Below are positions 1-55,375 of a stretch of DNA of 55,375 bases, piece by piece; within the stretch, counting starts at the first letter, position 1; each line of letters begins with the position of its first letter. This DNA is from a virus. Taxonomy: Duplodnaviria > Caudoviricetes. Below the pieces are notes generated by a model. The model saw only the letters and a list, made by a program, of their open reading frames with translations, was not told where the DNA came from and did no database searches. The stretch is taken from IMG/VR virus record IMGVR_UViG_3300008110_000371, positions 1-55,375 of that record; one strand, given 5' to 3'. Position numbers and translations under genes: made by a program.

Positions 1-481
1 TACCTGAATCGGTAAGCACAAGCGTGTAAGACGAAGCGCCTCCAGAGGTTTGCGGTGCAGTCCTAAAGCCTACGGAATTTGTACCATCTACTGTACAACT
101 AGAGAGCGTTCCAGAAGACGGTGTACCTAAAGCCCCGCCTGGAGCTACGTAATCCGTTCCTGCTGTTGCAGCAGAGATCGCTGTGCCGTTACCCTTGAGA
201 ACACCTGTAACTGATGTTGAAAGCGTAATCGCTGGAGTCGTGCTTGCGTTTGCAACTGATCCAGCTAGTCCATTAGCCGAAACAACCGAAACAGTCGTCA
301 CTGTACCAGCACCAGCCGGAGAACTAAATGTAAGATTCCCAGACCCGTCAGTGCTTAGATACTGACCATTCGTACCGTCAACACCTGGAAGTGTAAATGT
401 TGTGCTTGATGACGTATTAGCCGATTGCAGCGTGGTTGTCCCAGTGCCGCTTGCATTACCTTGGACCTTGAGATTACTCAT
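1..481 (-). CDS. Tail fiber/tail structural protein, N-terminal part (runs off the window start)
   Basis: Manual translation from ATG at 481: MSNLKVQGNASGTGTTTLQSANTSSSTTFTLPGVDGTNGQYLSTDGSGNLTF...; Thr/Gly/Ser-rich with a 'GQYLSTDGSGNLTF' fiber-type motif; follows tail genes; not in the ORF track. Confidence 0.7.
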   Translation of the reverse strand, partial: MSNLKVQGNASGTGTTTLQSANTSSSTTFTLPGVDGTNGQYLSTDGSGNLTFSSPAGAGTVTTVSVVSANGLAGSVANASTTPAITLSTSVTGVLKGNGTAISAATAGTDYVAPGGALGTPSSGTLSSCTVDGTNSVGFRTAPQTSGGASSYTLVLTDSG

Positions 482-487
482 GTGATT

Positions 488-934
488 TCACCCAAAAATA
501 AGCCACGCTTGATCTGTAGACACCGTGACTGCCTTGCCTGTGTTAATCGTAATTGGCCCCACGGCGCTAGCGTTATTACCTACCGGAATCTTATAACTGC
601 TTGTGATGGTTTGATTGTTTAGTGAAAACAGCGTATTTGACGCCGGGAACGTTACAAAAACATTCTTTGTCCCTGCCGGAAAATCAACAAGGTTTGCGTT
701 ATTACTTGACGAAAGTACCGAATCTCTAGATAGCGTAGTGCCTGAAGCAGTATAAGTGCCTACCCCAACTTCCCAATACGTTCCTGATTGATCGGCAATA
801 CTATAGAGCGTCGAGTTGCCATCACCTACCGCAGCAAAGGATTGAAACCCCGTTACAGCACCAGCAAGGGTTACCGTCCCCGTTCCAGTGGTTGTCGTGG
901 TTTCTTGAACCCGATCTGCAAGAACAAAAGCCAT
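488..934 (-). CDS. Putative tail/virion structural protein
   Basis: [24 protein letters not shown]-terminus typical of phage tail-fiber-associated proteins; structural operon context. Confidence 0.65.
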
Positions 935-1509
935 TACGCAGACAAGCTAAAGGTATAAGTCACAAGCACCACGTCACCTGAGACTACTGAACGATCACCG
1001 GGGGAATCAAAGTCCTTGGCTGAAAACAGTGTCCCTGTTGTACCGCCTTTGGTGTTGTTACTTGTTAAAAACGCACCGCCGACGGTTGTTGTGGCGTTCA
1101 TGGTGAACTGCGCTTTACTTGCAGAATTAGTCACAACCGACGGGTTAGCATTGGTTGCAGAGGCAAAAGTTGCCGTCGGACGATCTGCTTCACTGTAATC
1201 AGTTACTTCGGTCCACCCTGCATGAGAAGACATCGTATCTCCGGCAGCGGGGTTGTTACTTGACGCTGCGCCGTATAACCCAAGATACCAAGTCGTAATC
1301 TGCGCCGTATTTGTTAGTGCGCTGCCAGCCATGTATTGAAGCCCGACATTGACCACAAGGTTCTTGGACTCATCTGTCCACTTGAGATTACCGTCTTTGT
1401 CGTAACACTCAATCAAAAACCGGCCTGTGGCCTTTAACCCTTCCGACGATCCGGGGTTGGTAATCAGACCGCAAGTGGCTGTGTCTGTTGCTTTAGCTGT
1501 AAGCTTCAT
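934..1509 (-). CDS. Putative tail/virion structural protein
   Basis: '[11 protein letters not shown]...' Thr/Ala-rich beta protein; stop overlaps the next start. Confidence 0.6.
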
Positions 1510-1519
1510 GGTGTATTCC

Positions 1520-1975
1520 TTACAAAATCCGAATGATTGCAGTAGATGCAGAAGCGGAAGGAAATTGAATCTGAAAAGTTTGATTCAAAGTCACCTGATC
1601 TCCGCCAAAACTTATAACAGCACACGCCGCGTTAGAGGCTGAGGCATTGTAAATTAAGGCCCCAGATGAAGTAAACGATGCTGCACTCCAACTAACGTTC
1701 GCAAAAGTCACCACGGAGGCGGTCCCATCCGCAACAGGCGTCACTGAAGCTAGCGTCTCGCCACCTGCGGTGTAGCCGCCTCCCGTGCTGAGTTCATTCG
1801 ATCCCATTTGGGAGTAATTGGTGGTTGATGCGCCATAGGTCCCGGATCCAGTTCCAAGGCTTTTGAACAAAGCAATCTTAAAAACATCTCCGCCCGGGTT
1901 CGAAAAGTTATGAATACCCTTCAAAAGCTCCACTTTGAAGCTTGTTGGCATTGCCGTAGTGATTGAAAGCGCCAT
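1520..1975 (-). CDS. Putative virion structural protein
   Basis: 'TSFKVELLKGIHNF...FKIALF...GYTAGG' pattern, common in phage tail regions. Confidence 0.6.
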   Translation of the reverse strand: MALSITTAMPTSFKVELLKGIHNFSNPGGDVFKIALFKSLGTGSGTYGASTTNYSQMGSNELSTGGGYTAGGETLASVTPVADGTASVVTFANVSWSAASFTSSGALIYNASASNAACAVISFGGDQVTLNQTFQIQFPSASASTAIIRIL

Positions 1976-1976
1976 A

Positions 1977-2780
1977 CTAAGGTCCTGGGCTCACTGACTT
2001 GATGGGCAACCGGATCATGCCGTCTCTGTATTCATCACGACGACGACGTCCCTGCTGTTCCAGGCCCAAGCCTTGTATAGCTTGTTGATAGCTCTGGTTG
2101 AAATAGTTCAGCATTTCAGGCGGTCCTTTGGTATAACTGTAGGCCTGAATCAAACAGGCATAGAGCAATGCTTCCGGTGCATTAATGCTGATCCATGTCT
2201 CGGGATTCGTGCTTGCAAGCTGCGCAGGGCGGTAGATGTAGCCTAGTTCAACCGTATACCCACTGCTTGGTGTAGGAGCAATGTAAAAAGTAGATTGGCT
2301 CCAAACCGAGTAATATTTTGGTACACCAGAGGGGGTCGCCGTTCCAGTGCCAGAACCCACGCCAGTAGCAGTAAACGTAGTACCCGGTGAGTTGGCTGCT
2401 GCTCCAATTGCGGTGAAATCAGTTGTGCCTACAGAAATAATGGTGTAGACGGTACCAATATTAAAACTTCCAGCAGTTTCCGTGACTCCAGGCCAATATT
2501 CTTTCATGAACGACGTGTCACGAAAATCCAAAAAGATCTGGTCATCGCCACTTGTAAGCAACAAGTACCGGTGAGTGAGGAGGTCTGAAGGCGTTGTAAG
2601 AAACTTATTGCCTGCGGTAAGAACGCCTGACTGTTCTTTCTTGAAGTAATCCAGGTCGATATCACGGAGAATGCGATTCTCCGCCATTGTAATAAATGTG
2701 TTAATTACCGAGTTGCTAAAGACATTACTGTCCACCTCGGTGTAGTTTCTAATGTTGGTGACGAGTTCGTCGTAAGTCAT
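1977..2780 (-). CDS. Head-tail adaptor / tail tubular protein A-like
   Basis: MTYDELV..IRNYTE, 'FITMAENRI', 'G.PKYY', 'APTP...YTVEL.Y', 'P.ALLYACL' adaptor-like motifs. Confidence 0.65.
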   Translation of the reverse strand: MTYDELVTNIRNYTEVDSNVFSNSVINTFITMAENRILRDIDLDYFKKEQSGVLTAGNKFLTTPSDLLTHRYLLLTSGDDQIFLDFRDTSFMKEYWPGVTETAGSFNIGTVYTIISVGTTDFTAIGAAANSPGTTFTATGVGSGTGTATPSGVPKYYSVWSQSTFYIAPTPSSGYTVELGYIYRPAQLASTNPETWISINAPEALLYACLIQAYSYTKGPPEMLNYFNQSYQQAIQGLGLEQQGRRRRDEYRDGMIRLPIKSVSPGP

Positions 2781-3139
2781 GAAATCACCACGGTGACGTT
2801 GCCAACAAACCCGTATCCGGCAACAAAAGCCTGGGGTGGGTACGGCTGCATGTCTGTGCGATTAGTCGTACTGAACCCAGAACCAATGCTTTGGAACGGC
2901 GCGCTAAAACCTGGAGTTCCAAGATAGATTGTAACCGGCTCAACGCGATCAACGCGAGGATCTTTAAGCGCAATCGCATCGCCTCGATACTTAAGCGGGT
3001 AGAGTTGCGGCTCTTTGGGCTCATAGTCGTCAGGACAGACCATGAACCCGCGCCAGTTCTTGCGCAAGGTATTGTAGGAGTACCGCTGGCCGCAGTAATC
3101 ACACAGGCCGAAGGAGAATTTGCCTGTTGCAAAGGACAT
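2777..3139 (-). CDS. Conserved phage protein with CxxC motif
   Basis: CDYCG...W.GFMVCPDDYEPKEPQL; overlapping-start coupling with neighbours. Confidence 0.6.
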   Translation of the reverse strand: MSFATGKFSFGLCDYCGQRYSYNTLRKNWRGFMVCPDDYEPKEPQLYPLKYRGDAIALKDPRVDRVEPVTIYLGTPGFSAPFQSIGSGFSTTNRTDMQPYPPQAFVAGYGFVGNVTVVIS

Positions 3140-3142
3140 AGC

Positions 3143-3808
3143 CTACTGCCCGAAGTCGGGGATAAAGAGTGCGCTTGCTGTGTCACGATCTTCTGCCGCT
3201 GCGCGTGCAAAGTCTTCTTCGTAGATCTGCTTCAGCATGACCGTCCGCTCAGGCGCGTATTTCAACGAAATCTGATAAGCAAGCCCGGAAGCGAGGCAAG
3301 GCAAAAAACGGAAGTTGACATCTGCCGTATTGGTATAGGTGCCCGCATCCTGGATCCGGCGAATGCGGTAGTAAACCAGCGTGTAAGCAAGATTGGGTGA
3401 TGGGTACAAAAAGACCTTGAACGTGTTAGCACGTTGTACGTATAACTGTGCAGGCTGGGCTTGCACAGTTTTATCGGGTAGGTCTAAGTACTCCTCGCGA
3501 CTGATCCGATCAAGCGTGATGTCTTGCTGCGGACTTACTCCTGGCAAACGGATGACCGCCGAGAGCACGTTGACCGTATCTGATCCAAGCGTGATCTCGT
3601 ATCCCCCAGGAGACAAGGTATAAGACGCTTGCTCAATGGTCCAGAGGTTCAGACCACGATTGGCCCAGTCTAAAAAGAGCAGGTTTAACGACCGTCGCGC
3701 AGACGACAATTGATATCCCGCCGTGGGACGCATGCCGCAGCGCTCAAAAGCCTCTTCGATTAAGTCATCAATCGAGAGGTTAAAGTCGGTTGTTCCTGAA
3801 GTTGCCAT
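3143..3808 (-). CDS. Head-tail connector/adaptor protein
   Basis: MATSGTTDFNL.IDDLIEEAFERCG...ARRSLNLLF.DWANRGLNLWT, a conserved podophage adaptor-like family. Confidence 0.65.
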   Translation of the reverse strand: MATSGTTDFNLSIDDLIEEAFERCGMRPTAGYQLSSARRSLNLLFLDWANRGLNLWTIEQASYTLSPGGYEITLGSDTVNVLSAVIRLPGVSPQQDITLDRISREEYLDLPDKTVQAQPAQLYVQRANTFKVFLYPSPNLAYTLVYYRIRRIQDAGTYTNTADVNFRFLPCLASGLAYQISLKYAPERTVMLKQIYEEDFARAAAEDRDTASALFIPDFGQ

Positions 3809-4006
3809 TTACGCGCAGCTAGAGCCGCCCATTTTCATTTTCTTAACACCCTTCATGGCCATGCGCTTGTGCTGGTTGACCAGCCCGCCATTAGCCATCA
3901 ACACAGGACCCGTTTTCTCGCTGGTTTTACTCAGCATCTTGTTGCGCGGTCCTGAAGTTACCGCACCGCCGCCGCGCGTTGCCGCGCCCATGCCACGTCC
4001 AGCCAT
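3809..4006 (-). CDS. Small basic protein (putative internal head protein)
   Basis: 65 aa, Lys/Met/Gly-rich; GMGAATRGG, MANGGLV and MKMGG motifs. Confidence 0.55.
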   Translation of the reverse strand: MAGRGMGAATRGGGAVTSGPRNKMLSKTSEKTGPVLMANGGLVNQHKRMAMKGVKKMKMGGSSCA

Positions 4007-4008
4007 GA

Positions 4009-4173
4009 TTATTTCCCCTTTTTGGCCATTTTCATGGCTTTGCCGCCTTTCTTCATGCCCATGGGCATGGGAGGCATCTTGGGCATAGCACGGCCCATCG
4101 CGTCTTTGGTCTTGCGCTTGACTGCACGGCCCATGTCATCAGCCATACCACCTTTTTGATAACTCTTCATCAT
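4009..4173 (-). CDS. Small basic Met/Lys-rich protein (54 aa, below the ORF-track cutoff)
   Basis: Manual translation MMKSYQKGGMADDMGRAVKRKTKDAMGRAMPKMPPMPMGMKKGGKAMKMAKKGK; start overlaps the upstream stop. Confidence 0.6.
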   Translation of the reverse strand: MMKSYQKGGMADDMGRAVKRKTKDAMGRAMPKMPPMPMGMKKGGKAMKMAKKGK

Positions 4174-4331
4174 GATTTGTTCACCTTTTTTGCGGTTTTT
4201 GCAGACTCCTTAAAAGCTTGCGCCGTAGGAGCACCCTTGGAACCAACTTTGCGCATCTTTTCGCCCGATCCAGCAGCAATACGCTTGCGCTTGGCGTTGA
4301 TATTTGCGTACAGTCCTGGCTTAGTGGCCAT
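4170..4331 (-). CDS. Small basic protein (53 aa, below the ORF-track cutoff)
   Basis: Manual translation MATKPGLYANINAKRKRIAAGSGEKMRKVGSKGAPTAQAFKESAKTAKKVNKS; fills the operon gap exactly. Confidence 0.65.
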   Translation of the reverse strand: MATKPGLYANINAKRKRIAAGSGEKMRKVGSKGAPTAQAFKESAKTAKKVNKS

Positions 4332-4336
4332 CTTCA

Positions 4337-4588
4337 CTATCCCTTTTTCGCGAGGGCATCAATTTTTGACTCAAGTCTTTCAAAGCCTGTGTCAAACCGT
4401 TCCATAATCTTTTCAAGGTCCGCACGAACCTCTGCACGAGTGATGTGATCACGGGCAATTTCCTCCCGAGTTCTATTGAGCAGAATCTGAATGCGCTTCT
4501 GCTCGTCGTGATTCATCTTAATCATAAACATGACTAAGGCAACGAAAAACGACGTTACTAAATTCCAAACAATGACTCCGGTATCCAT
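4337..4588 (-). CDS. Hypothetical protein with N-terminal TM helix and coiled coil
   Basis: Hydrophobic VIVWNLVTSFFVALVMFMI followed by 'LLNRTREEIA' coiled coil. Confidence 0.6.
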   Translation of the reverse strand: MDTGVIVWNLVTSFFVALVMFMIKMNHDEQKRIQILLNRTREEIARDHITRAEVRADLEKIMERFDTGFERLESKIDALAKKG

Positions 4589-4876
4589 TTAACACTTCCA
4601 TCTGCGTCGAGCCTGCCTTATACGGCTGTTTGGGTCTTTGGCTGCTTCAGGAAACTGCTTCATCTGGCCCGCTGAACGAGCACAGAATGACTTCCTTCGC
4701 GCAGCGTCTTTAGGTCCCGGATTGTCCGAGGTTACCGCTGTTTTGAGTTTGCTGCCAGGGTTGGCACGGCGATAGGCTTCGACGCCCTTTTGCGTCATGC
4801 CTGCGCCCTGCTTGGTCGGTCGAAAGTTACCGCTCTTGACCGACGTCGCAATGCCCATGCCCTTGGACTTAGCCAT
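4589..4876 (-). CDS. Conserved basic phage protein
   Basis: 'RRANPGSKLKTAV...RRKSFCARS...DPNSR...ARRRWKC', a recurrent phage head-region family. Confidence 0.65.
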   Translation of the reverse strand: MAKSKGMGIATSVKSGNFRPTKQGAGMTQKGVEAYRRANPGSKLKTAVTSDNPGPKDAARRKSFCARSAGQMKQFPEAAKDPNSRIRQARRRWKC

Positions 4877-5178
4877 TACTGTGCTGCTCCACCGTAAAAA
4901 AGCAGCGTTACGCTGGTGACATTGACATCGTTGACGTCAATAAACACACCATCATCAAACAAAATACCCATGTCCGGGATGATGAGATCACTGGCCCCTG
5001 CCGAAGCAGGCGTGTTGATAGTCATTAACGCAGTGCCCGAAGAGGTGCTGCCGTTCTTCAGGGCAAATGAAGATGCTGTGGCCGTGTTGGTGAAGTACAC
5101 ACCAATCACCCGCGTGCGCCCAGCAATCGCGTGGGCATCGGCAGTCTTGGTGACTGCCTGGATATTACTGGCGCTCAT
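4876..5178 (-). CDS. Putative virion structural protein
   Basis: 100 aa beta-rich, 'IPDMGILFDDGV'; head operon. Confidence 0.55.
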   Translation of the reverse strand: MSASNIQAVTKTADAHAIAGRTRVIGVYFTNTATASSFALKNGSTSSGTALMTINTPASAGASDLIIPDMGILFDDGVFIDVNDVNVTSVTLLFYGGAAQ

Positions 5179-5190
5179 CAGAGCCTCCTA

Positions 5191-5643
5191 TTAAGAGGCT
5201 TGCGTAAAGGTGATGCCAGCAGCAACCGCGCAAAAGCCCTTAGCAAACCAATTTGTACCGTCGCTGATGACAGTGACCATATCGCCAGCCACCGCTTGGC
5301 CATCAACAAAAGAGATGGTGTCATCGGCGGTTCCTGTATCACCAGCCACGCCCGCTGCATTGACCGCTTGACCCTTAATAATGTTTGCGCTTGATGCAGT
5401 TACTATGGTGTAACTGGCACCGGAAGGGGCCGTTTTAACAATAAAGGTGTAGGTCAATCCGGCTACAGGAGCAGGCAGTGTTGTTGCAAATTCAGTAGCT
5501 GAATTCAAGAAAAACGTAGTACCTGATTGCGCGGCGGTCAATGTGGAAGCATCGGTCAGCTCGGTGTAGGCAACTGCGCCTGTAATGTTGCCGATGAACC
5601 CATTGTCAGATATGACTGGGCCGCTAAAGGTTGTGTTTGCCAT
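5191..5643 (-). CDS. Putative head decoration/structural protein
   Basis: MANTTFSGPVIS.NGF N-terminus typical of genes just downstream of MCP in this phage type; GAGG SD. Confidence 0.6.
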   Translation of the reverse strand: MANTTFSGPVISDNGFIGNITGAVAYTELTDASTLTAAQSGTTFFLNSATEFATTLPAPVAGLTYTFIVKTAPSGASYTIVTASSANIIKGQAVNAAGVAGDTGTADDTISFVDGQAVAGDMVTVISDGTNWFAKGFCAVAAGITFTQAS

Positions 5644-5740
5644 TAGATCCTCACATGCGATGTCGGTGTATTAGTCTGCATGTCGTCAGCCGGGACTGTC
5701 TAATACACCGGGCTAACCCCGGAATACAGGCACTGTAGCA

Positions 5741-7300
5741 CTATGGCGCGGAGGATGCAATGCCGTTATAGACCCACCGTTTTTTACCACAATCGTAGAT
5801 CCTTCTTGCACCCATCAAATAGGTCATCTCTGCCTCAGATCGTGGGTCAGTATCGGCGTCAAAAAAGTCTGTACTTCCATGTTCAATCAGACGTTTTTGA
5901 ATATTTTTACGCTGATAGTGGCTCTTGGGCCAAAGCCCCGTTTTTTGGCTCCAAACCTGATAGTCAGCGGGAATCTCTTCCTCAAGTTTAAAACCTAACT
6001 TCTCGTACATGCCTCCGTCAAAGTAACGATTGTCTGAGAAACTCTTAATCACCACGTCTCCATGGTCTTGCAAAAAGGCCCGAAACAGACGTGATGCAGC
6101 TCCCACTACGGTGATGCGTGTTGCAAATCGAGACAGTGTCCAAACCCGTTCCGTGGCCCCACGATCGTTGGCTCCAAAAGTAAACCGCATACACGCAACA
6201 AGCGCATCGCCATGGTAAAGACCGTAGTGAATGCCTGATCCATTGCCTCCTTGCGGATGGTAACGGTCATAAAACCTCCTGGCATCCAGTGAATCAACCT
6301 TGCGTAAAGCACACTTCCTTGCCATCAACCTGCCTTTGGACCTGCCAACAGCATTTCTAAGCAACCTTCGGACAGCGAACTCGTGTTCCTCCCATTCTGA
6401 CTCAAAGATAGTAATCAAACGGATACCAAGATCGCGACAATCTTGATGCTTTTGAACATGCTTACGCTTGTTTTCCAACTCGTCTTGGGCACTCTCATGG
6501 GAATGCCAATACATCCCGCAATATTCAACGGCCAGACGGTGTTCAGGTAGGTAAATATCAAGCTCCTTGCCTCCCAGTATCTTTCGGTTTCGGGTCTCAA
6601 CCGGTGTGAACATTGACAAAAAACGTCCGACTCTGTCTTCTTGTCTTGACAGTAAATGTCCACATTGTGGACACCCGTGGGCTCGCTTTAGGTGATGTTC
6701 CGCTGTTTGGGTAAAAACGCCATGCTCCTTGCAGTGAATCTCAAGTTTTGATCTCGCACCCAGGTAAACCGTACTACTGTAATCGTACCGATTTCCGTGG
6801 ACACCCAGAGCTTCCTCAACAAAGCGATCACCAAAGACTCGTTTTTTGGTGTCGGCGGTTTTCTTAGCGGCACTTGAGATGTTGAGTCTTTTTCCACGAC
6901 TCAAGGCACCACAAGACGGACACCCTTGCTTTTCGTATAAATGCTTAAGTGGTGTAATGAAAAAATCACCGTGATCCGCACAGGTCACGGTAATCTTAGT
7001 TGTCATGTTGACGTATTGTGTTTTTTCGTAGCCATAGCGACTGCGATGAGCCTCAGAAGCTCTTTCCGCAAACTCCACAGGATCCATCCGTCTGGATTGG
7101 ATACGCTTTTCTTCACCACATCGAGGGCATCCTGCTCCGTTTTTACGCAATTGTGCTGAATACTGTTGAAAGGGTCCGTGTTGAAAGCAGACGATTCCCG
7201 TTATAGGCTTAAGCGCAGAAACATAAATAGCTTGTGAAAAGTCGTAGCGCTGACGAACAGCGTCAGGAAATTTTGCAACAACTTGTTGAGTAGTAAGCAT
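5741..7300 (-). CDS. Free-standing Hef-like homing endonuclease (CxxHG/CPxC Zn-ribbon repeats, Vsr/DUF559-like nuclease, GNAT-like C-terminal domain)
   Basis: Three 'Y.Y....Y......I.C..HG.F......H.....GCP.CG' repeats; 'ELDIYLPEHRLAVEYCGMYWHS' nuclease motif; C-terminal 'VVGAASRLF...SFSDNRYFDGGMYEKLGF'. Confidence 0.7.
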   Translation of the reverse strand: MLTTQQVVAKFPDAVRQRYDFSQAIYVSALKPITGIVCFQHGPFQQYSAQLRKNGAGCPRCGEEKRIQSRRMDPVEFAERASEAHRSRYGYEKTQYVNMTTKITVTCADHGDFFITPLKHLYEKQGCPSCGALSRGKRLNISSAAKKTADTKKRVFGDRFVEEALGVHGNRYDYSSTVYLGARSKLEIHCKEHGVFTQTAEHHLKRAHGCPQCGHLLSRQEDRVGRFLSMFTPVETRNRKILGGKELDIYLPEHRLAVEYCGMYWHSHESAQDELENKRKHVQKHQDCRDLGIRLITIFESEWEEHEFAVRRLLRNAVGRSKGRLMARKCALRKVDSLDARRFYDRYHPQGGNGSGIHYGLYHGDALVACMRFTFGANDRGATERVWTLSRFATRITVVGAASRLFRAFLQDHGDVVIKSFSDNRYFDGGMYEKLGFKLEEEIPADYQVWSQKTGLWPKSHYQRKNIQKRLIEHGSTDFFDADTDPRSEAEMTYLMGARRIYDCGKKRWVYNGIASSAP

Positions 7301-7328
7301 AACGGCTCTCCTGTATGTAATGTTGCCT

Positions 7329-7357
7329 ATTATACATGGGATTACCGATTATGCGAA
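7329..7357 (-). promoter_or_regulatory. Putative sigma70 promoter for the Hef-like gene
   Basis: Minus strand TTCGCA-N17-TATAAT, then AGGAG SD before ATG 7300. Confidence 0.5.
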
Positions 7358-7382
7358 AAGAAAGGCCGCCCGAAGGCGGCCT
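7356..7382 (-). terminator. Rho-independent terminator after the major capsid gene
   Basis: AGGCCGCC-TTCG-GGCGGCCT followed by TTCTTTT (cUUCGg tetraloop). Confidence 0.85.
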
Positions 7383-7408
7383 CTCGCAATCAAGCTAAGT
7401 GCTTGATT

Positions 7409-8317
7409 TTATGCAGCTCCAGGGCTTCCAAAGAGGCCTCGTGGATCACTGAACCCAAACGAGTACCTCTCACGCGCCTTGTACCTTACGTTACCGGTGT
7501 CGAAGTCGCCTTCAAAACCAGTACGCATAGCCACGCGCTCAAACATCTTCATGCCGTTAGGTGCATCCGTCTTGATGAAGTATGCATCTGGGTCGGTCAG
7601 GAAGTGGTTGACCACATAACCCTGCGGAATCATGCCCATGTTTTTGATGGCATTGATGTCGTTGTCTGCTGTTCCAACACGCAGCGTGGACTTCATGATG
7701 CGATCAGCGGTAAACATGAGCTCTTTCGGGATGATCAACTTCAAACCTTGGACAGCGATCTTCAGGCCACGTTCATCGGTGAACGCTGCGATGTCGATCA
7801 AGGACTGCTCAAGCGAGGTTTCCGAAAGGTCAGCAGGGGTAGCCAGCTCGTTAGCCAGATCAGGGCCGCCAAGGGTCGGGTGATCGAGCGCGCACAAGGG
7901 CTTGCCGTCGCCACCAAGCGAGGTGGTGAAAGCGCCGTTGAGCACCGCAGCAGCTTTGATCTGCTTGGTTTGCGCCATGGAACGAGCCAAAGCCTTGGTA
8001 TAACGCGCTGCAAGACGGTCGTAGAGGTTGTCCTCAACGGCTTCTTCGGTCAGCGAGAATGCCAAAGCAATGGTTTCGTGGGTGTAGCGAGCGGTGTAAA
8101 CCTCTTGCGCGTTGTCGTATGCGACACCAGCGCCTTCAGTCTTGACCGGAGCCTCACCAAACCCGGATTCCATGACTTCCTCTTCAAACGCACGATCAGA
8201 AGACTCGACAGCATAGATCTGCAAGTGTTCGTTCTCGTAGTTCTTATACTCCAGGCCAAAAAGGGCATTGAGTCCAGGCTCAAGCTCTTTAACCAGTTGG
8301 GCACGTGAAATTGCCAT
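7409..8317 (-). CDS. Major capsid protein
   Basis: MAISRAQLVKELEPGLNALFGLEY...ARYTHETIALAFSLTEEA.EDNLY...KARERYSFGFSDPRG; follows scaffold and decoration genes. Confidence 0.9.
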   Translation of the reverse strand: MAISRAQLVKELEPGLNALFGLEYKNYENEHLQIYAVESSDRAFEEEVMESGFGEAPVKTEGAGVAYDNAQEVYTARYTHETIALAFSLTEEAVEDNLYDRLAARYTKALARSMAQTKQIKAAAVLNGAFTTSLGGDGKPLCALDHPTLGGPDLANELATPADLSETSLEQSLIDIAAFTDERGLKIAVQGLKLIIPKELMFTADRIMKSTLRVGTADNDINAIKNMGMIPQGYVVNHFLTDPDAYFIKTDAPNGMKMFERVAMRTGFEGDFDTGNVRYKARERYSFGFSDPRGLFGSPGAA

Positions 8318-8319
8318 GA

Positions 8320-8901
8320 TTAAGCTCCTTGTCCAGCAACACCAGCACTGCCGTACAGGTGCTCATTGATCTTCACAACAACCACGGCATTGGTCCCAAA
8401 GGTGTTGCCTGGGACATCCCATAGACCAACAATCTTAAGGTTTAACGCTGCGGTTTTTGCAATCGTCGAAGAGTCGAGTTCCATGCTGGAAACACCTGTG
8501 GTGGTGCTGCCGCCGGTGCCTACGATGTCGGCGTTTTTACCGATATCAGTCTGCGCAACAGACTCATCAACCTGGATGATAAACAGTTGACTGGGGTCAT
8601 CAATCACGTCTGCCGTGATCTTGCCCTGGGTGATATTCACCGAACCGGGATAGAAGTTTTTCCAGGTCGGCTTGCCTGTGGTGGGATCAATGTAATTACA
8701 ACCATTGAACACGCCAACTGCTGCGGTGTGAGTTGCTGGAGCAAATTTCACCAGATACCCATCATAAACGGTGACTAGGTCACCCTGATAAATAGCGCCT
8801 GATTGGTTATCTGCGATTTCATAGCCATACTGCTTTTGAGCGCCAGTGGCCGACAGATTACCAAGCGGACGCAAACCAAAGGGCTTATCTACGTTAGCCA
8901 T
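8320..8901 (-). CDS. Capsid-associated (cement/decoration-like) protein
   Basis: MAN.D.PFGLRP...GVFNGCNY.DPTTGKP; directly upstream of MCP. Confidence 0.65.
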   Translation of the reverse strand: MANVDKPFGLRPLGNLSATGAQKQYGYEIADNQSGAIYQGDLVTVYDGYLVKFAPATHTAAVGVFNGCNYIDPTTGKPTWKNFYPGSVNITQGKITADVIDDPSQLFIIQVDESVAQTDIGKNADIVGTGGSTTTGVSSMELDSSTIAKTAALNLKIVGLWDVPGNTFGTNAVVVVKINEHLYGSAGVAGQGA

Positions 8902-8921
8902 TTGTCGTTCCTTTTAAAAAG

Positions 8922-9428
8922 TTAAGTTTCAGCCGAAGGTCGGCTGCCAAACGTCGTGCGAGAGCGGCGTTCAGGAGCGTTGATGCGCATCGAATCATGC
9001 GCGTTGGATTTCAACAGCTCGTTGTCAATCGCTCTTTGTTGATCGCGTGCTCGGTTCAGGTAATACGCGTTGCGTTCCTGAGCGGTTTCCTCGGGGATAC
9101 GGGCAAGGACTAAAGCGCCTACGCCAATTACACCAGCATGTCTGCCGTCTTCAATCGATGCAGAGGTGAAGTCGGGATGCTCGTCAGCCCGCACGAGTTC
9201 ATAGCCCTCGCGCAGCTTTGCTGTGACGTTCATACGGTCATCAAATCCCATCGTCTCGCGACGAATCCAGCGGTGCTTGTATCCATCCGGTGCCGGAGGA
9301 GCGTCTAATTTAGAAGGAGGTGCCCAGGGCTTACGGCGCGCAGTCTTCTCACGAGTCACTGCTGCTCGTGATTCACGGCGTAGTTTCGGCAACGCGGTTG
9401 CAGAAACATCTTGTGTTTGCTCGTCCAT
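8922..9428 (-). CDS. Conserved head-module protein
   Basis: 'W.PPSKLDAPPAPDGYKHRWIR...LREGYELVRA...GALVLARIPEE'. Confidence 0.6.
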   Translation of the reverse strand: MDEQTQDVSATALPKLRRESRAAVTREKTARRKPWAPPSKLDAPPAPDGYKHRWIRRETMGFDDRMNVTAKLREGYELVRADEHPDFTSASIEDGRHAGVIGVGALVLARIPEETAQERNAYYLNRARDQQRAIDNELLKSNAHDSMRINAPERRSRTTFGSRPSAET

Positions 9429-9431
9429 GGT

Positions 9432-10358
9432 TTATTCCTTCACGTACTTTGCGTATTCCTCTAACGGAACACCTAGTCTTTTGGCAATTGCGACCTGACT
9501 CGGGGTCAGTTTCACAGTGCGGCGTGCGCTTTGGTTCACACCCGAAGAGCGTGACGCAGGGGCAACCGTTTGCACGGGACGGTTGGCTGAACGGTTCATA
9601 CTATCAGAACGAAACTTATGTGGGAAGGCGTCTTTGATGCGTCGATCCAACTCTTCGTAGTAATCGTCGCCTCGCGGATCAAAACCTTCTTGCGATACCA
9701 GCTGAATATGGATGCCTCGGACCGCTGCCGTCATCGCAACATCCTTGCCAAACCACTCATTCTTCTCGGCCCATTCCTCAGCACGCGGATCGGGCTGCGG
9801 CTGTTGCGGACGAGCGGCTTGTTGTTGCTGATAAGCCTGTTGCTGTTGAGCCTGTGCTGCGCGCTGGTGTTCATACGCCTCACGCTGCGCGGCTTCTTCT
9901 TGCAAGCGACGCTGGTCAACAAGGATAGCGGTCAAACGCTCATGAGCTTCCGTTTCGGTGTCAATGTCACCTTCCTCACGGGCCTTTTTCATAATTTGTT
10001 TGAGTGCCAGAACTTGGGTGTCAATACGTCCCTTGGCCTCGCCCATGCGCTGCGTGTCCGCGTGCGCGTAGCGCTGCTCGGCATCGCGAATGCGAGCCTG
10101 CATCTGTTGCGCTACGCGAATCGCCTCTTGCTCACGACGCTCGGTTTCGCGCAAACGTGCGGTTAGCTTATCAATACGCTTTTGAACCTTGTCGCTGTAC
10201 TGATCAAGGTCATCGCTTGTGGTTTGTTGTTGCCTGGGTGTTTCAACCGCAGGCGGTTCAGGCTTTTCAAGCTGCTCTGCGGTGCCGTCTTCATTGATGG
10301 CAACGGTAGCAGGCTCTTCGTCTTCGCCTAGCTTAAATTCCAGTTGTTCATTGGCCAT
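9432..10358 (-). CDS. Putative scaffolding protein
   Basis: Acidic N-terminus, long coiled coil, 'DPRAEEWAEKNEWFG', C-terminal 'LTPSQVAIAKRLGVPLEEYAK'; likely start MANEQ (AAGGA SD). Confidence 0.7.
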   Translation of the reverse strand: MANEQLEFKLGEDEEPATVAINEDGTAEQLEKPEPPAVETPRQQQTTSDDLDQYSDKVQKRIDKLTARLRETERREQEAIRVAQQMQARIRDAEQRYAHADTQRMGEAKGRIDTQVLALKQIMKKAREEGDIDTETEAHERLTAILVDQRRLQEEAAQREAYEHQRAAQAQQQQAYQQQQAARPQQPQPDPRAEEWAEKNEWFGKDVAMTAAVRGIHIQLVSQEGFDPRGDDYYEELDRRIKDAFPHKFRSDSMNRSANRPVQTVAPASRSSGVNQSARRTVKLTPSQVAIAKRLGVPLEEYAKYVKE

Positions 10359-10368
10359 GGATTGTTCC

Positions 10369-10821
10369 TTACATGTGGACGATATCTTGCGGGTCATTGA
10401 TTACGCCGAGCACTTCGTCATCGTTGATAAAACGAATCTCGCCGCCGTCAATCGGGATGCGCGCGCCTGCGTAACGACCAAAGATGATCCAATCACCTTC
10501 CTTGCACCACGCACCGTCAGGAAACTTCTCCTGGTCGTAGTAGGCAAGCGGTCCTAAATGCAGCACGTAGCCCACGGTGGTAGCCACCTGGGTGCGCTTT
10601 TGGGTTTCCTCAGACAGAGCAATGCCGCCTTTGGTTTTCTGTGCGCCGCGATAAGGCAGGATAGCGATACGCCATCCGGTTGGTCGTGGCAAACGACTCA
10701 GGACGCTGCCTTCGATCAACTGCGGATCAAAGTTGCCTTCCTTGTCATACGCATCGTCCAACGCGGGCTTGCGCTGGGCTTCTTGCTCCTGCCACTTCTG
10801 TTCAAGTGCCGTTAATGCCAT
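10369..10821 (-). CDS. groES: GroES-like co-chaperonin (Cpn10)
   Basis: 'P.GWRIAI.P...KTKGGIAL...VGYVLHLGP...KEGDWIIFGRYAG....DG.EIRFINDDEVLGVI'. Confidence 0.85.
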   Translation of the reverse strand: MALTALEQKWQEQEAQRKPALDDAYDKEGNFDPQLIEGSVLSRLPRPTGWRIAILPYRGAQKTKGGIALSEETQKRTQVATTVGYVLHLGPLAYYDQEKFPDGAWCKEGDWIIFGRYAGARIPIDGGEIRFINDDEVLGVINDPQDIVHM

Positions 10822-11009
10822 CAGAGATTCTCCTCTCGCTCGTTTAAAAGATCTTTGACCGTGACCTCAACAAGCTTGAGTGCCTCTAAGCGACCCATCA
10901 GAAAACGATATCGTTCCATATCAGGAACCGATCCGTTAAGCACGAGTCCTTCCGTGCTCTCACGTAGTGTTCTAATTTCTCTCAGTATGCGTTCGACTAA
11001 GTCAAGCAT
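10821..11009 (-). CDS. Small hypothetical protein
   Basis: MLDLVERILREI...DMERYRFLMGRLEAL, a common gene upstream of phage groES; probable start ATG 11009. Confidence 0.55.
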   Translation of the reverse strand: MLDLVERILREIRTLRESTEGLVLNGSVPDMERYRFLMGRLEALKLVEVTVKDLLNEREENL

Positions 11010-11062
11010 GGTCACAGCCCATGAAAAAGCAGGTGGTTTAGCCCCCACCAGAAGGGCAGGCA

Positions 11063-11260
11063 TCAGCAAATGCGGGTTTTCTTCGTCCGCATCACTTTAC
11101 CCTGGCCACGGCTGGTCACAAGACCACCTTTGGCTTTCTTTTGTACCGATCCCATGTCGGGAGGCGAAGGCGGGGGACCTTTGTCTTCGGTGTAGACATC
11201 CTTGTCCGCTTTCTTCATGTCTTCCAGTGAAGGAAAACGCTTTTCCTTTGGTGCAGCCAT
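11063..11260 (-). CDS. Small basic protein
   Basis: 65 aa; KAKGGLV...RGQGK motif. Confidence 0.55.
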   Translation of the reverse strand: MAAPKEKRFPSLEDMKKADKDVYTEDKGPPPSPPDMGSVQKKAKGGLVTSRGQGKVMRTKKTRIC

Positions 11261-11271
11261 AATTAATGCTC

Positions 11272-11532
11272 CTAGTAGATTTTCACAGGACGATTGCCGT
11301 CCTTTTTCTTGACCGTCATAAACGGACCTTGCACACCGGCAGGGGTGCTGCCAGCCTTGTACTTACGTGACTTGCCTGCGGCGCTGTAGGCAATGGCAGC
11401 GGCTTGCTTAATTGCTTCGCCCCTGTTTTTTGGCTTACTGGTTCCGATGGAACCCGTTTCCTTGTACTTCTTGATCATCTCGCCAATGTTGCCTGAGATG
11501 ACCTTCTGGCTCTTGCCTTGTTTAAGCGGCAT
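11272..11532 (-). CDS. Small basic conserved phage protein
   Basis: MPLKQGKSQKVISGNI.EM...KQAAAIAYS.AGKS. Confidence 0.65.
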   Translation of the reverse strand: MPLKQGKSQKVISGNIGEMIKKYKETGSIGTSKPKNRGEAIKQAAAIAYSAAGKSRKYKAGSTPAGVQGPFMTVKKKDGNRPVKIY

Positions 11533-13933
11533 TGCGACTTCTCCGTTGGTTGATCGCCTGCACCTGCTGTGCGCGGCGGGCGTTTTGATCCATCATGGCT
11601 GCGCGCTCGCGCGCAACCGTAGCACGCTCGGCAGCAATGCGCTCTTGCGATTGAATACGAGCCTGATTGGCTTGTTGATTGGCCTGCGTGCGCTGCTGCT
11701 CGACCAACAGACGCTGCCTGTCGATTTGCTGCTGGGCTTGGTCGTCTTGCGCACGGATCTGGAGCTCTTTTTCTTTGAGCAAGACCAACGGATCAGGTCC
11801 CTGGCCTTGATTACCCATCAACTGGTTCTGGAGATCGCGAATCTCTTGCATGTACATGGCAGTCTTTAGCGCAATCGACGCTTCACGCTGTAAATCAGAC
11901 ACCATGCGGTCAGGATCTTTGCCATAGGCCATAAAGAGCTCGGCCTCAGTCGCTTCTTCGGCCTTCAAGCGCACATGCTCAAGGATATGCTTTTGCAAAA
12001 TCATCGCGGCCATGGGCTGCGCCTGCAACATGGGCGATAAACCCATCATCAAGTGCGATGCGATGTGCGCATCATGCTGTTGCCCTGCAAAAGCCTTCAA
12101 TTCCATTGCATCCAGCACGTCACCGTTCTCCGTTGCCGGATCTTTTGGCATTTGTGTGCGCTGCGGCTTCAAAATGCTGTCGATATCGCGCACATTCATC
12201 GCGGTATAGACGCGATAGTAGGCCTCATAGAGGTTGTGCATCTGCGGTGCGGTCTGCGCCATCTGCAACTGCATCTGGGCAAGCGTCAAACGCTGTGCTG
12301 ACGAGAAAATATTGGGATCTGAGACCGGCTGGACGGCAACAAGGTTGTTGAAGTCCGCTTTTTTGATCTTTCTCGACGCTCCTGGCACGTCATAAGGGTA
12401 CTCATCTGGCAAATACATGCCAAAGCCCTCAGCCAGCAGCTGAAACTCCTCTTTTAGAGCGTAATGCAGCCGTTTATGGATGGCCGACATGACCTGCGTG
12501 CCGCGTTCAAGCAGTGCAAGCGTCGTTCCGACCTGCGCCATTTGGTTGCCCTCGCCAACTTGCATGTCGGCGATGCTGGCAAGACGTCTTCCGGCGTCTA
12601 CACAGAACCCAAGTAGGGCAAAAAGCGTCTGCGAAGGCTCTTTGTAGGGCAAAGGCAGCATGTTTTGCTGCAATTCCGCGCCACCTACGTCAATATCGCG
12701 CCATTCTCCAGGCTGAATCGGGTTGTCTTGGTCCGCGATCCGTGCGCCTTTGGCCTTGAACCCTGCTGGAAGGTTCGATAGGGTGCCTGCATCAAGCAAT
12801 TGACGCAGTGCAGCAGTGGCCGTTTTCGATAAACCACCAACCAAATGCACAAAACCCAAGCCATACGACCCAAGGCCCTCGATTAAGACGTAGTGAACGA
12901 AGTAATTGCGCCTGTTTTTGCGCTCATCGTCCTCTTTCCAATTGCGTTTGACCCCAATAACGCGCTTGGTCGCCTCATCAATCGTGATCACATAGGGCAA
13001 TTTGATGCCTGTTGGCTCGCCTTTGTCGTCCGTGTCCTCAAATCCAGGCAAATCGTAGTCCACCTGGAACTCAAGCAAGAAGATTTCTTCGGGCGCACCG
13101 GTTTCCACGACACCCGTTTGCTTATCCACCTGATAACGGATCTGGCTTGCATCCGATGGATAGAGCTCGCTTTCCACAATCACATCCAAATACTCGCCTG
13201 CGACCACGCGCTTGCGGTATTCGTTGGAGTCCATCGCAATACGATGCGTGATCCGTGGGCATTGGCTCATGACGCTTGATCCGTAGTACGGAATAAACAC
13301 GTCATCTGCCAGCACAAGCTTCGATACCATCCGATCTAGCTGGGCATCGAAGTAAACCTTCTTGAACACCGAGCCGCCATAGCCCAGATAGAACATCGCC
13401 TGATCAAACTCAGGCGTGTATTCCTTCATGACGGTCGTGATCTGGTAGTTCATGAAGTCCTGCACGCGGCCTGCCTGCTGGAACTTGTCTAACGTCTCTT
13501 TGCCCAGGATCTCCGTGCGCACAGGGCCGTTGGCGGGCATGAGCTCCTTGGTTGCTTGCGCTTGGAACTGGACCACAGCTTCCATGAGCAAGGGGTGAGT
13601 TGCCGCTGCCGCGCCTCTGAATGGCTTGGTGCGCTCCTCAAATCTCATGCCCAAGAGCTCAAGGCCCTTGGCATAGGTCTGTTCCCAATCGGAGCGGCTG
13701 GACTTATCGGCCTCGAAGAAGGCAGAAAGGTCAATGGCGATAGCCGATAACACGTCATCGTCCAGGACTTCTGCCAGATTGGCGTAGAAGTCAACATCAT
13801 CGCCTTCGTCTTCCCCGATCTCGATCGTCGCGCCACCATCCTCATCAAGGATGATCTCGATCTCGGGCGCATCACCCGACTCGATCTCGATCGAGGTCTG
13901 CGGGGCTTCGTAGAGGGCTTTGTCGATGGGCAT
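11522..13933 (-). CDS. Portal protein (P22-like, C-terminal coiled-coil barrel)
   Basis: 803 aa; 'SR.DWEQTY.KGLELLG', 'HPLLMEAVVQFQA', 'LRQLLDAGTLSNLPAGFK'; Gln-rich C-terminus; lies between TerL and the head genes. Confidence 0.85.
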   Translation of the reverse strand: MPIDKALYEAPQTSIEIESGDAPEIEIILDEDGGATIEIGEDEGDDVDFYANLAEVLDDDVLSAIAIDLSAFFEADKSSRSDWEQTYAKGLELLGMRFEERTKPFRGAAAATHPLLMEAVVQFQAQATKELMPANGPVRTEILGKETLDKFQQAGRVQDFMNYQITTVMKEYTPEFDQAMFYLGYGGSVFKKVYFDAQLDRMVSKLVLADDVFIPYYGSSVMSQCPRITHRIAMDSNEYRKRVVAGEYLDVIVESELYPSDASQIRYQVDKQTGVVETGAPEEIFLLEFQVDYDLPGFEDTDDKGEPTGIKLPYVITIDEATKRVIGVKRNWKEDDERKNRRNYFVHYVLIEGLGSYGLGFVHLVGGLSKTATAALRQLLDAGTLSNLPAGFKAKGARIADQDNPIQPGEWRDIDVGGAELQQNMLPLPYKEPSQTLFALLGFCVDAGRRLASIADMQVGEGNQMAQVGTTLALLERGTQVMSAIHKRLHYALKEEFQLLAEGFGMYLPDEYPYDVPGASRKIKKADFNNLVAVQPVSDPNIFSSAQRLTLAQMQLQMAQTAPQMHNLYEAYYRVYTAMNVRDIDSILKPQRTQMPKDPATENGDVLDAMELKAFAGQQHDAHIASHLMMGLSPMLQAQPMAAMILQKHILEHVRLKAEEATEAELFMAYGKDPDRMVSDLQREASIALKTAMYMQEIRDLQNQLMGNQGQGPDPLVLLKEKELQIRAQDDQAQQQIDRQRLLVEQQRTQANQQANQARIQSQERIAAERATVARERAAMMDQNARRAQQVQAINQRRSRNAA

Positions 13934-13935
13934 GT

Positions 13936-16900
13936 CTAGGCCTTTTTGCGCTGGCTTACCTGCGCGAGTTTATCGAGTTGTTGCTTGGAAGTCGATGTTT
14001 CACGTGGAACATTGACGGGGCCGCCGTCCTGATAAGGAAAAGGCTCGCCTGTTAGTTTGCTGACAACATCCTTGTCTACGAAAGGTTTCTTAAGAAATAG
14101 ATTATTTGCTGTCAAAAGTTTCCTGAGCTCATCATCAGACAGGCCAGAAGGAAGCTTGCTTCTGCCTCCAAAATCAATGATGTTTTTGACCTCAACGCTT
14201 TTGACGTTTGGATCTTTTTGCGCCTCTTTAAATTCTTTACTGGTTTCAAAAAATTCATCCCACTGCTCGCCTTTGGCATCAAGCACAACCTTAGGCCTGC
14301 GAGTCAGGACAGGAATGATAAAGCCCCTGTCTCCTGAGTACGATTCTGCAATCGTTGGGCTTTCCGTTAACCAAACACCACCTTTGGTATTTGCTTTTGT
14401 GACATCCCTGTCTCCAGGTTGACGTGACACAGTGCCAGCACGACTCCATGGTCTACCTTGTTTAGCATCTCTTAGCGCTAGCTCAATGGCGTCAGGTCGT
14501 TTTTGATATTCATAAACCGCCTCAAGGTATTCGTACGTAGGAGGTTTCTCAAACCCTCCTCCAGGATCCTTCTTGCCACGCAACCACGTACGGTCAACAT
14601 CAATACCTTGTTCCTTAAGTCGGTTCATCAGTTCTTTGACTGAAAACTGTTCAGCCTCGGCAACATCAAGGCCTCTTCCCTTAAAGGCCGTGGAACCCCT
14701 TGCTTTGTCAAGCATGCCAAGAAGTCCCTTTCGGCCTATCATGCCAACAGCAGCCAGGGGCGTTGGAGTAGCCGCAATCCGATAGGCCTCTGTAGGATTT
14801 GTCTCATCGTACGGTCCCATACCAACAAGGGCACGCATGCCTTCACGAATGTCTTTGCGAACCTTTTCCGCATCCTCGTTTTTTTGGGGCAACTTGCCTC
14901 GGCGGTAACTTTCCTGTTGCGCCGTCTTCAAACGATTAAGCATGCGTTGAGACTCTGAACGCATCTCAGCGTTCTCATCGATCAACCTGCCTTCAGCATC
15001 AAGCTGGGGGACTTCTGCTGTGTTGGGCGATGCTGTTTCACGTGAAACATCACCGCCCTCCTGGAATCCAGGAGGAATGGGGGGAACAAGAGGATCCTCT
15101 AATCCGGAGGGCTCTTTATAGGAAATACCACCTGTTCTTCTAAAGGCTGCGTAAGGATCTACATTGCCTTCTGGAGTAAAACCGACATTGGTTTGAAATC
15201 GTGCAAGGGGCTGGTTTTCGATGATACTGCGAATGTTTTGGGCAATGTCTTGAACTTGACTACCCGTCTCGGGCTGCTTCAACATGGTTGCAAAAGCATT
15301 GGCGGTTTCGCCAACTTGCGTAGGTGTCACTCCCTCCAGGCCTTGTAACTGCTCCATGCCAAGCCGTAAAGAACCAAGCCCTGATTGGGGCACAAGGCTG
15401 GGAACATCTTGCAATGTGCGTAGGGTTGCTTCAAAAGAAGCAGGATCGTAAGCCTGCAAGTTGCGTAACGATTGGACTGGATCGATGTCGCCGGTAATTT
15501 GATCGACAGACATCGTATTAGCAAGCCTCTGGTTTAAAACATTGCTCTCTTGCAGAGCGATCAACTGATCAAGCGCGGTCAACTCAGGCGTGGACCTAAG
15601 TTGATTGCGATCAAAGCGGTCAATCATCTCAACAACGCCGGGGTCTGCAAAGCCTGCGCCAAGCCCTTTGTCGCTTAAGCCGGGAGTATAGTCAAGCGGA
15701 TTTGTGGGCGATGCTGTTCCACGTGAAACATCACCGCCCGACTGCTTTTTTATGAAATCCTCCGTGCTGGCTTCACCGCCCTTGCTAAAGAACGCCGTGG
15801 CATACGGGCTTTGCAACGCGCCCATTCCTAAAAGAGGCGACGTTCGCCCCTCCTTCCTGCCATAGGTATCAAAGTGATAAAGCTCGTAGTCCCTTAGCGT
15901 GGGGAACTTTGCTTTGTCCTCGGGCTTGAGCTTGGCATAGGCCGCAGCAATATCCGGGTACTGCTCCGAGTAGCTCTTAGGCGTCTGTTGCTCGGCCAGG
16001 GACGTAAGTGCTGCGCGGTTCCTGGCAAGGAAGGGATCAAACGCCGCTGCAAGATCCGAGGCAAACGCACTTTGCCCGTACTGGACACGCAAGGCGGGAT
16101 CGGCTTTGGTCGGGTCGTACTTTTGCTGCTCAATGTCCCTGAAGCGCAACTTATTTTGCAGCATGGGATCTTCGCCGCTCATCACAAAATCACGAAACGC
16201 CGCCGCTGCACTTGTGGGCGCTTGGGCCGGGAGGCTTTTATCACCAGCTGCTGCCCGTGCGTAAAGCTGCCTGAACTGGTTATCCAGCGTTGACCGATCC
16301 CGCGCAAACTGTTGGCTTGCCGACAAAGGCAAACGCATCTGGCCTGTGACCGGATCGACCATGACTCCCGGTACATCGCCAATGTTAAGCGGCGATCGTG
16401 GGCGGCTCGTGATGCCTGGAGGCGTCCACTTAAAAACATTCGTTCCCGTGGCAGGTGTGAGCTTGGCAGCAGGGCTGTAGTTATAACCCGTGATGCGACC
16501 GAAGCGATCATAGGTCGCGGTTCTCGGTGCAGAGGCCCTGAACTCGGTATCAAGCTGGGGGATTGCGACGCGCTCGCTCTGTGGAATAGCCTTTACGATC
16601 GCGGTGCTCGGATCAAGGCCCTCTTGTCCTGGGGTTAAGGCAGGGGGCGGTGCTTCGGGAGGCGGTGCTGTAGGTGGGACAAAAATATCCGTGAGCGGTG
16701 GCAGATCAGAGGGTGGTTGAAAAAGGAGGAGATCATTACCCTGTGCGCCCTTGATCGTATCATTGCCTTGGCCGCCCGCCACCGTCGTAATAACAGGAGG
16801 TGGTTTTTGATTGACGTCATAAAGATCATTCAAGAGCTGACTTGCCGTTTTACCCGTTGCACGGACTAAGTCCTGCTCATTAAAGCCGCCAATCCCTGTC

Positions 16901-18885
16901 TCTGGGTCGTAGGCTCCCAGCTGCTGTGTCAGCACATCACCCAGTTGCTCCCTGGTCATTTTCGCTGCAACCTGATCCTGGATAAAGTCCCGGATGTTTG
17001 CGGACATGCCTTCAAGACCACCGACACCACGGCCAGGGGCATCGGTTGCACCGATGTCAGGATTCAATAGCGCATGGACAGCGGCTCCCGAGTACTGCGT
17101 CCCGGCCAACGCGTCACGGACGTCCTTGTCCGAAATGCCATACTTCTCCATCTCGGCGCGCACTTCGGCAGCATTAAGGTCCGCACCTTGCGTATTGACA
17201 AAGTTTCGGATGTTTTCGTAGTACTTGGCAGCACCTATGCCACCTTCGCCCGTAGCGTACTTAAGTCCTGATGACACGTCGCCGCCGTCAGCAAACCGTT
17301 GCAGCATTTGTCGAGCTTTACTCTCCTCGTTCTTATCGACTGAACCGCCACTGGCAAAGCCAAAAGGCGCGAAAAAAGGACGCTCTTCTGTGTACCCAGG
17401 CATCCCTGGCTCTCCCTTAACGCCTTTAAGTCGTTTGCTCAAATTTTCATAAAGTTCTTGCATACGATCAACTTGCGTCTGGTAAGGGCTTGTGCGTGGA
17501 ATATCTTTAAGCAACGTCGTTGTGGGCACAGGTTGTGCAAAAGGCGTATCAGTTCTTTCGGTTCCTTGGCCGCTAACCTGTTGATAGGGCTGGAAACCAA
17601 AAAACGTATCATTAACACCTGGGGTGATACCTTGACTCTTTAACAACGAGCTGATGTTCTCACTAAATTTGGGCGAAAGGCGTTGTGCATCCCCCAGCAA
17701 GTCCTGTGCTCTGTAATTGCCCCCAACAAGAAAATTCCCTTTTTGGTCAACAATACCGCGCTCGACAAACCCTTTGGGGTCTCGAAGTGACACCACACCG
17801 TAACCTGTCGTAGGATCCCTGTAAACCGAATCCAGGACGTTGCCTTGTCCGTAATTTTGTTGATAAACCTTACTTTCCCATAGCTGCTGAGATGCTGGTG
17901 CTGCTTGTTCTGTTTGATAAGCACCCTGTGCTTCTTGCACCGCCGATGAAACCGGATCAAACAACTCAGGTCGCTGACGTTGCAGCATTTGATAGTTTGG
18001 GTTTTCTTTCATCAAGCGTTGAGCTTGATCAAACCATTCCATCTTATTTGGCGATAGCGCCTCTTCTTGCTGACGCAGTGCATTGACGCGCTGCAACATA
18101 CCCAAGGCCGTTACATCCTGTGATTTACGCAAACTATCCGCATAGGCTGCTTGTTCTTCAGGCGATAACCCCTGGGATACCCCTGGTATGGGTCGGTCAC
18201 TTCGATAAGCTTTTCCATCAGGACCCTTGACCATGAAGTAACGCTCACCCGTGGCTTCGTCCGTAAAAAGCTGGTTTGCCTCGCCGCCATCAGCAAAACG
18301 CTGCAACATGCGTCTTGCTTCACTTACCTCACCGCCTCCTGCCAACCGAACAAGACCAAAACGACCCTCTAGGGGAATCACATTTTGATTTCCACCAAAC
18401 CCGCCACCCATGCTTCCGTAACCGCTACCGTAAGGCGAGGGCTGCGAAAAAGTGCTACGCGTATTCGTATAAGGAGAGGAGGCACTTGATAAGGGTGATT
18501 GATTCAAAGGAATTGGAGCCGCTTGTTGTTGAAAAGGATTAACAGGTGCTGTCACGTTACCTTGGATCACGGCTCCAGGTCCAAGGGCATTTTGCATCTG
18601 TAAGCGCAGCTGTTGCTGTTGCTGTTGTTGTGCTGCCGCACGTCGAGCCAGAACCTCCTGGCCACTTTGTTCCTGGAACTGTTGGGCATAGGGCTGAATT
18701 GCCTGTTGAAAAGCAGCGGCTGCACCTTGGATGTCCTGCAAACTAAAAGGGCTATTGCCTCGCACAAAAGCATCGTTCAGCTCGCTGAACTGTTGGCTCA
18801 AGTTTGTAACGTTTGCATATGTCGGGTTAGCTGTAAAAAGCTGTGCAAAATTAGGCAGGGCAGTAGGGTTGCCGGACGTGCTCAT
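13936..18885 (-). CDS. Giant modular (polyvalent-like) putative virion/ejected protein with a possible C-terminal ADP-ribosyltransferase-like domain
   Basis: 1649-aa ORF; segments separated by GG motifs; 'YPDIAAAY...HFDTYGRKEGR' repeat-like motif; C-terminal 'RG...GVWLTESPTIAESYS...IIPVL...VKNIID'. Confidence 0.6.
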   Translation of the reverse strand: MSTSGNPTALPNFAQLFTANPTYANVTNLSQQFSELNDAFVRGNSPFSLQDIQGAAAAFQQAIQPYAQQFQEQSGQEVLARRAAAQQQQQQQLRLQMQNALGPGAVIQGNVTAPVNPFQQQAAPIPLNQSPLSSASSPYTNTRSTFSQPSPYGSGYGSMGGGFGGNQNVIPLEGRFGLVRLAGGGEVSEARRMLQRFADGGEANQLFTDEATGERYFMVKGPDGKAYRSDRPIPGVSQGLSPEEQAAYADSLRKSQDVTALGMLQRVNALRQQEEALSPNKMEWFDQAQRLMKENPNYQMLQRQRPELFDPVSSAVQEAQGAYQTEQAAPASQQLWESKVYQQNYGQGNVLDSVYRDPTTGYGVVSLRDPKGFVERGIVDQKGNFLVGGNYRAQDLLGDAQRLSPKFSENISSLLKSQGITPGVNDTFFGFQPYQQVSGQGTERTDTPFAQPVPTTTLLKDIPRTSPYQTQVDRMQELYENLSKRLKGVKGEPGMPGYTEERPFFAPFGFASGGSVDKNEESKARQMLQRFADGGDVSSGLKYATGEGGIGAAKYYENIRNFVNTQGADLNAAEVRAEMEKYGISDKDVRDALAGTQYSGAAVHALLNPDIGATDAPGRGVGGLEGMSANIRDFIQDQVAAKMTREQLGDVLTQQLGAYDPETGIGGFNEQDLVRATGKTASQLLNDLYDVNQKPPPVITTVAGGQGNDTIKGAQGNDLLLFQPPSDLPPLTDIFVPPTAPPPEAPPPALTPGQEGLDPSTAIVKAIPQSERVAIPQLDTEFRASAPRTATYDRFGRITGYNYSPAAKLTPATGTNVFKWTPPGITSRPRSPLNIGDVPGVMVDPVTGQMRLPLSASQQFARDRSTLDNQFRQLYARAAAGDKSLPAQAPTSAAAAFRDFVMSGEDPMLQNKLRFRDIEQQKYDPTKADPALRVQYGQSAFASDLAAAFDPFLARNRAALTSLAEQQTPKSYSEQYPDIAAAYAKLKPEDKAKFPTLRDYELYHFDTYGRKEGRTSPLLGMGALQSPYATAFFSKGGEASTEDFIKKQSGGDVSRGTASPTNPLDYTPGLSDKGLGAGFADPGVVEMIDRFDRNQLRSTPELTALDQLIALQESNVLNQRLANTMSVDQITGDIDPVQSLRNLQAYDPASFEATLRTLQDVPSLVPQSGLGSLRLGMEQLQGLEGVTPTQVGETANAFATMLKQPETGSQVQDIAQNIRSIIENQPLARFQTNVGFTPEGNVDPYAAFRRTGGISYKEPSGLEDPLVPPIPPGFQEGGDVSRETASPNTAEVPQLDAEGRLIDENAEMRSESQRMLNRLKTAQQESYRRGKLPQKNEDAEKVRKDIREGMRALVGMGPYDETNPTEAYRIAATPTPLAAVGMIGRKGLLGMLDKARGSTAFKGRGLDVAEAEQFSVKELMNRLKEQGIDVDRTWLRGKKDPGGGFEKPPTYEYLEAVYEYQKRPDAIELALRDAKQGRPWSRAGTVSRQPGDRDVTKANTKGGVWLTESPTIAESYSGDRGFIIPVLTRRPKVVLDAKGEQWDEFFETSKEFKEAQKDPNVKSVEVKNIIDFGGRSKLPSGLSDDELRKLLTANNLFLKKPFVDKDVVSKLTGEPFPYQDGGPVNVPRETSTSKQQLDKLAQVSQRKKA
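13996..14011. promoter_or_regulatory. parS: parS site (ParB-binding centromere motif)
   Basis: TGTTTCACGTGGAACA; reverse complement TGTTCCACGTGAAACA matches consensus TGTTNCACGTGAAACA. Confidence 0.75.
15034..15049. promoter_or_regulatory. parS: parS site (perfect palindrome)
   Basis: TGTTTCACGTGAAACA, an exact match to the bacterial chromosomal parS consensus. Confidence 0.8.
15715..15730. promoter_or_regulatory. parS: parS site
   Basis: TGTTCCACGTGAAACA matches TGTTNCACGTGAAACA. Confidence 0.75.
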
Positions 18886-18965
18886 CGCTGCTCCTTATTC
18901 ATGGGGCGATTATCAGCCTAATAATACTCAAACTCAAGCTGTGTTGAAGACCCGATGCAAAAGCA

Positions 18966-21458
18966 TCAGTAGTACTCAAATTCCAATTGCGTTGATGGCT
19001 CATCGGCCTCATCGTCGTCCAACGCAACAAAGTTCCCGGCCCTGAACCGGCTGATGGCCTGCACGGTGCTATCGACCAAGTCATCATTATCGCCCTTGGG
19101 GAAAGCGGCACACTCCTCAATCAACTCCTCTGCCCACTTCGTTTGTGGTGCCCAGACCATCCCCGACTCAAACACGGGTGCAACAGCATTCGCGCGGGCG
19201 ATCTTATCCTGATTCTTCTTCCTGCCTCCCGGTGCATAAGTCGTCACAGGAATGCCCACGCGCCGAAGCTCCTGCTGCAAACTCGTCCCCGTGGCCTTGG
19301 CCTCGATCAACACATTATCCGGTCGCCAGTGATCGTACTGGGCCTTAGCTACCCTTTTGAGTTCCGGAAAGTCCCAACGGCCTTTTTTAACATCGAGGAG
19401 AATAATGGCAGGTCCGTCGTCTGCGCTGGGACGGAATACACCCCAGGTGGTGATGGCTGAAAAGTCAGCTGTCTCCTTCTTGCTGTATGCAGTGTCATAG
19501 CTCTGGATAACATATTCAACTTCGGGGGTGTAATCATTTTCCCAGATCCTCCACCAGTCACGCTTTAAAATCGCCCCCTCATCATTGGTGGGCTGCTGCT
19601 GATACATCGACTGCCACTTCTGCACCGACAACGTCGCCCGGACCTTTTGCAACTCATCAAGGCTCCAGTAGCTTGGCCAAAGGGGCTTTTCGTCCTCGGT
19701 ATGCTCATTCAATATCGCCGGAAACTCAATCACTTCCCACTGATCCGACTTCGGCTCCGCTTGCGACCTGATCAACCGTGCCGTCAGATCCTTCATCCCC
19801 CAGCGGGTCATCACAACCACCACCGCCCCTCCGGGTTGCAAACGTGACCGAGGGCCCGAGGTGTACCACTCCCAGGCATTATCCAAAGCAAGCTCTGACA
19901 AAGCGTCCTGTTCGGAATGCGGATCGTCAATAATCAAAAGATCCGCACCGCGCCCTGTCATCGCACCCCCCACACCCACTGCGTAATACTCCCCGCCACC
20001 ATTGGTGTCCCACCGACCAGCAGCCTTTGAATCCGCCTTCAAACTCACCGCCGGAAACAAAGCCTTGTAGTTGTCCTGATCCATCAAGTTACGAACCTTT
20101 CTGCCAAAGCGCACCGCTAACTCGCCGTTGTGCGTGGCTTGAATGATCTTGGACCTTGGCTCACGGCCCATGGCAAAGGCAGGCAAGAGGTAGGACGCAA
20201 ACTCACTTTTCGTGTTATGCGTACACAGATACCCGTCCCCCGCTAAAAACAACCCGTCCCCTCGATCAACCTTGATGCATTGTGTATCGCCTGTCTCATG
20301 AAGCCTTTCTACGGTAATGTATCGGCCAAAGGTCCGCTCGCCCGTCAAAAGACGTTCACGCTTTTTAGGCAACAAACAACAATCACTGTGGTAAAACGAC
20401 ACACGCCACGTTAGGCCATACGACTTGTCACCAATCTTGGCCTCTGACTCAAGCACCGAGGCCTTTGTGCCAAGGCTTCGAATTAACTGCGCAACATCCT
20501 GCGCCATGCGCCAATCGCTTTGAGCAAAAGAACACTGTCCCTTCTTGCTTACACACCCGTCCGTATCCATTAACCCACGCAACAAATCAAGACGTTGTGT
20601 CACCGATCCAAGCATATAAACCTCTGGGATATGCTTATTGCCAAGAACGCCCAGCTCTTTAAGCTTTACTTGAAGGTCAAGCGTGCCGAAGGTTTTCCGT
20701 GTCGCTTGATCCGTGGTTCTTGTTCCACGGCGCTCAAACTCCTGGCGCAAAAACACCCTGTTCTTATCATCCGCCGTAATAATCCCTGAGTTTTTCGAAC
20801 CATCCCCAAGCCATACACCCAGTACATACGGGTCAACCAAAAGGTCTTTTTCCTCGTACTGAACAGGTTTCACATCTGGCAGTCTTGGCAGTCGAACGTC
20901 TATCGCTCGCTTACCCTTCAAAAACTCTGTCTTACCACCACGCGTCTTTCTCAAGACCTCACCATGCTGCCTTCGCCACAACTCCTCCGTGGTGTAGTCA
21001 TGATAAATCCCGTGCTTTCGATCAAGCCTCACGGTCCACAGATGCTCGCCATCCACAACTAACGATGCACCATCGTCGGACGTCACACGATAAAGCGTTC
21101 TGCCACGGAATACCTCTGATTTTCCAATGACTTTGGCGGGCGAGCCATCGACCGAGAACACCGAATCACCGACCTGGAGCTCGGCCATGGTCTTCCACCC
21201 TTGTGTCGTCGGTATCTTCATACTAGTCATTATAGCATGACGTGGAGGCATATTCACGATCAAGCGCTTTAACTCACCATTGATGATGCGGTCAAAGGCG
21301 TTGGCCATGCGACTGTGATGGGCGCTGAAGATCGCCTCCGGCCAAACATAACGAGCAAAGTCCAAGAAAGACTGAGTGCTCTTTTCTTGAGCATCAAGGA
21401 TCCTGAGCCTTAGCTCAAGGCGCAGTTTCTCGGCTTCAACGTCGGCGGGAAGGGTCAT
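18966..21458 (-). CDS. terL: Terminase large subunit, intein-containing
   Basis: Walker A 'NMPPRH|TKSEF' (split by the intein), Walker B 'LLIIDDP', 'VVVMTRW', RNase H-like 'QSYDTA' and 'DDLVDS'; ATG 21458 (alternative TTG 21476). Confidence 0.92.
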   Translation of the reverse strand: MTLPADVEAEKLRLELRLRILDAQEKSTQSFLDFARYVWPEAIFSAHHSRMANAFDRIINGELKRLIVNMPPRHAIMTSMKIPTTQGWKTMAELQVGDSVFSVDGSPAKVIGKSEVFRGRTLYRVTSDDGASLVVDGEHLWTVRLDRKHGIYHDYTTEELWRRQHGEVLRKTRGGKTEFLKGKRAIDVRLPRLPDVKPVQYEEKDLLVDPYVLGVWLGDGSKNSGIITADDKNRVFLRQEFERRGTRTTDQATRKTFGTLDLQVKLKELGVLGNKHIPEVYMLGSVTQRLDLLRGLMDTDGCVSKKGQCSFAQSDWRMAQDVAQLIRSLGTKASVLESEAKIGDKSYGLTWRVSFYHSDCCLLPKKRERLLTGERTFGRYITVERLHETGDTQCIKVDRGDGLFLAGDGYLCTHNTKSEFASYLLPAFAMGREPRSKIIQATHNGELAVRFGRKVRNLMDQDNYKALFPAVSLKADSKAAGRWDTNGGGEYYAVGVGGAMTGRGADLLIIDDPHSEQDALSELALDNAWEWYTSGPRSRLQPGGAVVVVMTRWGMKDLTARLIRSQAEPKSDQWEVIEFPAILNEHTEDEKPLWPSYWSLDELQKVRATLSVQKWQSMYQQQPTNDEGAILKRDWWRIWENDYTPEVEYVIQSYDTAYSKKETADFSAITTWGVFRPSADDGPAIILLDVKKGRWDFPELKRVAKAQYDHWRPDNVLIEAKATGTSLQQELRRVGIPVTTYAPGGRKKNQDKIARANAVAPVFESGMVWAPQTKWAEELIEECAAFPKGDNDDLVDSTVQAISRFRAGNFVALDDDEADEPSTQLEFEYY
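20214..21236 (-). mobile_element. Intein (341 aa) with LAGLIDADG endonuclease; Ala1 class-3-type
   Basis: Starts AIMTSMKIPTTQGW and ends YLCTHN/T; LAGLIDADG motifs 'YVLGVWLGDG' and 'LLRGLMDTDG'; W (block B, EHLW), C (block F, TQCIKV), T (block G, CTHN). Confidence 0.9.
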
Positions 21459-21696
21459 TGGTTTTGAAATTTGCAAAAAATTTTCAGGGAAATCGTGTTC
21501 TAGAACAAGGGGGTGGGTTTCTGGAAACGAGAAAAGTGTACTTATATCAGAAAACTGTTTTAGGCCCTAGTTGTTTTTGCGAAACCGGGCCAAGGTCGGC
21601 GTCCGCTGCGAGGGCCGGGCCATCGCGCTGGATTCTAGAACCTAGAGCGTTATGAAATCTATCGATCGCCGTCGGGACTCGCCCCAGGGGCGGGGG

Positions 21697-21801
21697 CCAG
21701 GGCGCCAGGGCGCGTACCAGGGCGCACGCCTGGGCGATCGGGGCCCGCGTACCAGGGCGCAGCATGCGAGGCCCAAGGCCCAAGGCCCAAGGCCCAAGGC
21801 C
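21697..21801. repeat. GC-rich short repeat cluster upstream of terL
   Basis: Four CCAGGGCGC units, then (GGCCCAA)x4 at 21770-21797. Confidence 0.7.
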
Positions 21802-21956
21802 AGCGAGCCACTCTGAGGAGCTAAGGATCATGGGGGATTGACAAGGGATCAAGGCGCAAGGATCACGCGCCTAGTTTTGATTGATGCGCCAAATGCATTA
21901 ATCATCACGCATTGATGCATTGGGTTAAATCACAGTCTTTGCAGACCTTAAAATAC

Positions 21957-21980
21957 AAAAAGACCGCACAAGGCGGTCTT
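21957..21980 (-). terminator. Rho-independent terminator ending the small-gene cassette array
   Basis: Minus strand AAGACCGC-CTTGT-GCGGTC followed by TTTTT. Confidence 0.7.
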
Positions 21981-22019
21981 GATCGGAAAAAACCGTATTA
22001 AATCAGACAGTTACCACGA

Positions 22020-22295
22020 TTAAACTGAAATTGACCCGTACTCAATGGCGAAAACTGGCTCGCGTGTAAGCTTATCAACAATAACCAAGTTATATTGGTC
22101 ATCCTCAACGTCTGCCAGTGAGGGGTCACGGATAAAGCCCTCAGACATCATCCGATCAAGGACATATTCTGGCTCACGGTCTATGTCTATAGTGATTTCA
22201 CCTACGTTGTACCAAGCATTCCATGTCCAACCCTCTTCACTATCCACCCATGCATCGATGGATAAAACTTTGAATGTATGCTCTTTCATAATCAT
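22020..22295 (-). CDS. Small acidic hypothetical protein
   Basis: 91 aa, 'LSIDAW...GWTWNAW'; own promoter and AAAGGG SD. Confidence 0.6.
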   Translation of the reverse strand: MIMKEHTFKVLSIDAWVDSEEGWTWNAWYNVGEITIDIDREPEYVLDRMMSEGFIRDPSLADVEDDQYNLVIVDKLTREPVFAIEYGSISV

Positions 22296-22336
22296 CCCTT
22301 TCTGTCTGTATTGCTAGCGTATCGCTAGTGGGATTA

Positions 22337-22364
22337 AGTATACACTTTTTATTGACGCATGCAA
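22337..22364 (-). promoter_or_regulatory. Putative sigma70-type early promoter
   Basis: TTGCAT-N16-TATACT. Confidence 0.55.
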
Positions 22365-22367
22365 GGC

Positions 22368-22607
22368 CTAAAAGGTCACCCTTAATTCAGTGGCGATATT
22401 CCACGCCAATGTATATGCATGCTCCCTTACTTGGTCAGACTCAAGACCAAATTCCTCTAAAACTTCCTCAAAATGGGCCTCTTCGTTGTCGATTGTGTAC
22501 TGTATAAGTCGACTAATCATTTGAAAAACTTCCTCAAAATGGGCCTCTTCGTTGTCGATTGTGTACTGTATAAGTCGACTAATCATTTGAAGTTGAGTGC
22601 TATCCAT
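22368..22607 (-). CDS. Small acidic hypothetical protein with an internal 22-aa tandem duplication
   Basis: Likely start MDSTQLQ (AGGGG SD); QMISRLIQYTIDNEEAHFEEV occurs twice. Confidence 0.55.
   Translation of the reverse strand: MDSTQLQMISRLIQYTIDNEEAHFEEVFQMISRLIQYTIDNEEAHFEEVLEEFGLESDQVREHAYTLAWNIATELRVTF
22459..22590. repeat. Exact 66-bp tandem duplication
   Basis: Two consecutive identical copies, period 66. Confidence 0.9.
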
Positions 22608-22689
22608 AAAAACCCCTATAAGAAAAACCCAAAAAACAAGGCGCATGCAAGCCCTGCGCCGAAAACGGAGGCTATAAGCCAATCCATGC

Positions 22690-22929
22690 CTAAACCTCAA
22701 GCTTTTCATTTTCCTCCTGATAGTGGGAGGCGATTTCATGCCAATTAACTTCAGAAATGAAGGTTAGAGCATAATCACGCGCCACGCCTTCGGGGGTCGT
22801 CGAATAGATTATTTCTTCGGCAAACTCTTTAGCGCTGTCGGGATCCCAAGGCCCCTCGGATCCGTCGAATAGCTCTAAATTGACGCGCCATGTAGCGTAG
22901 TTAGTCCAACCATTGTATGTAGTTGCCAT
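22690..22929 (-). CDS. Conserved small phage protein (YNGWTNY.TW family)
   Basis: MATTYNGWTNYATWRVNL...VNWHEIA; AGGAG SD. Confidence 0.7.
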   Translation of the reverse strand: MATTYNGWTNYATWRVNLELFDGSEGPWDPDSAKEFAEEIIYSTTPEGVARDYALTFISEVNWHEIASHYQEENEKLEV

Positions 22930-22937
22930 GATCGATT

Positions 22938-23007
22938 TCTCCTGTATGAAAGCCAGTCAAAATGACTGGCTTGATTGGAAGTATATACATATTTAAAGAG
23001 TTTGCAA
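22938..23007 (-). promoter_or_regulatory. Promoter, 5' leader and RBS cassette (copy 1)
   Basis: TTGCAA-N16-TATACT; leader with AAGCCAGTCA-N3-TGACTGGCTT inverted repeat and ACAGGAGA SD; near-identical to 23540-23611. Confidence 0.7.
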
Positions 23008-23008
23008 G

Positions 23009-23335
23009 TTAGCTCGACAACTTAGCTATCATCTGTTTCGCCTCTGATGTTACGTTTGAAACCATGTCAATATAATAACCGCCTTCGATGAAGTCTCGCA
23101 CTGACTCATAGAGGCACCCGCCTAAGTAATCCGATCCAAGCAATACATCGTGCTTGTACGCCTCAACGCGAGCAACGAACCAAAGCAATAGGCCCTTGTC
23201 TATCTTGTCGCATATATCTTCCAAGTCTTCAATAGCATCATCAAATAAGTCTCTCGGGTGCATGTCTTCTGGTGCAAAACTGAGCACGACACGGAACCCG
23301 TCTATGTCTTCAGTGTTAACCTGTTCATATATCAT
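23009..23335 (-). CDS. Small acidic hypothetical protein
   Basis: 108 aa, 'WFVARVEA...LGSDYLGGCLY'; GAGGGGG SD. Confidence 0.65.
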   Translation of the reverse strand: MIYEQVNTEDIDGFRVVLSFAPEDMHPRDLFDDAIEDLEDICDKIDKGLLLWFVARVEAYKHDVLLGSDYLGGCLYESVRDFIEGGYYIDMVSNVTSEAKQMIAKLSS

Positions 23336-23349
23336 TTTAACCCCCTCTG

Positions 23350-23535
23350 TTAGACTTGAGCACTCTTCGCAATTGATTGGAACATCTTGTAATAGTCGCG
23401 AGCGATACGATAGTCATCACAGCGTACCTTATCCCGTAATTCGGATCCCACATAACATTGCACTAGGTACATGCCCGAGGGATGAAGACGGTCTAAAGTT
23501 GCGTAACCGTTTGAAAAAACCTTAATTTTGGTCAT
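23350..23535 (-). CDS. Small hypothetical protein
   Basis: 61 aa; preceded by the repeated promoter/SD cassette. Confidence 0.6.
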   Translation of the reverse strand: MTKIKVFSNGYATLDRLHPSGMYLVQCYVGSELRDKVRCDDYRIARDYYKMFQSIAKSAQV

Positions 23536-23539
23536 GTCA

Positions 23540-23611
23540 TTCTCCTGTATGAAAGCCAGTCAAAATGACTGGCTTGATTGGAAGTATACACATAACCAAA
23601 ACGCTTTGCAA
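23540..23611 (-). promoter_or_regulatory. Promoter, 5' leader and RBS cassette (copy 2)
   Basis: TTGCAA-N17-TATACT; same ~48-bp leader as copy 1. Confidence 0.7.
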
Positions 23612-23697
23612 ACTATCGCCTTTTCTTATCACTAGTGAGAGCCCGAAGGGCGGACATCAAAACAAAATTCCGAAACAGCGTCCACACGAGAGCCCAC

Positions 23698-23892
23698 TTA
23701 GATTGATGCATGTTCAACACCCTTCGAAAGCCACTCGTCCAAGTTTTCCCGGATAGCAATCGCTTGCTCACGGGTAATCGGGCTGGAGCAATGCGCGCCC
23801 GTCTTCCAAAGTGCAAGCCACAGTCCGGTCTCATGGTCGCTGAGTGTTAAACGCTCATAATTACCAAGTTCAATTGCTGCATTCCATTCCAT
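23698..23892 (-). CDS. Small hypothetical protein
   Basis: Likely start MEWNAAIELG after AAAGGAGA SD; promoter TTGCAA-N16-TATAGT at 23924-23951. Confidence 0.55.
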   Translation of the reverse strand: MEWNAAIELGNYERLTLSDHETGLWLALWKTGAHCSSPITREQAIAIRENLDEWLSKGVEHASI

Positions 23893-23924
23893 CACTTTCT
23901 CCTTTCTTAAACATCGAGCCTTAA

Positions 23925-24341
23925 CTATACACTTTTCAAAAAGCTTTGCAAGCCTCCCGAATCCCCAATCCGCCAAACCGCATTCGGTTTTTCGCTTATC
24001 CCTCGCTTGGCAACTTCAACCACGCGATTAGCACGATAGCCGTAAACATCAGTATCGACCGAGCGAAGCACGCTCTCAGGCCAGTAATGCACAAGCAAGG
24101 CATAGCCAATGCCTGCTTCGCTGGCCTGATGAGCAAAGGCGATCTGGTGAGGCGAGAGTGCAACTTTCGCCCCTGCCCTGACAACCTTCAACTCCAGGAA
24201 CACGACACGCCCATCGAGGGCAATCATCACGTCAGGAAAACCCAGCGGAAGCTTGCACTCAACTCTCATCGTCATGGAACAAAGGTCTTTCAATTGGGGC
24301 TGCACCCTTTTCCAAAAGTCCTTTTCTAATTTTCTCGGCAT
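23925..24341 (-). CDS. VRR-NUC / Holliday junction resolvase-like PD-(D/E)XK nuclease
   Basis: 'EKDFW...RVE....GFPDVMI...VVFLELKV......LSPHQIAF'. Confidence 0.75.
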   Translation of the reverse strand: MPRKLEKDFWKRVQPQLKDLCSMTMRVECKLPLGFPDVMIALDGRVVFLELKVVRAGAKVALSPHQIAFAHQASEAGIGYALLVHYWPESVLRSVDTDVYGYRANRVVEVAKRGISEKPNAVWRIGDSGGLQSFLKSV

Positions 24342-25083
24342 TGCTCAACCTTTCCAAAACGGTAGGCTTAGACGGTGCAACGGGTTCCACGTCCAGCACC
24401 TCACCCTGGTCGGACACAATAGCGGGCTTGCTGCCCCCATAAAGCTTGCTGATTTCCTCAAGCTTTTTCATGACCTCTTCTTTGCTCATCGAATCAATCG
24501 TGCCAACCCGGATTTCCTTGCGCTCCACATAGATCGTCCCCAAGGCCTGCCCACGTCGATATTCAGCCGCCACTGCTGCCGAGTAGGCCCCCGCAGCCAA
24601 GGCCATGTCCCTGATCCGTTGCATGTCCTTCATGTGCCGTTCGAACGAAGTGCCATGCTTAACGGCAAGCTCCGTTCTCAATTCCTGGATCGCCTGGACA
24701 ATGTGGGGCGACTGATGGGGATCGGTAAGCTTCCTGGAGTGCCACTCAAGCGTACGTTCAGGATACCCAGCCCTCCTGGCCGCTTCCTTAAGCGTTACGT
24801 CCCCATCCCCGGTCACATACTCCTTAACGAACGTCCACTCCTGCTTGGTCAAGACCTTCTTGCGAACCTTCTTGGGCAACGGCGTAGTAATCCGTTTCTC
24901 AACAACCTCTGGCCGCATCAAGGGGATCTGGTCTAACAAAGGCTTCTGTTCCCGAAGCGGCACTCCAGGCGTGACCACGCCCGTGCTCACGTCGAACACC
25001 GAAGCACCAACGCCAACACCCCCAGAAACCCCCTCAGAACCGTCTACAAGCGATTCTTTCACCGAATCCTTCTGCATACCCAT
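24259..25083 (-). CDS. terS: Terminase small subunit
   Basis: HTH 'LTKQEWTFVKEYV...TLKEAARRAGY' plus 'YSAAVAAEYRRGQALG.IYVERKEIRVGTIDSMS'. Confidence 0.75.
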   Translation of the reverse strand: MGMQKDSVKESLVDGSEGVSGGVGVGASVFDVSTGVVTPGVPLREQKPLLDQIPLMRPEVVEKRITTPLPKKVRKKVLTKQEWTFVKEYVTGDGDVTLKEAARRAGYPERTLEWHSRKLTDPHQSPHIVQAIQELRTELAVKHGTSFERHMKDMQRIRDMALAAGAYSAAVAAEYRRGQALGTIYVERKEIRVGTIDSMSKEEVMKKLEEISKLYGGSKPAIVSDQGEVLDVEPVAPSKPTVLERLSNAEKIRKGLLEKGAAPIERPLFHDDES

Positions 25084-25325
25084 TCCCCTTCATCAGAACT
25101 GCTCTGGCGCACCCAGAACTGCCTTCCTGGATGCCTTGCATAAAACGACTGCAACCCTGATCGAACAGCACTGGCCTCGCCCATCGATCTTAGAACAAAG
25201 TAATCGCCAATCAACATCTTGGCAAAAGGATACTTTGCCCTTCCCGTAGGCCCGAAAACAACACCCCAATCCCGAGGCGTGATCCCTGGCAAACGGATCT
25301 CTTCATCTTTCGCTTTGCTCACCAA
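25059..25325 (-). CDS. Small putative DNA-binding protein
   Basis: 'GRAKYPFAKMLIGDYF' phage motif; AAGGAGG SD. Confidence 0.55.
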   Translation of the reverse strand: MVSKAKDEEIRLPGITPRDWGVVFGPTGRAKYPFAKMLIGDYFVLRSMGEASAVRSGLQSFYARHPGRQFWVRQSSSDEGEWVCRRIR

Positions 25326-25329
25326 AAAA

Positions 25330-25860
<531 letters not shown>

Positions 25861-25920
25861 GACCCTTGGTCCATGAGCCTTGATCCCTGCCACTTCCTCA
25901 CTAAGTTAGTGCCCACTAAC

Positions 25921-25957
25921 AAAACAAAAAGACCCGTGAGCCTTGACCCACGGGCCT
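25921..25957 (-). terminator. Putative rho-independent terminator
   Basis: Minus strand GGCCCGTGGG-TCAAGG-CTCACGGGTC followed by TTTTTGTTTT. Confidence 0.6.
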
Positions 25958-26002
25958 CAATCCGTGAGCCTTGATCCTTAATCCTTGGACCTTGACCCCC
26001 GG

Positions 26003-26102
26003 GCCTACCAAATCTCCTCTGTAACCCGGTTACGGAGGATGTTTTGCCTTTGCGCGCCTACCAAATCTCCTCTGTAACCCGGTTACGGAGGATGTTTTGC
26101 CT
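26003..26102. repeat. Two 47-bp direct repeats, each containing a hairpin
   Basis: GCCTACCAAATCTCCTCTGTAACCCGGTTACGGAGGATGTTTTGCCT at 26003 and 26056. Confidence 0.85.
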
Positions 26103-26110
26103 ATGCTTGC

Positions 26111-26347
26111 CTACTGCACCGCCAGTTGCTTATGCCTTCTGTTGGTGTAGTGCAGGGTTGCTGCATGGACGTGCTCACCGAAAGTGATCTCGCGCACCCC
26201 CTCAACGTCTGCTGCTGTCATAGCGGGCCCCAGGAAGATCATTTTTTGCCCATCGGCAAGTGTGACGTAGAGCACCTGGACGTCTTTTTCAAAGCCAAAA
26301 GCCTCCAGGATCGTCCCTGGGAGGTTTTCTAGATCATTAAGGTCCAT
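26111..26347 (-). CDS. Hypothetical protein
   Basis: 78-aa ORF with AAGGGG SD. Confidence 0.55.
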   Translation of the reverse strand: MDLNDLENLPGTILEAFGFEKDVQVLYVTLADGQKMIFLGPAMTAADVEGVREITFGEHVHAATLHYTNRRHKQLAVQ

Positions 26348-26382
26348 ACCCCTTACTCCTTATAAAAAGACGCCCAGAGCGC

Positions 26383-26586
26383 CTATAAAAACATTTCCCC
26401 TTGCATAGCGTTGCGGCGCTCGAGCATGTTCTCCGCCATCGAGAAGGCCAGGATGGCCACACGGTCGCGGTAGATTTCGTTTTGCATAAGCAGTTCGATG
26501 TTTTCTTTGCCATACGCGGCGATTGCCCCTTGCATCGCGGCCATAGCGTAGTCGTCAAATAAAGTTCTTTGCATAGTATTAGACAT
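26383..26586 (-). CDS. Conserved small phage protein
   Basis: 'DDYAMAAMQG...AFSMAENMLERR', resembling the phage 'RDYFAAKAMQ..AY..ADAML..R' family. Confidence 0.65.
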   Translation of the reverse strand: MSNTMQRTLFDDYAMAAMQGAIAAYGKENIELLMQNEIYRDRVAILAFSMAENMLERRNAMQGEMFL

Positions 26587-26770
26587 AGGTGTTACTCCTG
26601 TTTGCCATTTGCATGGTGCTGCTCCTGGTTAGGTTAAATAAAGTGACGGGAAAGGCAGATTACATGCCCGTCTCATGCCTGATGTCGCAGCATCACGTCC
26701 ACTGGATGCCGCGCAAGGGCACGCTCACATCTGCCATGCTAGTGCCCCTGCTGTACCACCCTACATCTTG

Positions 26771-27049
26771 TCAGCCGACGCCTTGTAAATAGTCCGCAGC
26801 CTCATCGTAGCCCGCTTGCCTGAGCGCTTTAAGGCAATGGTCAAGCCTACGCTCACCGACATCAAAAGCAAAGCTATCCAGGCTGGCCATATCGGCGTGA
26901 AATCTTGTCTGAGACTGGATATTCTTGCTGATGGTAATCCCGGCCTGTCTTGCCAGCTTGAACGTATCAAAGGAAAAAGACTCAACGGGACTGTGCTTTT
27001 CATCGACGAAGGACGTGGCCTTCTGGTGTGCATTGTGATCACCGCTCAT
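26771..27049 (-). CDS. Hypothetical protein
   Basis: Likely start MSGDHNAHQK after GGAGAG SD; 'KLARQAG' motif. Confidence 0.5.
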   Translation of the reverse strand: MSGDHNAHQKATSFVDEKHSPVESFSFDTFKLARQAGITISKNIQSQTRFHADMASLDSFAFDVGERRLDHCLKALRQAGYDEAADYLQGVG

Positions 27050-27243
27050 GTGCTGCTCTCCAGTAGTAATTTTTTGATATGTCCGGGGACCTTGGGCAGT
27101 GGTGCCCAAGCCAGTGCCCAATCGCCCCAAGTCCCGATCACGCAAGTCCCTCCTGGGTTCAATAGCAATAGCTTCACCCCCAGCGGTGGCTCCTGTTCCT
27201 GAGCCGTGCGCCATGAAGCTTCACCCGCGAGGTAGTCTTTCAT
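27046..27243 (-). CDS. DUF551-like small phage protein
   Basis: 'W......PP.GVKLLLL...AWAPLP'. Confidence 0.55.
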   Translation of the reverse strand: MKDYLAGEASWRTAQEQEPPLGVKLLLLNPGGTCVIGTWGDWALAWAPLPKVPGHIKKLLLESST

Positions 27244-27455
27244 GTCCTTGCTCGTATGACGTTGATTGCGTACGCGTAGTAATTGTGCGATTCGTTTCGC
27301 TCTTGCAATCGCTCAAGCATGTCAATGATCTGTTTCTCTTTCTCAGCGGCGACAAGGGCAGCGAAACGTTCAAGCTGATAAAAGGCATGAACAACCCCGT
27401 TGGAATCAGCAAGCCCTGCTTCCCGCGCCATGCGGATTATTTGTTCGCGGTTCAT
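27240..27455 (-). CDS. Small phage protein (REDIIRMAREAG family)
   Basis: 'MNREQIIRMAREAG...LERFAALVAAEKE...IRAR'. Confidence 0.65.
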   Translation of the reverse strand: MNREQIIRMAREAGLADSNGVVHAFYQLERFAALVAAEKEKQIIDMLERLQERNESHNYYAYAINVIRART

Positions 27456-27709
27456 CCTTCCACCCTTTCATAGGTCATGTCAAAGATGTCTGGCTTGCAC
27501 GGGTAATATTCACCCTTCACGCCGGTGATGATCCAGTCGCCGGGGGTGACGATGTGGCCGCCTTCAAGTGTGTCAATCCAGCCCGTGTCGGATTCAATCC
27601 ACTTGTCACTGATGCCGTCCCCAATCATGCGTTTTTTCACCATCGGATGGTCGCCGTGTTTGAACCATTGTGTGGCCTCGATGACCACGGGCTTTTTTCT
27701 GAATTTCAT
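27452..27709 (-). CDS. Conserved phage protein (KKPVVIEA...PGDWII..GEYYPCKPDIF family)
   Basis: Characteristic motif. Confidence 0.75.
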   Translation of the reverse strand: MKFRKKPVVIEATQWFKHGDHPMVKKRMIGDGISDKWIESDTGWIDTLEGGHIVTPGDWIITGVKGEYYPCKPDIFDMTYERVEG

Positions 27710-28050
27710 TTATTTCCCCTTGCTCGTATGGCTTCCGCGATCAGTTCCCCGTCTATTGACGGTCCCTCTTGAAAACAAATGGAAGCACACGCCTCACGCT
27801 CGGCAGCGATGCGCTCTTCAATCTGCCATTCAAGTTCTTCCAACAATTTTTCTATGCTGTCGCCATGACCGGTTGCGTAACCTTGGCTCATCATCCAAGC
27901 GGCCAGCTTCTCACGTTCGGCATCTGCAACAAGGGCAGCGAAACGTTCAAGTTCTTCCGGAGTAAGCACCACGAACTCGTTTAAGTACGGGTCTACTTTG
28001 TCCTTATCAGCAACTTCCCGCGCCATGCGGATGATGTCCTCTCTATCCAT
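27706..28050 (-). CDS. Small phage protein (REDIIRMARE family paralog)
   Basis: 'LERFAALVADAERE...GYATGHGD...AEREACA..C...AEAIRARG'. Confidence 0.65.
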   Translation of the reverse strand: MDREDIIRMAREVADKDKVDPYLNEFVVLTPEELERFAALVADAEREKLAAWMMSQGYATGHGDSIEKLLEELEWQIEERIAAEREACASICFQEGPSIDGELIAEAIRARGNK

Positions 28051-28609
28051 GATTCTTCTCCTTCAAGGCTTGCTCAATGGCTCGTGCAAATCCCCATCGG
28101 TCAAACCACGCCGCATTACTTTCGTCGATTTTTTGGGACAGATAACTCAAGTCCTGAATCTCCCCATCCGTCAGCCCCTGCCACTGGTTCATCCCTGTTG
28201 ATTTCTCGTAGTCCTCAAAGCCCTCAGCCGAATGCAGGTTGGGGTTGGTACTGCCGCAGTTGCGTCCGGCGCAGGGTTGCATTTGTGGCTGCGTGGATGT
28301 GTAGAGGGGCTTTACTACTGACCCATCGCCTTTCAGTCGCGCCATTTCATGCGCCTCTTCTTCGGTGAAGTTCACGTCGTGCAAATTTGGACCATCAAAA
28401 ACACCCCAAGCTACCGGCTCCTGCTCCGGCTGCGCCAGCCTCTCGCGCAACGGTGCTGCTGCATCTGTTGCCACTTTGTGCGGGTACATAGTCACTATCG
28501 GGCCACCGTCTTTAGGTTTGCGGACTTGTATCTTTGTCGACGGGTTTTCGTAGCGAGCCAACAACTCCAACGCCTCGAGCGCCTGCTGCATCAGTTCTCT
28601 GTCGGTCAT
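28043..28609 (-). CDS. Mosaic phage protein (QALEALE / QEPVAW / WxGLTDxEI family)
   Basis: 'QALEALE','QPEQEPVAW','WQGLTDGEI','ARAIEQALKEKN'. Confidence 0.65.
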   Translation of the reverse strand: MTDRELMQQALEALELLARYENPSTKIQVRKPKDGGPIVTMYPHKVATDAAAPLRERLAQPEQEPVAWGVFDGPNLHDVNFTEEEAHEMARLKGDGSVVKPLYTSTQPQMQPCAGRNCGSTNPNLHSAEGFEDYEKSTGMNQWQGLTDGEIQDLSYLSQKIDESNAAWFDRWGFARAIEQALKEKNHG

Positions 28610-28905
28610 GTGTTCTTCTCCCGCAGTTTGGCTTCGATGCTTCGGTAGATGTCTTCGGTTCTGTATGTACCCATCAACCGCACTTTAATTTCGTTGTGCA
28701 TTTCTTCAAGCTCTTCATCCGTCAGCCCAACCCATTCATGTTCACGTTTTGCCTTTTCATCGACACGTTTTTGCGATGTGTCGTCGGCATCGACAAGTGC
28801 TTGGCGAAGGGCAGTGATGGCTTGCTTTCTGCTAACAAGCCCAGCATGACTTATTGGATCACTCTCCAACGCCTCTAGCGCCATTTGCATAGCTTCTCTG
28901 CTCAT
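28606..28905 (-). CDS. Paralog of the QALEALE / WVGLTDEE family
   Basis: MSREAMQMALEALE...WVGLTDEE...RSIEAKLREKN; start uncertain (could be 28962). Confidence 0.55.
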   Translation of the reverse strand: MSREAMQMALEALESDPISHAGLVSRKQAITALRQALVDADDTSQKRVDEKAKREHEWVGLTDEELEEMHNEIKVRLMGTYRTEDIYRSIEAKLREKNT

Positions 28906-28958
28906 ATGTTCTTCTTCAACATGGCAGCAATGACCACAGCGTGGACACTCAAAATCAT

Positions 28959-29273
28959 TCATGTCCGCGCCCCTATGCCAAAGGGATCGTGCCAAGACCT
29001 CGTTACCTTAGGCTCACGCTTCTTGTAGGTCCGGTATTCATCCTTGACTGCAAAGCAGATCACCATCGTCCGCTTCCAGGTCACTTCCTGCTGTTTGTAG
29101 CCCTTTGTCTTGATGACAAGATCATCTGCGGCTAGTTCAACCAGCAACTGATCAGCACGGCGCTTGGTGATCTTGAACTTCTCCCCGACATGCTCTGCCG
29201 TAACGGGATTCTTGAGCCCCCGCAGATAATCGAAGATCATCTGCTTTCGGAGCTCCTTTGGCATCAGAGTCAT
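28959..29273 (-). CDS. Putative winged-HTH protein
   Basis: 'IFDYLRGLKNPVTAEHVGEKFKITKRRADQLLVELA'. Confidence 0.5.
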   Translation of the reverse strand: MTLMPKELRKQMIFDYLRGLKNPVTAEHVGEKFKITKRRADQLLVELAADDLVIKTKGYKQQEVTWKRTMVICFAVKDEYRTYKKREPKVTRSWHDPFGIGART

Positions 29274-29596
29274 AACTTTCTCCTGTAGTAAAACGCCCAC
29301 GCCCCGTGGTCCGTGAGCCTTTTAAATAGCTTCGTCTTATCGACTAGACCTTTTGCTTCGAGCGCTCTCATCATCTTGAGCGCATTTTGCGGCGTACAAC
29401 TAAAACTTTTGGCCAAGTCCGCAAGCGACATCCAATCATCAAGCGCTTGTAAGTATCGATTTTGCGCAGGCGTCAGCGCCCTGTATCGGTTGAGCAAGAG
29501 CTTGCTAAAGCGTTTGACCGCTTCCTCATGCTCTGCCCTCCCCGATAGCAACACGCCTGTTCGCCGAGCCAGCTTAAGGATCTCGGCATTGTTCAC
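29270..29596 (-). CDS. Putative winged-HTH (MarR-like) protein
   Basis: 'LTPAQ..YL......SLADLAKSFSCTPQNALKMMRALEAKGLV'. Confidence 0.6.
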   Translation of the reverse strand: MNNAEILKLARRTGVLLSGRAEHEEAVKRFSKLLLNRYRALTPAQNRYLQALDDWMSLADLAKSFSCTPQNALKMMRALEAKGLVDKTKLFKRLTDHGAWAFYYRRKL

Positions 29597-29778
29597 GCCC
29601 GATCCCCTGCATGCTGCTTCCAGCCATCGTTGCCCTGCATCCGCTGCTCGTAAACTTCCATGAGCAACTCTGCTGCCTCTTTAATCTTGAACTTCTCTGC
29701 CGTGCAGTAATCTGGCAAGCCCTCGGCGTAACCCTCAAGCCATGCTGCAAGCATCGCAAACTTGTGAGCGGGACTCAT
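29593..29778 (-). CDS. Small hypothetical protein
   Basis: Likely start MSPAHKFAMLAAWL; coupled to neighbours. Confidence 0.45.
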   Translation of the reverse strand: MSPAHKFAMLAAWLEGYAEGLPDYCTAEKFKIKEAAELLMEVYEQRMQGNDGWKQHAGDRA

Positions 29779-29780
29779 GA

Positions 29781-30068
29781 CTATGGCCTCAACCACTGCT
29801 GCCAGTTCTTCGTCCACTCCCGAGGCCACAAGAGCTGCTCTTCGACCTTGGCTCCCATGGCAAAGAGCTCCGAGGCCGAAAGCCGCATGTTCACGTCCTC
29901 TTGGTACTCCTCCATCTTTTTCATGGCGTTGTAAGTCGTTACAAAGGCCCCTGGCTGCACCCAACAGGGCCTGCTGTAATGGGGCAGGTAGGTCATACCA
30001 TTCAAGACAAACACGGGCTCAGGAGCCGTGATCGCCATAACTTTAGTCTGTGTCGGATAAATAGTCAC
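29781..30068 (-). CDS. Hypothetical protein
   Basis: 95-aa ORF, 'YLPHY' motif, overlapping coupling. Confidence 0.5.
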   Translation of the reverse strand: MTIYPTQTKVMAITAPEPVFVLNGMTYLPHYSRPCWVQPGAFVTTYNAMKKMEEYQEDVNMRLSASELFAMGAKVEEQLLWPREWTKNWQQWLRP

Positions 30069-30310
30069 AATGATCGTCCTCTAATTAAGTCCGCAATACC
30101 CCGTGATGCCACGGGATCTGCAATTTGTGCGCAAATCTCGCGCTCCTCTTCCACCATTTCCCTGACAAGCTTGGCAAGCGCTCGGTCGTCCACCTCATAG
30201 ACGACCCATTGCTTGTTGATCTTGCGCAGTTCCTTGAACCCGTGGTCCTTGGCCCGTGAGCGAAGCTCCAGGATCAGTTCACGGTTCTCAAATGACGCCA
30301 TGCCTTTCAC
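30065..30310 (-). CDS. Hypothetical protein
   Basis: 'EEEREICAQIAD...IADLIRGR', related to the EREACA family. Confidence 0.55.
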   Translation of the reverse strand: MKGMASFENRELILELRSRAKDHGFKELRKINKQWVVYEVDDRALAKLVREMVEEEREICAQIADPVASRGIADLIRGRSL

Positions 30311-30469
30311 TCGGTGCCTCCTGGATTGCTATAGCGCGCCATAAACGCTGGATCTTGGGCCTCATCATCAGCATCCAACATTTCGATAAGACGCGTGAGG
30401 TGGCGCACAAGACGCCACTCGTGATGATCAAGCGCCACCTTGATGACGTGAACAATGGCTTCGTGATCC

Positions 30470-30712
30470 TTAGTCATTGTCATCCTCCCCTTGAGCGATG
30501 TAAGCCGATCGGACCAGTGAAAGCACGGTGTTCAAAGCTTCATCTTCGGTCATCAATTCACGGTCAACAACGTAATGCACATGAATGCCCATCAACCAGC
30601 TGATTACGTACATCACTTCATCGGCGTCATAATCATTGAAAAGCTCGATGGCCTTAGTTAGCAGATCTGTGCTTGCTTCGACAACCTTTTTTAACTCGTC
30701 ATCGGGGCTCAT
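30470..30712 (-). CDS. Small acidic hypothetical protein
   Basis: 80-aa ORF, ATGA overlap with the upstream gene. Confidence 0.55.
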   Translation of the reverse strand: MSPDDELKKVVEASTDLLTKAIELFNDYDADEVMYVISWLMGIHVHYVVDRELMTEDEALNTVLSLVRSAYIAQGEDDND

Positions 30713-31227
30713 AGCGTCCTGCCTTGCAGCCGCTCGGCAACAAGTTTGGCGTAGCCTGCGATATCAGCCCATGAGTCAATGTGATCCGCATCGCCGTTGA
30801 TGATGCGAGCGATCTTATGGATGATCATGTCCAAAGCTTCTGCTTGATCATCGGCAAGGCGCTTGTTCCTTGAGCCAAGCTCCCTGTAGAGCACTGACTT
30901 AAACTCTTGCGCCGTCTTAGCAAGCGAGACAAAGGTGCCGTAGCTTTGGGCGCGCTCTTGCAGGATCTTATCAACGCCATCAAAAACAGCCTTCTTAGGC
31001 TGAGTAGCGTCAGCAACCTTCCGTACCGCCTCTAAGAGGCTGAGGGGTATGACGCCAACCTTGGGCTTGCGAGGACCGAGCTTGCGTCCCTTAAGCGGTG
31101 ATGGACCGAGCTTGCGTCCTTTCAGGGGCGAAGGCTTTTTGCGTGGACCGAGCTTACGCCCCTTGAGCGGTGAAACCTTCTTGGCAGGTGCCTCTGGTGC
31201 AACGTCTTCTTTACGTTTCTTCTTCAT
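30709..31227 (-). CDS. DUF6378-like protein with an N-terminal basic SPLKGRKLGP repeat
   Basis: 'ILQERAQSYG.F...DMIIHKIARIINGD..H.DSWADIAGYA.LV'; AGGAG SD before MKKKR. Confidence 0.7.
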   Translation of the reverse strand: MKKKRKEDVAPEAPAKKVSPLKGRKLGPRKKPSPLKGRKLGPSPLKGRKLGPRKPKVGVIPLSLLEAVRKVADATQPKKAVFDGVDKILQERAQSYGTFVSLAKTAQEFKSVLYRELGSRNKRLADDQAEALDMIIHKIARIINGDADHIDSWADIAGYAKLVAERLQGRTL

Positions 31228-31229
31228 GA

Positions 31230-31499
31230 TTACTCTCCTGTTGAAAATAGAGCTTTGTAAAAAGACCACTTGGCCTTGTAAAAAGGATCCTCACTGGGTG
31301 GGATCCAGGTCTCGCGTGGCTCTCGCTTAATGTTGACTGCAAGGCCAACACCCCGAAAGCTGTACTCGACTTCTTCGACGGGTCGGCTATCGATCTCCTT
31401 TGCACCACGCAGATCAAAACGCGTAAGCGTCTTGGCAGCAGGCTGGTTACGAAACCTTGCTAGGACATCTGAACCGGACTTCCATTGACGTTCTTCCAT
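31230..31499 (-). CDS. Hypothetical protein
   Basis: 'SDVLARF...WIPPSEDP.Y.AKW'; AGGAGA SD. Confidence 0.55.
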   Translation of the reverse strand: MEERQWKSGSDVLARFRNQPAAKTLTRFDLRGAKEIDSRPVEEVEYSFRGVGLAVNIKREPRETWIPPSEDPFYKAKWSFYKALFSTGE

Positions 31500-31653
31500 C
31501 TTCTTTCTCCTGTATCAGTAAGGTGCTAACTCAACATCGCTGAGTTCATTTACTTTATCACGTCTTTTTTGTTTTTGTCGCCATTTGATGATTTTTTCTT
31601 GCTCTTGCTTTGTCCTGAATGGCCATTTCATCTGTTCAGGACTGATAGGAAAG

Positions 31654-31890
31654 TCAGTCTTCGTGTTGCTTTCTGTATTCATTGTATTCCCTCAGTAGTT
31701 TGTCATGCATCTCGTGCAGTTTGTGTAACTTCTCATCAGCCTCGGCCCAACGAAGCTTCCACACCTTGGCAGCTTCGATGTGATTAACGGCGTACATGAT
31801 CGTGCGCGCGTCTTCTCTGTCAGTCATCTGCTCGGCCATCAGCCGAAGTTGGTCGGTCAGGTGTTGCATCGGTTTCTCCTTGGTCGTCAA
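31654..31890 (-). CDS. Hypothetical coiled-coil protein
   Basis: 78-aa ORF in operon. Confidence 0.5.
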   Translation of the reverse strand: MTTKEKPMQHLTDQLRLMAEQMTDREDARTIMYAVNHIEAAKVWKLRWAEADEKLHKLHEMHDKLLREYNEYRKQHED

Positions 31891-32255
31891 TCATCCACGA
31901 GTACGCGCAGATGTTCAATTGATACTGGAATTCCAACTCGCGTATCTCCCGCCTCAACCGGTCCATACGGGTCTGGTAGTAGTTCAAGTTGGCGCGGATC
32001 CCGCTCCGGGATAGGTTTCTGTAGGGTTCGATGGTGTTCAAAGGCTTCGTCCTCTAAAAGCATTAGATTAGATTCAGTCAATGCGCCGAGAATGTTGACA
32101 CGTCTTGGCCTATCTTGATGTTCAAGATCAAGCCATGCGGTTTTGATATCGATTTGCTCAGGCAATCCAGCTTCGGCTGGCAGGACTTCGTATTGAACAA
32201 ATACTTCTAATTCATTCAACACGTTCGATAACGGGGTTGTGAAAGCGCGCTTCAA
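31887..32255 (-). CDS. Hypothetical protein
   Basis: 122-aa ORF coupled to neighbours. Confidence 0.5.
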   Translation of the reverse strand: MKRAFTTPLSNVLNELEVFVQYEVLPAEAGLPEQIDIKTAWLDLEHQDRPRRVNILGALTESNLMLLEDEAFEHHRTLQKPIPERDPRQLELLPDPYGPVEAGDTRVGIPVSIEHLRVLVDD

Positions 32256-32517
32256 ATTCTTTCTCCATTTCTTTAGCTTTCTCGGGGTCTACGCGAGAAA
32301 GTGTACGTAAAAACTCCGCGTAGATCAAGCGATGCGCAATCGTTGAACGAGAAACCATATGAAACTCACTCAACTCTGTCAGCATCGCATAGGCTTCCAG
32401 TGGAAGCATCACCGTACACCAAGGTTTTGTTTGTCTGCGCGAGGGCGAGACAACCTTCTTCTCACGCTTAAACCATAAGCGTGGTCGGCCCTTCTTGGAC
32501 TTCTTTTTAGTAGTCAT
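32212..32517 (-). CDS. Putative ribbon-helix-helix-like DNA-binding protein
   Basis: MTTKKKSKKGRP...TVMLPLEAYAMLTELSEFHMVSRSTIAHRLI. Confidence 0.45.
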   Translation of the reverse strand: MTTKKKSKKGRPRLWFKREKKVVSPSRRQTKPWCTVMLPLEAYAMLTELSEFHMVSRSTIAHRLIYAEFLRTLSRVDPEKAKEMEKEFEARFHNPVIERVE

Positions 32518-32634
32518 GAAAAAAGCCCGTGATCCTTGGACCACGGGCCAACATCGTCGGGAAGACAACAGGAGAGGTAGCTATAGACACTACCGCGTTC
32601 ATTATGCAGCCCATGGAGAACGGTGTAAAGATGC

Positions 32635-35463
32635 TCATCCCATCGACGCTCCCCACGTCTCACCTATCTCAACGTCCACCACTGACGGTACTTCAAGCTG
32701 CACAGCATTAGCCATGATATGTGCGGCCTCTTCAGCCTCTTCACGCTTGTTCACGGATAGCGCAAGCTCGTCATGTACGGAAAGCAGGAGATCAAACCCT
32801 GCTTTATGGAGTTCAACCATAGCCTTCTTGGTCTGATCCGCTGCTGAACCCTGAATCAATCGATTCAGGCCCTTATAAGTCATTGCACGCTTGATTCTTG
32901 GTCCATATTTGATGGAGGCTTCCTCAAAGGGCAGTGCCTTATTGATACCCCATTCAGTGGGCTCCCAAAGCGGGAAGCGACACTTGCGTCCTAACAAGGT
33001 ACGGATCGCGCCACCGGATCCCCGATGCTCAATCCGGCGCATCACGGCATCCACGGTGCCACGCAAGAAGGGCACTTTTTGATGAAAGGTTTTGATGAGT
33101 TCACTGGCCTCATCTAGAGGCATATCAAGCTGTTGAGCCATCTTTGCTTTTCCGGCGCCGTACATGATGGCCAGGGTGCAATTTGATACTAAGGTGTTCG
33201 ATACAGTGAAACGATGGCGGGGTCCGGCATTGAGTATGTCGTACACCTTCGCATACCGACGCGTTGATACGTGGGCAATTGATCGGGCTCCACACCTTGT
33301 TTGATCAACTTCACTGTCCAACCGCTCGTAAACTGGAAGTTTGGGTGATCCGTTTTCACAAGATGCCAAACATGACCTAAACAAACTCTCTGACCACGAT
33401 ACGTAACATAGCGTGTTATGCGACGGTTGGCACTGTTCTGTGAGGACGTGGCACACCGAATGTTCCCACGTACGTAACCCTTGTTGTTGTCGATCCGATC
33501 GATCTGTTTGCCAATCCAATCCTCGGCTGGAGCCACTGTGAGCAAATACTCCACCAATTCCTTGACCGACTCGAACTCGCAAGTTATGCCACGACTTCCA
33601 TAATGAGCATAACCCTTGTCGTTTGGATTGTTGCAGCGTTGGAGGATTGAAACCGCTCTCTTTTGTAAAAGAGATACCCCACGGGAAGAGACTAATAAAT
33701 TGCCCGCCAGACGATGACGCTCCGTCATGGCACAGGAGTTGCATTGTTTTGACCTTCCACGTTTCAAGTTGTCTAAAACCTTCCAGTCCTCGACGCCACA
33801 GGCGCATCGCACCCTTGTATAGTGATGCTTGCCACGACGTTGGATCTCCCTGGTGACCACTGTCCACATACCGAATTGCTTGCCCAGCATTTCCGGTTCG
33901 TACAGGTGTCTCCAGTCTTGATGCTGCGAGCCCGAGAGAAATCTTCCCTGATTCGACTGTCCAGATGTCGTGATCCGGTGTTGCGGTGAGATTGCCATAG
34001 GTGATTACCTCCTTGTTACCCATGAACACCACGCCATCGTGGTTCACCCATTCTACCCCATCCCATACCTTATGTGCCGTGGTTATTTTTTCAATGGGGA
34101 CTAGCCCACTATCAGTGAGTACAAGTTGGCCTTCTGCAATACATGTCTTCGCAACCTTCCGTGGCACGTTCGCTGCGTCGGCTACGATCTGATAGAAGTC
34201 TGTTCTCGGATTCTCTCGATAAGCCTTCACGACTTCGTCAGTACCAGAAAGACCTAATAAATGTGCGTAATGAATCAAGATCCTTGGTTCTTGAGACGAG
34301 AAGTCGTTTGCGGCCCATTTTTGACCCTCCTCCGGAAGGAAAAGTCCCCTGACTAATGGACCAAGAACCTCGTGTCTTGCGCTGACCTGTTGAAGATTCG
34401 GGTTGGCCATGGAAAGCCTGCCTGTGACCGTGCCACCATCGTCTGATCGAATCTGATTGATGTGCGGGTGGATGCGGCCATCGTGTGCAGAGAAGTCCAA
34501 GTAAGGCTGCAAGAACGTGCCGTGGGTCTTGTTGAGCTCGCGTGCTTCAACGATCTGTTTGCAGATCGGGTGCTCGTGCGTGTCAAGAAAACTCTTGGTA
34601 AAACTTGGTAGTCCGTTCGCGGTCCTTGGGTAATGGATCCCGAGCTTGTCAAACCCTGTAGCGATGCTGGCTGCGGCCCAGATGTCTACGGGCGACCCGC
34701 AGGCCTTGCGAATGGCCTTAACCAGTTGGGCCTCTTTGTCTTGCATCTCGCCCACGAGCTTGGTTGCCCGATCGCGATCAAAGCGGATGCCGCGCTTGGT
34801 GATGCCGACCAGCACAGGAAGGAGTTCAGTTTCTAGATCAAAGATCGATTCAACTTCTTCCTTGCGTAAGACCGCTTTGAAGTGCTGCCAAAGCTTAAGC
34901 GTGAGCGCAGCATCTTGCTCGGCGTACTCGCCCACAAACATGGCAGGTAAACGCCAGAGTTCTTTCTTGGCATGAACGCCAAAGTCTTGTGCGGCCTCCT
35001 TCAGTCCCTGCTCAGACTTGACCTCTTTGAGGTAATCGAAACCGAGGGCATTGAGGGCGTAGCTGAATCGGTTTTCATCGATGCAAGCAGCAGCGACCAT
35101 GGTGTCAATGATTCGACCCCGCACATTAAATCCAGAGGCGAGAAGCCATCCAAGATCGTAGGCGGCGTTGTGCATGATCTTGGGACATGGAAGGTCAAGC
35201 ACACGTCGAATGAATCGCTCAACAATCCCACGGTCAAGGTTACCTCCACCCTCATGAGCAACTGGGTAGTAACCTCGCCATCCTTCAACAGCAATGGCGT
35301 AGCCGACAATGTAACCATCATTTCTTGGCCATCCGGGGCCGAACCGTTCCATGTTTCTGTCGCACGTTTCCAGATCAATTGCAATCTCCTTGGCGTCAGA
35401 TAGATCGGGAAAAGAGGCCGGGGGAACCCACTCGGAGGTGGGCGGGAATAGTGGTAGCGTCAC
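32635..35463 (-). CDS. polA: DNA polymerase, family A (3'-5' exonuclease plus polymerase), intein-containing; Leu at the E. coli Pol I 762-equivalent position
   Basis: Exo I 'AIDLET', 'HNAAYDL'; 'TGRLS..NPNLQQ'; motif A 'DFSSQEPR'; motif B 'RKVAKT|CTLAIMYG'; motif C 'VHDEL'. Confidence 0.93.
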   Translation of the reverse strand: MTLPLFPPTSEWVPPASFPDLSDAKEIAIDLETCDRNMERFGPGWPRNDGYIVGYAIAVEGWRGYYPVAHEGGGNLDRGIVERFIRRVLDLPCPKIMHNAAYDLGWLLASGFNVRGRIIDTMVAAACIDENRFSYALNALGFDYLKEVKSEQGLKEAAQDFGVHAKKELWRLPAMFVGEYAEQDAALTLKLWQHFKAVLRKEEVESIFDLETELLPVLVGITKRGIRFDRDRATKLVGEMQDKEAQLVKAIRKACGSPVDIWAAASIATGFDKLGIHYPRTANGLPSFTKSFLDTHEHPICKQIVEARELNKTHGTFLQPYLDFSAHDGRIHPHINQIRSDDGGTVTGRLSMANPNLQQVSARHEVLGPLVRGLFLPEEGQKWAANDFSSQEPRILIHYAHLLGLSGTDEVVKAYRENPRTDFYQIVADAANVPRKVAKTCIAEGQLVLTDSGLVPIEKITTAHKVWDGVEWVNHDGVVFMGNKEVITYGNLTATPDHDIWTVESGKISLGLAASRLETPVRTGNAGQAIRYVDSGHQGDPTSWQASLYKGAMRLWRRGLEGFRQLETWKVKTMQLLCHDGASSSGGQFISLFPWGISFTKESGFNPPTLQQSKRQGLCSLWKSWHNLRVRVGQGIGGVFAHSGSSRGLDWQTDRSDRQQQGLRTWEHSVCHVLTEQCQPSHNTLCYVSWSESLFRSCLASCENGSPKLPVYERLDSEVDQTRCGARSIAHVSTRRYAKVYDILNAGPRHRFTVSNTLVSNCTLAIMYGAGKAKMAQQLDMPLDEASELIKTFHQKVPFLRGTVDAVMRRIEHRGSGGAIRTLLGRKCRFPLWEPTEWGINKALPFEEASIKYGPRIKRAMTYKGLNRLIQGSAADQTKKAMVELHKAGFDLLLSVHDELALSVNKREEAEEAAHIMANAVQLEVPSVVDVEIGETWGASMG
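33181..34143 (-). mobile_element. Intein (321 aa) in polA motif B
   Basis: Block A CIAEGQLVLTDSGLVPIEKI; block B LTATPDHDIW; block F KVYDILNAGPRHRFTV; block G LVSN/C; removing it restores RKVAKTCTLAIMYG. Confidence 0.9.
33189..33998 (-). CDS. HNH-type homing endonuclease overprinted in the +1 frame inside the polA intein
   Basis: 'GKQFGMWTV..RCACG...L..G.SKQC..C', 'RCNNPNDKGYAHYGSRGI', 'IDRIDNNKGY..GN.R.AT..QN..NRR'; SD AAGGAGGT at 34007-34014, 8 nt before ATG. Confidence 0.85.
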   Translation of the reverse strand: MAISPQHRITTSGQSNQGRFLSGSQHQDWRHLYEPEMLGKQFGMWTVVTREIQRRGKHHYTRVRCACGVEDWKVLDNLKRGRSKQCNSCAMTERHRLAGNLLVSSRGVSLLQKRAVSILQRCNNPNDKGYAHYGSRGITCEFESVKELVEYLLTVAPAEDWIGKQIDRIDNNKGYVRGNIRCATSSQNSANRRITRYVTYRGQRVCLGHVWHLVKTDHPNFQFTSGWTVKLIKQGVEPDQLPTYQRVGMRRCTTYSMPDPAIVSLYRTP

Positions 35464-36959
35464 AGTCGAAAGCCTTTCTGGTTGCTGCGTGGCATGACCA
35501 AGTGCAAGGTTTTACGAGTGCGCGTGATACCAACATAGAGCAACCGATTAATGTCGTCGGGGTTAGTGTCATAACTTTTGGCAAACTTAGTAGACAGGTC
35601 TGTCAAAAGTAGAACATTATCAGCTTCTCCACCTTTTGCGCCATGGATCGTGGAAAGTTTTATCTTCGGTGCTGCATTTAATTTCACACCGCGTCGAAGT
35701 AAAGCAATGATGTACTGGCGCTGGCTTGCACTGATCTTGGTCAGCACCTCGTGCCAGATGCCATCGGTCAACAGGCCCCACTTCGCATGCAAATCCTTGA
35801 TCGAGTACATCCGATCCTCGGGCGCACTGTTCAAGGTTTTAAATCCTTTAGCAATGAGCCCTGGGTCGAGATACGAGTAGATCGTTTTAGCAACCGATAG
35901 CGGGACCTCATTGCCCTTGCGCAACCCTTCCCAGCCGTAGACCGCTGCGAGCACCTTCTCGCCAATGCTCCGTTGTCCATGGCGCTCGAAAAGCAAACCT
36001 TGACTCTTGAGCCACTCGGGCAGTTCATCCAGCATGTAGTTTGCAGCGGCCATCACGAGCCACTCGCCATCGGTCATGTCGGCTTGGGAGAAATGGTTAT
36101 AGGTTTGGATGTTGCCCTGCTCATCACGAGCAGACCACTCCTTGGGCTGTCGATGGTGGATGCGCTTAACCACGCGCTCGGCTAAGGCGTGAACCTTGGC
36201 AGGGATACGGTAAGACTTATCCAGCACCTTGACTTCGCCAGGGAAGGTAAGGAACGAATCAACATCAGCACCTGCCCAGTTGTAGATCGCCTGATCATCA
36301 TCGCCTGCTAGGTAAACACGCGTAGAGCGTTTAGCAAGATCCTTGACTAACTGCCACTGAAGGCGCGAGAGATCTTGCGATTCATCCACAATCAGTGCAT
36401 CAAGGCGCGGTAAGCGATTGGGTTCTTGCACGATCAACTCAAGCAGATCGGTGAAGTCAAGCAGTCCGTTCTCGCCTTTGTACTGACGATAGGCCCGCTC
36501 CACGTACTCGAAATGAAACCACTCGATATCAAGCGAGGACTGGTTATAGTGGGTCTTTAGATCAAGGCCCTTGATCCGTGCAAGGTTGATCTCGTTCAGA
36601 ATGGCGTTGTCTGCTCGCGCTACGAACCCATCGATGTCGTTTTCTGTAGCGATCTCTAAGCCACAGCTTCTGCCAAACTCTTTATAGTTTTCATCTTGCA
36701 TCATCTCGCTCTTGTTAATCCCAAGACAGCGAAAGGCCAGCGAATGAAGCGTCCTGAACCACGGGAAATCCGTAGCAGGGTTTAGATGTGGGAACTTCAC
36801 GATCGCCCGATCACGCGCCTCGTTAGCCGCTTTGCGTGTGAAGGCAAAGTAGCCGATCTTGTTTGAGGCGGTGTCCTTGGACAACTCGTCTTGCACCACG
36901 CCCAAGAGGTACGTAGTTTTGCCGGTCCCGGGGGGACCGAATACTTTTTGCGTGCTCAT
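35460..36959 (-). CDS. UvrD/Rep-like superfamily 1 helicase
   Basis: GPPGTGKT, 'AFTRKAA.EA', 'TLHS', 'VDESQD', 'GDDDQAIY.W.GA', 'STIHGAKGGEAD', 'YVGITR'. Confidence 0.88.
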   Translation of the reverse strand: MSTQKVFGPPGTGKTTYLLGVVQDELSKDTASNKIGYFAFTRKAANEARDRAIVKFPHLNPATDFPWFRTLHSLAFRCLGINKSEMMQDENYKEFGRSCGLEIATENDIDGFVARADNAILNEINLARIKGLDLKTHYNQSSLDIEWFHFEYVERAYRQYKGENGLLDFTDLLELIVQEPNRLPRLDALIVDESQDLSRLQWQLVKDLAKRSTRVYLAGDDDQAIYNWAGADVDSFLTFPGEVKVLDKSYRIPAKVHALAERVVKRIHHRQPKEWSARDEQGNIQTYNHFSQADMTDGEWLVMAAANYMLDELPEWLKSQGLLFERHGQRSIGEKVLAAVYGWEGLRKGNEVPLSVAKTIYSYLDPGLIAKGFKTLNSAPEDRMYSIKDLHAKWGLLTDGIWHEVLTKISASQRQYIIALLRRGVKLNAAPKIKLSTIHGAKGGEADNVLLLTDLSTKFAKSYDTNPDDINRLLYVGITRTRKTLHLVMPRSNQKGFRL

Positions 36960-38520
36960 TAGAACGGACTCGCTTGTTTAGCCGCTGGCGTCTCAAAGGG
37001 TGCTTCTTGTTTCGGGAAGCATGGGATACGCCACACGCGTGTGGTGCGGCCTTTGAGAAACATGGGTAATGGTTCACCGCCAAGATCACGCAGCCGCGGG
37101 CCATCTTCGGTGCGCTCAGGCCCTTGAAGTTATTGCGCGTGAGGTGGTCCTCAAGATCCTTGATGCGGAAGTAAACCTTCTGATCCTCTTCATCCACCCA
37201 GGGCCTGCCCATGAGGATTTCATCACGGTCCATGGCCTGCTGGATGTGCGTGGTGAACTCCTCCAAAAGCGCCGTGAATCGCCCTGTGATGGTGGTGTCC
37301 TCGGATGCCTCTTGAATCTGCTCTAGCTCGACCATCTCACGCAGTAAGGCGTTGAGCACTTGCTCCCAGTCTTGTTTGCGTAGCGTGGGCGGTAAGAGGT
37401 TGATCTTGTCCATGCACGCTTTTTGAAACGCCGCTTGGTTGTAGAGACTCTCCGTATCGAGCTCAACGCGCCTGCCGTTGATATCCAAGAACCATAGTGG
37501 AGGCTCACTGTTGTACTTGGAGAGGGCAGACATTTGAGGAGCATCAGGGCCATCGGCACCAACGCCAAACTTGCGAGTGCGACAAAGGCCAGCATTACAA
37601 AAAGAATTAATCGGTGCATCTTTACACTTGTACTTGTAATCTTTTTTGGTCAGTTGCTTAACGATAACCTGCAACTCGCTCAGTCCCAATGGGGGACCAA
37701 AGTACTTTTGATTGTGCTCGGCAAGCTTGTCTTCCCAGTTGTGCGCACCCGTGCGCTTGAGGTAGATGCCGATATTGAAAAGGCCGTTGTTCCTTGTGCC
37801 TTCAGGAAAGCCCTGTGAACACAGCGTCTGTAAACAAGGCGGACCGTCCTTGATGGGCTGCTCAGGCTTGGCGGGTGCCTCTGGTGCAACGAGTTGGTCT
37901 TGCACCGCATCGTCATATAAACGATAAAACTCTTCAAGCGTAGCTGCCGTGCCATCGCTCTTAATGCCATAGCGCAGCGTTTCATCGCCGCCAAAGTAGG
38001 GTAGGTTTAAGAAGTTGCCCGTATCGCCACGGTCAACAAGAATCTCGCTTTGCTTGGGAAAGATCTCTCTGCCTGACTCACCCAATAGGGCTGCACAGGC
38101 GGTGAGATACTGACGCATGTCAGCGGCAGGGATCGGTTCCTTGGTGAATGCAAATACATGCGCGCCGCCTGATTTGCTGCGGCAAACGACAAGGGGCAGC
38201 TTCAGCGTCTTGATCTTCTCCACAACGCTGCGGTGATCGAGGGGATATTGATCAATATCAATACAGCCCCAAATGCAAGAATTATCAGCCCGGATAGGAA
38301 TAATGCCAAGAGAAGGCTCAACACCTTCCAGATGCTTTTCCCAGAGCTCATCCACCGGTGGTTGTCTAACCACCACGGCCTTTCCCGCTTGCTTGCCATC
38401 TCCCCTCGCCTTCTCAATCCGGTAGGTTCCGTAGGCGATATCCAATCCCTCAAAGATCGCCTTGAAGCGTTTGATGTCAGTCATTTCTGGCTTTCTCACA
38501 ACGGGGTACTCCCCGGTCAT
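36959..38520 (-). CDS. AEP-type primase/primase-polymerase with PriCT-like domain (apparent 1-nt frameshift near 37098)
   Basis: 'WGCIDID','SKSGGAHVF','GNFLNLPY','GPPCL','GTRNNGLF'; the natural C-terminus (RLRDLGGE...SPF*) is in another frame and ends at a TAATG overlap with the helicase. Confidence 0.75.
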
Positions 38521-38540
38521 CCGGCTTTCCCCCAGGTCAA

Positions 38541-39326
38541 TCAGAACGGGATGTTGGCGTCGTGCACTTCTCCGGCTTCGGACTCGTGCTTAACCTTCAC
38601 TTCCCCACGACTTACAGACTCTGCAAATTGTTTTGCAGGCATGTAAACCGAGGCAATCTGCTCGGCTGGAATCGAGCCAATGCGCTCAACTTCCCAACCG
38701 TACCACTTGCCTTTGTCATTACTTTCAGCCGTGGTCGTCAGCCGATACATCTGGCTGTAGATTGGCGGCGTGTAAGGACCGTTTTTGCCCATCAGTTTGA
38801 CGGACATCATCATGCTGTTCCACTTCCTGGACTTCTTCAGTTGCGTGGATTTCATCACGATCAGTGCAGGGGTTGGGATACCTTCCTCATCCACCATCAT
38901 CACGTAATGATTAGCGGTGTTTTCAATGTAATTCCCGTTGTCCAGATAGTCCTTGTTGTCGCCCGGAACGCGATTGGTGCGACTGAGGATATCGGACGTT
39001 GCTGGGTAGATCTGCACAGGCGCGCCCGACGAACCGCTGCCACGCGGTGCCCACTCAATGTACTGCCGTACGTAGGCGGTCGGAACAACCACGATACCCT
39101 TCTTGCCGTCGAAGAGTTCCTTGGTCACTGTGTTGAAGATCATCCCAGGCATGGCCCCTTCAACAACGCCGATCTCGTCAGAGTTGTTGGTGAGAGCTTT
39201 CAGAAAAGGAAGCGCAAAGTCATCCTTGTTCATCTGCTCAAGGCCTGCTCCCGCATCGGCTTCAAAAGCATCGGCTAATGCAAGTGCGGTTCCGGTTTGC
39301 TTTACTGCAACATCTGTCTTTGCCAT
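38541..39326 (-). CDS. Putative single-stranded DNA-binding/annealing protein
   Basis: 'DFALPFLK','YIEW.PR','MKSTQLKKSRKWNS','SNDKG.W.GW'; acidic tail ending IPF. Confidence 0.65.
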   Translation of the reverse strand: MAKTDVAVKQTGTALALADAFEADAGAGLEQMNKDDFALPFLKALTNNSDEIGVVEGAMPGMIFNTVTKELFDGKKGIVVVPTAYVRQYIEWAPRGSGSSGAPVQIYPATSDILSRTNRVPGDNKDYLDNGNYIENTANHYVMMVDEEGIPTPALIVMKSTQLKKSRKWNSMMMSVKLMGKNGPYTPPIYSQMYRLTTTAESNDKGKWYGWEVERIGSIPAEQIASVYMPAKQFAESVSRGEVKVKHESEAGEVHDANIPF

Positions 39327-39362
39327 GATCATGGTCCTTGGTTCGTGATTAATGGTTCGTTA

Positions 39363-39911
39363 CTACGTTGATTTGATGCTGGCCTTGTTGCCGACGTACA
39401 CACCGAAAAGTTCAGTGGGCACTTCGCTTCCCTTGACTAGCATCTCTTTGACCCAAGCCTTGAGGGTCTGGGGTTCTATCTTCTGGCTCTGCTCGGCCAT
39501 GTAGCCTTGCGTTGACAGTAGATCCAGTAGACGAGCGCAAAGCTCATCTTCGCGACGGCCAAAACGCACCGTCACTGTGTTCTTGATGATGTCATCATAG
39601 CCACGCTCACGCAGCCAAGCAAAGGCCTCGGCCTGACGCTCCTTGCTGATCGTGGCGCTGTAAAACTGCTTGACCTCGATCTTACTGCCATCTTCCATAG
39701 CAAAGCTTTTTAAGCCAAGCTCTGCAAAGGCCTCGGGCAGTGCTTCTTCGGTCAGCTTGCGGTAATTGCTTTGACGCTCAGACAAGGTTGTCTCCAACTC
39801 TAAGATTTCTTTTTCCAAGAGTTTGGCACGCTTGGCGAGTTGGGCAATACCAGCAAGCTTATCGTCACCAATGGTGAGCGCATCGGCATCTTGTTCAAAC
39901 ATATCACTCAT
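39363..39911 (-). CDS. Conserved replication-module phage protein
   Basis: Start MSDMFEQD (AAAGGAG SD); 'AFAWLRERGYDDIIKNTV...IEPQTLKAWVKE'. Confidence 0.7.
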   Translation of the reverse strand: MSDMFEQDADALTIGDDKLAGIAQLAKRAKLLEKEILELETTLSERQSNYRKLTEEALPEAFAELGLKSFAMEDGSKIEVKQFYSATISKERQAEAFAWLRERGYDDIIKNTVTVRFGRREDELCARLLDLLSTQGYMAEQSQKIEPQTLKAWVKEMLVKGSEVPTELFGVYVGNKASIKST

Positions 39912-40236
39912 GGCTTTCTCCTTTCTGGGGGAACAAATCAACCTGGATGGGAATGTAACGCCTTTCAAGACGATCCCACTTAAGACATTTGTAGCGTCCG
40001 TTGTTCTTGGATGCTGCAACGGCACTTACGATGCCAATCGCCGTGGGGTCACCAATGAAAAGCAAGTAATCGTTGTCGGTGAAGTTCTCAAGCTTTCGTT
40101 GCACACGAGCAACGGTGGGGGCAACGCTAAACGCAATTTGCACGTTGTTTGGCAGGATCACTTCGATCGCACCAAAATCTAATGCAGACGAGATGTTGTG
40201 TTGCCCCGTTTCAGTAACGGCATAGACTTTAGCCAA
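39904..40236 (-). CDS. Conserved hypothetical phage protein
   Basis: TTG start with AAAGGAG SD; 'DYLLFIGDP.AI...LKWDR....Y'. Confidence 0.7.
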   Translation of the reverse strand: MAKVYAVTETGQHNISSALDFGAIEVILPNNVQIAFSVAPTVARVQRKLENFTDNDYLLFIGDPTAIGIVSAVAASKNNGRYKCLKWDRLERRYIPIQVDLFPQKGESHE

Positions 40237-40266
40237 CGCCTTTCTCCTTTCTCAAATCGAAAACCG

Positions 40267-40295
40267 AGTGTACACTTCGATTTCAGGACATGCAA
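40267..40295 (-). promoter_or_regulatory. Putative promoter for the replication operon
   Basis: TTGCAT-N17-TACACT, same family as the early-cassette promoters; -35 flanked by a CAGGAC/GTCCTG inverted repeat. Confidence 0.55.
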
Positions 40296-40313
40296 GTCCT
40301 GCAAGAAAGGAGA

Positions 40314-41771
40314 ATGATGGAAGAGCAATATTTAGCGAATTACCCGTATCGAAACAAACCCTTCGCGCACCAGCAAGCGTACCTTGAGCGGTTCTGGCGC
40401 AAGCCTCTCGCAGCGCTTTTTGCTGACATGGGCACAGGCAAAAGTTATATGTTAATCAATAACTTAGCAATGCTCTATGACAACGGCGAGGTCAACGCTG
40501 CGGTGATCGTAGCGCCTAAAGGCGTCTACAGAAATTGGATCGATATAGAAATCCCAAAGCACATGCCAGCGCACGTGGTTTACCGCGCAGCACTGTGGAC
40601 GCCCTCACCGCGCAAGGCTGAGAAGGCTGCACTGGATTCCATTTTTGAAGTTACCGAGGACTTAAAAATTCTCGTGATGAATGTTGAAGCGTTCTCAACG
40701 GACAAGGGCAAGCTCTTTGCGCAGCGCTTTGTCTTGTCGCACACGGTGCTGATGGCCGTTGATGAAAGTACAACCATCAAAACGCATACCGCTGCAAGGA
40801 CCAAGAACATTACAAAAGCTGGAAGGCTTGCTCGCTTTCGCCGGATCATGACCGGATCGCCTGTAACCAAGACGCCGATGGACTTGTTCTCGCAGTGCAA
40901 CTTCCTGTCTTCCGATTGCTTGGGCACGGACAGTTTCTACGCGTTCCAATCGCGCTTTGCAGTGGTGATCGAGCGCCGTGTTGCAACGCACGCTTTCAAG
41001 CAGGTGATTGGATACCAGCGGCTCGATGAATTGCAAAAGCTTGTCAGTCGGTTCAGCTTCAGAGTCACCAAGGAAGAGTGCCTTGATCTGCCTGAGAAGC
41101 TTTTTGTGCGGCGCGATGTTGATCTGACCGATGAGCAGGCGCTTGCCTACAACCAGATGAAAGCCATGGCGCTTGCACAGTTCTCCACAGGCACGGTATC
41201 CACGGTCAATGCGCTCACGCAACTGATGCGGCTGCACCAGATCGTATGCGGCTTCGTGAAGCTTGATGATGGCACCATACAGGAGCTGCCTAATAACCGC
41301 ATCCAAGAGTTGCTCAACGTCATCGAAGAAACAAGCGGCAAGGTCATCATTTGGGCGACCTATCGACACAACATCGAGGCCATCCATCTTGCACTGCAAA
41401 AAGCGTATGGCATGGATTCGGTGGGCGTTTATTACGGCGACACAAAGCTTGATGAGCGCCAGCGTGTGATTGAGAAGTTCCAAGATCCAAGTTCCTCGAT
41501 GCGGTTTTTCGTAGGCAACCCACAGACAGGCGGTTATGGGATCACGCTCACAGCGGCAAGTGTCGTTGTCTATTACAGCAACAGTTTTGATTTAGAAAAA
41601 CGATTACAGTCCGAGGACCGTGCTCACCGCATCGGCCAAGTCAACAAGGTGACCTATGTGGACTTGATCGCTCCTAAAACGATCGATGAAAAGATCGTCA
41701 AAGCCCTGCGCGATAAGATCGATATTGCAACCCAAGTCCTTGGTGAGGAACTTAAACAATGGCTCATCTGA
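40314..41771 (+). CDS. SNF2-family (SF2) helicase
   Basis: 'PFAHQ','DMGTGKS','VDES','TGSP','GYGITLT.A','QSEDRAHRIGQ'; AAGGAG SD. Confidence 0.88.
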   Translation: MMEEQYLANYPYRNKPFAHQQAYLERFWRKPLAALFADMGTGKSYMLINNLAMLYDNGEVNAAVIVAPKGVYRNWIDIEIPKHMPAHVVYRAALWTPSPRKAEKAALDSIFEVTEDLKILVMNVEAFSTDKGKLFAQRFVLSHTVLMAVDESTTIKTHTAARTKNITKAGRLARFRRIMTGSPVTKTPMDLFSQCNFLSSDCLGTDSFYAFQSRFAVVIERRVATHAFKQVIGYQRLDELQKLVSRFSFRVTKEECLDLPEKLFVRRDVDLTDEQALAYNQMKAMALAQFSTGTVSTVNALTQLMRLHQIVCGFVKLDDGTIQELPNNRIQELLNVIEETSGKVIIWATYRHNIEAIHLALQKAYGMDSVGVYYGDTKLDERQRVIEKFQDPSSSMRFFVGNPQTGGYGITLTAASVVVYYSNSFDLEKRLQSEDRAHRIGQVNKVTYVDLIAPKTIDEKIVKALRDKIDIATQVLGEELKQWLI

Positions 41772-42450
41772 TTCCAATCCGCGAGAAGTATCACTATGAA
41801 AAGCTTGCCCGTCATGACGGCGAAGGCGGTCGCACGTATGGTGATCAAAAATTACCTAGCGTGACCCGCATCCTTGAGTCAACCAGGGACAAAGCCAAGA
41901 TTGACGAGTGGAGCGGGTTGGCAAAGAGGAGGCCGAGCGCATCAAGACGACCGCCGCCACGATCGGCACGCACATGCACAGTGTCATTGAGCACATGATT
42001 GCAGGGCAGGACTTGCCTGCGCCTTACACGCAGGAAGCGATCAAGGGCTACGAGATGGGCTACCGGCTGATCAACGAGCAGTTTGCGCATATCACCGAAG
42101 TATGGGGCTCGGAGGTTACTCTGTATATTCCGAATCGCTATGCAGGGACCACGGACATGGTGGGTTTGTACAAGGGGAAACCTGCGATCATTGACTTTAA
42201 GCAGTCCAATAAACCGAAGCGTCATGAATGGATCACGGATTACTTCCACCAGTTGTCCGCCTACGCGCTAGCGCACGACTATCAGTTTGGCACCGAGATT
42301 GAGATGGGTGTGGTGATGATGGCCATGCAATCCGGTGGTACGCAGGTATTCACGACCACCGGACGGGAGTTCAGCCAATATAAGACAGGCTGGCTTGAGC
42401 GGGTAGAGAACTTCTATCGTAACACCGCATCAAACGGGAAGAGCCTCTGA
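41759..42450 (+). CDS. PD-(D/E)XK exonuclease (Cas4/lambda-exo-like), with a frameshift near 41910
   Basis: N-part 'LPSVTRIL...DEW' in one frame; 'RVGKEEAERI....IGT.MH...E...YAGTTD...IIDFKQ...QLSAYA.A' in another. Confidence 0.75.
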
Positions 42451-45400
42451 AGCATCTCTCTTGCCTGGGGCTGGGGTTGACCGGCAGGCGTTCTAGCTTG
42501 TGGGCGTCCTGGCTGTTGAGCCGGGGCGAATGAGCTAAGAAGCCCGCGTGAAGGCGGCGCTGGCGGGAGTTTCTTGAGCAAGCGCTCTGCCGTGCGCTCG
42601 GCAACTGTGGGAGGCGTAGGAGCAGGCTGCTCTTCTTCCTCAGCGGCGGTCAATCCGGCGTTGATCAAATAGCCTCTGGCAAATTGAGCAAACTTAATCT
42701 TCTCAGCTTCTGTTCTGTTTTTTTGCAACAGCCTGACCATGAACGCGGGATCTCTCGCAGCCTGTTCTAACAATGCACGCACGCTCTCATTGGGCATGCG
42801 GTCAAACATCTCCCGCATCATCCTCGATCCAGCCGAAGCGGCGATCAAAGTCGATCCGCCCTCTGCTGCTCCTGCACCGATACGAGCACCGACAACGCGC
42901 AAAAACAGGTCCTCTATCGCATCAGAAGTCTCAAGCACGCGTTCAAGAATTTGTTTGTTTTGCGTAACAGCTTCAATACGTGACAACTCGCCTGTCAACT
43001 TTTTAATGTTAGACAATTCACCACGATCCATGACCCCGGTGTCAACCAAAATATCAGCCAACGAAGGCCTACCGGTTGAAGTTGGGGCAAAAAACGCATC
43101 GTTGTAGGCTTGGAAGCTTAACTTGTCGCCGCCAGCTTTTGTGTAAGCATAATCATAAACAGCCGACTTAAGCGCATCAGTAAGGTCTCGGCTTTCACCT
43201 TTTGACATTCCCGTACGAGCTGCTTGAGCCAAGCGCCGCATGCTCAACGCAGGGTTCTGGCTATTAATAGCGTCGGCCACAGCCTCAGAAGGATTCTCAC
43301 CAAGAAACTTGGCAAAAGCAACCTGCTTATCAATCTTCTTGGATATCGCTGAGTTTTGCTTGGTAATCAGATCCAGCGAGTTCTGCGCGCGAATGCCATT
43401 TTCTAGGTCATAACGCAGCCCTGGGATGTCGTTAACAAGCGCCTCGTTTTCGTTCATCCAACGCGACAACCGCGAGGTGTTCAAACGCTTGGTCTGCGGA
43501 TCAATGGATGCCGCTGCTGCCAGACGCGTGGCGCGATCCACAGCGTCAGCAGTTGAAACTGCACGGGGACCTGCTCTGTTAACTGCGTCCTCAAGAAGCA
43601 GGGCCCTTGGGTCGTTAGGCCCGAAGTCTGCAACATATTGACTGTGCAGGCGAGGCAGTAAATTAACAGCGTCTTGAATCTGCCTCATGCGTTCATTAAT
43701 GATATCCGCATTACCGCTAAAGGCCCGTGAAACAAGGACCTCGGGAATGATACGGTCCGCCCCTGTTCTTGTTACAGCCCTCATGTCCCCGGCAAAAGTG
43801 CGTGTATAGGCGTCATTTATTTCTTTGGAAAAAGCACGCGCAGTGTCATAGGCAGGATTAGGTACTTGATCCATGTCATCCAGCAGCGCCTCGGAGAACT
43901 TGGAGTAGTAGGCATAGTTAGCACGCTCGCCTCTTGCCTCAGCGTCCATGGCCAAGCGCAACATGTCGCGACGCGCATTGACAAGATCGCCCACGTTGAT
44001 CGCGCCACGGCGAACAAAATCCTTGCCAGCCGCGATAAGTTCTTTTTCTGTATCAACAAGCTGACTTTTCATGCCTGCGTAGGACAGATCCCCTTTCTTA
44101 ATGGTCGAGAACTGGCGTTTGAGGGTCTGATAAACGTCGAAGAGATCAGGGTTAGCCTCCTGACCAAATTTCATCAGCTGATCTGGCGTCAGGTTTTTGA
44201 CATTCTGTGCTTTAGACAGCCTTCCGTAGATATCCTTAATGATCGCCGGGAACTCACGGTTGTAATACTCGGGCGACATTTCAGACCGAATTGTCTCGAA
44301 CTGTTTCGTAAAGTTGTTGGCAACAACGGCCTGCCCGTCAGTCAAACGCGCGACAGCAGCGCGAATCTGCGCTTTACTTGCTCCCTGTTTTCGCATAGCT
44401 GCCACGGTTTCATTGACTTGGGCTTGGATGGCCTTAGGAACATCTAACCAAAGAGCATGTTCGGCCTCTCGGACGTCTTTTAATGAATCGTCCACACTGC
44501 TTCGAATAGTTAAACCTAGTTCCCTGCGATTAGCTGGGCTATCTTTAGTAATACCTGAGATTGCTATAGCCGATCGAGCGTCCGCGTTAGCTAAACGACC
44601 TTCAAGAAGATTCCTAAAATACTGGCTTCTCAGTTGAGCAGCTTCTTGCAGTAGGGTCGGATCGCCTGTTTTGTTGAGGGCGTTAATTAAGCCTATGATA
44701 TTCGCCTGAGCCTTGGCGCTTTGATCTGCAATCTTGCCTCCAAAGACATCGTTCTGACGAGACAAAGACGTCTCAAGGACCATCAATGGGATGTCGCCTG
44801 TCTTTTGGGCTGACGTTAACCCAGGAACAATTCCAGGCTCTTGCAGTGCTTTGATCAGACGCGGCAAGTACTCATCGTTATACTTCACGGCCCATGCATT
44901 AGGGTCCGTTTTAAGTAATTCGGGCTCAAACTGTTCTTGAAGGATACCTGACAAGCGCTCCGCAGCACGACTTTCGCGCTGTGCTCCCGAAAACCGAGAA
45001 ATAAAATTGCGAATCAGGTTTACTCCCGGCACTGCTACAACATTAACAAGATTAGGGATGGATAATAGGCCTCCAACAACTTCTCCTGTCAGCCTTGGTC
45101 CTGTCTCACCTGGATACAATTCTTCTGCAACACCTGCGCCTACGCCAGAACTAACCGCTGCTGAAGACTCTGCGGTTGCGTAGAGAATAGGGTGTCTTTT
45201 AGCAAAGTCTCCGATCTTACCTAGAAAATCTAGGACTCTAACGCCAGTGTTGGGATTGATGGTGTAACCAAGCGGCAGAAAAGCAAGACCGCCGCCCGTG
45301 GTTTTGCCAGCTTCGCGAAAAGGTTTAAGCGTCGGGTCCGTTTGTTCATCGTAAAGCCTCTTGGCTAAAGGCTCTCCGGCCATGCTTCCTGAAATCATTC

Positions 45401-45722
45401 CAACAAGGCCGCCTCCTAATGTCCCAACGACAGTAGTTCCGGGTTGCCCAACGGGCACGCGAGAACTAAGTTGAAATCCCGTTCTTGCTCCACCATAAGC
45501 ACCGGCGGCGGCAGGCGTCTGCTCGACGAGGCCCTGTACAAGACCTTTAGCGTATTCGGCAGCGGCATCAGAAAAATCGGCTGGTTGTTTAATTAAATCG
45601 CCAATATCCCCTCTGAACTGAATCTCTCTGGCAGAAGGCTCTCTTCCACTCAAGCTAGGCGGAAGCGGAACGGGTTTTTCGCCTTCACGTAAAATCAAGT
45701 CACTGATGTCATCGGCCATCAC
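42414..45722 (-). CDS. Large internal virion/ejection protein
   Basis: 1102 aa, helical, Gly-rich N-terminal hydrophobic segments; last gene of the podoviral ejection cluster. Confidence 0.6.
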   Translation of the reverse strand: MMADDISDLILREGEKPVPLPPSLSGREPSAREIQFRGDIGDLIKQPADFSDAAAEYAKGLVQGLVEQTPAAAGAYGGARTGFQLSSRVPVGQPGTTVVGTLGGGLVGMISGSMAGEPLAKRLYDEQTDPTLKPFREAGKTTGGGLAFLPLGYTINPNTGVRVLDFLGKIGDFAKRHPILYATAESSAAVSSGVGAGVAEELYPGETGPRLTGEVVGGLLSIPNLVNVVAVPGVNLIRNFISRFSGAQRESRAAERLSGILQEQFEPELLKTDPNAWAVKYNDEYLPRLIKALQEPGIVPGLTSAQKTGDIPLMVLETSLSRQNDVFGGKIADQSAKAQANIIGLINALNKTGDPTLLQEAAQLRSQYFRNLLEGRLANADARSAIAISGITKDSPANRRELGLTIRSSVDDSLKDVREAEHALWLDVPKAIQAQVNETVAAMRKQGASKAQIRAAVARLTDGQAVVANNFTKQFETIRSEMSPEYYNREFPAIIKDIYGRLSKAQNVKNLTPDQLMKFGQEANPDLFDVYQTLKRQFSTIKKGDLSYAGMKSQLVDTEKELIAAGKDFVRRGAINVGDLVNARRDMLRLAMDAEARGERANYAYYSKFSEALLDDMDQVPNPAYDTARAFSKEINDAYTRTFAGDMRAVTRTGADRIIPEVLVSRAFSGNADIINERMRQIQDAVNLLPRLHSQYVADFGPNDPRALLLEDAVNRAGPRAVSTADAVDRATRLAAAASIDPQTKRLNTSRLSRWMNENEALVNDIPGLRYDLENGIRAQNSLDLITKQNSAISKKIDKQVAFAKFLGENPSEAVADAINSQNPALSMRRLAQAARTGMSKGESRDLTDALKSAVYDYAYTKAGGDKLSFQAYNDAFFAPTSTGRPSLADILVDTGVMDRGELSNIKKLTGELSRIEAVTQNKQILERVLETSDAIEDLFLRVVGARIGAGAAEGGSTLIAASAGSRMMREMFDRMPNESVRALLEQAARDPAFMVRLLQKNRTEAEKIKFAQFARGYLINAGLTAAEEEEQPAPTPPTVAERTAERLLKKLPPAPPSRGLLSSFAPAQQPGRPQARTPAGQPQPQAREMLQRLFPFDAVLR

Positions 45723-47740
45723 TACTTCCTTTGCTCAATTCTTCCCGTGGGCAGATACAAAAACCAGGATCCAGGGGGGAGTGCCATGACTTCCTCTCTG
45801 GTTGAGGCGCGGTTCTTAATTAAAGTCGATCGAACCTCGCGGATATTTTGTAGGTCCTTTTGTGCCCTTTTCCTGTTTTCGCTTCCAACAGGTTCGTTAC
45901 TTGTTAATGCCAGAGCTGCTTCTTCGTAATTTGCTAAGGTAGCGTCAACGGCTGCGAGTCTTGCAAGGTAATCTTTTTGGTTATCGATGAATGAAGGTAA
46001 TAACGCAATGCGCTCTTCCAACTGATTTTTTACCTTTTGGCCCAGTATATCCGTAGTATTTAAAGTAGCAACGAGTCGTGGGTAGGTGTTTTCAATGTAT
46101 GTTTTGGCACTTGATGAATCGGTTTCAACCATCCCACCAACAACCGGAACTCTTGAAACCGCAGAGGACACCACAGCTTTTGGTCCTGTAGCTATACCAG
46201 CAATATCAGCGAAACTGAGCTCTGCAAGTGCTGGTTTTGCGGCTTTAACCGGTGTTGGCGCTACCGCAGCGGCAGCAGGAGCCGTGGTCGTAGGGGCAGG
46301 AGCAGGAGCAGGCATTGCAGCCGGAGCAGGAGCAGGAGCAGGCGCTTGAGCCGTGGGCCTTGATCCAAGGGCCTTGGACCGTGCATTAATGGCCTGTGCG
46401 ATGTAATCAGGCATCTGAGCCCTAGGTAGGGTTCTTTCAACCATTCTGTCCGTATCAGGATCTCTGTATCGTTCAACAATAGGAGGCTGCTGATACTTCT
46501 GATTGATTGAAAGCTCCAATGCTGCAATGCTCGGGTCTGTCAACGGCACTCCAGACGCATAAGCATTGACCAATTCCATATTTGACAAAAGAGCGTTCTG
46601 GCGAGCAGGTGTTAAACCCGCAGCCTTAGCCTTTTCTGCGGCATCCGCTGCACGCCTCGATTCTCTGATATTGGCAACAGCTTCTGCTGTCTCGCCCTTG
46701 AAGATATCGCGACCGATCTGCGCTTTGAGCGCTTCACGCTTAAGATCTGCGGCACGCTCTGATTCGCGTTCCTTCTCAGCCGCCTGAAGACCCAGCAACT
46801 TGATCTGCTGCGTCATCTTCTCAGCTTCCGAAGCACGCGCACCAATCTGCGCCGGAAGCTGACTGGCAGCACCCGCAATACGAGACGCAAGAGAGCCCCG
46901 CATCGGCTGCCCCGTGCGTGGATCCACATTTCCGGCCAGTGCAAGTCCTGCTCCTGCAATGTCAAAAAGCATCTGCGCCTGGGTCAAGCTCTTGTCTTGT
47001 CCAAGCAGTCCTTGATAAAGCTTGGTTGCATCCGCAATCCGCGTTTCCATCGTCCGCGTAGAAGGCTTAGTAGGTGCAAGAGCTGCAAGCAAAGCATTCT
47101 TTGCCGCTTCACGCTGCGCAGGTGTCAACAGGCGCGACGAGATGCCGACGTCTGCTGCCGCCGTACTTGCAGATGGTTGGCTGTCTTCGGCTTCGACACC
47201 ATCTTCATCGGAGCCTACTTGAAAATTTTGGACTACAGGCCCTCCCCTGGCCATGCCCATGGGCAGTGAGCCAATGCCCGCTGCTTCTGGAGGAGGAGGA
47301 GCGGCCCCTGGAGGCATGCCTGGACCGGCAGGCCCAGCCATTGGCGGTGGCGGGGGAGGAGGACCGGCAGGCCCAGCCATTGGCGGGGGTGCAGCTCCAG
47401 GGGCCATGGCCGGTAAGGCAGCGATGCCCTGCTGCTCGGCAGCCAACACAGGCTGCAAGAGCGCAAGCACTTCAGGAGGCGTTTGCTGGGCAGCGTCGTA
47501 GCCGACCCTATCAGCAAGCTCCTCGAACCGTGCGTCAATCGAACGCACATCGCCGCGAAGATTGTTCATCAGGATCTCAGGCGAATCAGGCCGACGATCC
47601 ATGAGCTTGGCCATGTCGGACTCATCCTCGTCCTCGCCCATGTCATCATCTTCGCCCATTAAAATGGACATAATCCCGACCTCGTCGGGATCCATCTTGC
47701 CGCCCTTAAACATGGGTCGGTCCAATACTTTTGACTTCAT
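45722..47740 (-). CDS. Internal virion/ejection protein
   Basis: 672 aa; 'LDRPMF' N-terminus; Pro/Ala linkers; MARGGPV motif. Confidence 0.6.
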   Translation of the reverse strand: MKSKVLDRPMFKGGKMDPDEVGIMSILMGEDDDMGEDEDESDMAKLMDRRPDSPEILMNNLRGDVRSIDARFEELADRVGYDAAQQTPPEVLALLQPVLAAEQQGIAALPAMAPGAAPPPMAGPAGPPPPPPPMAGPAGPGMPPGAAPPPPEAAGIGSLPMGMARGGPVVQNFQVGSDEDGVEAEDSQPSASTAAADVGISSRLLTPAQREAAKNALLAALAPTKPSTRTMETRIADATKLYQGLLGQDKSLTQAQMLFDIAGAGLALAGNVDPRTGQPMRGSLASRIAGAASQLPAQIGARASEAEKMTQQIKLLGLQAAEKERESERAADLKREALKAQIGRDIFKGETAEAVANIRESRRAADAAEKAKAAGLTPARQNALLSNMELVNAYASGVPLTDPSIAALELSINQKYQQPPIVERYRDPDTDRMVERTLPRAQMPDYIAQAINARSKALGSRPTAQAPAPAPAPAAMPAPAPAPTTTAPAAAAVAPTPVKAAKPALAELSFADIAGIATGPKAVVSSAVSRVPVVGGMVETDSSSAKTYIENTYPRLVATLNTTDILGQKVKNQLEERIALLPSFIDNQKDYLARLAAVDATLANYEEAALALTSNEPVGSENRKRAQKDLQNIREVRSTLIKNRASTREEVMALPPGSWFLYLPTGRIEQRK

Positions 47741-47749
47741 CGCGGCTCC

Positions 47750-49852
47750 TTAGCCAAAAAGTCCTGCGCGTTGTGCGCCTGAAGCAGCACCCAGTCCTGC
47801 AATCCCAAGGCCCAAGGCTGTCTGCAAGGGGCTAGCGCTGGGTGCAGTCTGCGAGGTCAACGCCATCTGCGTGGTCGGTGCGCCTCGGTAGATGTCCGAT
47901 ACAAAGCCCAACTGCTGGTAAGGCAGCATGGCTTCTTGCGTTTGCGTGGCGCGAATCGCATCGAGCTGCGCCTGGGCGTTTTGCTGCTCAAGACCACCGA
48001 TGCCTGCCATAAGTTGCACGTCTGCCGATCCAAGGCCTTGCATGGTCTGGCCCAACGCGCCTTGCTGCACACCGAGTTGACCCATCTGCCCGCCCAGACT
48101 GCCAAGCATGCCCGCACGCTGCATCTCAAGTCCGGCCTGCTGTCCAGCAAGACCACCGATGCCCTGACCGAGTTGGCCGTACAGGCCTGCTTCTTGCCCT
48201 GCCAGTTGTCCCTGGAGCGCGGTCCCTGCCTGACCAAGCTGTGCTCCCTGGAAAGCTTGTGCTGCGGACTGTCCTGCCAACTGGCCTTGAAGGCCTGCTT
48301 GTTGGGAGCGTAAGGCACCTGCCTGCGTGCCTAGTTGACCATACAAACCAGCCTGTTGACCAACAATACCTGCCTGGATCTGGGCAAGTTGACCTGGAAG
48401 CAGTCCTAGTTGCGCTTCTTGCGCCGCCAAAGCTCCCTCAAGTTGTGAGCCTGCTTGTCCCATCTGCGCTTGCTGGAAAGCTTGTTGACCATACAATCCG
48501 CCAATCCCCTGAAGCATAGCTGCTTGTTGTAAGCCAGACGCTTGCCCCAGTTGCTGCATCTGAGCTAACTGATTAGCGGTTTGCGCGTCAAACCCTGCTT
48601 GCTGAAAACGCTGTTGAGCGGCTTGAAGTCCTAATTGTGCCCCTGTTAATCCATATTGGCCCTTGAGCGCCTGCGTGGCCAAACCAGCCTGCTGTTGGAA
48701 TTGTGCATTTTGCTGTGCCGTGGCCATTTCAGTTTGCTGATTGGCTAATGCTGCCTGAAGCGCCGCCTGCTGCTCCACATTGAACTGCTGTTGCCCCTGC
48801 TGATAGGCCTGCTGTAGCCCCTGTCCGCGAATATCAGACTGAAGTTGCGCTAAATTTCGCGCAGCCTCCGATTCCACAACCCCTTCTCGTGTGCCACCAA
48901 AGGCTCCTGCGCGCACCGCCTGTGCAGCGCGACCCTGACGAGCAATGTCGTCAGCCCGCTTCGCCTCGCGCAGTTGAATGTCTACCACGTTCTGCATGTA
49001 GGGAGACATGTACTGGCCCAAAGCCCCCGGGTCCGTAATAGATCCGGTTTGTATCGTTTGAACGGGTCCCGTCATAGAGGCTCCACTATAGGTGGGAGCC
49101 TCCGCCAACTTAGCTGCTAAGTTGGCTTCTGTTGACGCAGTGCCCGCAATTCCTCTTGCCTTTGTTAAGAGATCTTTTTCTGTTTGAAACCCTAAAGGAG
49201 CTGCTGTACGTGCAGCAGAAGCCGCTTCCTTTAAAAGACCTTCTGATGTAGTCAATCCGGCCTGCATGTAGGGAGACAAACCTTGTCGCGCTGTACGAAG
49301 GGCCCCTATACCACCTGTAATAGCATCTTCTTGCGCTTTTGCAGAAGTTGCGTAGCCCTGCATTAGGTCAGCAGCACTAACGCCCGCCCGTAAGGCTTGG
49401 GAACCAGCAGCCTCAATGCCTCCCGCGCCACGCATGGCATCTTCCAATTGCTGCGTTGCACGACGTGTGTCGGCGGCAGAGTACCCTGCTGCTACATTGC
49501 CAAGACCACCTAGTCGGCTGGTTGCGCCTAATGCGCCTTGGAACGCACCCTGCGCTGCACCAAACTGTTTTGAGAGATCCAAATTACCCAGTTGCTGGGC
49601 ACCTTGTTGCGTGAGCCCCATGCCTTGAGTGATAGCCTGGGATCCTGCTTGGAGATAAGGCTCATACGAACCAATGCCCTGGCGAGCAAGATCAGCAGCC
49701 TGGATTTGACCTAGTGATAGGCCCGTTGCCTCAACCGCAGGCAGGTTAATCGGCTGGGCATAAAGCCTGCGTGCCTCATCCATCAGCCCTACTTTGAGGG
49801 CTTCAATTTCTGGGGCTTCGCGGGATATTTGGGTGGCGTAAGTCGTACTCAT
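47750..49852 (-). CDS. Gln/Gly/Ala-rich ejection (DNA pilot-like) protein
   Basis: 'YMSPYMQNVVD','AGAFGG.R.GV'; quasi-repeats of AGLYGQLG. Confidence 0.65.
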   Translation of the reverse strand: MSTTYATQISREAPEIEALKVGLMDEARRLYAQPINLPAVEATGLSLGQIQAADLARQGIGSYEPYLQAGSQAITQGMGLTQQGAQQLGNLDLSKQFGAAQGAFQGALGATSRLGGLGNVAAGYSAADTRRATQQLEDAMRGAGGIEAAGSQALRAGVSAADLMQGYATSAKAQEDAITGGIGALRTARQGLSPYMQAGLTTSEGLLKEAASAARTAAPLGFQTEKDLLTKARGIAGTASTEANLAAKLAEAPTYSGASMTGPVQTIQTGSITDPGALGQYMSPYMQNVVDIQLREAKRADDIARQGRAAQAVRAGAFGGTREGVVESEAARNLAQLQSDIRGQGLQQAYQQGQQQFNVEQQAALQAALANQQTEMATAQQNAQFQQQAGLATQALKGQYGLTGAQLGLQAAQQRFQQAGFDAQTANQLAQMQQLGQASGLQQAAMLQGIGGLYGQQAFQQAQMGQAGSQLEGALAAQEAQLGLLPGQLAQIQAGIVGQQAGLYGQLGTQAGALRSQQAGLQGQLAGQSAAQAFQGAQLGQAGTALQGQLAGQEAGLYGQLGQGIGGLAGQQAGLEMQRAGMLGSLGGQMGQLGVQQGALGQTMQGLGSADVQLMAGIGGLEQQNAQAQLDAIRATQTQEAMLPYQQLGFVSDIYRGAPTTQMALTSQTAPSASPLQTALGLGIAGLGAASGAQRAGLFG

Positions 49853-51930
49853 GCTGCTTTTCCTTCCAGCATCTTCATTAGCTTATACATCTTTTTAGCG
49901 CCCTTGCGCCGTGAGCCGTTGCCCATGGCACGTACTGCTTTGGCCGTGAACACAAACTCACCGTCTGAGAGCATCGCGGGAATAGAGTCCGACGTCCCGG
50001 TCCCTGGACCGTTGATCGCGCCGATCTTGCGAGGATAAGTCTTGCCTCCCACGCGCATTGCCTGGGGTGTGTCCATCACACCGCCGCCTTCAGCGTAGCC
50101 GGGAGGAGTCAGGTACATGCCGCCGTAAGCTGTGGGACGCACACCACCATACTGCAAGCCGTACATGCTTGGGTACATCCTGGCAAGCTGAAAGCCTGTG
50201 GGGCCCTTGAACAGGTCAGGCATTTCAGCTTCCTTGGTTTTAAAACCACCTGCCAAGCCTAACGCGCCAATGCCGAGAGCGGCGAGTGGGCCGTAGGTGG
50301 ATAGCATGCCAGGAGTAGCCAACTTAGTGGCTTGATCAGTCACCAGTTTGTCAAAAATAGCCTTTGCAGCAGGATCCGTTGCCGCCTTAAAAGCAAACGA
50401 TGGATCTTTAGCCGTAATAATGTCTGCGGCTTTAGAACGCATGTTCTTAATCATGTCAGGCGTAACAGCTCCGCGCTGTCCTCCGAGTGCCTCTGGCATG
50501 ATGCGGTCATAAGCAGCACCGGCAGCTTTGCCATATTCGCCTTGTCGAATAAGGTCCATGATGCCTTTGCCGCCCCCACCGCTAGGGCCTGAAAGGGGCT
50601 CAAAGGGTCTCATTGCTCCCTGAAGATTGTTTGGGTTTCCAAGATCCCCTGGAGTAAATCGCCCTCCAGAATAGACTCCTGATCCAGTGTTCCTAGCAAC
50701 ATCCCCAGTCAACTCATCAGGTCTAAGACCGCCTGTGTCCAGTGAAACAGGAGAGGTCCTTGACCCTAAAACATCCTGAACGAGGTTAGCGTCTGGCGAA
50801 GGATTAAACACGGTGGCCATCGCGTGTCTACGTCCGTAGTCAGCCACTTCAGCGGCACTGGCTCCTGGAGGAGGGCCTTGTCTAAGTCCCATTTCATAGC
50901 CCGAGCTATATCCTTGTGGAGCCATATTAGCTTCCAGCATGGCTATCTGATCAGGCAAAGGTGCTGCTCCTACCGCGCTAGAGGGAGCCGCTGCTATTTC
51001 TGCCGCTGTGCCTACTCCAGTAGGAGGCGCTACTTCAGGTTGACCAAAGCCGAATATGTTGGCGTTTTGACCGCCAAACACAGGACGCGGCTCAAACGCT
51101 GCGGCCCCTCCAGTGATCGCGGCTCCTGCGCCTGCGGTCAAAGCTGCAAGTGCCCCTGATCTCAAAGCATTCTTAAGTCCTCCACCTGCGGCAAGCGTGG
51201 ATCCCGCACCGCCAACAAAGCCACTAACTGCTGCCATGCCTGCGGTAGAGGTCACCCCTAAAAACGAGGCTGCGGCAGGGCCAACAAAAAAGCCTAGTGC
51301 TGCGCCGACGATGACTTTGCCTACAGTACTCTTGGCAAACTTCTTGACCGCATTGCCGATCTTCTTAAAGATACTGGCGTACTCAGGCAATCCCGTGTAA
51401 GGGTTAATCGTGCCAGAGCCGCCTTTACGCTTGAGCATTGCAGCTTCTTGCGGTGTGATGTGCGCAAGCATCGTGTCGCCATTGCGACCGTAAGCAGCAA
51501 GATCTGCCACCCCACCCATGGCCATGGCCATCGGGGGCCGTGAGCCGGGATTCATGGCAATCGTGTCAATCGCCATGTTCAAAGCGGCAAAAAATGCCGG
51601 GTCAAACTGCTCAGGCAAGAGATCTTCGGGCATGCCCTCGGCAAGATAGGCGCGCCGTAAGCTGGCGTAATCTTGCGGTGCAGCAAGGATGGCATCCACC
51701 ATCGTATTGAGCTTGTTCAACTCATCGGGCGTAAGCTCAAGACCTGCGAGTTCTTGTTTGAACTCGGCCACGGCCTGGGGATCGGCCTGCTCGCCTGCTG
51801 CCAGGAACTCTTGAGTAATCTCTTGACGAGGCACGTTTTGGCGGATCTGTTCGATCAACGCCATGTCCTCGGGCCGCATCCCTGCACCTTGAGCTTCGGG
51901 GAGCGCCATTACGCCTTGCATTTCGTCCAT
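49849..51930 (-). CDS. Internal virion/ejection protein
   Basis: 'GRNGDTMLAHITP.EA..LK..GGSGTINP.TGLPEY' and C-terminal 'GPGTGTSDSIPAMLSDGEFVFTAKAV'. Confidence 0.65.
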   Translation of the reverse strand: MDEMQGVMALPEAQGAGMRPEDMALIEQIRQNVPRQEITQEFLAAGEQADPQAVAEFKQELAGLELTPDELNKLNTMVDAILAAPQDYASLRRAYLAEGMPEDLLPEQFDPAFFAALNMAIDTIAMNPGSRPPMAMAMGGVADLAAYGRNGDTMLAHITPQEAAMLKRKGGSGTINPYTGLPEYASIFKKIGNAVKKFAKSTVGKVIVGAALGFFVGPAAASFLGVTSTAGMAAVSGFVGGAGSTLAAGGGLKNALRSGALAALTAGAGAAITGGAAAFEPRPVFGGQNANIFGFGQPEVAPPTGVGTAAEIAAAPSSAVGAAPLPDQIAMLEANMAPQGYSSGYEMGLRQGPPPGASAAEVADYGRRHAMATVFNPSPDANLVQDVLGSRTSPVSLDTGGLRPDELTGDVARNTGSGVYSGGRFTPGDLGNPNNLQGAMRPFEPLSGPSGGGGKGIMDLIRQGEYGKAAGAAYDRIMPEALGGQRGAVTPDMIKNMRSKAADIITAKDPSFAFKAATDPAAKAIFDKLVTDQATKLATPGMLSTYGPLAALGIGALGLAGGFKTKEAEMPDLFKGPTGFQLARMYPSMYGLQYGGVRPTAYGGMYLTPPGYAEGGGVMDTPQAMRVGGKTYPRKIGAINGPGTGTSDSIPAMLSDGEFVFTAKAVRAMGNGSRRKGAKKMYKLMKMLEGKAA

Positions 51931-52016
51931 GTTAGTACCTTTCCGATTGAGCCATGGTCCATGGACCGCGCGCCTGGAAAGGACGCGAAAGATGGCTGGA
52001 ATTATGACGGATCACG

Positions 52017-52349
52017 CTAGTTCCTGTCCACTTCTACATAGGAAAGATAGAAGTGGCAGTCTGAAAGTAACGATTCAACAGCAAGCTCATCGCCTTCCAG
52101 TAACACGCAGGGCACACCGTTGAACACATCAAAGGTCGTATTAGGCGGCAGGGGATAAGACTTCAACAAAAAATGCTCGGTTGCACTGCCTGCGTCGTAC
52201 TGAGAAACCGTAATTGTGGTGCGTGTAGCGTTAGCATTGGTCACCCGTAACGAGCGCAAGATGGCCGTGTTGGCCGTTGGCACCACATAAAACTCAGTCT
52301 CTGTGGCTGCGGACGGGATGACGTTCTTGCGAAGATATTTATTGGCCAT
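52017..52349 (-). CDS. Putative tail structural protein
   Basis: 110 aa beta-rich; 'YVVP..TAI..S..V.N...LEGD.L'. Confidence 0.55.
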   Translation of the reverse strand: MANKYLRKNVIPSAATETEFYVVPTANTAILRSLRVTNANATRTTITVSQYDAGSATEHFLLKSYPLPPNTTFDVFNGVPCVLLEGDELAVESLLSDCHFYLSYVEVDRN

Positions 52350-52351
52350 GG

Positions 52352-53266
52352 CTACACTAAAGAAGATACATATGACATCGTGACGATGGCAGAAGGCGTT
52401 GCGGGACGCGTCGGAGAGGCTGCGGTTGGCAGTTGCTCAATCAATACCTGAACATCATCCGTATGCCACATAATTTCAACAAAGTCTCCTGGATCCATGT
52501 CCAAGAAGAAGTTAAGCGCGGCAATTAAATGGCCATCTATGCCACCGTGACTGTTAGGAATGGAAAAACGGCTATTGCTGCTAGCGATGTCGGTGCCGTT
52601 CTTCCTAAACCACACGTCCGTATCGTGGATCTGCGTATCGGTGTTGACAAACTGGAAGCTGAATTGCAGGTTATAAAGACCCGCATAGTCCACCGTAATC
52701 TTTGAGGGAAGATCACCTGTGATTGTGGTGCTTGTCACTTCTTGCGATGTGTTTACCGTGTAAGTGCCTGTGCCGCCGCTTCCTGTACCGTAGGCCGTGA
52801 TCCGTGTTCCAGCGGTCACGCCCGTGCCTGTTAACTGCATGCCAAGTTCAATGGTTCCTGAAGTGACTGCTGTTACGTTAAGCACGGTTCCCGCGCCAGG
52901 GGGTGTCCCGTCATCAATCGTACCCGTGAAGACTGCCGTGCGTGAGCCAATGTAGACACCGTTGGTGTAGTCCGTCGTATTGAGACTGACGGCATAAGCA
53001 GAAGTCGTGGATCCTGCTACTTGATCCGTGCCATCCTGGAATGCGCCGTAGGGCAGCAATACCCCTTGCGAACCTGACTGCCCTGCGCGTCCGGGGCTTC
53101 CATTAAACCAGGACTGCGCGCCTGAAATGTTTTGATCAGTGACCGAACCATAGGTGTTGTTGAGCAACAGAATAACCTGCTCAAGCGATCGCACTAACTG
53201 ATTGAACTGCTCCGGGCTGTATTGCGGCGAAGCATTAGGCAGTCGAACATTGGTGATCTTGCTCAT
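52352..53266 (-). CDS. Putative tail protein
   Basis: 'PYGAFQD.TDQ','G.YN.QFS.Q','VWFRKNG.DI..S','GD.VEIMW','P.TPS.I.T'. Confidence 0.6.
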
Positions 53267-55134
53267 CGTAACCCATCAGGCTGGATGTCAACGCGCATCG
53301 TGCCGTAACGCCAATTGGTGTCAGCGGCTGTGCTTTCAATCGTAAGACTGATTTGTCTGCCTCGTGCTCGGGTGTCTATCTTTTGTGTGGTCGGAGTTAC
53401 CGTATAGGGATCCAAGGAACTCGGCACAACACTCGCTTGTGGGTAAGCACGCAGCCGTAATCTCACCGTGAGGTTACCTAGCTGATTTTTGAAATCAGGA
53501 ATGAAACGCGACATAAGCATCATGTTATCGCCATCCCCCAAGTCAAAATAACCAGAGGTGATATAAGACTCAATCGGCGAACCATTAGCGTTGTAGCCCA
53601 CTTCCTGGTTATAGACTTGAGATCGACCTGCTGTCAAACCATATATGGTAGTAAGCGTTGCAGCGGTGGAATCAGGGTCGTAATCAGCAGCTATAGGCTT
53701 GGAAAAAGTCCCAAGGTCCACCCATGATGTACGCGCCATCGATCCTACAGACCACACGTTTTCAAGGTAGTTATAGGTCACAAACCGATCGATATAGGTT
53801 GAATCCGCTGAGGCATACCACCACGTCACCTCGTTAAATTGAGTGTTAACGCCTGCATTAATGGAAAAGCCCTGAGTAAAATTTAAGTCCTTAAAAACAA
53901 AATCTTGCACGGTACAGGGAAGCTTCTTGACCGTACCATCAAACACGTAAAATGCATCAAGGCTCATCCAATAAGCCACGCCGTTAACGTCAACAGCTGC
54001 ATGGGCCCCGATACAGCCACAGTTAGCACCAAGTTGTTGAAAGCCAAATGTATAAGGTGGACCTACGTATTGTTGCCCATGCAACGACGTATCAGTCCAG
54101 ATCAAAATCTGCCCACGTGAACGCACTGCCGTAATGATTCGACTGCCATCAGTTAGACGTTGGCCGCCTGCGGTGTTCGTGGCGCTTTCAACAAATTGAT
54201 TGCGATCTTCCTGGTTAGAAAAACGAACAAACATAGGGTCTTGCGTAGCAGGGGTGCCTATTGTTGTCTCTGTGCCAAAACACACCAAGTGTCGATCAGG
54301 GGTTGAAACAAGCGCATAAGTGCTTTTCGTAGGGGCCCCTGAAATAGCTGTTGCCCTTACAGTAAGTCCTGAACTTGGATTCCATTCGTAAATAGCACCG
54401 TCTGCAAGCTGGGCAATTAGAACCTGACCAAAGGTGTCAAACTGCCAAACACGCGCAAAAAGCAAGAGACCCGCCGATGGAGGTCTTGGTGTGCCCCAAG
54501 TGCTAAGGCCCCAGGTCCCTGTGCCCCAGCCGAAGTCGGTGTAATTAACCGGAGATCCAATGTTAATTTGATACTGGCCAACAACCGCTGCGCCACCATT
54601 GCCAACATCTGAACTATTAGCGTTAACCGGCGCGGTAATCGTGTAACTGTTAACACCCAAGACCTGGGTGATTTCAAACTCAGACTGCAAAATAGCTTGA
54701 GTGATTGCGCCACCTAGCCCACCGGCACTGACACCACTAAATGTAACAAAATCACCTTGGATTGCCCCGTGACTTGTATCAGTAACTGTAATGGTCGGTG
54801 AGCCATTAACCGCTGCAAACGTGACATCCCCAGCAGCCGTTGTGACACGAATAGGGGTGATGTCTGCCCATGCACCACCAAAAAACACGTAAAGCTTGCG
54901 GTTAGTGCCAACGGCCATGTAGGGAGACCCGGACAGATCGTTCCAAGTAAAGACTTCACTTGCGAGCCCTACAAAGTTAGGTGAGGTACCTCCAAACTCG
55001 GTCCACCCACCCATTTTCTCAGGCAAACCATAGCGAAAACGGATGTAATCACCATCGATCCATCCGCCTTCAGCACCGTATTCCGTGTTTTGTTTGTCAA
55101 TTCCTGGCTTGAGGAATAGTCGTAGTAATGGCAT
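53263..55134 (-). CDS. Tail tubular B / packaged-DNA stabilization (P22 gp10-like) protein
   Basis: 'F.KPGI....T.Y.AEG.W.D....RFR.G.PEK.GGW','[10 protein letters not shown]','TNTAG.QRL','F.EV.W.Y'. Confidence 0.7.
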
Positions 55135-55375
55135 TACTTAATTGGACCCCCGACCAGCCATGCGTCGCAAGTTCTCGCTCCGGCGCATTTGAAATGAAAG
55201 AGTTCACAATAGCCCAAGTTAGATCGTTTAACGACATCCTTCTCAAGCTCCATGCCCGTTTCTTGGGCGTCTTCGGCGTGAATGCCTTTTTCAATGCAGG
55301 CCAGCATCGCTGGGGTCTGAATAAACGCGGCGCAATTGCCACACCGCGCTGTTTGGGCATCTTCAATCGAGATGC
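55134..55375 (-). CDS. C-terminal part of a Cys-rich protein with HiPIP-like Cys spacing (runs off the window end)
   Basis: Manual translation ...ARCGNCAAF...LGYCELFHFKCAGARTCDAWLVGGPIK*; TAATG overlap with the next gene. Confidence 0.55.
   Translation of the reverse strand, partial: ISIEDAQTARCGNCAAFIQTPAMLACIEKGIHAEDAQETGMELEKDVVKRSNLGYCELFHFKCAGARTCDAWLVGGPIK

Follow-up and report, generated by a model that had tools for sequence, protein, structure and literature searches.

The closest described counterpart of the locus analysed here is phi29, a virulent podophage without ParAB whose parS sites, as outlined in PMC2731898 and PMC9437464, are used by host Spo0J and help the phage genome to segregate into the spore; the former source presents this as phage exploitation of the host segregation machinery. 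As far as we found, the phi29 family is the only one in which a virulent phage has been documented to hijack host parS in this way (for spore entrapment); in this family, Nf is grouped with phi29 as a virulent phage with Spo0J/ParB-binding parS in its genome. Scanning phi29 ourselves, we found TGTTTCACGTGGAACA four times, three of them inside genes: at 10445 (connector gene), 15903 (gene 15), 17243 (1 nt past the packaging ATPase gene), and 18760 (gene 17). ParB-type centromere logic is also applied to phage genomes by P1 ParAB–parS, by N15 SopAB, and by phages that combine a ParB of their own with dispersed cognate palindromes; these elements bring along ParA, ParB, or both, and rely on private sites whose sequence is not the chromosomal one.

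Here, we describe three parS sites in the genome of an uncultured aquatic phage. The window—the whole stretch of DNA that was analysed—is an entire virus record of 55,375 bases, estimated to be 92% complete. Like phi29, this phage has several perfect host-type parS, mostly in coding genes, and no ParB of its own, and no integrase was found in the window. Unlike phi29, whose lineage is unrelated, protein-primed, and 19 kb in genome size, it belongs to a lineage whose sites are syntenic with the large terminase gene (terL) and double as joints between protein cassettes. With chromosomal ParABS centromeres it shares the identical 16-bp palindrome, the clustering of several sites within a few kilobases (compare three sites within 1.1 kb beside parB on contig C177 of MAG G018, and three within 2.5 kb on C12 of G017), and the tolerated variants (T/C at position 5, A/G at position 12, and sometimes the outermost base), all of which also occur in the MAG chromosomal clusters. 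It differs from these centromeres in that the sites lie on a phage, in frame within a gene, with neither adjacent parAB nor an origin context, and from the P1/N15 type in that the phage encodes neither ParA nor ParB and uses the host consensus.

Three parS sites in a modular phage gene

A scan of the full record for TGTTNCACGTGNAACA returned three 16-mers, all exact, and no further site at up to two mismatches, whereas none of 100 dinucleotide-preserving shuffles contained any match. By simple arithmetic, the chance of matching the 14 fixed bases is ~4e-9 per position. All three sites are inside the minus-strand ORF 13936–18885, which encodes a protein of 1649 aa. Site 1 (13996–14011; TGTTTCACGTGGAACA, or TGTTCCACGTGAAACA on the gene strand) is read as VPRET (aa 1626–1630) within the conserved C-terminal tail of this protein; the portal start is 78 nt further on, and a site at the same −78 position is found in relatives L017, L019, L022–L024, L031, and L032. 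Site 2 (15034–15049; TGTTTCACGTGAAACA) is a perfect palindrome read as VSRET (aa 1280–1284, linker ...FQEGGDVSRETASP), and according to the structural description in PMC7383237 it is the 16-mer contained in the 20-bp duplex of the co-crystal with the Caulobacter ParB DNA-binding domain. Site 3 (15715–15730; TGTTCCACGTGAAACA, or TGTTTCACGTGGAACA on the gene strand) is read as VSRGT (aa 1053–1057, linker ...EDFIKKQSGGDVSRGTASP). A preliminary description of this DNA had given parS at 13996, 15034, and 15715 with these same three peptides; positions, sequences, and readings were all exact, and the whole-genome scan added nothing to its list. An extended palindrome of 34–37 nt around sites 2 and 3 was considered as the unit; other contexts do not keep it, and we treat the 16-mer as the putative element.

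The parS-bearing gene lies between terL (18966–21476, minus strand), which contains an intein (LAGLIDADG/Hom_end), and the portal gene directly downstream (11522–13933, minus strand). A candidate small terminase gene (24259–25083, minus strand) gave a sub-threshold Terminase_2 match (E 7e-4), and its product is 54% identical to a region annotated as terminase small subunit in DSL-LC04. The phage, ~55 kb and of the PolA/primase type, is related to DSL-LC04 and to HTVC023P-type pelagiphages; its PolA motif B, RKVAKT/CTLAIMYG, is split by an intein and contains a Leu at what we take to be the position of E. coli Phe762. Hosts of the named relatives are SAR11, Roseobacter, Caulobacter, cyanobacteria, and 'Gammaproteobacteria'. 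As to the host of the window phage, no tRNA genes were found as a hint, and an assignment from MAG bins was discarded, the phage contigs being in bins whose taxonomic labels disagree (unclassified bacterium, Chloroflexota, Kordiimonadaceae, Limnohabitans).

The 1649-aa protein is built of cassettes with Gly-rich linkers between them (F-x-K-GG-x-V...), the GG-x-V part being a peptide feature of the whole family, even without parS. It is probably a polyvalent-protein-like, virion-carried protein, a class assignment drawn solely from sub-threshold or precomputed domain hits. Pfam gave only sub-threshold matches on the full protein (ART-PolyVal, E 0.0027 and 18.9 bits vs a cut-off of 31.2; RTX) and nothing above threshold on five pieces of it; PHROGs returned no match, the ESM Atlas no usable match, and megablast of the region against named phages no match. 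Among homologues, P0026, P0028, and P0029 carry a precomputed PF18760 and P0026 also PF14284, and the counterpart in DSL-LC04 is annotated 'PcfJ-like protein'. The gene resembles those of polyvalent proteins in being large, hypervariable, and multi-cassette, in having homologues with ART-PolyVal and PcfJ-type modules, and in its position within the head/packaging module, between terL and portal.

Two cassettes are bounded by the sites. Cassette X (aa 1058–1279; 15049–15714, minus strand) is flanked by sites 3 and 2, which lie within a 37–40-nt direct repeat; it is missing in relative L004, and in P0030 it is present without cassette Y. Cassette Y (aa 1285–1625; 14012–15033, minus strand), flanked by sites 2 and 1, contains the weak ART-PolyVal match; other cassettes take its place in L006 and L007, and L005, L009, and P0030 have none. 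An AlphaFold2 model of cassette Y from a 10-row alignment was unusable (mean pLDDT 43, pTM 0.27). Site 3 is the exact end of DNA homology to L007, L015, L016, L025, and L029. As judged from these alignments, the parS sites are the exact joints at which cassettes of the modular gene are exchanged, a point absent from the preliminary description. In this they recall the boundary ('linker') sequences known from modular phage evolution, where module borders and mosaic breakpoints fall on short stretches of conserved DNA, with the difference that the joint here has an identifiable independent function as a putative parS. It is because of this function that the boundary sequence would be conserved and that recombination would land there. 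In a compact genome, a cis-element may have been placed where coding tolerates it, namely in the flexible Gly-rich linkers of the cassette gene, and the sites would have become cassette joints because their invariant islands of 16–37 nt can serve as homologous crossover points.

Constraint on the DNA of the sites

The preliminary description had suggested that selection acts on the DNA motif and not on the peptide. We examined this in 32 distinct coding contexts from relatives, collected by peptide alone. In flanking codons encoding the same residue, 930 of 2554 comparisons (36%) showed a synonymous difference, as against 60 of 1993 (3%) for the five parS codons, every one of these being ACA/ACG. 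The edges of the constrained stretch are sharp: codon −1 differed in 0 of 227 comparisons, its third base being T in 32/32 contexts, and codon +5 differed in 68%. Across the loci, every one of 46 V[SP]R[EG]T peptides is encoded by the parS codons, except for ACG in place of ACA in four, which goes against the idea that VSRET-like peptides persist with codons that break the palindrome. Residue changes (S/P and E/G) are confined to parS positions 5 and 12, and all four S/P × E/G combinations are present (43 motifs; 22/29 database homologues). Among 69 distinct contexts from the lineage, position 5 was T/C in 69/69 and position 12 A/G in 68/69; position 16 was A in 63 and G in six.

Selection on the 16-mers as DNA, independent of coding, is strongly supported by these patterns, since synonymous sites are frozen over exactly the 16-mer and since relatives have the same 16-mer outside coding sequence or translated in a different frame (some further contigs read it as FHVK/FHVE). 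Nor are the sites a by-product of a single duplication, given that they occur in 32 different flanking contexts. On all these points the earlier suggestion has held.

Sites beside terL and portal across the lineage

The parS-bearing genomes have one to five sites each. Non-coding copies lie upstream of terL: L050 has five, in ~740 nt of repeat-rich DNA and among iteron-like tandem repeats; in L073 a single site precedes the terL start by 21 nt; in L055 and L029 the distance is ~270–285 nt; and in G010, a complete DTR genome, one site lies 204 nt upstream of terL and a second 43 nt past portal. Six others (L103, L113, L146, L159, L164, and L202) have a site within ~150 nt of a terL start that was inferred from alignment offsets. 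Five perfect sites are present in each of two relatives, L137 and L209; their TerL is only 27% identical, yet the 14 fixed parS positions are identical. Of 12 portal-anchored loci spanning the stretch from upstream of terL to portal, a set picked without regard to parS, ten have at least one site (in one of the ten with one mismatch only), and every match in portal-anchored loci is upstream of portal. A composition-matched control palindrome, obtained by reversing the letters, was found on 59 contigs, all of them single-site and none related, whereas the parS search gave at least 119 contigs, at least 19 of them multi-site and at least 24 related; among the matches listed, positions 5/12 were Y/R in 145 of 151 sites.

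Judged by these comparisons, a putative parS beside terL characterises the lineage as a whole, which the preliminary description had not noted, and it is not universal. Two of the 12 spanning loci have no site, the complete circular genome of DSL-LC04—the closest named relative—has none within one mismatch, and HTVC023P, CRP-901, Caulobacter phage RW, and MinM2 have none within one mismatch of the Y5/R12 site. The zero count of G001 is not a true negative, as this sequence ends inside the intervening gene. Pelagibacter phage HTVC027P has one 15/16 site, at 16412 in an intergenic gap near terS. A role of parS in marking physical genome ends was considered and found unconvincing: sites lay at most 300 nt from a contig end in 21 of 119 listed parS loci vs 6 of 59 control loci.

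Candidate readers and roles of the sites

Six-frame searches of the record (92% complete) for PF02195 (ParB_N), PF17762 (HTH_ParB), and PF13614 (ParA-type AAA_31) were empty at E ≤ 1, in agreement with the earlier claim that the window holds no parAB; control genomes gave matches in the same searches. Pfam on 30 small or early proteins likewise revealed no ParA, ParB, or integrase, and ParB_N was found neither in three CheckV-complete parS-bearing records, including G010, nor in five other multi-parS contigs. The parA plus parB on one replicon that make up a self-contained ParABS cassette are thus not found in this record, estimated at 92% of the genome.

Since the phage itself encodes no ParB, host ParB is the most likely reader of the sites. 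We consider it probable, if by no means assured, that the 16-mers are genuine chromosomal-type parS, maintained by selection on DNA, onto which the phage loads host ParB in the manner of phi29. The core of this proposal, host-type parS without phage ParAB, had been put forward from the sequence of the window and is now strongly supported by comparative data; for ParB binding and everything downstream of it, we infer the following course. After entry, the sites would nucleate ParB dimers, which would close into CTP clamps and spread across the terL–portal neighbourhood, whereby the phage genome would be marked like a chromosomal origin. Host ParA/SMC could then position the genome and hand it to daughter cells while the infection is delayed or persists. 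What the phage gains must be something other than in phi29, where the function is tied to sporulation, together with Spo0A boxes, because the hosts of the named relatives are not known to form spores. The Leu762 polymerase and the lack of an integrase, cited earlier in favour of a carrier state, are both seen, and as an argument for such a state they are circumstantial. Against this reading, neither persistence nor a carrier state is on record for this phage group, and HTVC027P is described in the pertinent part of PMC12753301 as lytic, with a latent period of 18 h.

Tentatively, and at a rather low probability, the sites may be dual elements: centromeres for host ParB, used in positioning and inheritance, and at the same time crossover joints between co-infecting phages, with ParB-bound sites possibly stimulating exchange. 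An integrase-less lineage related to abundant pelagiphages would then be inherited in slowly dividing aquatic hosts, and the joints would shuffle the cassettes of a virion-carried polyvalent protein.

The preliminary description had named partition or positioning, titration of ParB, and silencing as possible roles. The tight association with terL and portal is not explained by partition or by titration, because both would work from any genomic position, and it hints at a role in cis. Host ParB bound beside terL, or inside the gene next to it, might spread and damp or time the packaging and head genes, so that late development would be tied to host ParB or to the cell-cycle state and lysis deferred. 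Sites indeed stay in the terL–portal neighbourhood in all relatives examined, stand immediately upstream of terL in L073, L055, L029, L050, and G010 and close to it in the six with inferred starts, and precede portal in the portal-anchored loci. A Pseudomonas study reports that ParB represses promoters adjoining parS3 and parS4, and deferral of lysis through host regulators is described for phi29/Spo0A and CtrA phages in the relevant passages of PMC9437464. We nevertheless deem such regulation unlikely: in the window, the sites lie 2.6–7.5 kb downstream of the terL start, within coding sequence rather than at a promoter; the clustering could also arise, with no cis role, from local duplication turnover and a paucity of permissive positions. 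Moreover, chromosomal ParB is usually a weak silencer.

Quite unlikely, in our estimate, is a decoy function, in which replicating phage DNA would multiply parS, drain ParB from the host origin, and disturb segregation or division, a protein-free takeover device to the benefit of the phage. The sites are orphan in that the phage supplies no ParAB; their one to five copies per genome would be amplified by replication; and retention of the canonical consensus predicts high affinity. However, titration needs no positional conservation near terL, a single site per genome, as in many relatives, seems weak early in infection, and lytic phages usually stop host division by other means.

It is doubtful, to a marked degree, that the palindromes are instead read by a phage-encoded protein and work in replication or in packaging, where they could be a pac-associated site. 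Such a reader could be the small terminase, an HTH protein that has escaped recognition, or a derivative of ParB that Pfam does not reach, and the proximity of sites to terL—and in HTVC027P to terS—as well as the iteron-like surroundings in L050 would suit it. The phage also has many orphan early proteins (~20 small ones without a recognisable domain) and a weak MarR-like HTH at 29270–29596. Yet a phage-specific pair of reader and site would be expected to co-diverge, and the 14 fixed positions are the same in L137 and L209 despite the divergence of their TerL, and the same as in the bacterial site; the profile searches of the window and of complete relatives argue in the same direction. A phyletic-pattern search for window genes present in G010 and missing from DSL-LC04 and G001, low-powered as hardly any of the window's early region is shared with other genomes, returned only the small ORFs 488–934 and 934–1509, neighbours at the far end of the virion-gene block.

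That the motif is a mere coincidence, a conserved linker peptide or a recombination joint of a modular protein, is scarcely credible and already contradicted by the comparisons: the sites do sit in a recurrent GG-x-V linker and homology breakpoints do fall on them, but a peptide constraint would leave synonymous positions free, the 16-mer recurs outside this frame and outside genes, and a chance match is exceedingly rare.

With phi29 as a published precedent, the idea of a virulent phage borrowing host parS is less new than the preliminary description implied. What is new is a probable phi29-like device in an unrelated and environmentally widespread podophage lineage, placed beside the packaging genes throughout that lineage; among its cultured relatives are phages of SAR11, Roseobacter, and Caulobacter, and HTVC027P, with its near-perfect site, is a cultured system on offer. 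The sites cleanly exemplify how, in nature, a DNA element that acts in cis can be written into a protein-coding linker, with synonymous sites frozen, and offer an explanation for the placement of mosaic joints in a hypervariable phage gene. If host ParB loads on them, an orphan canonical parS would be a sequence marker for such phages in metagenomes, and 'lytic' phages of slow-growing bacteria would have a protein-free route to persist, to be inherited, or to time their late genes. Should the sites in addition act as dual elements, they would provide a molecular basis for 'pseudolysogeny'.

parS sites in the gene between terL and the portal gene

A pattern scan for TGTTNCACGTGNAACA returned exactly three matches in the window (13996, 15034, and 15715), a record of 55,375 bases with an estimated completeness of 92% (IMG/VR), and none of 100 dinucleotide-preserving shuffles of the window contained any; no further parS at up to two mismatches was detected across the window. 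All three lie in a 1649-aa ORF on the minus strand (13936–18885), flanked by the portal gene (11522–13933, minus strand) on one side and the intein-bearing large terminase gene, terL (18966–21476, minus strand), on the other. The preliminary description had reported three canonical parS sites at these positions, read as VPRET, VSRET, and VSRGT, and in-frame translation confirmed these peptides (VSRGT at aa 1053, VSRET at aa 1280, and VPRET at aa 1626). As a separate observation, CACGTG occurs six times in the whole record, versus 13.8 ± 3.9 expected; three of the six are the parS cores, and elsewhere the hexamer is about four-fold under-represented—a deficit that could reflect avoidance of restriction sites or of half-sites.

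It had further been proposed that, as the protein varies while the DNA keeps the parS consensus, selection acts on the DNA. Translations of the window and of related loci (L004–L092) were searched for V[SP]R[EG]T peptides, with the DNA unfiltered. All 46 found used the parS codons, the sole departure being ACG for ACA (four times). The synonymous-site check suggested in the preliminary description was run in 32 distinct 87-nt contexts from ORFs of at least 200 aa: codons for the same residue differed in 60 of 1993 comparisons (3%) over the five core codons, all at the last one, versus 930 of 2554 (36%) in the flanks—pairwise counts that are phylogenetically non-independent, with the flanks of the same sequences as internal control. 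At codon −1 there were 0/227 differences, its third base (the first T of parS) being T in 32/32 even though D, N, I, and F could each be encoded with another third base, while 68% differed at codon +5. The synonymous freeze over the core and codon −1 but not codon +5 means that the frozen stretch is exactly the 16-mer. Moreover, the only tolerated residue changes (S/P and E/G) fall on parS positions 5 and 12, which were T/C in 69/69 and A/G in 68/69 distinct lineage contexts, respectively, and all four S/P by E/G combinations were present (43 motifs, 22 of 29 database homologues). We conclude that these sites are real and that selection acts on the DNA, as proposed. There are also examples of site decay: one locus carries a doubled linker, DVSRG-DVSRGT (L020, ~2650–2685), whose first copy has TCT for TCA and hence no parS while the second keeps the site, and in another the tail site has decayed (L036; VSRKT, CACGTA core).

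Distribution of sites in related phages

In distant relatives, the same 16-mer also occurs at places unable to encode the V[SP]R[EG]T peptide. One locus (L050) has five sites in 375 nt, inside ~740 nt of ORF-poor DNA that is rich in tandem repeats and immediately precedes terL; others have a single site 21 nt (L073) or ~270–285 nt (L055, L029) ahead of the terL start codon. The CheckV-complete, DTR-bearing 62-kb genome G010 carries sites 204 nt upstream of terL and 43 nt past the portal stop, and five perfect sites each are found upstream of terL in L137 and L209, which share just 27% TerL identity with the window. Some contigs use a different reading frame over the site, which then encodes FHVK or FHVE.

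From a set of 80 portal-anchored loci picked without regard to parS, 12 cover the whole region between the portal gene and a point 300 nt or more upstream of terL, and ten of these contain at least one site (in one case only a 1-mismatch site); all matches in the 80 loci lie upstream of the portal gene. Across IMG/VR, the parS pattern matched at least 119 stretches and the control, a letter-reversed palindrome of equal composition, 59 in total. Multi-site loci made up 19 of the 119 parS matches listed versus 0/59 for the control, and a portal or TerL related to that of the window (E ≤ 1e-10) was encoded in 24/119 versus 0/59, with at least 40% identity over at least 200 aa in 18 versus none. 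Positions 5 and 12 were pyrimidine and purine (Y5/R12) in 145 of the 151 parS sites listed; the control's free positions take all bases. Among the parS matches listed, the site in related loci is usually near terL, e.g., within ~150 nt of its start, as inferred from alignment offsets (L103, L113, L146, L159, L164, L202); in the remainder it is in the intervening gene (L119, GGVVSRET; L123, NVPRET; L153) or just past the portal gene (L114, L155, L168). The window sites are part of a lineage-wide feature, parS beside terL. A second such feature may be short G+C-rich arrays of heptamers ahead of terL: the window has AGGCCCA × 4.7 ~300 nt upstream of terL (21769–21801), and the matching region of L050 has GACCCGT × 8 interleaved with its five parS (3405–3450).

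The named phage with the most similar portal is DSL-LC04, assembled from a metagenome (76%), followed by the Pelagibacter phages HTVC023P and HTVC027P (~50%), the Roseobacter phages CRP-901 and CRP-902 (42%), and, more distantly, freshwater cyanophages (35%) and Caulobacter phages (33%). Several site-free genomes and loci speak against parS being essential: the complete circular genome of DSL-LC04, two of the 12 spanning loci (L040, L046), and, among five other cultured relatives scanned at up to one mismatch of the Y5/R12 site, four. HTVC027P (L230, MN698241.1) has a single 15-of-16 parS, CGTTTCACGTGAAACA (16412–16427), in a 291-nt intergenic gap between the convergent genes gp31 and gp32, ~600 nt from terS.

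Modular gene, cassette joints, and other window features

The intervening gene is hypervariable across the 80 portal-anchored loci, with lengths between a few hundred and over 2000 residues and several unrelated C-terminal tails, and consists of cassettes linked by Gly-rich F-x-K-GG-x-V type linkers. Its product is probably polyvalent-protein-like and virion-carried, a reading suggested by sub-threshold Pfam signals for ART-PolyVal and RTX in the window protein, precomputed PF18760 (ART-PolyVal) matches in three homologues (one also with PF14284), and the 'PcfJ-like' annotation in DSL-LC04; structure prediction of one cassette gave a pLDDT of 43.

When the window gene was compared with relatives by blastn, homology blocks started or stopped at the sites (gene nucleotides 3156, 3837, and 4875). 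L004 aligns at 550–3181 and 3828–4950, with the blocks overlapping on a shared 35 nt, so cassette X (15049–15714) is absent there. Homology ends at 3171, the final base of the 15715 site, in five loci (L007, L015, L016, L025, L029), begins at 3827 in L014, and resumes at 4870, five bases ahead of the 13996 site, in six (L005, L009, L019, L025, L027, L029). All four presence/absence combinations of X and cassette Y (14012–15033) were found, including X without Y (homologue P0030) and neither (L005), and the 15034 and 15715 sites have a 37–40-nt repeat in common. The sites thus double as cassette joints. In the simplest reading, islands kept invariant for another reason would be the sole homology between diverged cassettes, and crossovers would be captured there; ParB binding itself may also promote cassette exchange.

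Inteins occur twice in the window. That of terL has LAGLIDADG/Hom_end domains between the ATPase and nuclease parts (Pfam matches at residues 283–353), and the terL of DSL-LC04 and G010 is ~490 aa without intein. The DNA polymerase A gene (32635–35463, minus strand) has its intein inside motif B, and the Leu762 assignment made earlier held when Leu was read across the extein junction (...RKVAKT / CTLAIMYG...), at the position of E. coli Phe762. A ~1.4-kb stretch without any ORF of at least 80 aa (25325–26770), just upstream of the candidate terS, holds a 30-T run (25438–25467), the record's strongest GC skew, and tandem repeats (25783–26114, e.g., a 53-nt unit × 2.1), and may be an origin, terminus, or promoter region. 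Among the head genes, a 519-aa HNH/homing endonuclease gene (5741–7300, minus strand) is probably a mobile insertion, as G010, G001, and DSL-LC04 all lack a counterpart. Finally, a perfect 66-nt tandem duplication (22459–22591; 2.0 copies, 100% identity) lies within a small ORF (22368–22739).

Candidate reader and role of the sites

In line with the earlier claim that the window has no parAB, six-frame searches for ParB_N, HTH_ParB, and ParA-type AAA_31 gave no match at E ≤ 1 (control genomes were positive), and 30 small or early window proteins included no ParA, ParB, or integrase. Nor was ParB_N encoded in three CheckV-complete parS-bearing records, G010 among them, or in five other multi-parS viral contigs. 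Five IMG/VR records unrelated to the window (L105, L116, L135, L136, L098) carry two to four canonical parS each; ParB_N was absent from the four tested (L105, L116, L135, L098), two of which are small (12.3 and 18.1 kb).

Most early window proteins are orphans, and the sites may be read by one encoded by the phage. A reader of that kind should diverge together with its site, yet the 14 fixed bases of parS are the same in phages with very divergent terminases and in bacterial chromosomal sites. This invariance would follow from a universally conserved host protein as reader, and host ParB, with the sites as its loading sites, is most likely. Three such sites share a contig with parB in one MAG (G018), and a second (G017) has a cluster of three. 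Moreover, the 16-mer at 15034 is that of the duplex co-crystallized with the Caulobacter ParB DNA-binding domain, as stated in a section of PMC7383237. The phage may gain inheritance or positioning, as phi29 does, or cis-control of its packaging genes, or it may titrate ParB; the conserved position beside terL speaks against a role purely in trans.

Our scan of the phi29 genome (EU771092.1) found four perfect TGTTTCACGTGGAACA sites, three within genes and one a single base past the packaging ATPase gene, and ten matches at up to three mismatches, a number reached in 0/200 shuffles. Passages of PMC2731898 describe five parS sites for host Spo0J and say that phi29 co-opts some of its host's segregation machinery to become trapped in the spore; PMC9437464 says the same, with reference to Meijer et al. 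2005. This kind of element, orphan host-type parS in a virulent phage with some of the sites within genes, is therefore already known. In full-text searches, no account of parS came up for lytic phages of the HTVC023P type or for others outside Bacillus, and 'parS' and 'ParB' are absent from the main paper describing uncultivated genomes of that type (supplements aside).

The finding offers good experimental handles: HTVC027P, lytic with an 18-h latent period according to a passage of PMC12753301, provides a cultured phage–host pair with which host ParB binding could be examined. Judging by phi29 alone may underestimate how widespread orphan host-type parS is among phages.

What the first reader, a model, noticed from the sequence alone, without database searches (positions are those of the whole stretch)
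33181..34143. Dual-coding intein: HNH homing endonuclease in the +1 frame with its own ribosome-binding site inside the DNA polymerase intein
Seen in the sequence: polA carries a 321-aa intein (C1 at 34141-34143, ending VSN/C at 33181) in motif B. Its in-frame central ~200 aa show no nuclease motifs. A separate 269-aa ORF (33998-33189, same strand, +1 frame) lies wholly inside the intein and has a full phage HNH signature (CACG Zn-ribbon, RCNNP...YG.RGI, IDRIDNN.GY..GN.R.AT...N..NRR). The intein codons for K-E-V (AAG GAG GTA) also read as a perfect AAGGAGGT Shine-Dalgarno site 8 nt before the HNH ATG. The HNH stop falls 8 nt before the intein end. Both frames stay open over ~270 codons, which is very unlikely by chance. 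Established: intein endonucleases are normally in-frame domains released by protein splicing. Inference: here the endonuclease is translated independently, while the intein splices out the junk alternate-frame peptide and shelters the endonuclease gene in an essential site. I do not recognise this architecture from described inteins.
Basis: partly seen in the sequence, partly recalled or inferred. Interest (0 to 1): 0.93.

Follow-up and report, generated by a model that had tools for sequence, protein, structure and literature searches.

The report
Polymerase intein hiding out-of-frame HNH gene
A phage DNA polymerase gene carries a self-splicing protein insert (intein) whose middle is meaningless in the polymerase frame but encodes a complete homing endonuclease in the +1 frame, a layout reported only rarely so far but shared here by many related phages.

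Summary
polA (32635-35463, minus strand) holds a 321-codon class-1 intein (33181-34143). A 269-codon ORF (33189-33998) sits inside it in the +1 frame. This ORF matches phage HNH endonuclease families and follows AAGGAGGT plus 8 nt.

Both frames are kept open by selection. Given the HNH protein, about 16 stops are expected in the polymerase frame and none occurs (P about 9e-10). Substitutions in the centre peak at the HNH wobble position. AlphaFold folds the two intein ends as a Hint domain and leaves residues 87-290 unstructured. It folds the +1 product well over residues about 31-250.

Independent assemblies show no indels. A precise 963-nt intein-less allele coexists with the intein allele in one riverine sample.

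The layout is not unique. 46 of 52 related IMG/VR loci and 10 of 13 bacterial-genome loci carry an out-of-frame (+1 or +2) HNH. None has a canonical in-frame one. GenBank examples include Jerseyvirus, a Gardnerella phage and APSE-1.

The concept is already in print (Gorbalenya 1998; Gogarten-lab preprints 2025-26) for other endonuclease types. This is therefore a new member of a known, rare kind. Independent translation, splicing and cleavage remain untested.

The parts
32635..35463 (-). Family-A DNA polymerase gene (precursor, 942 aa) with a 3'-5' exonuclease domain and a polymerase domain
   Evidence: ORF. Pfam DNA_pol_A E=7.8e-51 and DNA_pol_A_exo1 E=1.2e-8. The intein-less homolog in phage DSL-LC04 is 621 aa, which equals 942-321.
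33181..34143 (-). Class-1 intein, 321 codons, inserted in polymerase motif B (..VAKT | C...VSN | CTLAIMYGAG..)
   Evidence: C1, block B T55/H58 and terminal N321 are invariant in 27 aligned relatives. Intein-less alleles lack exactly these 963 nt. The Foldseek hits above E=0.1 (38 ranks) are all inteins or an intein-like domain.
33889..34143 (-). N-terminal Hint lobe (intein residues 1-85, blocks A and B)
   Evidence: AlphaFold2 pLDDT is 94-97 over residues 1-80. pN/pS in the intein frame is 0.10-0.23 against relatives, with differences concentrated at intein codon position 3.
33274..33888 (-). In-frame filler of the intein (residues 86-290): open but unstructured, and not conserved as protein
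   Evidence: pLDDT is about 36-53. No family hit. Intein-frame pN/pS is 1.06-1.26. The frame is free of stops against an expectation of about 16.
33181..33273 (-). C-terminal Hint lobe (residues 291-321, blocks F and G, ..VYDILNAGPRHRFTVSNTLVSN)
   Evidence: pLDDT is 79-96. The block is conserved across 27 relatives.
33189..33998 (-). Nested ORF in the +1 frame, 269 codons plus stop: phage-type HNH (beta-beta-alpha-metal) homing endonuclease
   Evidence: PHROG HNH families, best E=4.8e-27. AlphaFold2 mean pLDDT 82.8. 111 BFVD structural matches at E<=0.001, many of them named HNH, homing endonuclease or AP2. +1-frame pN/pS is 0.31-0.42 in the core.
34007..34014 (-). Shine-Dalgarno AAGGAGGT, formed by intein codons K44-E45-V46, 8 nt upstream of the HNH ATG. 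A +1-frame TAA lies between it and the ATG.
   Evidence: Sequence. An SD-like site plus an ATG at offset 145 is kept in 8 of 8 non-redundant relatives of this subgroup. The Glu codon is GAG in 7 of these 8, against GAA in 4 of 4 K-E-V inteins whose HNH starts elsewhere.
33996..33998 (-). Proposed HNH start codon ATG, made from intein codons TAT-G (Tyr49-Gly50)
   Evidence: The Tyr codon is TAT in 8 of 8 relatives with this start. L012, L013 and L023 have no Met at the position of the internal ATG at 33890, which argues for this upstream start.
33249..33908 (-). Structured core of the HNH protein (residues about 31-250): N-terminal beta-sheet with Cys65/67/86/89, helical middle, beta-beta-alpha motif, C-terminal helical domain
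   Evidence: pLDDT is 82-96 over residues 31-250, and below 50 over nearly all of residues 1-29. Conserved columns are listed.
33426..33506 (-). Beta-beta-alpha-metal motif (residues 165-191: IDRIDNNKGYVRGNIRCATSSQNSANR), with Arg168 in place of the usual His and an invariant Tyr175
   Evidence: Strands 165-168 and 180-183, then helix 185-190. A profile of 27 relatives aligns this stretch to I-HmuI (1u3e, E=0.011) and to R.PacI DRSDSFEGYSPQN (3ldy, E=0.082). R168, Y175, N179 and N191 are invariant.
32524..32549 (-). Terminator-like hairpin after polA. No promoter-like site was found inside the gene.
   Evidence: consensus scan only.

Best explanation
This is a mobile class-1 intein in motif B of a phage family-A DNA polymerase. 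Its homing endonuclease is a separate, overlapping gene rather than an in-frame domain.

The element is tiled in three parts:
1. The N-terminal Hint lobe, in frame 0.
2. A free-standing-type HNH gene, in frame +1.
3. The C-terminal Hint lobe, in frame 0.

Ribosomes translating polA read through the HNH region in frame 0. That produces about 205 residues of unstructured filler, which is tolerated as a loop at the position where canonical inteins carry their endonuclease domain. The two Hint lobes then excise the whole insert and ligate the polymerase.

Other ribosomes initiate internally at AAGGAGGT-N8-ATG. These signals are written into intein codons K-E-V...Y-G. They make a roughly 30-kDa HNH protein whose first about 30 and last about 20 residues are disordered read-through of the splicing blocks.

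The endonuclease is inferred to cut intein-less polA alleles during co-infection, so that repair copies in the intein together with the nested gene.

Shown here: both reading frames, their frame-specific selection, the predicted folds, the precise presence/absence polymorphism, and the recurrence of the layout.

Inferred: internal initiation, splicing, cleavage specificity and homing.

Likely origin: a free-standing phage HNH gene invaded the loop of a mini-intein. Only insertions that left the polymerase frame open survived.
For: **Intein**
- C1, T55..H58, N321 and C+1 are invariant in the alignment of 27 relatives.
- AlphaFold2 pLDDT exceeds 90 for residues 1-80 and about 301-320, and is about 40 for 87-290.
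- The Foldseek PDB hits are mini-inteins, with probability 1.00 at ranks 1-20 (DnaX, DnaB, Npu DnaE, RecA, gp41-1).
- Intein-less alleles differ by exactly 963 nt.

**Endonuclease**
- PHROG HNH families, E=4.8e-27.
- pLDDT 82.8 with a beta-beta-alpha unit.
- 111 BFVD matches at E<=0.001.
- Profile matches to I-HmuI and R.PacI over the catalytic motif.

**Selection**
- Zero stops against 16.1 expected, P=8.7e-10.
- The same holds in 24 of 24 non-redundant relatives, with P from 1.1e-2 to 2.8e-14.
- Against L011, core differences by intein codon position 1/2/3 are 114/58/51. pN/pS is 0.34 in the +1 frame and 1.26 in the intein frame. In the N-terminal Hint lobe the intein-frame pN/pS is 0.23.

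**Start signal**
- An ATG at offset 145 preceded by an SD is conserved in the subgroup, and a +1-frame stop lies just upstream.
- GAG is used in 7 of 8 inteins with this start, against GAA in 4 of 4 inteins whose HNH starts elsewhere.

**Not an artefact**
- Two runs hold the whole stretch in one contig with 0 gaps, and no indel appears in any of 4 runs.
- A 98%-identical contig from another metagenome has the same frames.

**Mobility**
- Of 31 related polA loci, 2 carry the intein, 28 lack it and 1 is cut by the contig end. Three of the intein-less loci are 98-99% identical in the N-extein.
- Both alleles occur in one riverine DNA run, at depth about 53 (intein) and 44 (intein-less).
- Identity to an 89%-identical (N-extein protein) relative falls to 0.59-0.65 within 200 nt upstream and 100 nt downstream of the insertion site.

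**Recurrence**
- 46 of 52 IMG/VR loci and 10 of 13 bacterial-genome loci have the out-of-frame layout.
Against: - No experiment or expression data shows the +1 product. The one RNA-library run laid (X16) may contain DNA, and it covers the region only in part.
- Pfam and NCBIfam detect neither Hint nor HNH in this sequence.
- The intein's penultimate residue is Ser, where 21 of the 27 aligned sequences have His.
- The HNH has Arg at the general-base position. The Foldseek search against PDB gave no significant hit; PacI ranked 4 at E=0.44.
- The profile hits to I-HmuI (E=0.011) and PacI (E=0.082) are marginal.
- The SD may be kept partly because K-E-V is conserved in the intein itself. The GAG/GAA contrast rests on 12 related sequences.
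- An internal ATG at 33890 (Met37) could be the real start in this phage.
- Read laying used assembled contigs, not raw reads, and two of the runs may be the window's own source.
Confidence: 0.8

Rival explanations
1. Sequencing or assembly artefact. Two compensating indels hide an ordinary in-frame HNH intein.
For: Records with broken frames do exist in this family. L057, a Jersey-like record, and protein P0001 both run from the intein frame into the HNH frame.
Against: No indel appears in 4 independent runs, and two single contigs span the stretch with 0 gaps. The same frames occur in a 98%-identical contig and in relatives of 62-65% HNH identity. The HNH is out of frame in 46 of 52 IMG/VR loci and 10 of 13 genome loci. 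Stop avoidance in the polymerase frame would not be selected if that frame were not read.
Confidence: 0.01
2. The +1 ORF is a relic. A formerly active endonuclease gene is no longer translated and is merely carried by a still-splicing intein.
For: Decay does occur in the family. Examples are L041 with a stop inside its HNH, L009/L012 with C-terminally shortened HNH ORFs, and mini-inteins L025, L101 and L102. Translation is unproven.
Against: The ORF is intact. Core pN/pS in the +1 frame is 0.31-0.42 against three relatives. The fold is confident. The SD and ATG are conserved. Intein-plus and intein-minus alleles coexist among near-identical phages.
Confidence: 0.08
3. The endonuclease is reached by programmed +1 ribosomal frameshifting from the polymerase frame. 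That would give an N-extein/Hint-N/HNH fusion rather than a product of internal initiation.
For: Both frames lie on one mRNA, and no internal promoter-like site was found. Frame-fused predicted proteins exist in databases (P0001).
Against: A +1-frame TAA lies 2 codons upstream of the ATG, so a shift would have to occur after it. A canonical SD-N8-ATG is conserved. Relatives use +1 or +2 with different conserved ATGs, at offsets 145 and 92, which fits initiation better than a shared shift site. I made no search for a slippery site.
Confidence: 0.04
4. The insert does not splice. It would stay in the polymerase as a tolerated loop, as was proposed for the out-of-frame HNH insertion (ShiLan domain) in phage methylases.
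For: Pfam and NCBIfam find no Hint domain. The penultimate His is replaced by Ser. Splicing is untested.
Against: All class-1 nucleophiles and blocks are present and conserved. The Hint fold is predicted with high confidence and matches solved inteins. A 321-residue insert in motif B of an essential polymerase is unlikely to be tolerated unspliced; this last point is inference.
Confidence: 0.04

Closest known systems
Actinobacteriophage inteins with an endonuclease VII-like homing endonuclease in reading frame 3 (Gosselin, Arsenault & Gogarten, bioRxiv 10.1101/2025.01.02.630785; abstract and sections 8 and 15 read, plus passages)
   Same: A contiguous intein with intact splicing blocks. The in-frame centre is unstructured. 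The endonuclease is encoded on the same strand in another frame. The proposed origin is invasion by a free-standing endonuclease gene.
   Different: The endonuclease family differs: a phage HNH with PacI-like Arg/Tyr motif here, against endonuclease VII-like there. The frame is +1 here, and +2 in sister lineages. The host gene is a family-A polymerase, at motif B. The hosts are not actinobacteriophages. That preprint lists its HNH inteins as in-frame.
Cyanobacterial DnaX intein with an out-of-frame LAGLIDADG endonuclease (attributed to Gorbalenya 1998, not held and seen only as cited; Phillips et al., bioRxiv 10.64898/2026.09.14.751524, abstract and section 17 read)
   Same: An overlapping-frame endonuclease inside an intein. 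Selection is frame-specific: low dN/dS in the endonuclease frame and raised dN/dS in the intein frame. Intein-plus, mini-intein and empty alleles coexist.
   Different: LAGLIDADG rather than HNH. A cellular gene rather than a phage gene. No Shine-Dalgarno-plus-ATG written into conserved intein codons is described in the parts I read.
Fractured genes: split inteins with a free-standing endonuclease gene between the halves (Dassa et al. 2009, PMC2677866; passages read)
   Same: A free-standing-type endonuclease gene sits between the N and C intein parts, with its own start, and overlaps the downstream intein part. Loci L028/L030 of this family look exactly like this.
   Different: In the window the host frame is not broken, so one precursor is made and cis-splicing is expected. 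The endonucleases in that paper are GIY-YIG and Vsr-like, not HNH.
ShiLan domain: a hidden out-of-frame HNH inserted in mycobacteriophage DNA methylases (Arsenault et al. 2025, PMC11855218; abstract and section 4.3 read)
   Same: An HNH gene lies in another frame of an insertion that keeps the host frame open. The stop lies within the last bases of the insert.
   Different: That element has no detectable splicing domain and no detectable ribosome-binding site; leaderless GTG initiation is proposed. Here there is a complete intein and a canonical SD-N8-ATG.
Canonical intein with an in-frame HNH domain (cited as Dalgaard et al. 1997 in the preprint above; not read)
   Same: The same two functions, protein splicing and an HNH nuclease, with the same position of the nuclease between blocks B and F.
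   Different: There the nuclease is part of the intein polypeptide and is released by splicing. Here it is a separate translation product.
R.PacI and I-HmuI (PDB 3ldy, 1u3e)
   Same: A beta-beta-alpha-metal motif. PacI shares the D-R...G-Y-x-P-x-N form in which the usual His base is missing. PMC3384342 (figure legend read) states that PacI appears to have replaced it with a tyrosine.
   Different: Only the catalytic motif aligns (E=0.082 and 0.011). The whole-model Foldseek match to PacI is not significant (E=0.44). The domain architecture differs.

Membership tests
Class-1 intein (Hint domain) | In-frame insertion that leaves the host ORF uninterrupted and is precisely absent from homologous alleles | tested here: met
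   The 942-aa ORF has no internal stop. 28 of 31 related polA loci lack exactly this segment. A contig joint skips 963 nt.
Class-1 intein (Hint domain) | N-terminal Cys/Ser nucleophile, block B T-x-x-H, C-terminal Asn, and a +1 Cys/Ser/Thr | tested here: met
   C1, T55, H58 and N321 are invariant in 27 sequences. C+1 is.
Class-1 intein (Hint domain) | Penultimate His in block G | tested here: not met
   The window has Ser (VSN), as do L009-L011, L034 and L058. The other 21 aligned sequences have His. From recall, not from a call: inteins without this His are known to splice.
Class-1 intein (Hint domain) | Hint fold | tested here: met
   The AlphaFold2 lobes have pLDDT above 90. Foldseek probability is 1.00 to solved mini-inteins, best E=1.5e-3, TM to target 0.38-0.52.
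Class-1 intein (Hint domain) | Match to curated Hint/intein sequence models | tested here: not met
   No Pfam family at E<=1 and no NCBIfam family at E<=1. Only PHROG phrog_26005 (E=8.5e-10) and phrog_93 match, over residues 20-76.
Class-1 intein (Hint domain) | Protein splicing activity | not testable with these tools
   Needs expression of the precursor.
HNH / beta-beta-alpha-metal (His-Me finger) nuclease | Beta-hairpin plus helix carrying the motif, with conserved Asn residues | tested here: met
   Strands 165-168 and 180-183 and helix 185-190. N179 and N191 are invariant. The motif aligns to I-HmuI.
HNH / beta-beta-alpha-metal (His-Me finger) nuclease | General-base His at the end of the first strand (D-H / H-H) | tested here: not met
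   Arg168 is invariant in all 27 relatives. R.PacI has the same D-R...G-Y form and is said to use a tyrosine instead (PMC3384342). Tyr175 is invariant here.
HNH / beta-beta-alpha-metal (His-Me finger) nuclease | Match to curated HNH models or to solved HNH structures | tested here: inconclusive
   Pfam HNH/HNH_3 do not match. PHROG families named HNH match at E=4.8e-27. PDB profile hits are E=0.011 and 0.082. Foldseek against PDB is not significant. BFVD matches to proteins named HNH/homing endonuclease reach E=2e-14.
HNH / beta-beta-alpha-metal (His-Me finger) nuclease | DNA cleavage or nicking | not testable with these tools
   Needs purified protein and the intein-less polA target.
Non-canonical intein with the homing endonuclease in a separate reading frame | Splicing blocks in the host frame, endonuclease ORF wholly or mostly between them in another frame or strand, host frame open throughout | tested here: met
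Non-canonical intein with the homing endonuclease in a separate reading frame | Purifying selection on the endonuclease frame and relaxed selection on the overlapped intein frame | tested here: met
   pN/pS is 0.31-0.42 in the +1 frame against 1.06-1.26 in the intein frame, for three relatives.
Non-canonical intein with the homing endonuclease in a separate reading frame | Sporadic distribution among close host alleles (ongoing gain or loss) | tested here: met
   2 loci with the intein and 28 without, of 31 (1 cut by the contig end). Three empty alleles are 98-99% identical in the N-extein. Both alleles occur in one DNA run.
Fractured gene / split intein with an intervening endonuclease gene | Host gene broken into two ORFs, each carrying one intein half | tested here: not met
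   The window's polA is one uninterrupted ORF. Relatives L028/L030 do show the broken form.

The most novel reading that the evidence does not exclude
The window represents a large, old clade of phage inteins in which tiling a free-standing-type HNH gene out of frame inside the intein loop is the rule, not a rarity. The clade sits in family-A polymerases at two or more sites and in a terminase.

The endonuclease's ribosome-binding site and start codon are written into conserved splicing-domain codons. There are two solutions: ATG at offset 145 for the +1 frame and ATG at offset 92 for the +2 frame.

The clade also contains, side by side, every stage proposed for how inteins gain endonucleases and become split:
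- a mini-intein with an adjacent free-standing HNH (L025);
- a nested out-of-frame HNH (most loci);
- a fractured or split form (L028/L030);
- HNH loss back to a mini-intein (L101, L102).

If so, it is a natural test system for the 'endonuclease invades splicing element' model and for internal translation initiation inside an essential gene.
Probability: 0.55. Interest if true: 0.7.

Novelty: new member of a known kind. Interest (0 to 1): 0.58.

Why it matters
Inteins are normally pictured as one polypeptide with a splicing domain and an in-frame endonuclease domain. Cases with the endonuclease in another frame have been called rare in the few reports that exist.

**How common it is.** The layout is the norm for a whole intein family. 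46 of 52 IMG/VR loci and 10 of 13 bacterial-genome loci show it. 190 GenBank phage records hold the same N-terminal intein block, among them well-studied Jerseyvirus Salmonella phages and APSE. I checked the nested out-of-frame ORF itself in only three GenBank records: the Gardnerella phage, NBSal007 and APSE-1. In GenBank these genes are mostly annotated just as 'DNA polymerase'. Gene callers therefore miss a functional nuclease gene in such phages, and the polymerase proteins carry about 200 residues of meaningless sequence that should not be interpreted.

**A clear translation signal.** This case has a canonical SD-N8-ATG. The methylase case in print lacked a detectable one.

**A population to study.** Empty and occupied alleles coexist in this population.

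**Evolutionary intermediates.** Sister loci link mini-inteins, nested endonuclease genes and split inteins.

Practically, such inteins show how long an unstructured insert a Hint domain tolerates, which is of interest for intein engineering.

Tried and rejected
**Curated family searches.** Pfam and NCBIfam scans of both frames found nothing useful. Pfam's only hit was NHR2, E=0.13, which is noise.

**Structure searches of the HNH model.** Foldseek against PDB gave no significant match: best E=0.32, PacI at rank 4 with E=0.44. I do not use it as support.

**RNA structure and promoters.** An RNA fold of 106 nt around the SD and ATG gave no unusual structure (z=-0.67), so I propose no hairpin control of the start. 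The promoter scan found no internal promoter-like site. The count for the whole region did not exceed shuffles (2 found, 2.5 expected), so this says little.

**RNA evidence.** Run X16, a metatranscriptome library, holds contigs over 23 of 30 bins and also holds the intein-less joint. The joint also stands in a DNA run, and DNA may be present in the library. It therefore shows neither transcription nor RNA splicing.

**Search for in-frame forms.** The search for longer proteins gave 4 hits among 736 candidates.
- Three are multi-repeat free-standing proteins.
- One, P0001, is a polymerase that runs from the intein frame into the HNH frame and ends at the HNH stop. It is a broken frame, not a canonical in-frame intein.
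- The tool warns that finding none is weak evidence.

**Group I intron reading.** Considered and rejected: the host ORF is continuous, and Hint blocks are present.

**Literature.** I ran 8 searches. None returned a description of an out-of-frame HNH in a family-A polymerase intein, in Jerseyvirus or in APSE.
- The Jerseyvirus paper found (PMC8425127, passages) mentions only an intein-containing capsid morphogenesis protein.
- PMC7313666 (one passage) mentions differential loss of the APSE polymerase intein.
- PMC3556154 (passages) concerns other inteins.
- Gorbalenya 1998 is not held, and supplements were closed. The specific family may be mentioned there or in subscription journals.

Full report
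**What is there**

The minus strand of the window carries a 942-codon family-A DNA polymerase gene (32635-35463). Pfam finds DNA_pol_A at E=7.8e-51 and the 3'-5' exonuclease domain at E=1.2e-8.

Between ..PRKVAKT and CTLAIMYGAG.. (motif B) lies a 321-codon insert, 33181-34143. It starts with Cys and ends ..LVSN, followed by Cys. A 269-codon ORF, 33189-33998, lies inside it on the same strand, shifted by +1. AAGGAGGT at 34007-34014 sits 8 nt before its ATG. Its stop ends 8 nt before the intein end.

The window is an IMG/VR virus record of 55,375 bases, estimated 92% complete, and holds one copy of the ORF.

**Is it more than chance?**

I kept the HNH protein fixed and drew synonymous codons from the usage of the window's other genes.
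- The polymerase frame should then contain 16.1 stops over HNH residues 37-241. It contains none (P=8.7e-10).
- 50 codons are followed by a codon starting AA, AG or GA. None of them ends in T, although T is the third base in 55 of 205 codons overall.
- In 12,067 codons of other genes, the longest open run in this relative frame is 103 codons.

The polymerase frame is therefore held open by selection across a stretch that codes for something else.

**Which frame codes for what**

*Sequence families.*
- PHROG families named HNH endonuclease match the +1 product (phrog_374, E=4.8e-27, residues 38-204).
- The in-frame intein translation matches only over residues 20-76.
- Pfam and NCBIfam recognise neither frame.

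*Intein-frame model*, AlphaFold2 with an alignment of 27 relatives:
- pLDDT is 94-97 for residues 1-80 and 79-96 for residues 291-321.
- pLDDT is about 36-53 for residues 87-290.
- Foldseek places the model among solved mini-inteins (DnaX, DnaB, Npu DnaE, RecA, gp41-1) with probability 1.00 at ranks 1-20, best E=1.5e-3.

*+1-frame model*:
- Mean pLDDT is 82.8. It is high from residue about 31 to 250, below 50 over nearly all of residues 1-29, and 52-58 over the last about 20.
- It shows a beta-beta-alpha unit at 165-190.

The structured parts of the two frames barely overlap. The element is tiled as Hint-N (frame 0), then HNH (frame +1), then Hint-C (frame 0). Each product carries the other's region as a disordered stretch.

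**Frame-specific evolution**

I compared the window with three relatives whose HNH is 62-65% identical (L009, L010, L011).
- In the N-terminal Hint lobe, differences pile up at intein codon position 3. Intein-frame pN/pS is 0.10-0.23.
- In the centre, differences pile up at intein position 1, which is the HNH wobble position. Against L011 the counts are 114/58/51.
- In the centre, pN/pS is 0.31-0.42 in the +1 frame and 1.06-1.26 in the intein frame.

**Not an artefact**
- A contig from another metagenome, 98% identical in the HNH, has the same frames.
- Assembled contigs of four public runs from four studies showed no insertion or deletion. Two of them span all 1,151 bases in one piece with 1-2 substitutions.
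- These are contigs, not raw reads, and those two runs may be the window's own source.

**The nuclease**

The family has these invariant positions:
- R-C-x-N-P...Y-G-x-R-G
- D167-R168-I-D...Y175...N179...N191

Arg stands where HNH enzymes usually have the general-base His. A profile of the 27 relatives aligns this stretch to I-HmuI (1u3e, E=0.011) and to R.PacI (3ldy, E=0.082). PacI has the same D-R...G-Y-x-P-x-N form. [quoted passage not shown] Tyr175 is invariant here.

The whole-model Foldseek search of PDB was not significant. The BFVD search gave 111 matches at E<=0.001, many named HNH, homing endonuclease or AP2.

I therefore file the protein as a beta-beta-alpha-metal nuclease of the PacI-like Arg/Tyr form. 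Activity is untested.

**The start**
- In 8 of 8 non-redundant members of the window's subgroup, an ATG stands at offset 145 from the intein start. It is formed by Tyr (TAT) plus a G-starting codon. An SD-like site made by K/R-E-V codons stands 8 nt upstream.
- A +1-frame stop lies just before the ATG, between the SD and the ATG, in 7 of these 8; in L023 the +1 frame is open from offset 61.
- Glu is GAG in 7 of these 8. It is GAA in 4 of 4 K-E-V inteins whose HNH starts elsewhere. This is suggestive only, because the sequences are few and related.
- L012, L013 and L023 have no Met at the position of the window's internal ATG (33890), which favours the upstream start.
- I found no unusual RNA structure and no internal promoter-like site.

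**Mobility**

Of 31 IMG/VR loci with a related polA N-extein (66-99% identity):
- 2 carry the intein;
- 28 do not;
- 1 is cut by the contig end.

Three empty alleles are 98-99% identical to the window in the N-extein. They read ..AKT-C-TLAIMY.., exactly the spliced sequence. The other 25 read ..AKT-IGLGLMYGMG...

In one riverine DNA run, a contig joins across exactly 963 nt at depth 44, beside the intein-containing contig at depth 53. Identity to an 89%-identical (N-extein protein) relative falls to 0.59-0.65 within 200 nt upstream and 100 nt downstream of the site, and recovers further away. That is what co-conversion of flanks during homing would leave.

**How common is the layout?**

*IMG/VR.* A scan with the N-terminal intein block gave 52 loci. 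Local tblastn with four HNH queries hit 49 of them.

| HNH position relative to the intein frame | Loci |
|---|---|
| +1 frame | 26 |
| +2 frame | 22 |
| Frame 0 (L057, a record with several frame breaks) | 1 |
| No hit | 3 |

- In 44 loci the hit lies inside an intein whose host frame is open up to recognisable F/G blocks. In one of these, L041, the HNH frame itself has a stop.
- Two more loci, L058 and L059, are a terminase intein. Their +2 ORF matches Pfam HNH_3 at E=1.8e-9.
- That makes 46 of 52.
- The other six are:
  - L025, a 135-residue mini-intein with a free-standing HNH overlapping the 3' end of pol;
  - L028 and L030, where the host gene is split into two ORFs around the HNH;
  - L024 and L049, cut by contig ends;
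  - L057.
- Many loci are near-duplicates. In 24 non-redundant relatives the host frame has zero stops across the HNH, with P from 1.1e-2 to 2.8e-14.

*Bacterial genomes.* 10 of 13 loci have the nested out-of-frame HNH, 2 are mini-inteins and 1 is broken.

*GenBank phages.* 190 records hold the N-terminal block, 143 of them Salmonella phages. Some are annotated 'intein-containing DNA polymerase precursor'. Of the 40 best tblastn rows for the HNH, 35 lie under a DNA polymerase annotation, 4 have no annotation and 1 is 'hypothetical protein'.

I read the frames directly in three GenBank records:
- Gardnerella phage vB_Gva_AB1: +1 frame.
- Salmonella phage NBSal007: +2 frame.
- APSE-1: the intein sits at another polymerase site, and RefSeq annotates a nested 'HNH endonuclease' CDS in +1.

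*In-frame forms.* A search for longer proteins found no canonical in-frame form. This is weak evidence.

**Comparison with what is known**

The kind is in print.
- Homing endonucleases in another frame or strand of an intein are attributed to Gorbalenya 1998, which I saw only as cited.
- They are described for actinobacteriophages: antisense LAGLIDADG, antisense Vsr-like, and endonuclease VII-like in frame 3 (10.1101/2025.01.02.630785; abstract, sections 8 and 15, and passages read).
- They are described for cyanobacterial DnaX: out-of-frame LAGLIDADG, with the same frame-specific dN/dS pattern (10.64898/2026.09.14.751524; abstract and section 17 read).
- An out-of-frame HNH without any intein sits in mycobacteriophage methylases. 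No ribosome-binding site was detectable there (PMC11855218; abstract and section 4.3 read).
- Split inteins with an intervening endonuclease gene are the fractured genes of Dassa et al. (PMC2677866; passages read).

What is new here:
- the endonuclease family;
- the host gene and insertion site;
- the canonical start signal written into splicing-domain codons;
- the size and spread of the clade;
- the presence of both +1 and +2 solutions.

My 8 literature searches found no description of this specific family. Supplements and subscription journals were out of reach.

**Verdict**

The frames, the selection and the folds are shown. Translation, splicing and homing are inferred. The novelty claim is too strong: this is a new member, and probably the largest known group, of a rare but already described kind.

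Noticed in passing
L028 and L030 (identical over 5,195 nt), about 1259-4059: A relative in which the polymerase is broken into two ORFs. N-extein plus Hint-N ends at a stop 161 codons into the intein. The HNH ORF lies in a second frame (2592-3449). Hint-C plus C-extein lies in a third frame, with a candidate ATG at 3415 that overlaps the HNH 3' end by 35 nt. This looks like a 'fractured gene'/split intein. The two contigs are identical, so an assembly error is not excluded.
   Followed up: partly
L025, 2501-2905 and 3501-4178: A 135-residue mini-intein at the same polymerase site, with no nested gene. A free-standing HNH of the same family overlaps the 3' end of the polymerase gene. This may be a collaborative arrangement or a precursor state.
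   Followed up: partly
L058 and L059, intein at 1798-2589 (L058): A related intein in a terminase large subunit gene. It carries a 239-codon +2-frame ORF that matches canonical Pfam HNH_3 (E=1.8e-9), a different HNH family from the window's. The out-of-frame layout has therefore arisen with more than one endonuclease type.
   Followed up: partly
L092 (APSE-1, NC_000935.1), 677-3658 and 2703-3353: The APSE-1 polymerase P45 carries this intein family at a different site (..YGGKS|C...VHN|CENICQ..). RefSeq annotates a nested +1 CDS (P46, 141 aa) as 'HNH endonuclease'. The open frame allows 216 aa from a GTG start.
   Followed up: partly
L057 (Jersey-like IMG/VR record), 2492-3301; protein P0001: In these records the frame runs from Hint-N into the HNH frame, and in P0001 it ends at the HNH stop. 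They are either decayed alleles or sequencing errors. They could be mistaken for in-frame HNH inteins.
   Followed up: partly
L101 and L102 (bacterial genome contigs): Mini-inteins of 139 and 123 residues at the same site. L102 keeps only a 26-residue relic of the HNH tail in +1, which suggests loss of the nested gene by deletion.
   Followed up: no
window 34144-34343 and 33081-33180, compared with L068: The extein DNA next to the insertion site is much more diverged from an otherwise 89%-identical (N-extein protein) relative (0.59-0.65 identity) than DNA 300-700 nt upstream (0.87-0.93). The intein-less alleles L061/L063/L064 share the window's flank type, including Cys at +1. This fits co-conversion followed by precise intein loss, but it is not proven.
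   Followed up: partly
window 30709-31269 (-): A small ORF with a tandemly repeated, Lys/Pro/Gly-rich peptide motif (..SPLKGRKLGPRK.. three times) near its N-terminus. Function not examined.
   Followed up: no
window 35460-36959 and 36823-38520 (-): The helicase-like ORF upstream of polA overlaps polA by 4 nt. The listed ORF upstream of it (565 aa) overlaps the helicase ORF by 137 nt, so one of the two starts is probably further in. Not examined.
   Followed up: no
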